From Candidatus Eiseniibacteriota bacterium (GTDB lineage: Bacteria > Eisenbacteria > RBG-16-71-46): a DNA stretch of 34,648 nucleotides. The notes beneath the pieces were generated by a model that did not search any database, was not told where the DNA came from, and saw only the letters and a program-made list of their open reading frames with translations. Where the stretch lies: positions 1 through 34,648 of the forward strand of contig JBGPFC010000037.1 of NCBI GenBank assembly GCA_041483195.1, given 5' to 3'. The position numbers and the translations under genes are program-made. Below, piece after piece: positions 1 to 34,648 of this stretch (its first letter is position 1; each line of letters opens with the position of its first letter).

Positions 1-2
1 AG

Positions 3-1190
3 ATCTGGGGGGTGGTCCCCGATGGCAATGGGGGCGCCTACCTCGGCTGGGGATCGAGTCACGGCGCGACCGCATTTGACGATGACGTGTATGCCGTGCG
101 CTTCCTCCCCGACGGATCCCTCGCCCCCGGGTGGCCCGCGAGTGGGTTCCCGGTGGTGACCCTCCCTGATCAGCAGTTCCTCACCAGCGTCGCCGCGGAT
201 AGTGCGGGAGGTGTGCTGCTCGCGTGGTATGGCCATGTCGGCATCGGCGCAACCGTCGCCTTCGCGCAGCGGTTGCGTCCCAACGGCACGATCGCGCCCG
301 GTTGGGGACTGAACGGAGCGCGGGTGAGTGATACCCCGGGGTTCCAGTTCTCCCCAATCATCGCACCCGATGGTGCGGGCGGTGCGTACGTGGTGCTCCA
401 GGCGCAGACCAGCAACACCGGAAATCACGGCTTCGTGCAGCACCTCACCGCGACGGGAACGCTGGCAGCGGGCTGGCTAAGCTCAGGCTCGGCCCTCGTG
501 AACCCGACTTCGGGATCATATCACCAGCAGGACATGGTCATTAGCGCGGACGCGAACGGCGGTGCAATCGTCGCGTGGAACAATTCCAAGAACGGAGACC
601 AAGATCACATTTACGCCCAGCGCTATATCGGGAACGGCCCCACGCCGACGCTGGCCTCGCTCGTGAGCGCGGAGGCGTTCCCCGATCGCGTCGCGCTCAC
701 CTGGAGCGGCTCCGAGGGCGCGCTGCTGGACGCCACGATCTACCGCCGACCCGAGGGGGAGGTTTGGTCCGCGCTCGGCCGCGCCGCATTCGACGGCAGC
801 GGTCGGCTCACGTTTGAAGATCGCACCGTCGCCGCCGGCGAGCGCTATTCGTACCGTCTCGGCTGGCTCGAGTCCGGCCTCGAGCAATTCACCACCGAGA
901 CCTGGGTCGATGTCCCCGCCGCACTCGCTCTCACGCTCGAGGGTGCGCTTCCCAATCCCGCCGTGGGCGCGCTCAACGTCGCGTTCACGCTGCCGCGATC
1001 GGGACGTGCCTCGCTCGAGCTGCTCGATATCGCGGGCCGTCAGCTCGCGCAACGCGAGGTGGGCGACCTCGGCGCGGGGCGGCACCTCGTACGCCTCAAC
1101 GAGTCACGCCGCACGCCGCCGGGCGTGTACTGGCTCAAGCTCACGCAGTCGGAGCGCACGCTGGTCAAGCGCGCGGTCGTGATCCGGTAG
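3..1190 (+). CDS. Secreted repeat (probable beta-propeller) protein with C-terminal FlgD-Ig/T9SS-type sorting-like domain; 5' end truncated by window
   Basis: Frame open from window start. Four repeats like (V/I)xxDxxGG(A/V)xxxW plus GxLAPGW-type repeats. C-terminus PNP...VAFTLP...LELLDIAGRQL...GVYWLKL...VVIR*. Confidence 0.75.
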   Translation: MWGVVPDGNGGAYLGWGSSHGATAFDDDVYAVRFLPDGSLAPGWPASGFPVVTLPDQQFLTSVAADSAGGVLLAWYGHVGIGATVAFAQRLRPNGTIAPGWGLNGARVSDTPGFQFSPIIAPDGAGGAYVVLQAQTSNTGNHGFVQHLTATGTLAAGWLSSGSALVNPTSGSYHQQDMVISADANGGAIVAWNNSKNGDQDHIYAQRYIGNGPTPTLASLVSAEAFPDRVALTWSGSEGALLDATIYRRPEGEVWSALGRAAFDGSGRLTFEDRTVAAGERYSYRLGWLESGLEQFTTETWVDVPAALALTLEGALPNPAVGALNVAFTLPRSGRASLELLDIAGRQLAQREVGDLGAGRHLVRLNESRRTPPGVYWLKLTQSERTLVKRAVVIR

Positions 1191-1267
1191 CTCGCGCCCT
1201 CCCCGTCTCTCGCAGCGAAACGCTTCAGCCCGAGCCAGCTGCCGGTGAGCAGCTCCCACGCATCGGC

Positions 1268-1273
1268 TACCAT
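1268..1273 (+). promoter_or_regulatory. Putative -10 element (TACCAT), leaderless-type start
   Basis: TAnnnT 7 nt upstream of in-frame ATG 1281; no clear SD. Confidence 0.4.
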
Positions 1274-1280
1274 GCGCGGC

Positions 1281-3431
1281 ATGGCAAGAGTTCGATCCAG
1301 CGTGGCAAGCCCCACCGCGACTCCGGCACGCTCCGCCCCCGCATGGCCATGGCTCCTGCTCGCGCTCTTCATCGCGGCGTGGGCGTGGCGCTTCTTCTAC
1401 CTCCGCCGTCTCGCGCACTCGCAGCTCGCGGGATCGCTCAACGCGGACTCGTTGTGCTACTGGGAGTGGTCAGCGTTCCTGCTGCGCGTCGGGCCGATGG
1501 GGCGCAACCCGTTCTACATGGGCCCGCTCTATCCCTACGTGCTCGCGTTGCTGCGCCTCGTGTTCAAAGACGCGATGGGCTCGGTGCTGCTGGTCCAGGC
1601 CACGTGGGGCGCTGCCGCGACGGTGCTGATCGCCGACGCGGCGCGGCGGCTCACGCGGCCGGCGGCGGGGCTCGCGATCGGGATGCTCGTCGCGGGCTAC
1701 CAGATGGCGGTGTTCTTCGACGGCCTCGTGCTCATGGAATCGCTGCTGTTCTTCATCGAGTCGCTGCTGTTGTGGGTGGTCGTGCGGGAGTCATGGACCG
1801 CCCCGCGGCGCGCGGCGCTCGCGGGCGCGGGCGTGCTGATCGGGCTGCTGGCGCAGGGCCGGGCGACGGCGTCGGCGCTGCTGATCCCGCTCGCCCTGCT
1901 GATCTTCCAGGGCGCATCGGGCGCGCGGGACGCGGCGCGGCGCGTGGCGCTCGTGCTCGCGGTCTACGCCGCGGTGTGCGCGCCCGCCGCGATCCGCAAC
2001 TACGCGGTGTCTGGCGAGTGGATCCCGTTCACGTACAACCTCGGCTTCAACCTGTTCGTCGGGAACAACCCCGAGGCGATCGGGAGCTACGTGGGCGTCG
2101 CCGCGGGCGATTACGCGCCGATTCAGCACCACGATCCGAACCAGGATGGCGGCATGGACGGCGACGGCCGCAGCTACCTGCGCGCGGTCACCGGGATCGC
2201 GTTCGGTCCCACCGCCAGCTCGCGATTCTGGGCGGAGCGCGCGACCACCTGGGCGCGCACGCATCCGATCGAGACCCTGCGGCTCGCGGCATTCAAGCTC
2301 GCGATGATGTGGAACCGGCGCGAGTACTCGCAGATCGAGGACATCGACGAGTTTCGCGTCGTGCTCGGCCCGATCGGCCTGCCGTTTGTCGGGCGCTTCG
2401 CGTTTCTGGGAGCGCTGGCGCTCGCGGGGCTCGTGTTCGCGTGGCGCGCGGGCGGGCGCGCGCGGTTCGCGATCGGCTACCTCGCGGTGATGACGCTCGC
2501 GATCGCGCCGTTCTTCGTGACCGATCGCTACCGCGTTCACCTGGTCCCGGCCGCCGCGCTGCTCGCCGCGTTCGCGATCGCGGAGGCGCTGCGCCTGATC
2601 CGCACGCGCACCCGCGCCGCGACGATCACGCTGGGTGCGGGGCTCGCGGTGGGCATCGCGGTCGTGAACCTGCCGCTCCCGAGCCTCGACACCGCGCGTC
2701 CGGCATGGGACATGGCCTGCGATCTCGGCGATCGCTGGCTGACCAGGTCGCGACCCGACCTCGCGATCCCCGAGTACGAGAAGGCGATCGACATCGAGCG
2801 CGCCGTGCGTTTGCGCGGGAGCCAGACTCCCGCCGGGAAGCAGGCGCACGCCGAACTCTACCTGCACTACGGGACCGCGCAGCTGTTGCTCGGGCGCGTG
2901 GACGCGAGCGTCGAGTCCTACGCGCGGGCCGAGCAGCTCGCGCCCGGCGCGGCCCCGGTCGCGGCGGCGCTGATGGAGGCCGACGCCGCGGCGGGCCGGT
3001 TCGATCGGGCGCGGGATCTGTGCGCGCGCATCGGCATGCCCGCGAGCGAGGCGGCCCTGGGCCTGATCCGCAAGGCCTCGGTCTCCGCGAGCGTGAACCA
3101 ATTGCCCGCGGCGGAGCGCCTCCTGCTCGGGGCGATGGCGCTCGACAGCACGCAGACCATGGCGCGGCGCGCGCTGATTCGCCTCTACGTGCAGACACGC
3201 CGGTTCGACGAGGCGCGCGCGGCGCTGCGGCGCGCGCGCGCCGCGGGATACGGCGGGGGCGGCGCGTACGCATATGAGGCGCTGATCGCCGCTGCGCAGG
3301 GCGACGTGAAGCGGGCGAGGCGGGCGCTCGACCGCGTGGAGCCCGCCGCGCTCGCCGCCGATCCCGCGCTCGGCGAGATCGTCGAGTACGTGCGCGGCGT
3401 GATCCAGCTCGCGGGCGGGGGCGCGCGGTAG
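1281..3431 (+). CDS. GT-C fold (PMT/GT39-like) membrane glycosyltransferase with C-terminal TPR repeats
   Basis: Many TM segments; D-x3-Y after TM1, PLYPY, 'ESL', NLFVGNNP, DRYR; TPR-like helices (AIPEYEKAI, ASVESYARAEQLAP). Start placed at ATG 1281 (1272 possible). Confidence 0.75.
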   Translation: MARVRSSVASPTATPARSAPAWPWLLLALFIAAWAWRFFYLRRLAHSQLAGSLNADSLCYWEWSAFLLRVGPMGRNPFYMGPLYPYVLALLRLVFKDAMGSVLLVQATWGAAATVLIADAARRLTRPAAGLAIGMLVAGYQMAVFFDGLVLMESLLFFIESLLLWVVVRESWTAPRRAALAGAGVLIGLLAQGRATASALLIPLALLIFQGASGARDAARRVALVLAVYAAVCAPAAIRNYAVSGEWIPFTYNLGFNLFVGNNPEAIGSYVGVAAGDYAPIQHHDPNQDGGMDGDGRSYLRAVTGIAFGPTASSRFWAERATTWARTHPIETLRLAAFKLAMMWNRREYSQIEDIDEFRVVLGPIGLPFVGRFAFLGALALAGLVFAWRAGGRARFAIGYLAVMTLAIAPFFVTDRYRVHLVPAAALLAAFAIAEALRLIRTRTRAATITLGAGLAVGIAVVNLPLPSLDTARPAWDMACDLGDRWLTRSRPDLAIPEYEKAIDIERAVRLRGSQTPAGKQAHAELYLHYGTAQLLLGRVDASVESYARAEQLAPGAAPVAAALMEADAAAGRFDRARDLCARIGMPASEAALGLIRKASVSASVNQLPAAERLLLGAMALDSTQTMARRALIRLYVQTRRFDEARAALRRARAAGYGGGGAYAYEALIAAAQGDVKRARRALDRVEPAALAADPALGEIVEYVRGVIQLAGGGAR

Positions 3432-3509
3432 GCGCGCGCGCGTGCCGGCGCGGGCGGACGGCCCCGCGCGCCCGGCCCCGCGCCGATGCCCGCGCCCGTG
3501 CGCGTGAGT

Positions 3510-3515
3510 TAGTAT
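3510..3515 (+). promoter_or_regulatory. Putative -10 element (TAGTAT), leaderless-type start
   Basis: TAnnnT 6 nt before ATG 3522 in an otherwise extremely GC-rich context. Confidence 0.5.
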
Positions 3516-3521
3516 CCCGCC

Positions 3522-4073
3522 ATGGCTCAGAAGGTCACGAGCGTCACCATCAACCGCGCGCCGGTGCTTACGCTGTGGGCGGCGGTGGTCGCGGAGCGCC
3601 TCGGCTTCGCGCGCGGCGAGGCGCTCACGCTCGGCAAGTCGCTGGCGGGGCTCAACGCGCAGTCGAAGGGCCTTAACCTCGGCATCTTCACCCCGCGCGG
3701 CGCCGCCGACACCGCGAAGGCGAAACGCGCGATCAAGCCCGGCGAGACGCTGGTGGTGGACCTCATGAGCCGCGCGATCCCGGCGGCGCGCACCCCGGAT
3801 GGGCTGCGCGCGCTGCACGACGGCAAGCCGATGACCGCGGAGAGCGTCGAGCGCTACCTCGCAGGCAAGTTCGAAACCTCGCTCGATGCGGTGCGCGAGG
3901 CGTTCGAGGCGCTGGCGGCCTCGCTCCCGCCCGGCGACCTGGCGGCGCGCGCGTTCTCGCTCTACGAGTCGTTCCGCCCCGAGATTCCCGCCGGCACGCG
4001 CGGCTGGGGCGCGAAGGGCGTGCTGGACCTCGAGCGGGTGCGGGCGCTCGGGGCGAAGCGGCGCGGGAAGTAG
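3522..4073 (+). CDS. Conserved hypothetical protein (NRAPVLTLWA...YESFRPEIP..GWGAKG)
   Basis: Globular-looking sequence with typical GC3 codon bias; function not recognised. Confidence 0.75.
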   Translation: MAQKVTSVTINRAPVLTLWAAVVAERLGFARGEALTLGKSLAGLNAQSKGLNLGIFTPRGAADTAKAKRAIKPGETLVVDLMSRAIPAARTPDGLRALHDGKPMTAESVERYLAGKFETSLDAVREAFEALAASLPPGDLAARAFSLYESFRPEIPAGTRGWGAKGVLDLERVRALGAKRRGK

Positions 4074-4118
4074 GCGGATTCGCGGTCGAGCGACGAGCGC
4101 GGCCGGCGCGATCGCCCG

Positions 4119-5732
4119 CTACGCCAGCATCGCCTCCACCTCGTCTGCCGCCGCGAATCCGGCGGCGATCGCGTTCTCGATCGCGGGCACGCCGTAGCGG
4201 TCCTGCTGCGCGAACGCGACGCGCCCGAGCGGCGCGGACAGCCGGTCGAGCGCGCCGCCCGCGAGCTGCCCCGGCTGCGCCAGCACCAGCGGATGGCCCC
4301 AGCGCGCGAGGTTAATGTCCACGATGTCGCGCTCCGCGAGCCCGAGCGCGTGGAGCCAGGGCTTGAGGTCGCGCCGGATCGCGTCGCGATGCCGCGGGTA
4401 GTCCTCGTCGGCGAGCAGCTCGGCGCGCCCACCATCGAACGGCAGCGCTCGATAGGCGGTGATCACCGAGTGGTCGCCCCTCGGCGATGCCACGAAGTCG
4501 GCGAGGATGAGATCGGTCCAGCTCGAGGCGTGCGGATCGAGCGGCTCGAGCCGGTAGGCGTCGTACCACGACGCGCCCGGCCTGCGCGCGAGCAGCACGT
4601 TCGCCACCAGGTAGGCTCGCCACTTCATGCCAGCTGCGATCGCCGCGCGGTCGTCCGGGAAATTCTCGACGACGCGCTTCGCGATGAAGCGCGGGATCGC
4701 GAGCACCGCGGCTCGCGCCGGATAACGCTCGACCTCCCCCCCGCGCACCGCGACCACCTCGACGCCGTCGTGACGCCGGATCACGGACGCCGCGAGCCGG
4801 CCGGTCGCGAACGAGGCGCCCACGCGCTCGAGATCCGCGACCAGCGCGTGCGCAACCCCGGCGTTGCCTCCGGGCAGCGCCAGGATGTCGCCGAACTCGG
4901 CGGTGAGGAAATTGAGCGCCGCATAGCTCGACACCTCGGACGCCGAGCCGCCGAACGACGACCAGCAGTAGTACTCGCAGAACATGCGCACCTGGGGCGG
5001 CGCATCGAGCGTTTCGAGCAGGCGGGTGAACGGCTCGCGATCCGCGCGCTCGAACTGCTCGCGCGTCCAGCCCCGGGTGCGCGGCGTCCATGGGATCTCG
5101 GGGTAGCGCGTCTCGAAGATCGCGCGCCACGCGTCGCGGATGCGTTTCGTGGCGGCGGCGTGCGGCGGGTCGGTCTCGCCGCTCCAGAAGTCGTCCATCA
5201 TGCGGCCGCCGAACAGCGCCTCGCCCTTCGGCACCTTGACCGCGTGATCCATCACGCCGATCTCGCGATAGAGCGTCTCGAGCGCGTCACCGGGATTGGG
5301 CCTCGTGAGATAGGCCGCGCCGATCGAGTACTCGATGCCCGCCCACTTCGCGGACTTCGCGTTGCCGCCCGGCGCGCTCGCCTGCTCGAGCAGCATCACG
5401 CGGCGACCGCGCCTCGCGAGCGCACGCGCCGCGACCATGCCGCTGATGCCGGCGCCCACCACCACCACGTCCACGTTCGGCCGCTTCGCGCCGCCGGCGA
5501 GCGAGGGCAGCTCGCCGTCGCGCAGGTGGTGGCCGGCGGTGAAGTCGTCGCCCATCCAGCGGCCGGAGAACGGATTCTCGGGGAACGCGCCGGCGTCTCG
5601 CGTCCCGAATGCGCCGCTGTCGGCTACCGGCGAGCCACGGCTCCCGCGTGCGCCGCCCTCGCGCCGGCCACAGCCCAGCGACCACGCGGCGGCCTGCAGC
5701 GCCATGAGTCGGATGAAGTCGCGGCGATCCAT
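4119..5732 (-). CDS. Tat-exported FAD-dependent oxidoreductase (flavin amine oxidase family)
   Basis: MDRRDF twin-arginine signal; VVVVGAGISG Rossmann motif; E..GGN; GAAY; RWGH. Start moved to ATG 5732. Confidence 0.8.
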   Translation of the reverse strand: MDRRDFIRLMALQAAAWSLGCGRREGGARGSRGSPVADSGAFGTRDAGAFPENPFSGRWMGDDFTAGHHLRDGELPSLAGGAKRPNVDVVVVGAGISGMVAARALARRGRRVMLLEQASAPGGNAKSAKWAGIEYSIGAAYLTRPNPGDALETLYREIGVMDHAVKVPKGEALFGGRMMDDFWSGETDPPHAAATKRIRDAWRAIFETRYPEIPWTPRTRGWTREQFERADREPFTRLLETLDAPPQVRMFCEYYCWSSFGGSASEVSSYAALNFLTAEFGDILALPGGNAGVAHALVADLERVGASFATGRLAASVIRRHDGVEVVAVRGGEVERYPARAAVLAIPRFIAKRVVENFPDDRAAIAAGMKWRAYLVANVLLARRPGASWYDAYRLEPLDPHASSWTDLILADFVASPRGDHSVITAYRALPFDGGRAELLADEDYPRHRDAIRRDLKPWLHALGLAERDIVDINLARWGHPLVLAQPGQLAGGALDRLSAPLGRVAFAQQDRYGVPAIENAIAAGFAAADEVEAMLA

Positions 5733-5739
5733 CGGCGGC

Positions 5740-5745
5740 ACTCTA
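5740..5745 (-). promoter_or_regulatory. Putative -10 element (TAGAGT on minus strand), leaderless-type start
   Basis: TAGAGT-gccgccg-ATG(5732); same hexamer and spacing as at 13135. Confidence 0.5.
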
Positions 5746-5859
5746 CACGGGGAGGAATCACACGGGTTGGGCGAAGAAGTGCGACGAACGAGCCATCCAG
5801 TGCACATGCGAGCATTGAAATAATTGGCTTCCTGATCTGCGCGGCATTATGTACTGTGT

Positions 5860-5892
5860 TCACGATATTTCGTGACTCACGTTATTTCGCAG
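5860..5892. promoter_or_regulatory. Tandem palindromic operator-like sites
   Basis: TCACGA-TATT-TCGTGA (5860-5875) and a degenerate copy TCACGTTATTTCGCAG (5877-5892) in an AT-rich divergent intergenic region. Confidence 0.55.
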
Positions 5893-5920
5893 CTAACCAT
5901 CTAGAGACTCGCGCCATTTC

Positions 5921-6718
5921 ATGAAAACTAGACAAGAACTGCTTGACGATGTCCTTCGGCTCGTCTGCGAGGCGGCAGACGCCGCCCTCGCCCGTGTCTG
6001 GCTGATGGGTCCTGGCGATTCATGCGCCACCTGCGCGATGCGCCCCGAGTGCCCGGACCAGAGCCGTTGCCTGCACCTGGCCGCGAGCGCGGGCGTCACC
6101 ACCCGCACCGACGGGCAGTACCGGCGCTTCCCGCTCGGGGCGCGGCAAGTGGGGCAGGTCGCGATCACCCGCACCCCATTCGTCGAGCGCGATCGCGTCG
6201 CCGAGGTCGGCGTCGCGGATCGGGCGTGGCTCGCGGCCCACCGCATCGCGAGCTTCGCGGCATTCCCGATCGGAAATGCGGAGCGCTGCCTGGGCGTGCT
6301 CGCGGTGTTCTCGCGCCATCGCCTCGGCGACCACGAGCTGCGATTGCTCGCGGCGTCCGCGCAGCACGCCGCGATCGCGGTCTCCATCATGCGAGCCGTG
6401 GAAGAACGCGAGTCGCGGCGCGCAGGAGCGCCTCCGCCTGAGGCCGGCGCCGACGCCACCGGCGATCCCGGGGCGCAGGAGCCCGCGGGTCCGAGCGCGC
6501 AGGCCGGGCCGCATGCGGCCGGCGTCGCGCGCGCGGACGCCGCGCCGCCCGCTCTGCGCACGCTCGCCGAGATCGAGCGCGACGCGATCGCGGAGGTGCT
6601 GCGTCACACCGGCGGGCGCGTGAGCGGGCCGCGCGGCGCTGCGAAGATCCTAGGGCTCAAGCCCACCACGCTCGAGTCGCGCATGAAGAAGCTCGGCGTT
6701 CGAAAGCCCGCGCGCTGA
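5921..6718 (+). CDS. GAF domain + Fis/FhlA-type HTH transcriptional regulator (no AAA+ domain)
   Basis: GAF (ARVWL, CLHLAASAG, FAAFPI, LGVLAVFS) with CxxCx5Cx5C. C-terminal TLAEIERDAI..VL..TGGRVSGPRGAAKILGLKPTTLESRMKKLG is an FhlA-like HTH. Confidence 0.8.
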   Translation: MKTRQELLDDVLRLVCEAADAALARVWLMGPGDSCATCAMRPECPDQSRCLHLAASAGVTTRTDGQYRRFPLGARQVGQVAITRTPFVERDRVAEVGVADRAWLAAHRIASFAAFPIGNAERCLGVLAVFSRHRLGDHELRLLAASAQHAAIAVSIMRAVEERESRRAGAPPPEAGADATGDPGAQEPAGPSAQAGPHAAGVARADAAPPALRTLAEIERDAIAEVLRHTGGRVSGPRGAAKILGLKPTTLESRMKKLGVRKPAR

Positions 6719-6838
6719 GCGCGAACGTGCCGCGGACGCGAACGTGCGGGACACGGCGGCCGCATCGCGAGGCCGCCGTCCACGCCGTGTACGCCGGCGA
6801 CGACGTCGTTTCCACCCGCTGAAATCGCGGCCAAACGC

Positions 6839-6868
6839 TTGACTCCTGAATCCGGCGCGGCCTAGATT
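6839..6868 (+). promoter_or_regulatory. Putative sigma70 promoter
   Basis: TTGACT-18 nt-TAGATT upstream of a purine-rich RBS and ATG 6911. Confidence 0.5.
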
Positions 6869-6910
6869 GCGCGGCGCCCTGCTCCCGAAACGAGGAGGGA
6901 GGTGAGGGGA

Positions 6911-7306
6911 ATGCAGCAGGGTCGGAAGCACGCAATGGGGTCGCTGGCCGTCGCCCTGATCGCGATCGGATGCTCGATCGCGGCGCCCGCGCTCGCCGCG
7001 CGTGCGATCGCTTCGAAACCGGCGATCGCCGCGAAGGCAGACGGCGCGCCGTCGGCGAAGGCGAAGAACACGCTTCGGCAGTGGACGGGCTACGTCACCG
7101 CGCTCGACAAGACCAGCATCACGGTCGAGAAGCGCGGCAAGAAACCCGCGACCAAGATGTTCACGCGGCACGCCGAGATGAGCACCGTCGGCGAGATCGA
7201 GAAGAGCGCTCACGTCACGGTGTACTACCGCGACGAAGGCGGACACGCGATCGCACATCGCGTGGTGGTGAAGAGCGAGACCGCGGCGAACGCCGGCGAT
7301 CGCTGA
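6911..7306 (+). CDS. Small secreted basic protein, OB-fold/DUF5666-like
   Basis: Signal peptide ending ALA; GxVTALD..SITV...V(T)VYY...A.RV pattern; RBS GAGGGG. Confidence 0.65.
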   Translation: MQQGRKHAMGSLAVALIAIGCSIAAPALAARAIASKPAIAAKADGAPSAKAKNTLRQWTGYVTALDKTSITVEKRGKKPATKMFTRHAEMSTVGEIEKSAHVTVYYRDEGGHAIAHRVVVKSETAANAGDR

Positions 7307-7450
7307 GCAATGCCGGGCCGGGCGGGCCTCCGCGCCCGGCGCCGGGATCACGCGCGGGTTTCGGTCGGTGCCGGCCCCGCGAGTCACGCGCCTCCCCATT
7401 TTCGGTGGCAATCGCGCCGCGTGGCGTGCAAGGTGGCGCGGACCGCGACC

Positions 7451-9082
7451 ATGCCACCCTCCCGACGATCGAAACCCCGCGACGAGACGCCCGCGCCCGC
7501 GCGCGACGGCCTGCCGTGGCTGGCGCTCGGGCTGCTTGCGGTGCTCGCGCTCACGCTGTTCACGCGCTGCTTCAGCATTCGTTTCGTGGGCGACGACTAC
7601 ATCCTCCTCGACGCCGCGAAGCGCCTGCCGTTCCTCGAGCTGCTGAGCGGCCGCGCGGGCATTCCGGGCTTCTATCGCCCGGTTTCGCGCGAACTCTACT
7701 TCTGGCTGTGGGGCCGCGTGCTCGATCTGCCTCCGGTCGGATATCACGTGGTGAACGCCGCGACCTGGGCGGCATCCGGCGCGTTGTTCTTCGCGTTCCT
7801 CCGCCGCTGGCTCGGCGCGCGGGTCGCGACTTTCGCGCTCGCGGCGCTGGTGCTGTTTCCGCCGGGCGGGGCGCTGCTCTCGTGGATCTCGTGCGCGCAG
7901 GACCTGATCGCGCTCTTCTGGTGCGCGGCGGCGCTGGTGCTCTACCAGCGCGGGCGGCACGCCGCGGCCGGCCTCGCGGCGGCGCTCGCCGCGCTCTCGA
8001 AGGAGACCGCCGTGCCGTTCGCGCTCGCGCTCGCGGCGTTCGAATGGGCGGCGACGCCGAGCGCGCCGCCGCGCGAGCGCCTCGCGCGCCTGCGCCCCGC
8101 GTTCGTGGGGCTCGCGGCGAGCCTGGTCGTCGCGGTTCTGGTGCGCGCGCTGTGGCCGGCGGGTCGCGCGATCGCGGTGTGGTCGCCTGCCGAGATCATG
8201 AACGCGTGGCGGCTGCCCGCCGATCTCGCATCCACCTTCGCGCCGCCCCACACGCCGGCCGGCATCGCCGCGGCGTGGCATGAGGTCCCGCTCGGCCTCG
8301 CGCTTCCGGCGCTGCTCGCGCTGCTCGTGCCATTCATCGCGCCGCGACCGGCCGCGGCCCGCGGGGCGCACCCGCCCGCCCGCGCCGCGATCGGGTTCGC
8401 GCTCGCCGTGATGCTGGTCGGCGCGCTTCCGGTCGCGGTGATCGTCGAGCGCTGGCGCGGCTACTACTTCTCGATCGCCGCGCTCGGCACGAGCCTGCTG
8501 CTCGGGCTCGTGCTCGCCCGCATGCGCCCGTGGCTCGCGGCGCCGCTGCTCGCGGCCGCAGCGCTCGTGAGCTACGGCTCGAACTCGGTCTACCGCCCGC
8601 TTCCGAACACGCGGGGCGCGGGTCGGCACGCTCACGCCAACTACGCGTTCTTCCGAGACGCAGCGGCCGTCACCGGCCAGATGCTCGCGACCCTCGAGCC
8701 CTATGGCGACTCGCTGCGCACGGCGCGGCGCGCGGTCGCGCTGGGCCTGCCGCCGGGCGTGCTCTACGACACGGTGATCGGCGCCGGGCTGCGCGTGGCG
8801 TGCCGCGACACCGCCGCGCGCGTGGTGCGCATCGAGGACTTTCGCGCGGCGGATGCCGTCGCGCCGCTCGCGTTGCTCGCGTTCGATCCGTCGCTGCTCG
8901 CCTTCGAGTTCCGGCGGGCGGGCGCGGCCGAACGCGTGACGCTCGGCGACTCGCTGCTCGCCCGCGGGCGCGCGACCGAGGCCCTCGCCTGCTACGCAGC
9001 TGCGAGCGCTCTGGGCGACACCTCGTCGGCGCTCAGGCGAAGGCTCGGGGCCGCGCTTGGTTCGCGGACCCCCGTTCGTTAA
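7451..9082 (+). CDS. GT-C-like polytopic membrane protein (putative glycosyltransferase), short TPR-like C-terminus
   Basis: FVGDDY after TM1, FYRPV, GYHVVN, ALSKETA motifs; multiple TMs. Start placed at ATG 7451. Confidence 0.65.
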   Translation: MPPSRRSKPRDETPAPARDGLPWLALGLLAVLALTLFTRCFSIRFVGDDYILLDAAKRLPFLELLSGRAGIPGFYRPVSRELYFWLWGRVLDLPPVGYHVVNAATWAASGALFFAFLRRWLGARVATFALAALVLFPPGGALLSWISCAQDLIALFWCAAALVLYQRGRHAAAGLAAALAALSKETAVPFALALAAFEWAATPSAPPRERLARLRPAFVGLAASLVVAVLVRALWPAGRAIAVWSPAEIMNAWRLPADLASTFAPPHTPAGIAAAWHEVPLGLALPALLALLVPFIAPRPAAARGAHPPARAAIGFALAVMLVGALPVAVIVERWRGYYFSIAALGTSLLLGLVLARMRPWLAAPLLAAAALVSYGSNSVYRPLPNTRGAGRHAHANYAFFRDAAAVTGQMLATLEPYGDSLRTARRAVALGLPPGVLYDTVIGAGLRVACRDTAARVVRIEDFRAADAVAPLALLAFDPSLLAFEFRRAGAAERVTLGDSLLARGRATEALACYAAASALGDTSSALRRRLGAALGSRTPVR

Positions 9083-9134
9083 TCTCCGGCCCGGTTCCTC
9101 TCTCTCACGCCGCACTTCCTCCCTGGAGCCCATT

Positions 9135-11090
9135 GTGCGCACTCAGGTCGTCGCGATGCTGTGCCTCACGCTCTCAGGCTTCACGGCCGCGAACGCCGCC
9201 GCCCCCGCGCGCCCCGAGCCGTTCCGGCTCGAGCACGCGCTCACGCTAAAGAGCTTTTCCGATCTCAACTGGTCGGCGGACGGAACGAAGCTCGCGTTCG
9301 TCGTCACCACCATGGACACCGCCGAGAACACGAGCAACCCGGACCTGTGGCTCGCCGATCTCGCGCGCGGCGAGACCCTCCGGCTCACGCGCCACCCCAA
9401 GGCCGACATCAGCCCCACGTTCTCGCCAGGCGGCGACACGCTCGCGTTCGTCGCGAACCGCGGCACCGGCGAAGACGCGAAGCCCGCGATCTGGATGATG
9501 TCGCTGCGCGGCGGCGAGCCGTGGGCGTTCGGCAGCTACGCGGAAGCGGTGGGCGAGGTGAAGTGGTCGCCCGATGGCCGCACCCTCGCGTACGTGATGA
9601 CCGACACGCTGTCGCGGCAGATCCGCGAGTGGCGGAAGAAGAAGTGGGACCAGGTGGTCGAGGACGAGCGGCTCCAGTACCCGCACCTGTGGGTGGTGGA
9701 CGTCGCGACCGGGCGCCAGCGCCGCCTCACGTCGGGCGATCGCTACATCTGGAACGTGCGATGGTCGCCCGATTCGCGGCTCATCGCGTTCATCGTGAGC
9801 CCCACCGGGAAGCCCGACGACTCGAACGAGCAGGATATCGGGATCGTCCCGGCCGAGGGCGGACCGGTGCGCACGCTGGGCGTGATCGGCGGCGCCTTCG
9901 CGTGGTCGCCGGACGGCAAGTCCATCGCGCTCGCGACCGGGCACGATCGCGACGTCTACGTTGGCAAGACCGATCTCTGGCGGGTGCCGGTCGCGGGCGG
10001 CGCGCCGCGCAATCTCACCGCGGGCTTCGACGAGGACGCGCAGATGCCGGCGTGGAATCCCTCCGGCGACACGCTCTACTTCCACGCGGATCGGGGCGTG
10101 AGCACGACGCTCGCCTCGGTCGCCGCGCGCGACACGGTGGTCACGCTCGGCGTCGACCGCGCGGGCACGGCGAGCACGCCCGCCATCGCCGCGAACGGCC
10201 GCGCGGCGTGGGTGCAATCACGCGCGACCGCGCCCTCCGAGATCTGGATCGCGGATCATGTCGGGCTGCCGGGCCGCGCGCTCACAGCTCTCAATACCGG
10301 CGTCGCGCGGCTCGCGCTCGGAACGACGCGCAGCGTGCGCTGGACCGGCACCGACGGCGTGCGGGTCGAGGGGGTGCTGCTGCGCCCGGCGGGCGCGCCG
10401 GAGCGCGCCGCGCTCAAGACGCTGGTGCTGCTCCACGGCGGCCCATACACCGAGCGCTGGACGCTCGGCTTCCAATCCACGGCGCAGTACTTCGCGGCCA
10501 ACGGCTACCAGGTCTTCATGCCCAACTTCCGCTCGAGCGGCGGCTACGGCACGGCGTTCATGGTGCGCACGCGCAGCAACTGGGGCGGCCAGGACTGGCG
10601 CGACGTGACGAGCGGCCTCGACAGCCTGATCGCGCGCGGGCTGGTGGACGGCCGGCAGCTCGGCGTGTTCGGCCACTCGTACGGCGGTTACCTCTCGGCG
10701 TGGGCCATCACGCAGACCGACCGGTTCGAGGCGGCGTGCGTGAGCGCGGGCGCCGTGGATCTCGCGGCGCACTGGGGGCAGAGCGACATTCACAAGTACC
10801 GCGCGTACGACTTCGAGGGATTCCCGTGGGCCACCCCCGACCTGTGGGCGCGCTCCTCGCCGTCGAGCTACATCCTGCACGCGAAAACCCCGACGCTGGT
10901 CTTCAGCGGCGAGGACGATCGCCGCGTGCCATACCCGCAGGGCCAGATGCTCTATCAATCGCTGCTCGCGCTCAACGTGCCGACCGAGTTCGTGCACTAC
11001 CCGCGCGAGCCTCACGGCTATCGCGAATACCACCACCAGGCCGACCGCCTCATGCGCGAGCTGGCCTGGTTCAACCGCTGGGTGCGCTGA
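9135..11090 (+). CDS. S9 family prolyl oligopeptidase / acylaminoacyl peptidase, secreted
   Basis: Signal peptide; PD40 repeats (WSPDG); HGGP; nucleophile GHSYGG; D in EDDRRVP; H in REPH. GTG 9135 with GGAG RBS. Confidence 0.9.
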   Translation: MRTQVVAMLCLTLSGFTAANAAAPARPEPFRLEHALTLKSFSDLNWSADGTKLAFVVTTMDTAENTSNPDLWLADLARGETLRLTRHPKADISPTFSPGGDTLAFVANRGTGEDAKPAIWMMSLRGGEPWAFGSYAEAVGEVKWSPDGRTLAYVMTDTLSRQIREWRKKKWDQVVEDERLQYPHLWVVDVATGRQRRLTSGDRYIWNVRWSPDSRLIAFIVSPTGKPDDSNEQDIGIVPAEGGPVRTLGVIGGAFAWSPDGKSIALATGHDRDVYVGKTDLWRVPVAGGAPRNLTAGFDEDAQMPAWNPSGDTLYFHADRGVSTTLASVAARDTVVTLGVDRAGTASTPAIAANGRAAWVQSRATAPSEIWIADHVGLPGRALTALNTGVARLALGTTRSVRWTGTDGVRVEGVLLRPAGAPERAALKTLVLLHGGPYTERWTLGFQSTAQYFAANGYQVFMPNFRSSGGYGTAFMVRTRSNWGGQDWRDVTSGLDSLIARGLVDGRQLGVFGHSYGGYLSAWAITQTDRFEAACVSAGAVDLAAHWGQSDIHKYRAYDFEGFPWATPDLWARSSPSSYILHAKTPTLVFSGEDDRRVPYPQGQMLYQSLLALNVPTEFVHYPREPHGYREYHHQADRLMRELAWFNRWVR

Positions 11091-11091
11091 C

Positions 11092-11328
11092 ATGGGACGT
11101 TTCCTTCGCCGGCTGTTCTTCCTGCTCGTGCTGATCGGTCTCGCCGCCTACGTGTGGCCGTCCGCCTATCGCTACGACCACATGACGGTGGACGGCGACG
11201 TGTATCCGGTGCGCATCCACCGCATCACCGGCCACGCCGACATCCTGATGCCGGAGCAGGGCTGGATCCCCTCCGAGCAGCCGTGGGATCAGAGTCAGGA
11301 CGCCGCGCCCGGCGATGGCCGCACCTAG
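11092..11328 (+). CDS. Small single-TM hypothetical protein
   Basis: Starts 1 nt after the peptidase stop; N-terminal TM followed by a beta-rich segment (RIHRITG...GW). Confidence 0.65.
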   Translation: MGRFLRRLFFLLVLIGLAAYVWPSAYRYDHMTVDGDVYPVRIHRITGHADILMPEQGWIPSEQPWDQSQDAAPGDGRT

Positions 11329-13078
11329 CGGGCGCATCGAGCGCGGCGGGCGGGCGGGGGGCGCGCGCGGTGAGCGCGGCGCGAGCGCAACGCCCGCCGC
11401 GACGCTCGCGGCCCTCGAGCGGCTGAAGCCCGAGTTCGGCGGCGGCGCGGCGGCACGCAAGCTCGCCGTGTTGCGCGCGCTCGAGCGCGCGCGCCTCGCA
11501 TCCGCGCGCGAGGTGCTGCGCCTCCACGAGGCGCTCTGCTTCATGCGCGCCTATCCCGACGATCGGGCGGTGCTCGCCCGCATCGAGCGCATGCTGGCGC
11601 GCTTCGATCGCCGCGCCGACCTGCGGCGCCACGCCCGCGCGCTCGCGGACAGCGGCATCGCGGGCACCGAGATCCGATTTCGCTTCTTCGCCCCCACCGC
11701 GCGATGGCTCGCGCGCCGCTTCGGCGAGCGGCTGCGCATCGACTGGAAGGAGTTCGAGTACGCCGACCGCCTCGGCGAGCTGCTGCCGCTGCTCGCGCAC
11801 TACAGCGAGCAGCCGGGGCTCGACGAGTACGAGTTCGAGGTGCGCGAGTGGGTGCAGCGCCTCAAGGGACCGGACGAGACCGATGCCGCGTTCCTGATCC
11901 GGCGCTTCGCGGCGCTCGGGATGGACGACTTCGCGCGCGAGATCCTCTACGACCAGCTCGATCCGCCGATGCGGCTGAGCGCGGGTGCGGGCGGCCCATC
12001 GCGCACCCACGCGAAGACGAAGGTGCGGCGCGTCGTCTATCAGCGCGCCCCGCTCTCGCGCGAGCGGCCGGTGATCGCGGAGGCGGTGAGGCAGCAGCCG
12101 CTCTCGGTGCGCGCCGTGGCGCCGCGCGAGGGCGCGCGGCTCATCGACATGGCGCGCGCCGCGATGGTGACGCGCAGCCGCGACCTCGACGTGTTCTCGT
12201 ACGGCGATCCGCGCGACGTGCGGATGGTGGACTGCGGCGAGGGGCTCGCGTTCGCGATGATCGGCGCGATCCCCGAGCGCCGGCTGCTGCTCGAGTCGGT
12301 GTACGGCTTCCTCACGCTCAAGAACGGCGTGCCGATCGGCTACGTGCTCACCGGCGCGCTGTTCGGCTCGTGCGAGGTCGCGTACAACGTGTTCGAGACC
12401 TATCGCGGCGCCGAGGCCGGGCCGGTTTACGGCCGGGTGCTCGCGATGTGCCGCCACCTGTTCGGCGCCGACACGTTCATGGTGCCGCCCTATCAGATCG
12501 GGCACCACAACGCGGAGGCGATCGAGTCGGGCGCCTGGTGGTTCTATCAGAAGCTCGGCTTCCGCGCGCGCGAGCGCGCGGTGCTCGCGCTGATGCGCGA
12601 GGAGCTGAAGCGCATGAAGCGGGCGCCGGGCCACCGCAGCGACGCTGCGACGCTGCGGCGGCTCGCCGCCGCGCACATCTACTTTCAGGTCGGTCGCACG
12701 CGCGACGACGTGCTCGGGCTGTTGCCGCTGCCGCGCGTTGGGCTGCGCGTCACCGAGTACCTGGCGCGGCGCTTCGGCTCCGATCGCGAGCGCGGCGAGC
12801 GCGAGTGCGCCCGCGAGGCGGGCGCACTGCTCGGCGTGCGCTCGCTGCGCGCGTGGAGCACGGGCGAGCGCCTCGCGTGGAGGCGCTGGGCGCCGCTGGT
12901 GTGCGCGCTGCCCGGCGTCGCGCATTGGAGTACCGCCGCGCGCCGCGCGCTGGTGGCGGTGATCCGCGCGAAGGGCGGGCGGCGCGAGTCGGAGTTCGTG
13001 CTGCGGTTCGACGCGCACCCGGGGCTGAGGCGCGCGATCGTCGCGCTCGCGACGCGCGAGCAGGGCGCGATCGCGTAG
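11315..13078 (+). CDS. Hypothetical protein with possible internal GNAT-like domain
   Basis: Long coding-biased ORF; LKNGVPIGY / VFETYRG / WFYQKLGF. Start uncertain. Confidence 0.7.
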   Translation: MAAPSGRIERGGRAGGARGERGASATPAATLAALERLKPEFGGGAAARKLAVLRALERARLASAREVLRLHEALCFMRAYPDDRAVLARIERMLARFDRRADLRRHARALADSGIAGTEIRFRFFAPTARWLARRFGERLRIDWKEFEYADRLGELLPLLAHYSEQPGLDEYEFEVREWVQRLKGPDETDAAFLIRRFAALGMDDFAREILYDQLDPPMRLSAGAGGPSRTHAKTKVRRVVYQRAPLSRERPVIAEAVRQQPLSVRAVAPREGARLIDMARAAMVTRSRDLDVFSYGDPRDVRMVDCGEGLAFAMIGAIPERRLLLESVYGFLTLKNGVPIGYVLTGALFGSCEVAYNVFETYRGAEAGPVYGRVLAMCRHLFGADTFMVPPYQIGHHNAEAIESGAWWFYQKLGFRARERAVLALMREELKRMKRAPGHRSDAATLRRLAAAHIYFQVGRTRDDVLGLLPLPRVGLRVTEYLARRFGSDRERGERECAREAGALLGVRSLRAWSTGERLAWRRWAPLVCALPGVAHWSTAARRALVAVIRAKGGRRESEFVLRFDAHPGLRRAIVALATREQGAIA

Positions 13079-13134
13079 CCCGCGATCCGATTCAGCTGGC
13101 CAGCATGCCGCTGTACCCGCGACCGCGGCCCCTG

Positions 13135-13140
13135 TAGAGT
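13135..13140 (+). promoter_or_regulatory. Putative -10 element (TAGAGT) heading the biosynthetic operon
   Basis: TAGAGT-cccgccc-ATG(13148); no SD. Confidence 0.5.
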
Positions 13141-13147
13141 CCCGCCC

Positions 13148-14431
13148 ATGCCGGTCTCAAGGGAGCAGGCCGCCGAGATCGCGCGCCGCCTCGGATGGCA
13201 GGGATCGCCAGACGCGCTTGCGGCGCGGCTTTCCCCTACCACCGAGTCCGCGCGCCCGATCCCGCCCGACATCCCTGCCGTGAAAGACTCGACCGCGGCG
13301 GGTCGCGACCAGCGCCTCGAGTTCCTGCGCTCGCGCGGAATCACCCTCCCGCACCTCGCAGGGAGCGAGCCCCAGGTCGACCCCGAAGAGTTCCGCGGCA
13401 ACATCGAGCAATTCATCGGGATGACCCAGATTCCGACCGGGCTGATCGGTCCGCTGCGCATCAACGGTCTCAACGCCCACGGCGACTTCTACGTGCCGCT
13501 CGCGACCTCCGAGGGGGCGCTGGTCGCGAGCTACTCGCGCGGGGCGCGGCTCATCACGCGCTCGGGAGGCGCGTCGTGTCTCACCACCATCGCTCACGTG
13601 CAGCGCGCTCCGGGCTTCGTCTTCGGCTCGATCGCGGACGCCGGCCGCTTCGCGGCGTGGGCGAGCGGCGAGTTCGAGCGTTTCCGCGAGATGGCGGCGA
13701 CTCGAACCCGGCACGGAAAGCTGATCGACTTTCACATTCACATGGAGACCCGCACCGTCTACCTGCTGTTCTCGTACGACACCGGCGATGCTTCTGGGCA
13801 GAACATGGTGACGCTCTGCACCGACGCGATCTGCCAGGACCTGGTCGCGCGGACTCCGGTCGCTCCGCGCCAGTGGTTCCTCGAGTCCAACCTGTCCGGC
13901 GACAAGAAGGCGACCGCGCTGAACTTCATGCACACCCGCGGCCGCAAGGTGATGGCCGAGGTCACGGTTCCCCGCGAGCTGGTCGAGCGCTACCTCCACA
14001 CCACTCCCGAGCGGATGTGCGACTACTGGCGGATGAGCTTCATCGGCGGCGTGCAGAGCGGCTCGATCGGCGTGACCGGCCACTTCGCCAACGGCATCGC
14101 GGCGATGTACCTCGCGTGCGGCCAGGACGTGGCGTGCGTCAGCGAGGCCGCGGTCGGCACGAACCGGTTCGAGCTCACCGAGACCGGCGATCTCTACTGC
14201 GGCGTGGACCTGCCGAACCTGATCTCCGGCACGGTGGGCGGAGGCACGCGGCTTCCGACCGCCGCCGAGTGCCTGCGGCTCATCGGCTGCGAGGGAACCG
14301 GACACGCCGCGAAGTTCGCCGAGATCTGCGCGGCGGTGGTGCTGGGGGGCGAGCTGTCGATCGCCGGCGCGCTGAGCGCGGGTCATTTCGCGCGCGCCCA
14401 CGAACATCTCGGACGACCGCCCGGCGCCTAG
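13148..14431 (+). CDS. Hydroxymethylglutaryl-CoA reductase family protein (class I-like)
   Basis: NIEQFIG, PLATSEGALVAS (catalytic E), TGDASGQNM, NLSGDKK, GQD, GTVGGGT, GELS, C-terminal catalytic H. Confidence 0.9.
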   Translation: MPVSREQAAEIARRLGWQGSPDALAARLSPTTESARPIPPDIPAVKDSTAAGRDQRLEFLRSRGITLPHLAGSEPQVDPEEFRGNIEQFIGMTQIPTGLIGPLRINGLNAHGDFYVPLATSEGALVASYSRGARLITRSGGASCLTTIAHVQRAPGFVFGSIADAGRFAAWASGEFERFREMAATRTRHGKLIDFHIHMETRTVYLLFSYDTGDASGQNMVTLCTDAICQDLVARTPVAPRQWFLESNLSGDKKATALNFMHTRGRKVMAEVTVPRELVERYLHTTPERMCDYWRMSFIGGVQSGSIGVTGHFANGIAAMYLACGQDVACVSEAAVGTNRFELTETGDLYCGVDLPNLISGTVGGGTRLPTAAECLRLIGCEGTGHAAKFAEICAAVVLGGELSIAGALSAGHFARAHEHLGRPPGA

Positions 14432-14432
14432 C

Positions 14433-15371
14433 ATGTCCAACGGCCGCCGCGCAGGGCTCGCCGCGCGTTTCTGGGCCTACCAGCGCGAGCGGATTCCGTT
14501 CGCGGGGTTCGCGCCGCTGATCGCCGCCTTCACCTTCTCGTCGGCGGCCTATTCGCGCATGGCTCGCGGCGCCGAGGGATTCATTCCATGGACTCGGTTC
14601 GGGGTCGGCGTCTTCACCGCGCTGGTCTTCTTCTTCAGCCTGCGGGTGCTCGACGAGCACAAGGACGAGGACGTCGATCGGCGCTACCGGCCCGAGCTGC
14701 CGGTCCCGCGCGGGCTCATGACGCTGAGGGAATTGCGCGCGATCGGAAGCGTGGCGCTCCTCGCCGCGGTGGCCCTCAACGCCGTCATGTTGCCGGTGAT
14801 GTTGATCCCCATGGCGGTGGTCGCGGTGTGGGCGTCGCTCATGACGCGGGAGTTCTTCGTTCGCGAATGGTTGCGCGCCCACCCGACCGCCTATCTGCTC
14901 ACCCACATGGCGATCATGCCGCTGATCGACACCTATACCACCGGGCTCGACTGGCTGGCCGTCGGCCGTCACCTGCCCACGGGCCTCGTTTACTTCCTCG
15001 CCGTGACCTTCCTGAACGGGATGCTCGTCGAGATCGGGCGCAAGATTCGCTGGCCGGGAGCCGAGCGCGAAGGCGTCGACAGCTACACGCGCGCCTGGGG
15101 CTTGCGCGCGGCGCCCGTGGTGTGGCTGTTGCTGATGGCCGCCGCGGCGACCACCGCGGTGCTCGCGCTCCGGCACGTCGGGAGCGGCCCGCTCGAGATC
15201 ACGATCATCGCTCTCGCGGGCGGGCTGGGCGCCGTCGCGGCGTTCCGCTTCATGCGCCGGCCGGATCTGGCCTCGCAGCTCGCGGTCGAGCGCGTCAGCC
15301 AGTTGTGGATGTTCTCGACCTATCTCGCGATGGGCACGGTTCCGTTCATCGTTCACCGGATCTGGCCGTGA
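14433..15371 (+). CDS. UbiA family prenyltransferase
   Basis: About 8 TMs; LRVLDEHKDEDVDRRYRPELPVPRG first Asp-rich motif. Confidence 0.8.
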   Translation: MSNGRRAGLAARFWAYQRERIPFAGFAPLIAAFTFSSAAYSRMARGAEGFIPWTRFGVGVFTALVFFFSLRVLDEHKDEDVDRRYRPELPVPRGLMTLRELRAIGSVALLAAVALNAVMLPVMLIPMAVVAVWASLMTREFFVREWLRAHPTAYLLTHMAIMPLIDTYTTGLDWLAVGRHLPTGLVYFLAVTFLNGMLVEIGRKIRWPGAEREGVDSYTRAWGLRAAPVVWLLLMAAAATTAVLALRHVGSGPLEITIIALAGGLGAVAAFRFMRRPDLASQLAVERVSQLWMFSTYLAMGTVPFIVHRIWP

Positions 15372-18145
15372 GCGCGCGCGACTGGGTGTTCGTCCCGGGG
15401 CCGGGAGTCGCGCCGCCCCCGACCTCCGAGATCGGAGGCAAGGGGCACCACCTCGCCCGCCTGCTGACCATCGCGGAGCAGGCGTCTGGCGACCCCGCGA
15501 GCCCGGTCTTCCGCGTGCCGCGATTCATCGTGGTGACCGCCGGAGCGTTCGATCGCTGGGTCGCGGGCGGGCGGCCGTGGCCACGCTCCGAAGCGGATGC
15601 GGGGCGGCGGCGCGCCGAGGTGGCCGCCCTCGAGATTCCCGGCGAGCTGCGCGCCGCGATCCTCGAGACGCTGGCCGCGCAGCGCCTGTCCGACGCAACG
15701 GTCGCGGTGCGTTCCTCCGCGGCCTCCGAGGACGGCTCGGGCAGCTCCTTCGCCGGCCAGTTCGAGACCGTGCTCGGCGTGCGTGCGGCCGACGAGCGCG
15801 CGCTGATGGACGCGCTCCGCTCGGTATGGGCCTCCGCGTTTCTCGCGCGGGCCGCGGCGTATCGCGCCGAGCGGGACGCGACGGAGGGCGGCGTGCGCAT
15901 GGCGGTCGTGATCCAGGAGCTGGTGAACCCCGATGTCTCGGGGGTGGCCTTCTCCGCCGACCCGGTCTCCGGCGATCGCGATACCGCGGTGGTGAGCGCC
16001 GTGTACGGCCTCGGCGAGGGATTGGTGAGCGGAGAGCTGGACGCCGACGCCTACCACGTGCGGTTCGGGCCACGCGCGATGCCGGAGGTCGCGGCCACCG
16101 TGGCGCACAAGGACCGCGCGCTTCGCGGCGCGCCGGGCGGGCGTCCGCGCTCCGAGGAGGTTCCGGCCCCGGTGCGCGACGTCGCGGCGCTGAGCGACGA
16201 CGAGGCGCGCCGCGTGGCCGGATGCGTGCGATCGCTCGCCGGGATCCTGGGAGCGGCGCAGGACATCGAGTGGGCGCTGGTCTCCGGGGGCGAACGCCCG
16301 AGGGATCTCGTCGTGCTCCAGACGCGCCCGATCACGACGCTCGCGCCCCTGTCTCGCGCGGACACGGGCGCGACGCCGCCGCGCGGAGAGCGGCGGGTGT
16401 GGGACAACAGCAACATCATCGAGAGCTACGGCGGCGTCACCACGCCTCTCACTTTCAGCTTCGCGCGCCGCGTCTACGAAGACGTGTACCGCCAGTTCTG
16501 CCGGCTGATGGGCGTGACCGAGCCGTTGATCGAGAGCCACCAGCTGGTGTTCGCGAACATGCTCGCGCTGGTACGCGGCCGCGTTTACTACAACCTGCTC
16601 AACTGGTACCGCGCGCTGGCGCTGCTGCCGGGATTCGAGTTCAACCGCGGGTACATGGAGAAGATGATGGGGGTGAGCGAGGCCCTCGATGACCCGCCGC
16701 CGCCGCCCAGCGCCGGCAGCCGGCTGTTCGACCTCGCGCGCCTCGCGCGCATGGTGCTGCGCATGGTCCGCGAATCGTGGAAGCTGAAGACCGAGATCCC
16801 GGCGTTCCACGCGCGCGTCGATGCGACGCTCGCCCCGCTCACCGACGCCCACCTCGAATCGCGCTCCGAGGAAGAGCTGCTCGCCGTCTACCGCGGACTC
16901 GAGCACTCGCTCCTTCGCCACTGGCGTCCGCCGCTCGTCAACGATTTCTTCGCGATGATCTTCTTCGGCGTGCTGTGCCGGCTCATCGAGAAGTGGCTGC
17001 CGGGCGCGCCATCGACGCTCGCGAACGATCTGCTGTGCGGCGAGGGCGGGATCATCTCGACCGAGCCCGCCCGCCGCGTCATGGCGCTGGCGCGGCGCGT
17101 GGCGGAGACGCCGGCGCTCGCGCGCAGCTTCGAGGAGAACGCCGATCCGGTGGCATTGATGCGCCGCCTGGCGACCGCGCCCGAGCACGCCGACTTCTTC
17201 CGCGCCTTCCAGCAGTACGTCGAGCGGTTCGGGGATCGCTGCCTCGAGGAGCTCAAGCTCGAGACCGTCACGCTGCGCGAGGACCCGGCCTTCCTGATCG
17301 ACATGATCCGATCCTACGCGGCGCGCGGAACCGTGGACCCCGAGGCGCAACGCGCGCGCGAGACGCGAATCCGCGCCGAGGCCGAGACGCTGGCGCGCTC
17401 GCGGCTCGGCGGTCTGCGGGGCGCCGTGTTCTTCTGGGTGGTCCGCGGGGCGCGCGGGCGCGTTCGCGATCGGGAGAACCTGCGCTTCGAGCGCACCCGC
17501 GTGTTCGGTGTCGTGCGGCGGGTGTTCCTCGCGCTCGGCGCCCGGATCGCGAAGCAGGGCCGGATCGACGCGCCACGCGACGTGTTCTTCCTGACCATCG
17601 ACGAGCTGTTCGCGGACGCCGAGGGAACCGGCGCGACGCTGGAGCTGCGCAGGCTCGTGGACGTGAGGCGCGCCGAGTTCGAAGCGTTCGAGCGCGCTCC
17701 CGCGCCGCCCGATCGCTTCGTGACATGGGGGACGCCGGCGGTCGCGTTCGGCGCGGAGGGCGAAGGCGGCGGACCCGCGCACGCCGAGCCGTGTGGCGCG
17801 AGCCCGGGGCGCGAGCTGAGCGGCACGGGCTGTTGCCCGGGAGTGGTGAGAGAGCGCGTGCGCGTGGTGCGCGATCCGCGCGAGGCGCACGACGTGACCG
17901 GCCGCATCCTGGTCGCGGAGCGCACCGATCCGGGCTGGACGCTCCTTTTCCCGGCGGCGCGCGGGCTCCTCGTCCAGCGCGGGAGCCTGCTCAGTCACTC
18001 GGCGATCGTCGCGCGCGAGATGGGGCTGCCGTGCGTGGTGGGCGTGGCGGGACTGATGGACACCCTGCGTGACGGCGAGATGGTCGAGATGGACGGGGCA
18101 AGCGGTCGCATCGTGCGGCTCGAAGCGGGCGAGACGGCGGCCTGA
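15368..18145 (+). CDS. PEP-synthase/rifampin-phosphotransferase-like dikinase (ATP-grasp, central helical, phospho-His domains)
   Basis: IGGKG, VAVRSSA.ED..SFAGQF, GEGLVSG, QDIEW, LQTRPIT; C-terminal TDPGW...SHSAIVARE. GTG start overlaps the upstream stop (GTGA). Confidence 0.88.
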   Translation: MSARDWVFVPGPGVAPPPTSEIGGKGHHLARLLTIAEQASGDPASPVFRVPRFIVVTAGAFDRWVAGGRPWPRSEADAGRRRAEVAALEIPGELRAAILETLAAQRLSDATVAVRSSAASEDGSGSSFAGQFETVLGVRAADERALMDALRSVWASAFLARAAAYRAERDATEGGVRMAVVIQELVNPDVSGVAFSADPVSGDRDTAVVSAVYGLGEGLVSGELDADAYHVRFGPRAMPEVAATVAHKDRALRGAPGGRPRSEEVPAPVRDVAALSDDEARRVAGCVRSLAGILGAAQDIEWALVSGGERPRDLVVLQTRPITTLAPLSRADTGATPPRGERRVWDNSNIIESYGGVTTPLTFSFARRVYEDVYRQFCRLMGVTEPLIESHQLVFANMLALVRGRVYYNLLNWYRALALLPGFEFNRGYMEKMMGVSEALDDPPPPPSAGSRLFDLARLARMVLRMVRESWKLKTEIPAFHARVDATLAPLTDAHLESRSEEELLAVYRGLEHSLLRHWRPPLVNDFFAMIFFGVLCRLIEKWLPGAPSTLANDLLCGEGGIISTEPARRVMALARRVAETPALARSFEENADPVALMRRLATAPEHADFFRAFQQYVERFGDRCLEELKLETVTLREDPAFLIDMIRSYAARGTVDPEAQRARETRIRAEAETLARSRLGGLRGAVFFWVVRGARGRVRDRENLRFERTRVFGVVRRVFLALGARIAKQGRIDAPRDVFFLTIDELFADAEGTGATLELRRLVDVRRAEFEAFERAPAPPDRFVTWGTPAVAFGAEGEGGGPAHAEPCGASPGRELSGTGCCPGVVRERVRVVRDPREAHDVTGRILVAERTDPGWTLLFPAARGLLVQRGSLLSHSAIVAREMGLPCVVGVAGLMDTLRDGEMVEMDGASGRIVRLEAGETAA

Positions 18146-18146
18146 G

Positions 18147-19265
18147 ATGCCGGCGCCGGGATCGATCGAAGGGCGGGCGGCGTTCGACTTCATCCGCTAC
18201 GCGAGCGTGTGGGAGGACGCCGACGTGTTGTGCGAGGCGCTGTCCGAGGTGGCGCGCGGCGGGCGGCTGCTCTCGATCGCCTCGGCCGGCGACAACGTCC
18301 TCGCCCTGCTGACGCTCGACCCCGCTCAAGTGGTGGCGGTGGACCTGAGCGCCGCGCAGCTCGCGTGCGTCGCGCTGCGGATCGCGGCGTTCGGCCGGCT
18401 CGATCACCCCGCGCTGCTCGAGTTCCTGGGCGTCCATGGCGAGGACGACGCGAGCGCTCCCGCGCGCCGCATCGAGACCTATCGTCTCCTGCGCGGCGCG
18501 CTTTCCTCCGAGAACATGGAATTCTGGGACGCGCGACCGGAGACGATCGCGAACGGCGTGATCCACGCCGGCAAGTTCGAGAGTTACTTTCACAGCTTCC
18601 GGCGCTGGGTGCTTCCGCTGGTCCACTCGCGCGCGACGGTCGAGGCGCTGCGCACGGCGCGCACCGCGGCCGATCGCGAGCGCTTCTACGAGCGGCGCTG
18701 GAACACGTGGCGCTGGCGCGCGCTGTTCCAGCTGTTCTTCAGCCGCGCGGTGATGGGCCGGCTCGGGCGCGATCCGGAGTTCTTCACCCACGTGGACGGC
18801 CCGGTGGCGACGCGCATCCTCGCGCGCACGCGTTACGCGTTCACGGCGCTGCCGACCGAGAGCAACCCGTATCTCGCCTACACCATGACCGGAAATTTTC
18901 GCGACGGCGCGCTGCCGCGATACCTGAGGCCCGAACACCACGCGGCGATCCGGTCGCGGCTCGGGCGCGTGCGGCTCGAGCGCGGCGGGGTCGAGGCGGC
19001 GCCCGGGCTGTTCGACGGCTTCAACCTGTCGGACGTCTTCGAATACATGAGCCCATCGGAGCACGAGCGCTGCTACGCCGCCCTGCTCGATCACGCCCGT
19101 CCCGGCGCGCGCATCGTGTACTGGAACATGCTCGCCCCGCGGTCGCGCCCGGAGAGCCTGGCCGCGCGCGCGCGGCCGCTCGATGCGCTGGCGGGCGAGC
19201 TGCACGCCCGCGACCGCGCATGGTTCTACCAGCGGCTCCACGTCGACGAGGTGATGCCATCATGA
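18147..19265 (+). CDS. DUF3419 / BtaA-like SAM-dependent (3-amino-3-carboxypropyl) transferase
   Basis: YASVWED, LLSIASAGDNVL, VAVDLSAAQ, GKFE, NPYL, FNLSDVFEYM, DRAWFY. Confidence 0.8.
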   Translation: MPAPGSIEGRAAFDFIRYASVWEDADVLCEALSEVARGGRLLSIASAGDNVLALLTLDPAQVVAVDLSAAQLACVALRIAAFGRLDHPALLEFLGVHGEDDASAPARRIETYRLLRGALSSENMEFWDARPETIANGVIHAGKFESYFHSFRRWVLPLVHSRATVEALRTARTAADRERFYERRWNTWRWRALFQLFFSRAVMGRLGRDPEFFTHVDGPVATRILARTRYAFTALPTESNPYLAYTMTGNFRDGALPRYLRPEHHAAIRSRLGRVRLERGGVEAAPGLFDGFNLSDVFEYMSPSEHERCYAALLDHARPGARIVYWNMLAPRSRPESLAARARPLDALAGELHARDRAWFYQRLHVDEVMPS

Positions 19266-20668
19266 TGGACGCCTCGCGGCTGCTGCCGGCGTGGGGAACT
19301 CCGGCCGGGGAGCTGGCGCGCGCGGCGCTCGTCGCCGCCGGATTTCTCGTGGTGCTCGCGGGGGCCGAGGCGTGGAAGCGCCTCGCGCGGCCCCCGGTCG
19401 AGTGGACGCGCAAGCTCGTCCACGTCTCGGGCGGCGTGGTGAGCGGAACGTTTCCCTGGATGTTCTCCACCCACTGGACGGTGCTGCTGCTCGGCGTCTC
19501 GACCTTCGGAATTCTCGCGCTCGGCAGGCGGCTCGGACTGCTCGGAAGCGTCACCGGGGTCCAGCGCCACTCGGTGGGCGAGCTCCTGTTTCCGGGCAGC
19601 GTCTACGTGCTGTTCCTGGTCGCGCGGCACCAGCCCGTGTTCTACCTGATCGCGCTGTCCGCGCTGGTATTCTCGGACACCGCGGCCGCGCTGCTCGGCA
19701 CCGCCTACGGGCGGCACACCTACACCGTGGATTCCGATCGGAAGAGCCTGGAAGGCTCCGCGGCGTTCTTGCTCGTGACCTTCCTCGGCGTCCACCTGCT
19801 GCTGCTGCTCTGCACCGGGATCGAGCGCACCGCGAGCGTCCTGATCGCGGCTCAGATCGCGCTGCTCGTCACGGCGTTCGAGGCGATCAGCATGAGCGGG
19901 AACGACAACCTGATCGTGCCGCTGATGACCTACTACCTGCTCCTCAAGCTGACGCCCGCGCGCTGGGAGGGGATCGCCTTCCAGCTGATGGTTCAGCTCG
20001 GCCTGCTGCTCGGCATGATCCTGCTCTCGCGCCGCACGGGGTTCTTCACGCTCGCGGGCGCGATCGCGGCCCACCTGACCCTCTACGCAGCATTCAGCCT
20101 GGGCGGGCCGGGATGGACCGTCGCGCCCTTACTCGCGCTCGCGGGGTTCATCGCGTTCCAGAGGGCCTCGCCTCCGAGCGCCGACACCGCGGGTCCGCTC
20201 CACGAAGTGCGCCAGGTGTTCTACGTGAGCATCGTCTCGGTCCTGCTGTTGTTCTTCGACAACAGCTTCGCGACGCTGGTGAAGCCGGGGCACCCGCTCG
20301 GCTCTGGCCATCCGTTCTTCATCCCATTCGTCGCGTCCTTCGCTTCGATGCTCGCGATCGTCGGGTTCCGCGCGCTGCGCCGTCGCCGGGCGCGCGCGGC
20401 GTTCGCCGCGGCGCTCGCCGCGCCGGTCGCGTGGGCCACGGTGGCCCCGATCGCGCTGTGGGCGGGCCCGCCGGGATTCAGGCCGGCCGCGCTGGCGTTC
20501 ACGGCGGCCACCTGCTTCGCGGGCTTCGCGCTCTACCTCGCGGGAAGCCGCCTGCTCCGGCTTCCGCCGGCCGGGGTGTGGGATCTCAGGCTGCAGGCGC
20601 TGTGCGTTGCGGTGGCGGCGGGCCTCGCGCTGCCGTTCACGATCTTCGTCGCGACGAGAATGGACTGA
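19262..20668 (+). CDS. Phytol/dolichol kinase (CTP_transf_1-like) polytopic membrane protein with extra C-terminal TM region
   Basis: TRKLVH, SDTAAALLG..YG, KSLEGSAAF, E.IS..GNDNL.VP; ATGA overlap with upstream gene. Confidence 0.8.
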   Translation: MMDASRLLPAWGTPAGELARAALVAAGFLVVLAGAEAWKRLARPPVEWTRKLVHVSGGVVSGTFPWMFSTHWTVLLLGVSTFGILALGRRLGLLGSVTGVQRHSVGELLFPGSVYVLFLVARHQPVFYLIALSALVFSDTAAALLGTAYGRHTYTVDSDRKSLEGSAAFLLVTFLGVHLLLLLCTGIERTASVLIAAQIALLVTAFEAISMSGNDNLIVPLMTYYLLLKLTPARWEGIAFQLMVQLGLLLGMILLSRRTGFFTLAGAIAAHLTLYAAFSLGGPGWTVAPLLALAGFIAFQRASPPSADTAGPLHEVRQVFYVSIVSVLLLFFDNSFATLVKPGHPLGSGHPFFIPFVASFASMLAIVGFRALRRRRARAAFAAALAAPVAWATVAPIALWAGPPGFRPAALAFTAATCFAGFALYLAGSRLLRLPPAGVWDLRLQALCVAVAAGLALPFTIFVATRMD

Positions 20669-20675
20669 GGCGCAC

Positions 20676-21677
20676 ATGGAGATCGAGCGGTTCGTCTCGG
20701 AGGGCGCGACGCCGCCGGCGTTCGAGGCCGTGCGCGGGATCCCGGCGCTTCCGGTCGAGCCGCTGCCGCGAGGCGTGACGTGTCTCGTCGCCCGCGAAGG
20801 CGGTCGGCCGGTGGCGCGCCTGAGCCTTCATCTTCGCGAGAACCTGAACGGCGCCCCGGGACGATCGGGGCTGATCGGGCACTACGAGGCGTTCAATCGC
20901 GACGTTGGCGCCGCGTTGCTGGAGGAGGCGCGCCGGCAGCTCGCGGACCAGGGCGTGGCGCGCGTGATCGGTCCGATGAACGGCAGCACCTGGGCACGCT
21001 ATCGGCTGGCGCTCCCCTCCGCGCCGGCCGATCCCGCCGGCGAGCCGCCGTTCTTCACGGCCGAGCCCAGCAACCCGTTCGACTATCCCGGGCACTTCGA
21101 GGCCGCCGGGTTCCGAATCGCGGCCCGCTACGAGAGCCGGATCGACGACCTCGCGGCGGACGCTCCCGATGCCGGCGAGGTGAGCGCGCGCGTGGCGGCG
21201 GGCGGCTTCTCGTTGCGGCCGCTCGACGTCGATCGCTTCGACGCAGAGCTCGCGACGCTCTTCGCGTTGAGCATCGAGTCGTTCTCCGAGAACCTCTACT
21301 ACTCGCCGATCGACGAGGCCGCGTTCCGGGCCATGTATCAGCCCCTGCGCTCGCGCATGGATCCCGAGTTCGTGCTGATCGCGCTCGACGGCGCGGCGCG
21401 GCCGTGCGGCTACCTGTTCGCCTTCGCCGACCCGCTCGGCGTGCGCGATGGCCGTCCGGTGCGCCTGATCGCCAAGACCGTCGCGGTCTCGCCCCGGGCG
21501 CGCGGCCACGGCGTGGCGAACCACATGCACGACCGCATGCGCAGCGCCGCGCGCGACCGTGGGTGCCGCGATGTGATCCACGCGCTCATGCACGTCTCGA
21601 ACGTCTCGACGATCATGTCGGCCCGCTACGACAGCCGGGTGTATCGTCGTTACGCGCTCTGGGAGTGGACGCCGTGA
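20676..21677 (+). CDS. Tandem-GNAT N-acyltransferase-like protein
   Basis: GHYEA, GPMNGSTW.RYR, EP.NP..YP; second GNAT KTVAVSPRARGHGVA; GAGG RBS. Confidence 0.75.
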   Translation: MEIERFVSEGATPPAFEAVRGIPALPVEPLPRGVTCLVAREGGRPVARLSLHLRENLNGAPGRSGLIGHYEAFNRDVGAALLEEARRQLADQGVARVIGPMNGSTWARYRLALPSAPADPAGEPPFFTAEPSNPFDYPGHFEAAGFRIAARYESRIDDLAADAPDAGEVSARVAAGGFSLRPLDVDRFDAELATLFALSIESFSENLYYSPIDEAAFRAMYQPLRSRMDPEFVLIALDGAARPCGYLFAFADPLGVRDGRPVRLIAKTVAVSPRARGHGVANHMHDRMRSAARDRGCRDVIHALMHVSNVSTIMSARYDSRVYRRYALWEWTP

Positions 21678-23296
21678 CTCAAGTCGAGGCTTCGAGCCGG
21701 GCCGACGCCGTCATCAATCCCAACCTCGCCGCCCGCATGATCGCGCGCGCCGCACGGTATCCCGAGCGCGCCGCGATCGTCGAATATCGTTCCGGCCGCG
21801 TGCGGCGGCTGACGTTCGGCGCGCTGGCTCGCGACGTGGCCGCGGTGGCCGCCGGGCTCGAGGCCCGCGGTATCTCTCCAGGCGACGACGTGTTGCTCTT
21901 CGTTCCCATGTCGATCGAGCTCTACGTGGTGCTGCTCGCACTCTACCATCTCGGAGCATGCGCGGTGTTCGTGGATGCCTGGGCCGGCCGCACGCGGCTC
22001 GATCAAGCCGTTCGTGCCGCGCGCCCGCGCGCCTTCATCGGCTCTCCGCGCGCCCACCTGCTCCGGCTCGCGAGCCCCGCGATGCGGGCGATCCCGCGCG
22101 CGATCGTGGTCGGCGGCGCCTGGCCGCTCGCGCGGCTCGCACGAGGGGACCCCGCGAGGGCGGCCGCCCCGGTCTCTGTGGAATCGCCGGCGCTCGTCAC
22201 GTTCACGACCGGCAGCACCGGGGCACCCAAGGCCGCGGTGCGAAGCCATGGCTTCCTGTGGGCCCAGCATCTGGCGCTTCAGGATCATCTGCGGCTCCGG
22301 GAGGATGACGTGGACCTTCCGACGCTTCCGGTGTTCGTGCTCAACAATCTCGCGGTCGGGTGCACGACGGTCATACCCGATTTCGATCCCCGTCACCCCG
22401 CGGACATCCGGCCCGCGGCGATCCATCGCCAGATGACCGCCGAGCGCGTGACCACGACCGGTGGCTCGCCGGCTTTCTACGAGAAGCTCGCGACGTGGTG
22501 CCGCGAGCGGCACCAGCGTCTCGAGGTTCGCGCGCTGTTCACCGGCGGTGCCCCGGTGCTGCCCCCGCTCGCGCGTCTGCTGACCGAGACCGTGACCGGC
22601 GAGGTGAACGTGGTGTACGGCAGCACCGAGGCGGAACCGATCTCCGGGATCGATGCGCGCGCGATGCTGGCCGGCATGGAACGAGGCGGCGATGGCTTGT
22701 GCGTGGGGTCGCCGGTCGATCGCATCCGCGTGCGCCTGATCCGCCCCTTCGACGCCCCGATCGCGCTCGGTCCCGAGGGATGGCGCGAGTGGGACGTGGC
22801 CGCCGGCGAGGTCGGGGAAATCGCGGTGAGCGGGGATCACGTGCTGAAGGGATATCTCGGCGACCCGGAGGCTGAGCGCGCGAACAAGATCCGCGACGGC
22901 GCGTGCGTGTGGCACCGCACCGGCGACGCCGGGCGGCTCGATGCCGAGGGGCGGCTGTGGCTCATGGGCCGCGTGAGCCGAAGGGTGCTGCGCGATGGCG
23001 CGACGTGGTGGGGGATCCCCGCCGAGATGCGCGCGCTCGGCGTCGAAGGCGTGCGACACGCGGCCTACCTCGGGCGCCCCGACGCGAAGCTCGGCCAGCG
23101 CGCGACGCTGTGCGTCGAGACCGGAGGCGATCGCATCGACCTCGCGCTGCGCGAGCGGCTGATCGCGGCGGTGGCGCCGCACCCGGTCGACGAGCTGCAT
23201 GCCTTCGCCCATCTCCCCCGCGACCCGCGGCATCAGTCGAAGACCGATGCCGGCGCGCTGATTCACGCGCTCGAGCGAAGAGAGGGAAGCGATTGA
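21674..23296 (+). CDS. AMP-binding adenylate-forming enzyme (OleC-like)
   Basis: TFTTGSTGAPK, YGSTEAEP, GEI.V.G.HV...Y, WHRTGDAG, LW.MGR, PRDPRHQSK; GTGA overlap. Confidence 0.85.
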   Translation: MTQVEASSRADAVINPNLAARMIARAARYPERAAIVEYRSGRVRRLTFGALARDVAAVAAGLEARGISPGDDVLLFVPMSIELYVVLLALYHLGACAVFVDAWAGRTRLDQAVRAARPRAFIGSPRAHLLRLASPAMRAIPRAIVVGGAWPLARLARGDPARAAAPVSVESPALVTFTTGSTGAPKAAVRSHGFLWAQHLALQDHLRLREDDVDLPTLPVFVLNNLAVGCTTVIPDFDPRHPADIRPAAIHRQMTAERVTTTGGSPAFYEKLATWCRERHQRLEVRALFTGGAPVLPPLARLLTETVTGEVNVVYGSTEAEPISGIDARAMLAGMERGGDGLCVGSPVDRIRVRLIRPFDAPIALGPEGWREWDVAAGEVGEIAVSGDHVLKGYLGDPEAERANKIRDGACVWHRTGDAGRLDAEGRLWLMGRVSRRVLRDGATWWGIPAEMRALGVEGVRHAAYLGRPDAKLGQRATLCVETGGDRIDLALRERLIAAVAPHPVDELHAFAHLPRDPRHQSKTDAGALIHALERREGSD

Positions 23297-24282
23297 GCAC
23301 GAATCGGTGGAGCTTCGGCGTCGCGGCGCTCACCGCGACCATCACGCTCGTCGGCTGCGCGCGATCCTCGGGTCACTCGTCGTCCGGCGGCTCGGCGACC
23401 AGCGGCCCCGCGCTCCTCGCGCGAGGAAGCGCCGCCGACGCGTTCGCGCCAGATGACACCGTCCGGCGCGGGCCCTACCGCGGAAGTCGATTCGATACCA
23501 GGGAGCAGCGCAGCGTGCGCCTCCTCACACGCGAGGAGGTCGTCGCGCAGGGGCTCGCTCCGGCTCCTGGACGCATCGTGGTCGCCAACGTCCGCCATGC
23601 CGAACGCTACTGGATCGCCGAGATCGCGCCGGAGTCGGTCAGCGACGTGATCGTCCAGCTCGAGAACTTCCCCGCCGTGGTGCCGGCGGCACACTGCGAG
23701 CTTCGCTTCCGCTTCGCCCCCGGTGCGATGCCGCTCCTCACGAACCAGGCGCCCGCGGCGGGACGCGACAGCCTGCACCTCTCCGATCTCGTCTATTCGG
23801 TCGAGGCGGTGCCGGTCGTGGGGGGTGACTCATACGACCTGTGGCGTGGTCTGTGGGATCACTACGGCAATGCCTACCGCCTGTGCTCGCTCGACGACCG
23901 CTACGAGCGAATGGTGGTGCGCTCGGGGCATCACGTCGAGCAGCTCCGGCTCGAGCTCTCGGCGGATCAGCGGCGGCGAGTGCTCGAGGCGGCGCTCCGG
24001 CGCGGCGATCACGCCCAGATGCAGCTGATGTACAACACGCTCACGCGGAACTGCTCGACCGAGGCCTATCGCGCACTGGATGACGCCGTGCACTACGATG
24101 TGGGTCATTCGTTCCTCAAGTTCGTCGCGTCGCCGCTCGAGGCCCTTCCGACCCAGGCGAAGACCGTGCTCGGCGCCCGTGGCCTGCTCGGCGCCGGGAG
24201 CGAGCTTCCCGAACTCGCTCGCGAGCGCGGCGCGGCAGCGGGCGGGCGAACCGACACGTCCGGGGCCGCGCGCCCGCGGTGA
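23293..24282 (+). CDS. Lipoprotein with DUF4105/Lnb-like permuted papain-type His...Cys motifs
   Basis: TTG start overlapping upstream stop (TTGA) with purine-rich RBS; lipobox LVG-C; AAHCELRFRF, YSVEA, YNTLTRNCST. Confidence 0.6.
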   Translation: MSTNRWSFGVAALTATITLVGCARSSGHSSSGGSATSGPALLARGSAADAFAPDDTVRRGPYRGSRFDTREQRSVRLLTREEVVAQGLAPAPGRIVVANVRHAERYWIAEIAPESVSDVIVQLENFPAVVPAAHCELRFRFAPGAMPLLTNQAPAAGRDSLHLSDLVYSVEAVPVVGGDSYDLWRGLWDHYGNAYRLCSLDDRYERMVVRSGHHVEQLRLELSADQRRRVLEAALRRGDHAQMQLMYNTLTRNCSTEAYRALDDAVHYDVGHSFLKFVASPLEALPTQAKTVLGARGLLGAGSELPELARERGAAAGGRTDTSGAARPR

Positions 24283-24305
24283 GATCCGACCTTCACGAGG
24301 CCCCG

Positions 24306-27300
24306 ATGCCGCGCCGGCCCTACCCGATCCTGGTGACGATCCTCGCGCTGACCGCGCTCTCCCTCGCGCCGGCAGGCGTCACGGCCGCCGCCGCGCCGGA
24401 CACGCTGCTTGCCGGTCTGCTCGCGCGGGCCGGCGACCTCCAGTCCGCCCGCGGGTGGGCCGCCTCCGACAGCGTCGCCGCCCTCGCGTTCGATCGCGCG
24501 GAACAGCGCCATCCGCCGGATTCGACGGCGATGGCGCTCGCGCTCTTCTACCGCGGCAACTCGCGGTACTGGCGCGCCCTGTTCAGCGACACGGTGGGTA
24601 CGACCTATCTCGCGCGCAGCATTCGCATTCAGCGGCGCCTCGCGCACCCGGACACCGGCCGCTGGGTCGCGACCGTGGATCTGTTCGGGCGCCTGCTCAC
24701 CGACGGCGACCACCCGGACTCCGCGCTCGTCGTGCTCGCCACCGGGCGGGCGCTGTGCCGCCCGCCGGGCGCGGGCGCTGACTCGATGCTCGCCGCGCTC
24801 TGGATCACCACGGGGCGCGCCTATCGCCGCGCGGATCGCTACGACGAGGCGATCGCGGCGTACGACTCGGCGCGCATGCTGCGGGAGCGGCGCTTCGGAC
24901 CCGAGCACGCTTCGGTGGCGGAAGCGCTGGCGGAGATCGGGGCGATCTACGGCCGCTCGAATCGGCTCGAAGCGGCGAGCGTCGCCCTCGAACGTGCGCT
25001 GGCGATCCTCGAGCGCACGCTGGGACCCGAGAGCGCCTCCCTCGCCGCCCCGCTCGCCGAGCTCGCCAACGTCCAGAATCATGCTGGCGAGATCGCGCGG
25101 TCGATCGAGACGCTGGAACGTGACATCGCGATCCTCTCCAAGGCGAACGGGCCGAATTCGCCGCGGATGATCCCGCCGCTCTACAACATCGGGCTCCGCC
25201 TGTTCGACTTCGGCGACTTCCCGGGGGCCTATGCGGCGTTCGCGCCGCTGGTGGCGCGCGCCGAGGCCAGCTTCGGCGCCGGCAATGGCCGCACCGAGAA
25301 CATCCGATTCATGGCCGGGGCCAGCGCGATGATGATGGGCGACACGACCGCCGCCGCCCCGCACCTGACCCGCGCGCGGGCGGAGCTGGCGGGAAAGCCG
25401 CTCGACACGAACCACATCGCGAACCAGATCGAGCGCTTCTACTCCATGCTGCTCGAGCGTCGCGGCGATCTCGCCGGAGCGAGACGCGTGCTGGACGAGG
25501 GCCTGGCTCGCGAGCGTGCCACGGGTCAGCCGATCGAGGATGTTCTGATCCAGCTCCTCGACAGTCAGGCCTCGGTCGAGATGGCGAGCTTCGACACGCT
25601 CGGCCTCGATCGCACGCTGCAGGAAATGGAGACGCGCTTCGGGGACCCGTCGAAGGCGGAGGGAGTGTTCTACGCGGAGTATCTGCAGTCGCGGGCGCGG
25701 GCGGAGTGCTGGCGCGGGCGGGCCGAGCTCGCCTCGGTGGACGCGCTGCTCGGCGAGGAGATCGATCGCGAGCGGCTGCTGCGCAACGTGCGAGCGCTCC
25801 CCGACCAGCGAGCCCTTCAGCTCGCGAGTGAGCTGGGCGGTCCACTCGACCTGGTGCTATCGCTCTCGGGAGGCGGGGGCGAGCCGGCGATCGCCGCGGC
25901 GTGGGATCGCCTGGTGCGCTGGCGCGGCCTGGTGACTGCGGAGCTGGCGCGGCGCCGCGCGCCCCACGAGGCGAGCGCTGACACGGCGCTCGCTGGCGCG
26001 CATGCCCGCTGGGTGCGGATGGCTCGCCGCGCCGCACAGCTCGAGGTCGCGGAATCGGGCGGAGACCCGGGGTCGGCGCTCGCGCTCAGCCGCGCCGAGG
26101 CCGAAGCGGCGGAACGCCGCTACGCCGCGCTGGCCGCCGCGCGTGGCATCGCGCGCGACACGACGCCGGTGGATCTCCCGCGAATTCGCGCGGCACTCTC
26201 GCCCGATCAAGCGCTGGTCTCGTTGGTCACGGTCGCCGCGCGCACCGACACCGCCCGCTTCATCGGCTTCGTGACCCGCGGGCCGGGCGGAGCCCTGCAT
26301 CGAGTCGATCTCGGTCCCGCACGCGAGCTGCTCGCACACCTCGCGGCCTGGCGCGCGGCACTCGAGGTTCCGCCCGCACGCGGGCACGAGCGCAAGGCGG
26401 AGCGCGACTGCCGGAGACTGGGCGCCGACGTGCGCGCGCGCACCTGGGACCGTCTCGCCCCGCTCACCGCCGGCGCGCGCGGCGTCGTGCTGGTCGCCGA
26501 CGGCGCGCTGGCCGACCTGCCGTGGCAGGCGTTGCCGATCGGAGCGAATCGATACCTGGTGGAGGAGGGTCCCGAGCTCGAGAACCCGGGGGCCGAGCGC
26601 GAGCTGCTCGCGCAGCGCGCTCGCGCGGGTCGCGGCCTGCTCGCGATCGGCGATCCGGAGTTCGGCCGCGCGGAGGCGAGCACCGACACGGCGCGCTCGT
26701 TCGCGGCCGGCGACTGTCGCGGGGCGCCGGCGATCGCGCTCGCGCAACTGCCGGGAGCCCGCGCCGAAGTGGACGAGATCGCGCGCGAGTGGAACGCGGA
26801 CCACCCGGGCGCCCCCGCCACGCTGCTCGTCGGCGCCGCGGGATCGGAGCGCGCGTTCAAGGCGGATGCGCCGGGACGCGAGGTGCTGCACATCGCGACC
26901 CATGGAATCCTGTGGGGCGATCGCTGCGCGCCGGTTTACGCGGGGCTGCGAGGCGTGGGCGGCATGGTTCCGCTCAAGCCCGCGACAAAGTCGAAGCGAC
27001 CCGCATCGTCGCGACCGCCCCCCGCGAGCGCCGCGGCGCCATCGCCCGCCGCGCCTCCCGCCTCGCCGTGGAGCGGCCGGCGCGTGTGGCTGGCGCTGGC
27101 CGGCGCGAACCGCGCGCGTGCCGGCGCCGCCGATGAGAACGAGGGCCTGCTCACCGCCGACGAAGTGGTGACGCTCGACCTGTCGGACGTGGACTGGGTC
27201 GTGCTCTCGGCATGTCAATCGGGCGTCGGGCAACAGTGGCCGCTCGAGGGCTCGATCGGCATGCGACGCGCGTTCCAGCTGGCGGGGGCGCGCGCGGTGA

Positions 27301-27497
27301 TCGCCAGCCAGTGGTCGATCGCGGACGAGGCGACGCGCGAGTGGATGCGCGCGCTCTACATGGCCCGGGCCGGCAGCGCCACCTCCGCTTCCGCCGCGAT
27401 GCGCGAGGCCAGCCGCAGCGTGCTCGAGTCCCGCCGCCGCGATGGCCGCGATACCCACCCGTTCTACTGGGCCGCCTTCACCGCCACCGGGCGGTGA
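24306..27497 (+). CDS. Secreted TPR-CHAT domain caspase-like protease
   Basis: Signal peptide; kinesin-light-chain-type TPRs (RERRFGPEH); CHAT motifs ADGALADLPW, LPGARAE, LHIATHG, VVLSACQSG, AGA..VIASQWSI.D, HPFYWAAF. Alternative GTG start at 24279. Confidence 0.9.
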   Translation: MPRRPYPILVTILALTALSLAPAGVTAAAAPDTLLAGLLARAGDLQSARGWAASDSVAALAFDRAEQRHPPDSTAMALALFYRGNSRYWRALFSDTVGTTYLARSIRIQRRLAHPDTGRWVATVDLFGRLLTDGDHPDSALVVLATGRALCRPPGAGADSMLAALWITTGRAYRRADRYDEAIAAYDSARMLRERRFGPEHASVAEALAEIGAIYGRSNRLEAASVALERALAILERTLGPESASLAAPLAELANVQNHAGEIARSIETLERDIAILSKANGPNSPRMIPPLYNIGLRLFDFGDFPGAYAAFAPLVARAEASFGAGNGRTENIRFMAGASAMMMGDTTAAAPHLTRARAELAGKPLDTNHIANQIERFYSMLLERRGDLAGARRVLDEGLARERATGQPIEDVLIQLLDSQASVEMASFDTLGLDRTLQEMETRFGDPSKAEGVFYAEYLQSRARAECWRGRAELASVDALLGEEIDRERLLRNVRALPDQRALQLASELGGPLDLVLSLSGGGGEPAIAAAWDRLVRWRGLVTAELARRRAPHEASADTALAGAHARWVRMARRAAQLEVAESGGDPGSALALSRAEAEAAERRYAALAAARGIARDTTPVDLPRIRAALSPDQALVSLVTVAARTDTARFIGFVTRGPGGALHRVDLGPARELLAHLAAWRAALEVPPARGHERKAERDCRRLGADVRARTWDRLAPLTAGARGVVLVADGALADLPWQALPIGANRYLVEEGPELENPGAERELLAQRARAGRGLLAIGDPEFGRAEASTDTARSFAAGDCRGAPAIALAQLPGARAEVDEIAREWNADHPGAPATLLVGAAGSERAFKADAPGREVLHIATHGILWGDRCAPVYAGLRGVGGMVPLKPATKSKRPASSRPPPASAAAPSPAAPPASPWSGRRVWLALAGANRARAGAADENEGLLTADEVVTLDLSDVDWVVLSACQSGVGQQWPLEGSIGMRRAFQLAGARAVIASQWSIADEATREWMRALYMARAGSATSASAAMREASRSVLESRRRDGRDTHPFYWAAFTATGR

Positions 27498-27511
27498 GCC
27501 GCGCCAGCGGT

Positions 27512-27517
27512 TATTCT
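27512..27517 (+). promoter_or_regulatory. Putative -10 element (TATTCT), leaderless-type start of sigma gene
   Basis: TAnnnT 7 nt before ATG 27525. Confidence 0.45.
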
Positions 27518-27524
27518 GGGCCGC

Positions 27525-28136
27525 ATGACCGAACCGCCCCGCGACCCCGCTCCCGCGAACGAGCCCGGCGCCGTCCCGCTGCTCGCGACGGTCGAGCTGC
27601 TGCGCCTCGCCAGGGCCGGCGATGATCGCGCGCGCGACCAGTTGCTCGCGCGCTACGCGCCGCGACTTCGCCGCTGGGCGAGTGGCCGGCTTCCCATGTA
27701 CGCGCGCTCGCTGTTCGACACCGCCGACGTGGTGCAGGAAACGCTGCTGCGGGTGCTCCAGGGGTTCGACCGCATCGAGGTGCGGGGACCGGACGGCTTC
27801 CAGTTCTATGTGCGCCAGGCGGTGCTCAATCGTATTCGGGATGAGGTGCGCTGGGCGCGGAGGCGGCCGGGGCCTGGCGAGGTGCCGGAGTCGCTGCCCG
27901 ACCCGGCTCCCTCGCCGATGGAACAGGCGATCGGCGCCGACGTCCTGGATCGATACGAGCGGGCGCTGGCCACGCTCGATGAGCAGGATCGTCAGTTGCT
28001 GCACCTTCGCATCGAACTGGACTTCGACTATCAGGAGATCGCGACCATGACCGGGCGGCCGAGCCGCGGGGCGGTGCGGATGGCGATTCAGCGGGCGCTG
28101 GGGCGGCTCGCGAGCGCGATGGGCCATGAGCGCTGA
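27525..28136 (+). CDS. ECF-type RNA polymerase sigma-70 factor
   Basis: Region 2 (GD..A..QL..RY..RL, D.VQE) and region 4 (AL..L...DRQLL.LR...Y.EIA...G....AV.M...RAL..L). Confidence 0.9.
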   Translation: MTEPPRDPAPANEPGAVPLLATVELLRLARAGDDRARDQLLARYAPRLRRWASGRLPMYARSLFDTADVVQETLLRVLQGFDRIEVRGPDGFQFYVRQAVLNRIRDEVRWARRRPGPGEVPESLPDPAPSPMEQAIGADVLDRYERALATLDEQDRQLLHLRIELDFDYQEIATMTGRPSRGAVRMAIQRALGRLASAMGHER

Positions 28137-29826
28137 GCGCGACGCGGTGGATGCGCTGCTGGCCTCCATCTCGGATGGATCGCCCGTCGACTGGGAGGCC
28201 GCGAGGAAGGGCGCGACCCCGGCGGAGCGCGAACGGCTCGCGGCCATGCGCGAGATGGCGAACATCGCCGAGTTCAATCGCGGCCTGCAGCGCGGGGCGC
28301 ACCCGCAGGAGGCGGGTCCAGCCGCATCCGCGCCCGAACGCTGGGGCGAGTTGCTGCTCCTCGAGCGCATCGGCTCCGGCGCTCGCGCCGATGTCTACCG
28401 CGCGTGGGATCCGGCACTGCGACGCGAGGTGGCGCTCAAGCTGATGCGCCCCGGAACCGACGACGCAGCCTTGCTCGATGAGGGCCGGGCCGCGGCCCGC
28501 GTGCGCCACCCGCACGTGGTCACGGTGCACGGCATCGACGAACACGACGGACGGGTGGGGCTGTGGATGGAACTCGTGCGCGGCGCCACCCTCGACCACG
28601 AGGTGCGCACCCGCGGGGCCTCGAGCGTCGCCGATGTGTCGCGCCTCGCGGCCGAGATCGGCGGGGCGCTGGCCGCGGTGCACGAGGCGGGACTGATTCA
28701 TCGCGACGTGACCCCCGCCAACATCGTGCGCGATCGCGAGGGACGCTTCGTGCTCGCGGACTTCGGGCTCGGGCTGCGCGGCGACGATGCGGCGAAGCAG
28801 TTGCCGGGACTCTCGGGCACCCCGATGTACATGGCGCCGGAGCTGCTCGCGGGCGGCACCGCCAGCGAGCGCTCGGACCAGTACGCGCTCGGCATGGTGC
28901 TGTGGTTCGCGATCGCCGGGCGACATCCGTTCGAGGAGAAGTCGCTCGAGGCGCTGACCGAGGCCGTGAGGCGCGGTCCCACGCCGTCGGTGCGAACGAT
29001 CCGCGCCGAGCTTCCGCCCGCGCTGGCGGCGGCGGTGGAGCGAGCGATCGCGCCCGCCCCCGAGGCGCGATACGCGAACGTGCGGTCGCTGGTCGCGGCG
29101 TTGGAGACCGCGCTTCGCGCCCGTCACGGGCGAACGGCGCTGATCGCCGGCGCGTTCGTCGGCGTGATGCTGGTCGCGGCGCTGCTTCGCCGGCCGGGGC
29201 ACGCACCCGAGCGCGAGTCGGTTCCACCCCCGGCCCCCGCGACCGCGCAGGCCGGCACTTACTCCGTGGTCGCCACCATGCTTCGACAGGGAACCTCGGG
29301 GGCCTCGCCCATCTCGACCGGCGACCGCGTGAAACCCGGCGATCGTCTGTCGCTCGAGGTACGAGCGAGCTTGCCGGCGTGGGTGTACGTCCTGAACGAG
29401 GACGAACGCGGCGAGCGCTACCTGCTCTTCCCACAACCGCGTCTCGACGTTTCGAACCCGCTTCCCGCGGATTCGGCGCTCACCCTCCCCGGCCCGATCG
29501 GCGGCGTCGAGAACGCATGGTCCGTGACCAGCGCCGGCGGCCGAGAGCACTTCCTGCTGGTGGTGAGCCCGGAGCCGGTCGCCGAGATCGAAGCCGACCT
29601 CGCGCGGATTCCCGCGGCACGACCCGGGCGGCCGATCGTCTACGCGCCGATCGGCGAGGCGGCGATCGATCGCCTGCGCGGGGTCGGCGGCATGGTGCCG
29701 ATGCCGAAACGGGCCCCGGCCGCACGAGCGAACGGGTTCGATTCCTTCCGCGCCCTGGCCGGCCGCGAGAGCGGCGTGCGCGGAATCTGGGTGCGCCAGA
29801 TCGTGCTCGAGAACCCGGCGCGCTAG
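28126..29826 (+). CDS. Membrane Hanks-type Ser/Thr kinase with C-terminal DUF4384-like extracytoplasmic domain
   Basis: IGSGA..VY, VALK, HRDVTPAN, DFG, GTPMYMAPE, SDQYALG; TM ALIAGAFVGVMLVAALL; GDRL.L.V...VYVLN.D..G....LFP...N.L. Confidence 0.9.
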   Translation: MSAERDAVDALLASISDGSPVDWEAARKGATPAERERLAAMREMANIAEFNRGLQRGAHPQEAGPAASAPERWGELLLLERIGSGARADVYRAWDPALRREVALKLMRPGTDDAALLDEGRAAARVRHPHVVTVHGIDEHDGRVGLWMELVRGATLDHEVRTRGASSVADVSRLAAEIGGALAAVHEAGLIHRDVTPANIVRDREGRFVLADFGLGLRGDDAAKQLPGLSGTPMYMAPELLAGGTASERSDQYALGMVLWFAIAGRHPFEEKSLEALTEAVRRGPTPSVRTIRAELPPALAAAVERAIAPAPEARYANVRSLVAALETALRARHGRTALIAGAFVGVMLVAALLRRPGHAPERESVPPPAPATAQAGTYSVVATMLRQGTSGASPISTGDRVKPGDRLSLEVRASLPAWVYVLNEDERGERYLLFPQPRLDVSNPLPADSALTLPGPIGGVENAWSVTSAGGREHFLLVVSPEPVAEIEADLARIPAARPGRPIVYAPIGEAAIDRLRGVGGMVPMPKRAPAARANGFDSFRALAGRESGVRGIWVRQIVLENPAR

Positions 29827-29979
29827 AGCCGGGGAACGAGCAGCTCTCCCCCACTCGACCCACCAGTCCACTGCCGTGCACTCGGGCCTCATGGGACGTA
29901 TTGGAAAAGTGGGTGGGCAGGCAGGCGTCTCTCGCGACGCCTCCCGCCCGATGCCCACCGATCCGTTCCGGAGGCCGTC

Positions 29980-32382
29980 ATGTCTCGTGTCTTCGCATCT
30001 TCATCGTCGCGGCGCGCGTGGCCGCTCGCCGTCCTGCTGCTGACTCTGTCTCTTCGGGCCGATTCGGCCCACGCCACCAGCAGCTACTGGCGTTCCGCGG
30101 TCAGCGGTTCAGCGAGCGTGGCCGGCAATTGGAATCCGGCGGTGATTCCCGGCGCGGCCGACCTCGCCGGCTTCACGCTCACCGGTCTTTACACCGCGAG
30201 CTGGGCCTCTCCCCAGGACACGCTTGGAACGCTGGACGTGAATACCGGTACGCCCGCGCTCAGCATCGCCGGCAATCTGGGGGTCCGGAACGCCGCGATC
30301 GTCGAGGATGGCGGCTTCCTGACGATTTCCTCGGGCCGCGTGCGCGCGAACCAGTGGCTCGTCGGTCACCTGGGATCAGGGCGCTTGATCGTCACCGGGG
30401 CCGGCTCGCAGGCCGTCTCGGTATCGTCCAACGCTCCCACCATGTTTGCCGAGACCACCTCCACCTCCGCGTCTGTCGCGATTGTGGGCGAGGGTCAGTT
30501 CATCTCGAACAGCTGGTATGAGCTGGGGCATCACGTTTTCAGCACCACCTGCAGCCTCCTGGTCGCGGGCGGCAACGTCATCACCCGGATCGGTTCCCGG
30601 CTCTCGACCCTGAGCAGCGCCGGCGGCGGCGACCGCGGCGGGCTGATCGTCGGTGTCAATGGCCCCGCGTACGTCGACATCTACAACGGCGGATTCGTGG
30701 ATCTCAAGGGTCCGCTCGTCGTGGGCCGACGCGGAAACGCGACCATGCGCCTGTACAAGACGGGCGGCATTCTGGTCCCCGGCATGAACGTCGGGGGGAA
30801 CACCTACATCGGATACGAGCCGAGCACGTTGCTCGCGCACCCCGGACTTCTCTCGCTGGAGGCCGGCCTCGTCCGGCTCGGCGGCGGAGTGCTGATCGGC
30901 GACCCCGATCACACGAGCGGCAACGCCGACCAGGGCACGCTACGTGTGCAGGGCAGCAGCGTGATCGTGGGCGGACCGATCCAGATGCCGCCCTCGCTCG
31001 CCGGAACCCTCGAGCTGCGAAGCGGCACGCTGCAGATGCTGAGCGGCCTCTCGGCGATCCAGCAATCGGTCCCGTTCGCGGTGTCGAGCAGCGTGGGCTC
31101 GCCGACGATGTGGCTCGAGCCCGGCGCGTTCGCGCTCGTCAAGCCCGCGAGCGGATCGACCATCGCGCTCGGCGTCGGCCGCGGCGGCGCGGGCCGCGTG
31201 CGGATCGCGGGCACCAACGCGCGGATGGACGCCGCCGGCGAAATCGCGATCGCTGATTCCGCCGGCGGAACCGGGATCGTCGAGGTGGACTCCTCCGGCG
31301 TGCTGAACGCGAGTTCCGGCCTCATCGAGGGAACCGGGGGATCGATCAGCATTCGGGGTGGCGGGCAGTTGAACGTGCCGACGACGTTGCTCGCCATGGG
31401 CACGATCCAGATGCACGACGGAATCTTCGACTGCCCGTGGGGCGTCCTCGGGCAGCCCGCGACGCTGACCGGCAGCGGCACGCTCGTCGGCAGGTGGGAC
31501 AACCTGGGCAGCGTCGTGATCCCAGCTTCCGAGATCCTGTCCGTCTCGGGGACTTTCAATTCCGTGGTGGGAACGGTCTCGGGCGGAGGAACGCTCGAGA
31601 TGACCCCGGGCAGCGTCCTGCAGGCCATCGGGACCAAGGAGGGGAGCATCGTGATGATGTCGAGCGAGCTCCGGCCCTATACAATTACGGACGCACCGCA
31701 GGCCGGCGCGCATCGCGCGCGGCCCAGCGCGAACGCGATCGAGGGAGTGCCGATCGCGCCGCCGGGACGCCTGCACGTGATCGACGACCTGAACATGATC
31801 GACGCGTGCATCACGACGGTGCGCATCGACTCGCAGGCTTCGGGACTGCGCGACACCCTCGAGGTCGGCGGCGAGGCGGCATTGTCGGGTGTGCTCAACC
31901 TGCTCACGATCTCGGGCTCGGAGCCGGTCGCGGGCGACACCATCACGATCATCGAGGCGGCCAGCGTCACCGGGGAGTTCTCGGGCGGGATCCGGCTCGA
32001 CGGAGTCGATCCGGCCGGCGCCGTCACGCTCGAGTACACGCCGACCCGCGTGAGGGTGATCTTCTTGGGATCGGCGCTCGGCGTCGGTGACGACCCCCGG
32101 CTCCGGGAGACCGCGATGGCCCTCCGGCTCTGGGCGGTGCGCACCCCCGGCACCGCGGCGTTCACGCTGGAGCTGCCCGAGCGCGCGCGCGTCCTGCTCA
32201 CGGTGTTCGACGTGAGCGGGCGCGAAGTCTCACGGCTCGCCGACGACGTGCTCGAATCCGGCCGTCATCGGTTTACGCTCCGGCCCGGACGACTCGCGAG
32301 CGGCGTGTATTTCGCGAGAGCGCAGATCGAGGCGCCGGGCGGCACGATCGTGAAGCGCACGCGCGTGGCGGTGCTGAGATAG
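29980..32382 (+). CDS. Large secreted Gly-rich beta-helix (autotransporter-passenger-like) protein with C-terminal FlgD-Ig/T9SS-type domain
   Basis: GGAGG RBS; signal peptide (AHA); W...SG.....NW.P..P start; VG..G.G.L.V repeats; C-terminus LTVFDVSGREV..L....GRH...LASGVYFAR...VLR*. Confidence 0.8.
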   Translation: MSRVFASSSSRRAWPLAVLLLTLSLRADSAHATSSYWRSAVSGSASVAGNWNPAVIPGAADLAGFTLTGLYTASWASPQDTLGTLDVNTGTPALSIAGNLGVRNAAIVEDGGFLTISSGRVRANQWLVGHLGSGRLIVTGAGSQAVSVSSNAPTMFAETTSTSASVAIVGEGQFISNSWYELGHHVFSTTCSLLVAGGNVITRIGSRLSTLSSAGGGDRGGLIVGVNGPAYVDIYNGGFVDLKGPLVVGRRGNATMRLYKTGGILVPGMNVGGNTYIGYEPSTLLAHPGLLSLEAGLVRLGGGVLIGDPDHTSGNADQGTLRVQGSSVIVGGPIQMPPSLAGTLELRSGTLQMLSGLSAIQQSVPFAVSSSVGSPTMWLEPGAFALVKPASGSTIALGVGRGGAGRVRIAGTNARMDAAGEIAIADSAGGTGIVEVDSSGVLNASSGLIEGTGGSISIRGGGQLNVPTTLLAMGTIQMHDGIFDCPWGVLGQPATLTGSGTLVGRWDNLGSVVIPASEILSVSGTFNSVVGTVSGGGTLEMTPGSVLQAIGTKEGSIVMMSSELRPYTITDAPQAGAHRARPSANAIEGVPIAPPGRLHVIDDLNMIDACITTVRIDSQASGLRDTLEVGGEAALSGVLNLLTISGSEPVAGDTITIIEAASVTGEFSGGIRLDGVDPAGAVTLEYTPTRVRVIFLGSALGVGDDPRLRETAMALRLWAVRTPGTAAFTLELPERARVLLTVFDVSGREVSRLADDVLESGRHRFTLRPGRLASGVYFARAQIEAPGGTIVKRTRVAVLR

Positions 32383-32509
32383 GGGCATCCGCGCATTCGG
32401 CAGACCGTGACTTCCCGTCCCACCCGACGAGCAGACCGGCCTGCCAGTTTAGGCGTCGAAAACGAGTGTATGAGTTTTGTATCAGGAAACCCCGCATGCG
32501 CGATCACAT

Positions 32510-32527
32510 TTGTGTCTTCCAACACAA
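32510..32527. promoter_or_regulatory. Palindromic TF-binding-like site TTGTGT-N6-ACACAA
   Basis: Perfect 6-bp arms in an AT-richer intergenic region about 100 bp upstream of 32631. Confidence 0.4.
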
Positions 32528-32630
32528 TCTCGAGTGCCTTAGAATTTGACTCGGCCGCGGCGGTGAGATCCCTCGCCCTCGAGTCTTAAGGTCGCTCAGT
32601 TGGCTCAAGGTCTGCACACTGGAGGTTGTA

Positions 32631-33218
32631 ATGCGTACACGTCTGGTAGCTCTCGCGACCGTCGTCGGAATGCTGGTGGCCTCCTCATCGCAGGCTGGAC
32701 ACCATCTCTGGAAATTCACGGAGCTCTTCTCGAACGCCACCGGAACCGTGCAGTACGCCGAGCTGTTCTGTCCGGCCAACGGCGAAGCGGGCCTCGGGAC
32801 CTTCACGGTGGTCTCGGGAACCAACACCTTCAACTTCGTGACGAATCTTCCCAGCAACACGACGCAGAACACCTGGGCCCTGCTCGCGACGTCCAATTTC
32901 GCGGGCCTGGCTGGGGGAGTGACTCCCGACTACATCATCCCCGCCAACTTCTTCCCCACCGGCGGCGGCCAGATCAAGTACGCCGGCACGATCGACATCT
33001 GGAACTTCGGCGCCTTGCCGATCGACGGGGTGAATGCCCTGCAGCGCGATGGCAGCTCGGCGCCCAACTCGCCGCACAACTTCGCGGGGCAGTCGGGCTC
33101 GGTCGACGCCAATACTCTGGTACCCATGCTCCCGACATGGGGAATCGTGCTGCTCATCGGGGCCGTGTTGATCGCGGGTAGCGGGCTGCTGCGCAAGCGT
33201 GGGGCGATGCCCGCCTAG
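32631..33218 (+). CDS. Secreted protein with IPTL-CTERM-like exosortase sorting signal
   Basis: GGAGG RBS; signal peptide; C-terminal VPMLPTWG + TM + LRKR. Confidence 0.8.
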   Translation: MRTRLVALATVVGMLVASSSQAGHHLWKFTELFSNATGTVQYAELFCPANGEAGLGTFTVVSGTNTFNFVTNLPSNTTQNTWALLATSNFAGLAGGVTPDYIIPANFFPTGGGQIKYAGTIDIWNFGALPIDGVNALQRDGSSAPNSPHNFAGQSGSVDANTLVPMLPTWGIVLLIGAVLIAGSGLLRKRGAMPA

Positions 33219-33246
33219 CGCGTTCGTCGTGGTGGTGACTTTCGAG

Positions 33247-33290
33247 GAGCGGGGCGAGCCGGACACAGCGGCTCGCCCCGCTCGCCGTTT
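33247..33290. terminator. Strong hairpin between convergent genes (likely terminator)
   Basis: 15-bp perfect stem GAGCGGGGCGAGCCG / CGGCTCGCCCCGCTC, 7-nt loop, short T run after. Confidence 0.7.
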
Positions 33291-33292
33291 GG

Positions 33293-34456
33293 CTAGCGAT
33301 GTGCGAAGAGCGAGAGGCTGAATCCGCGCTCGAGCATCCAGATCACCGCCAGCCACGCGATCACGACCGAGCCGGCGCCCATCACGAGGCGCGGATACCA
33401 GCTTCGACGGGACGACCCGTAGAGCAGGGGCAGCATCAGGGCCACCACCGCGAGCTGACCCAGCTCGACGCCCACGTTGAACGAAGCGAGCGCCAGCCCG
33501 CGCGCGTGGCGGGGAAGCATGAGATTGCTGAGCGCGCCCGCGAATCCGAGCCCGTGGACCAGGCCGAACGTCATCGCCATGACCCACGCCCGGCCGGGCA
33601 GGAACGGGCGCAGGTTGTTCCATGCCGCGGCGAAAACCGAGAACGCGATCCCCACCTCGACCCATTGCGCCCGCAGCGTCACGGCTCCGAAGAACGAGAG
33701 GCAGAGCGTGAGCGTGTGGGCCAGCGTGAACGCGGTCACGACCTTGGTCACCTCGCGAGCCGTGCGCCAGAATCCCGCCCGCGGCGACCAATCGACGCCC
33801 TTGCGCACCAGCGGCGCCGGCAGCAGGAGCGCCAGCAGGAAGAGCATGTGGTCGAAGCCGGTCCAGATGTGGTGGGTGCCCTCGCGGATGAACTCGGTGA
33901 TCGTGGACAGGACGTGGAATTGGTGGACGTCGAACGCGACCGAGCGCAGCCCCGCGTCCAGGGCCCCGACGCTCGTGACCCGCGCGTCCTCCACGGAGAA
34001 GTAGGCGCGGTGCGTGGGGTCGAGATCGAACAGAAAATCGCAGTGGATGCCGAGCCGCTTGAACTCGGACGGACACGCCGCGACGAGATGGAACATGACC
34101 TGGCTCTGGAGGAGCTGCCACTCCATGGGCGCGGGCGTGAGCTCGAGGGGGCACGCGAGACTGTCGCCGGTCAGCGAAAGCCGGCCGGCCAGATACGCGC
34201 GCAGTTGCGACTCGCGATCGCGCACCTCGCGCCAGCCCGGCTCCCCGGCGACCGTCGGATCGAGCCCCAGCGCGCGGCGGGCATCGCGGAGCTGGATCTC
34301 CCACTCGCCTTCGATGTGGGCGCCGTCGATACGCAGCCGCAGCTGGCTCATCCCGATGCCGTGGGCGGCGGCCGTCCCGGGCATGAGGAGCGCCGCCGCG
34401 AGCAGGACCGCGGCGGCCGACCACGCCGAAAATCGGCTCATCGAGTGAAATCGCAT
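33293..34456 (-). CDS. HupE/UreJ-family (HupE_UreJ_2-like) membrane protein with periplasmic N-domain
   Basis: Signal peptide ending AAA-H; HIWTGFDHMLFL, TAFTLAHTLTL, FGLVHGLGFA, FNVGVELGQ. Start 34456 or 34441. Confidence 0.88.
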   Translation of the reverse strand: MRFHSMSRFSAWSAAAVLLAAALLMPGTAAAHGIGMSQLRLRIDGAHIEGEWEIQLRDARRALGLDPTVAGEPGWREVRDRESQLRAYLAGRLSLTGDSLACPLELTPAPMEWQLLQSQVMFHLVAACPSEFKRLGIHCDFLFDLDPTHRAYFSVEDARVTSVGALDAGLRSVAFDVHQFHVLSTITEFIREGTHHIWTGFDHMLFLLALLLPAPLVRKGVDWSPRAGFWRTAREVTKVVTAFTLAHTLTLCLSFFGAVTLRAQWVEVGIAFSVFAAAWNNLRPFLPGRAWVMAMTFGLVHGLGFAGALSNLMLPRHARGLALASFNVGVELGQLAVVALMLPLLYGSSRRSWYPRLVMGAGSVVIAWLAVIWMLERGFSLSLFAHR

Positions 34457-34611
34457 CGGGGCACTGTGCCGCACGCGCCTCGAGCGTCGCAAGCTTTTCT
34501 CGCGACCCTGTAACGAGCAAGACTATCTGTCCGGTTCCGGGCAGAACCAGGTGACCGCTCCTTTCAACGGGGTGGCGGGGTGGTATCAGGGGTGCCGAGG
34601 AGGACCCCGAG

Positions 34612-34648
34612 ATGCCGCTGGCCCCGACCGTCCAGGAGCGGATGATGA
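34612..34648 (+). CDS. Probable 5' end of next gene (MPLAPTVQERMM...), truncated by window
   Basis: Strong GAGGAGG RBS at 34597-34603, then ATG and an open frame to the window end. Confidence 0.4.
   Translation, partial: MPLAPTVQERMM

Follow-up and report, generated by a model that had tools for sequence, protein, structure and literature searches.

Passages of the preprint 10.1101/2022.08.17.504292 describe the type III-E Craspase set, in which the TPR-CHAT protease Csx29 cuts Csx30 once, in a flexible linker beside the C-terminal domain, and the ECF-type sigma factor RpoE is the output; some Csx30 proteins (the substrate of Csx29, which also binds RpoE) end in a DUF4384 domain. In Myxococcus xanthus, according to sections of PMC11506125, DdvA is a transmembrane anti-sigma factor with a periplasmic TPR-CHAT region, paired with the ECF sigma factor DdvS, and signal-induced cleavage of a flexible linker by CHAT is proposed, but not yet demonstrated, as the first step. 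That a sigma factor is phosphorylated directly was shown for PknS-EcfK of Xanthomonas citri (part of PMC13147305). Kinase-associated ECF groups are listed in PMC7826278, where the words 'CHAT' and 'caspase' do not occur in the main text.

The window (the whole stretch of DNA analysed, 34,648 nt) contains genes for a TPR-CHAT protease, an ECF-type sigma factor and a membrane Ser/Thr kinase, with the following features.

24279..27497, + strand: TPR-CHAT protease gene, 1072 aa; the GTG start overlaps the stop of the upstream gene, with an alternative ATG start at 24306
24306..24398, + strand: putative N-terminal export signal, aa 10-40 (basic start, hydrophobic core, Ala-rich end), read off the translation
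26889..26906, + strand: catalytic His motif HIATHG, aa 871-876, with His875
26907..27080, + strand: insert between catalytic His and Cys, with conserved Cys883, then the shared motif, then a Pro/Ala/Ser-rich linker
26946..26972, + strand: motif copy 1, LRGVGGMVP, aa 890-898 of the protease, between His875 and Cys979
27204..27224, + strand: catalytic Cys motif LSACQSG, aa 976-982, with Cys979
27525..28136, + strand: ECF-type sigma factor of 203 aa, with an 11-nt overlap between its stop and the start of the kinase
28126..29826, + strand: 566-aa membrane Ser/Thr kinase, in which a conserved N-terminal extension is followed by the Hanks kinase domain, a single membrane helix, DUF4384 and a tail
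29329..29577, + strand: beta-sandwich formed by DUF4384 in the ectodomain; AlphaFold2 places its strands at model residues 21-121, with a block pLDDT of 82-93
29674..29700, + strand: motif copy 2, LRGVGGMVP, aa 517-525 in the kinase tail, past the membrane helix and DUF4384
29785..29808, + strand: conserved C-terminal strand IWVRQIVL, predicted with confidence as a beta-strand (model residues 195-202, block pLDDT about 80) that follows the disordered linker

Like the Craspase set Csx29-Csx30-RpoE, this locus combines a TPR-CHAT protease, DUF4384 in a partner protein and an ECF-type sigma factor. However, Csx29 is cytoplasmic and bound to Cas7-11, whereas the protease here appears to be exported, and the DUF4384 protein is a Hanks kinase rather than the sigma-binding Csx30, only the DUF4384 domain type being common to both. 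Unlike the module here, Csx29 is not described as containing a copy of its substrate site in the passages of 10.1101/2022.08.17.504292. No CRISPR-like array was found in the 34,648-nt window and no Cas family among 22 of its ORFs scanned against Pfam. Membership of a Craspase accessory module was rejected, as these scans gave neither Cas7-11 nor a type III-E array and the Csx30 N-terminal sigma-binding domain is missing.

The locus resembles DdvA-DdvS in that a TPR-CHAT protein, here with a putative signal for export to the periplasm, is tied to an ECF sigma factor. DdvA, in contrast, is a single chain that joins protease and anti-sigma factor and would be cleaved in trans by its own kind, whereas here there is a separate, apparently exported protease, a kinase as membrane partner and a co-evolving shared peptide. 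A DdvA-type anti-sigma factor was likewise rejected, since no cytoplasmic zinc-binding anti-sigma domain with a membrane helix is fused to the TPR-CHAT; by translation and Pfam, the N-terminus is the putative export signal, with the TPRs directly after it and no anti-sigma domain. An ECF sigma factor gene coupled to that of a membrane-spanning Hanks kinase whose sensor is periplasmic recalls the ECF43-related groups and EcfK-PknS; the sigma factor matches the superfamily model only. PknS differs in having periplasmic TPRs and no protease partner.

The protease matches Pfam CHAT (PF12770) at aa 730-1071 with 166.2 bits (cut-off 24) and TPR_12 at aa 172-245. His875 and Cys979 stand in the order of the dyad of clan CD peptidases and the CHAT domain; each was kept in 61 of 61 paired CHATs, and His875 is invariant in the CHAT alignment (A1). 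AlphaFold2 gave a CHAT domain model with pLDDT 83 and pTM 0.83, which matched 28 PDB chains at E ≤ 0.001 (Foldseek), headed by Csx29 TPR-CHAT, DdvA and separase. The best match was the Csx29 chain 7y8t_B (E 5.7e-8); the DdvA chains 8rw5 and 8rot were among the top matches, and separase and RgpB were also matched (5fby_A, 1cvr, 4ief_D). A profile search of PDB sequences matched 0 chains.

The kinase matches Pkinase at aa 79-279 and DUF4384 (PF14326) at aa 402-484 (41.8 bits, cut-off 27; 46.3 bits in a genome-wide search), with a single hydrophobic helix at aa 337-354. This genome encodes a third DUF4384 protein, which lacks the motif and has no protease among the neighbours examined. The fold of the kinase ectodomain had no PDB match at E ≤ 0.001. 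The C-terminal strand, with the family consensus G-[VI]-W-V-R-x-h-x-L-E-N-P in the alignment, may pack onto the DUF4384 sandwich. The sigma factor matches Sigma70_r2, Sigma70_r4_2 and Sigma70_ECF in Pfam and, in NCBIfam, only the superfamily model TIGR02937. It has regions 2 and 4 of ECF type beside a Hanks kinase, as kinase-controlled ECF sigma factors do, and adjoins the kinase in 53 of 60 kinase-anchored loci (tblastn).

The initial annotation reported the same nine-residue peptide in protease and kinase. Both 27-nt stretches do translate identically, each in frame in its ORF; the four third-codon differences are exactly cga/cgc, ggc/ggg, gtg/gtc and gtt/gtg, all synonymous, and the DNA around the two copies is unrelated. 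A chance match was ruled out: 1.8e-4 identical 9-mers are expected from the compositions of the two proteins, the longest common string after shuffling was at most 7 residues (100 shuffles; 7 in 2 of 100), and when the entire 4.17-Mb genome was translated in six frames, LRGVGGMVP appeared nowhere else. Gene conversion was also ruled out as the origin of the identity, because codons were identical at 163 of 405 identical residues (161.0 expected). This agrees with the constraint at the protein level that had been claimed, and points to selection on the protein.

The settings of the two copies in the AlphaFold2 models agree with the initial annotation. The insert has pLDDT < 50 at model residues 188-207 of CHAT, and the kinase ectodomain falls below 50 from residue 159, its motif copy included, so both copies lie in apparently exported, low-confidence and probably flexible segments. 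A predicted complex between CHAT domain (A1) and kinase ectodomain (A2) scored 0.27 and 0.21 (mark 0.32), which speaks neither for nor against binding.

Among relatives, the core R-[GAS]-[VILM]-G-G-[LVMI] was borne by 96 of the 105 distinct CHAT loops and by 90 of the 96 distinct tails of the kinase (at least 12 of 14 points, on a score devised after the motif was seen). These relatives belong to Candidatus Eisenbacteria, Acidobacteriota and other phyla, and their ORFs are stop-to-stop frames from MAGs rather than curated genes. In alignments not selected on the motif, its Arg was invariant in 32 CHATs and 48 ectodomains, being one of 10 invariant columns in the latter. Contrary to the earlier suggestion, the peptide is not private as a whole: both protein families share the core R-[GAS]-x-G-G-hydrophobic throughout, and only positions +2 and +5 to +8 are pair-specific. 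The proposed xRG peptide held for the Arg and the residues after it, not for the residue before, which is Leu in nearly all kinases (entropy 0.45 bits) and variable in proteases (2.88 bits), with a cognate identity of 0.18 versus 0.15 when shuffled. As this residue is unshared, the two copies are not equivalent sites. The Leu match before Arg in this window is an exception among relatives.

The phylum-level genome search covered the same genomes as the class-level search and yielded nothing further. In a metagenome scan the matches were largely distant CHATs (25-30% identity), and the His/Cys pattern gave no loop for the majority of these; the four loops extracted (L248, L258, L259, L261) were short and without the insert, which is thus missing in distant CHATs with short His-Cys loops, and the only clean pairs gained were L185 and L186 (GGVEP and RGIGGVA shared). 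A search for shorter stand-alone DUF4384-plus-tail proteins gave 60 matches, but nearly all were on contigs of a few kb and resembled cut kinases, so another architecture of this kind is not supported.

Co-variation between cognate partners, the check proposed by the initial annotation, was detected in 61 neighbouring pairs and in genomes with two modules. Pairs were entered only when both sides scored ≥ 11. Over 13 scored positions in the 61 distinct pairs, cognate identities were 5.70 versus 4.27, and none of 20000 shuffles reached the observed sum. In 30 nearest-relative swaps the cognate won 19 times, tied 6 times and lost 5 times (p = 0.0033 by sign test and 0.00025 by Wilcoxon test), and in genomes with two modules the cognate exceeded the swapped arrangement in 7 of 7 (78 vs 54 identities). 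Corresponding counts were 10/11/9 for a control window upstream of the motif and 14/8/8 downstream, a weak excess that may reflect shared composition. A clear neighbour-swap signal was reached only on enlarging the set from 30 pairs, which had given 7 wins, 6 ties and 2 losses (p = 0.09), to 61. Very close relatives, when swapped, tied or lost slightly; it is thus pairs below about 60% identity that carry the signal.

Rare variants illustrate the pattern. A planctomycete pair (L160) carries RGITRLK in both proteins, and LRGAG-x-IA (L076), RGIGLL (L088), R-S (L133 and L144) and R-A (L134) were likewise common only to cognates. At changed positions the two proteins have taken on the same residue, not complementary ones. 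In one locus (L068) the motif is kept in the kinase and there is none in the adjacent CHAT, the only CHAT found in that genome. From these sequences, with the same peptide changing in step in both proteins, the protease probably recognizes, and perhaps cuts, the kinase sensor. No published description of such a shared, co-varying peptide was found.

The 61 pairs show four gene orders (31, 18, 10 and 2), and among 201 genomes 73 had both kinase and CHAT, 8 the kinase only, 32 CHAT only and 88 neither. The loop motif accompanies the kinase: where a CHAT-anchored locus had 3 kb or more of flank, the kinase was present for 42 of 54 motif-bearing CHATs versus 0 of 6 motif-less ones. At the genome level, 1 of 5 motif-less CHATs had the kinase, as did 5 of 5 stand-alone CHATs with the motif (one genome unpublished). 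No further neighbour gene was conserved beside the three-gene module in 140 loci; as for other genes of the window, the AMP-binding enzyme was beside it in 0, the Lnb_N protein in 0, the 800-aa protein in 4 and the 611-aa protein in 0.

The reading favoured here, held with about equal measures of belief and doubt, is that one protease site, probably the substrate cleft, reads both peptides, the kinase tail as substrate and the protease loop as pseudosubstrate or site of self-cleavage, with an ECF sigma factor under kinase control acting downstream. The three genes would form one envelope-signalling module of an exported TPR-CHAT cysteine protease (separase/Craspase type), a membrane Ser/Thr kinase with periplasmic DUF4384 and an ECF sigma factor presumably under kinase control. 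The shared peptide would be a short linear motif, R-[GAS]-[VI]-G-G-[LVMI] with a few pair-specific residues, read by a single site on the cognate protease. The substrate site would be the kinase copy, in the flexible linker between the DUF4384 sandwich and the C-terminal strand that appears to complete it; given this position, a cut would untether the strand, alter the sensor and so change kinase output. The protease copy, about 15 residues past the catalytic His, would mimic the substrate, acting as a cis pseudosubstrate (autoinhibitory) or a self-processing site. If both peptides must fit the same site, they would drift jointly, and paralogous modules in one cell would stay distinguishable.

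An invariant Arg with a small residue in a disordered linker resembles the cleavage site of Arg-specific clan CD enzymes, and R|G is one of two candidate scissile bonds. Cleavage within the loop would divide the catalytic domain between its His and Cys, an unusual event for this clan. Pseudosubstrate control is familiar in it, as in separase-securin and the gingipain RgpB prodomain, where a substrate-like segment fills the active site until release. Unlike these (securin is named as the separase-bound inhibitor in sections of PMC11506125), the mimic here would sit inside the catalytic domain, in the stretch from His to Cys, and its evolution would be coupled to that of one dedicated substrate. 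The Craspases, the structurally nearest characterized CHAT proteases, cut after Met or Leu (same sections), so the alternative candidate cut lies after position +5 (GGM|V here).

Docking without cleavage would explain much of this as well. The motif could be the ligand of a non-catalytic receptor, namely the protease's TPR array or the kinase's DUF4384 sandwich, which would bind the copy of its own chain at rest and that of the partner on signalling (competitive partner switching), while the protease cuts something else or nothing. Short peptides are commonly bound by TPR arrays, and co-variation, flexibility and linkage suit any single shared receptor site equally. However, the dyad is kept in 61 of 61 CHATs, which indicates that proteolysis is under selection, the invariant Arg and small residue look like a cleavage site, and AlphaFold2 puts neither copy confidently against its own domain; docking alone is conceivable but rather unlikely.

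That the same residues change on both sides is also what homotypic pairing predicts, the identical Gly-rich peptides forming a short beta-zipper that joins protease and kinase, in miniature of the amyloid-type motifs of neighbouring NLR/effector genes, which were themselves found through motifs common to adjacent genes. Those motifs are of about 20 or more residues, at the N-terminus of an NLR (an NLR-type ATPase) and the C-terminus of its effector. Here, in contrast, the shared part is 6-9 residues and internal in the protease, no NLR domain was found (Pfam), no motif repeat was seen, and an invariant Arg and Gly-Gly are untypical of zipper cores. An amyloid-type NLR/effector pair was therefore rejected, and a zipper is very improbable. 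Conservation of the core across phyla could instead mark the site of a conserved housekeeping factor, such as a general periplasmic protease, chaperone or modifying enzyme, reading the motif independently in both proteins. A single shared factor does not explain why paralogous modules keep different cognate variants in 7 of 7 genomes; moreover, no other gene is conserved beside the three, and in no locus does a motif-less CHAT have the kinase as partner (0 of 6 and 0 of 14), making such a factor hardly credible.

Recognition of both peptides by one protease site may be part of a larger scheme, which is offered tentatively and with more doubt than confidence. The module could be a protease-activated receptor kinase with an address code, in which a loop copy of the dedicated substrate's cleavage site keeps an exported separase-like protease shut until a signal arrives. 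The cut would then untether the last DUF4384 strand and switch on phosphorylation of the ECF sigma factor, and co-evolution would insulate paralogous modules. Csx29-Csx30-RpoE might then be a CRISPR-recruited cytoplasmic offshoot of an older envelope module.

To our knowledge, natural substrates of bacterial CHAT/caspase-like proteases are almost unknown outside the CRISPR Craspase, as are the signals that switch on sigma-factor-linked Ser/Thr kinases. The module supplies a specific candidate substrate, a 6-9-residue site and two candidate scissile bonds, and natural specificity variants are available, among them a single genome with two modules that can be told apart. Should the loop prove to be a substrate mimic, built into the protease and co-evolving with the substrate, it would show in compact form how protease-substrate specificity is kept private among paralogues. 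Through DUF4384, which is shared with Csx30, the Craspase accessory genes would be connected with a widespread envelope pathway outside CRISPR.

At 26946-26972 and 29674-29700, two 27-nt stretches both encode LRGVGGMVP on translation, which confirms the identical 9-mer of the initial annotation at both positions. It lies in two of three consecutive genes.

Protease, sigma factor and kinase genes of the window, with the two motif copies
24279-27497, forward strand: TPR-CHAT protease, 1072-aa ORF (PF12770, 166 bits; TPR_12)
26946-26972, forward strand: motif copy 1, aa 890-898 of the 1072-aa ORF, between HIATHG (aa 871-876) and LSACQSG (aa 976-982)
27525-28136, forward strand: ECF-type sigma factor, the middle gene; its stop codon overlaps the kinase start
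28126-29826, forward strand: Hanks kinase, 566-aa ORF; sole hydrophobic helix at aa 337-354, DUF4384 ectodomain at aa 402-484
29674-29700, forward strand: motif copy 2, aa 517-525 of the 566-aa ORF, C-terminal to the hydrophobic helix and DUF4384

The N-terminal sequence of the protease reads as an export signal. The two DNA copies show four third-codon differences and no residue differences, and their flanks are unrelated. The number of identical 9-mers expected from the two protein compositions is 1.8e-4, and the longest string common to a shuffled protein pair was at most 7 residues (100 shuffles), compared with 9 observed. No further LRGVGGMVP occurs in a six-frame translation of the 4.17-Mb, 70% G+C genome. 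The shared peptide is thus real and far beyond chance.

The kinase catalytic loop (28699-28722) is HRDVTPAN, in which Thr replaces the usual Hanks Lys; the catalytic Asp, Asn, VALK and DFG are retained. Among relatives Lys is usual and Thr is found in a minority (the window gene and an HGDVTT-type group). The kinase begins with an extension of about 70 residues (28126-28335), ahead of the kinase domain, which relatives conserve (SISDG-x-x-[VI]-DW, IAEF-x-R) and which matches no Pfam family; the sigma factor may dock or be held there. In the protease, Cys883 (26925-26927), about seven residues past the catalytic His-Gly, is kept in nearly all loops, even those of CHATs lacking the motif. If the protease is exported, this Cys may sit in a disulfide that holds the loop in place.

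In the class, 81 of the 201 genomes have the kinase ectodomain; genome tallies over the class, including that for kinase-CHAT co-occurrence, contain one unpublished genome (G050/G209). Sixty kinase-anchored loci were taken, excluding the unpublished genome. The sigma gene adjoins the kinase in 53 of them (tblastn) and a CHAT gene lies at most about 9 kb away in 30, many other contigs ending nearby. Scanning species-representative genomes with the CHAT alignment gave 79 more loci, with record titles of Eisenbacteria, Acidobacteriota (Vicinamibacterales), Krumholzibacteriota, Gemmatimonadota and Planctomycetia. Three loci (L097, L137 and L117) hold Eisenbacteria- or Acidobacteria-like modules on contigs titled Saccharimonadaceae, Bifidobacteriaceae or Fibrobacteraceae, titles that probably reflect misbinned or mislabelled source records.

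The motif was scored as R-[GAS]-[VILMF]-G-[GAS]-[VILMF] (maximum 14, threshold 12), a score designed after the motif had been seen, so the resulting counts are descriptive and not a test. At a score of at least 12 it is present in 96/105 distinct CHAT loops and 90/96 distinct kinase tails; loci L102 and L114, from the unpublished genome, are included in these counts and in those of CHAT-anchored loci. The nine loop misses comprise loops without the motif (L139, L151, L163, L164, L166, L168 and L068) and variants (L076 and L160), while of the six tail misses one is the L160 variant and the other five appear to leave the reading frame in the six-frame translation. Alignments built regardless of the motif keep its Arg without exception in 32 CHAT domains, and in 48 kinase ectodomains the Arg column is among just 10 that are invariant. 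In distant CHATs the His-Cys loop is short and lacks the motif-bearing insert.

The source genome itself has a second, paralogous protease-kinase-sigma module (contig C31:18000-32000, locus L001), with CHAT and sigma-kinase genes convergent.

Genes of the paralogous module, positions within L001
4389-7670, forward strand: CHAT protease
7730-9457, reverse strand: kinase
about 9462-10010, reverse strand: sigma factor

Its domains are approximately 53-70% identical to those of the window module. Since it bears its own versions of the core, ARGLGGIAS in the protease and LRGIGGVSE in the kinase, the core is not unique to the window locus. A third DUF4384 protein of this genome (contig C22:22512-24185, forward strand), with a signal peptide, an N-terminal DUF4384 and then a Trp/Tyr/Pro-rich region, lacks the RGxGG motif.

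Protease and kinase are linked across genomes. Kinase and CHAT occur together in 73 of the 201 genomes, kinase only in 8, CHAT only in 32 and neither in 88, an odds ratio of 25 among relatives that are not independent. Where CHAT-anchored loci extend 3 kb or more to each side, a kinase is in the locus for 42/54 motif-bearing and 0/6 motif-less CHATs (49/78 and 0/14, respectively, with all flanks). Genomes with motif-less CHATs have a kinase in one of five cases; where a motif-bearing CHAT stands alone, a kinase is found elsewhere in 5/5 genomes (one being unpublished G209). A counter-example is L068, in which the kinase tail (frame 3049-4911) has LRGIGGIEP and the loop of the adjacent CHAT (frame 4686-7946), the sole CHAT detected in its genome, is without the motif.

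Co-variation was measured in 61 distinct neighbouring pairs, none from the unpublished genome, after removal of six loci (five for their broken kinase tails, L068 for a CHAT that lacks the motif). The genes lie as kinase then CHAT (31 pairs), divergently (18), as CHAT then sigma-kinase (10) or convergently (2). Identity was scored over 13 positions, -3 to +10 relative to the Arg, itself unscored, and averaged 5.70 in cognate and 4.27 in non-cognate pairs; the observed sum of 348 was not reached in any of 20000 shuffles (shuffle mean 262.0, sd 8.3). As a control for relatedness, partners were exchanged between closest relatives (30 disjoint swaps): identities came to 344 for cognates and 299 after swapping, with 19 wins, 5 losses and 6 ties (sign test p=0.0033, Wilcoxon p=0.00025). 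Cognate identity also exceeded that with the CHATs of the five nearest relatives (5.70 versus 5.05, p=0.0025). Very close relatives give ties and small losses, the gain coming from pairs below about 60% identity. In genomes with two complete modules, by which genome composition is controlled, cognate beat swapped in 7/7 (78 versus 54 identities). An upstream control window showed no excess (10/11/9, sum -1) and a downstream one a weak excess (14/8/8, sum +14), compared with +45 in the motif window.

The largest excess is at +2 (0.82 cognate, 0.45 shuffled, 0.68 swapped), followed by +5 (0.67, 0.35 and 0.58) and then +6 to +8; positions -3 to -1 show no excess. Rare variants change on both sides. 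In L160 (SXIK01000125.1, titled Planctomycetia; CHAT frame 4623-7433, kinase frame 2162-3709) both partners have RGITRLK instead of R-G-x-G-G-h, Thr-Arg substituting Gly-Gly in each. Cognates likewise have in common LRGAG-x-IA in L076, RGIGLL in L088, R-S in L133 and L144, R-A in L134 and Phe at +5 in L148, and two additional metagenome pairs share GGVEP and RGIGGVA.

Where residues are alike in both copies, codons are identical at 163/405, with 161.0 expected from the codon usage of the gene pairs themselves (0.409 in the non-cognate comparison). As codon identity is at expectation, the likeness is kept at the protein level, as the initial annotation had proposed, and not by DNA copying. The test it suggested, co-variation of the peptide between cognate partners, is positive in the swaps and in the two-module genomes. 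Its notion of a private protease-substrate code holds as regards a shared, co-evolving recognition, but the peptide itself is not private, the core being already present in the paralogous module and in 96/105 loops and 90/96 tails.

AlphaFold2 models the CHAT domain well (pLDDT 83, pTM 0.83), but over the motif-bearing residues 188-207 pLDDT drops below 50. Among solved structures, those closest in fold are Csx29 TPR-CHAT, DdvA, separase and gingipain R. The AlphaFold2 ectodomain model has a confident beta-sandwich (residues 21-121), then a short helix ending at the motif Leu, low confidence from the Gly following Arg (159-175, 180-186) and a confident final strand, IWVRQIVL (195-202), whose family consensus in the alignment is G-[VI]-W-V-R-x-h-x-L-E-N-P. 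As segments around both copies are modelled with low confidence, both are predicted to be exposed linear motifs rather than part of a buried core.

Alike, jointly changing flexible peptides are best explained by one reading site on a module-specific partner. Such a site accounts for two unrelated peptides that are alike, change together and have distinct versions in paralogues of one cell. Protease and kinase are the sole conserved exported partners, and retention of the catalytic dyad in 61/61 indicates that proteolysis matters. Chances are about even that the motif is recognized by the substrate cleft of the protease, with the kinase tail as substrate and the loop as substrate mimic. The loop copy, about 15 residues beyond the catalytic His, would then be a cis inhibitor or itself be cut. 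Docking to the TPR array or DUF4384 without cleavage is rather unlikely; the dyad is conserved throughout. Direct pairing of peptide with peptide, which would also join the two exported partners, is very unlikely, and a third factor reading both copies is hardly to be expected, a housekeeping factor fitting poorly with the 7/7 two-module genomes that favour the cognate.

If the substrate cleft does read the tail, a cut there would free the final strand from DUF4384 and could plausibly switch the kinase and, via the kinase, the sigma factor. The Arg/small-residue bond suits separase-like and gingipain-like enzymes. Passages of the DdvA paper state that Craspases cleave after Met (VGM/KK) or Leu (PMC11506125). 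By analogy, a candidate cut after +5 (GGM/V) would place the top co-varying positions, +2 and +5, at P4 and P1. Caspase-type enzymes usually take their specificity from P4 and P1. The R/G bond of the initial annotation (Arg518-Gly519 in the kinase) is one candidate and GGM/V (Met523-Val524) the other, and cleavage at either is a prediction. There are two precedents: in PknS-EcfK the kinase phosphorylates the sigma factor directly (PMC13147305), and VgrS is reported to be a sensor kinase subject to periplasmic proteolysis (PMC6237974).

No other window gene is recurrent beside the module. Directly 3' of the kinase is an 800-aa exported protein, Gly/Ser/Val-rich and repeat-like, with no Pfam match; it is probably a bystander, since relatives occur in just 4/140 module loci (L044, L113, L136 and L140). 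The genes 5' of the module (4119-23296) look metabolic or biosynthetic, with no apparent tie to it.

Neighbouring genes in the window
4119-5807, reverse strand: amine oxidase
5921-6718: GAF-HTH_8 regulator
13148-14431: HMG-CoA reductase
14588-18145: PPDK_N/PEP-utilizer protein, 1185 aa
20780-23296: AMP-binding enzyme
29980-32382, forward strand: 800-aa exported protein

The three closest systems are the Craspase accessory set Csx29-Csx30-RpoE, DdvA-DdvS, a periplasmic TPR-CHAT fused to an anti-sigma (self-cleavage is a proposal of its authors), and kinase-linked ECF groups. Compared with these, the protease here is separate and predicted to be exported and the partner is a kinase; the co-evolving peptide common to both sets the module apart from all three. 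There is no CRISPR context around it in the window. Full-text literature yielded no description of a CHAT-kinase-sigma module or of the motif, although supplements may list such neighbourhoods. A preprint atlas of bacterial kinases names DUF4384 a single time, among domains associated with kinases, and its main text contains neither 'CHAT' nor 'sigma'. Within the searchable literature the module is an undescribed, putative variant of protease-gated sigma-factor signalling, and this reading of it is directly testable.
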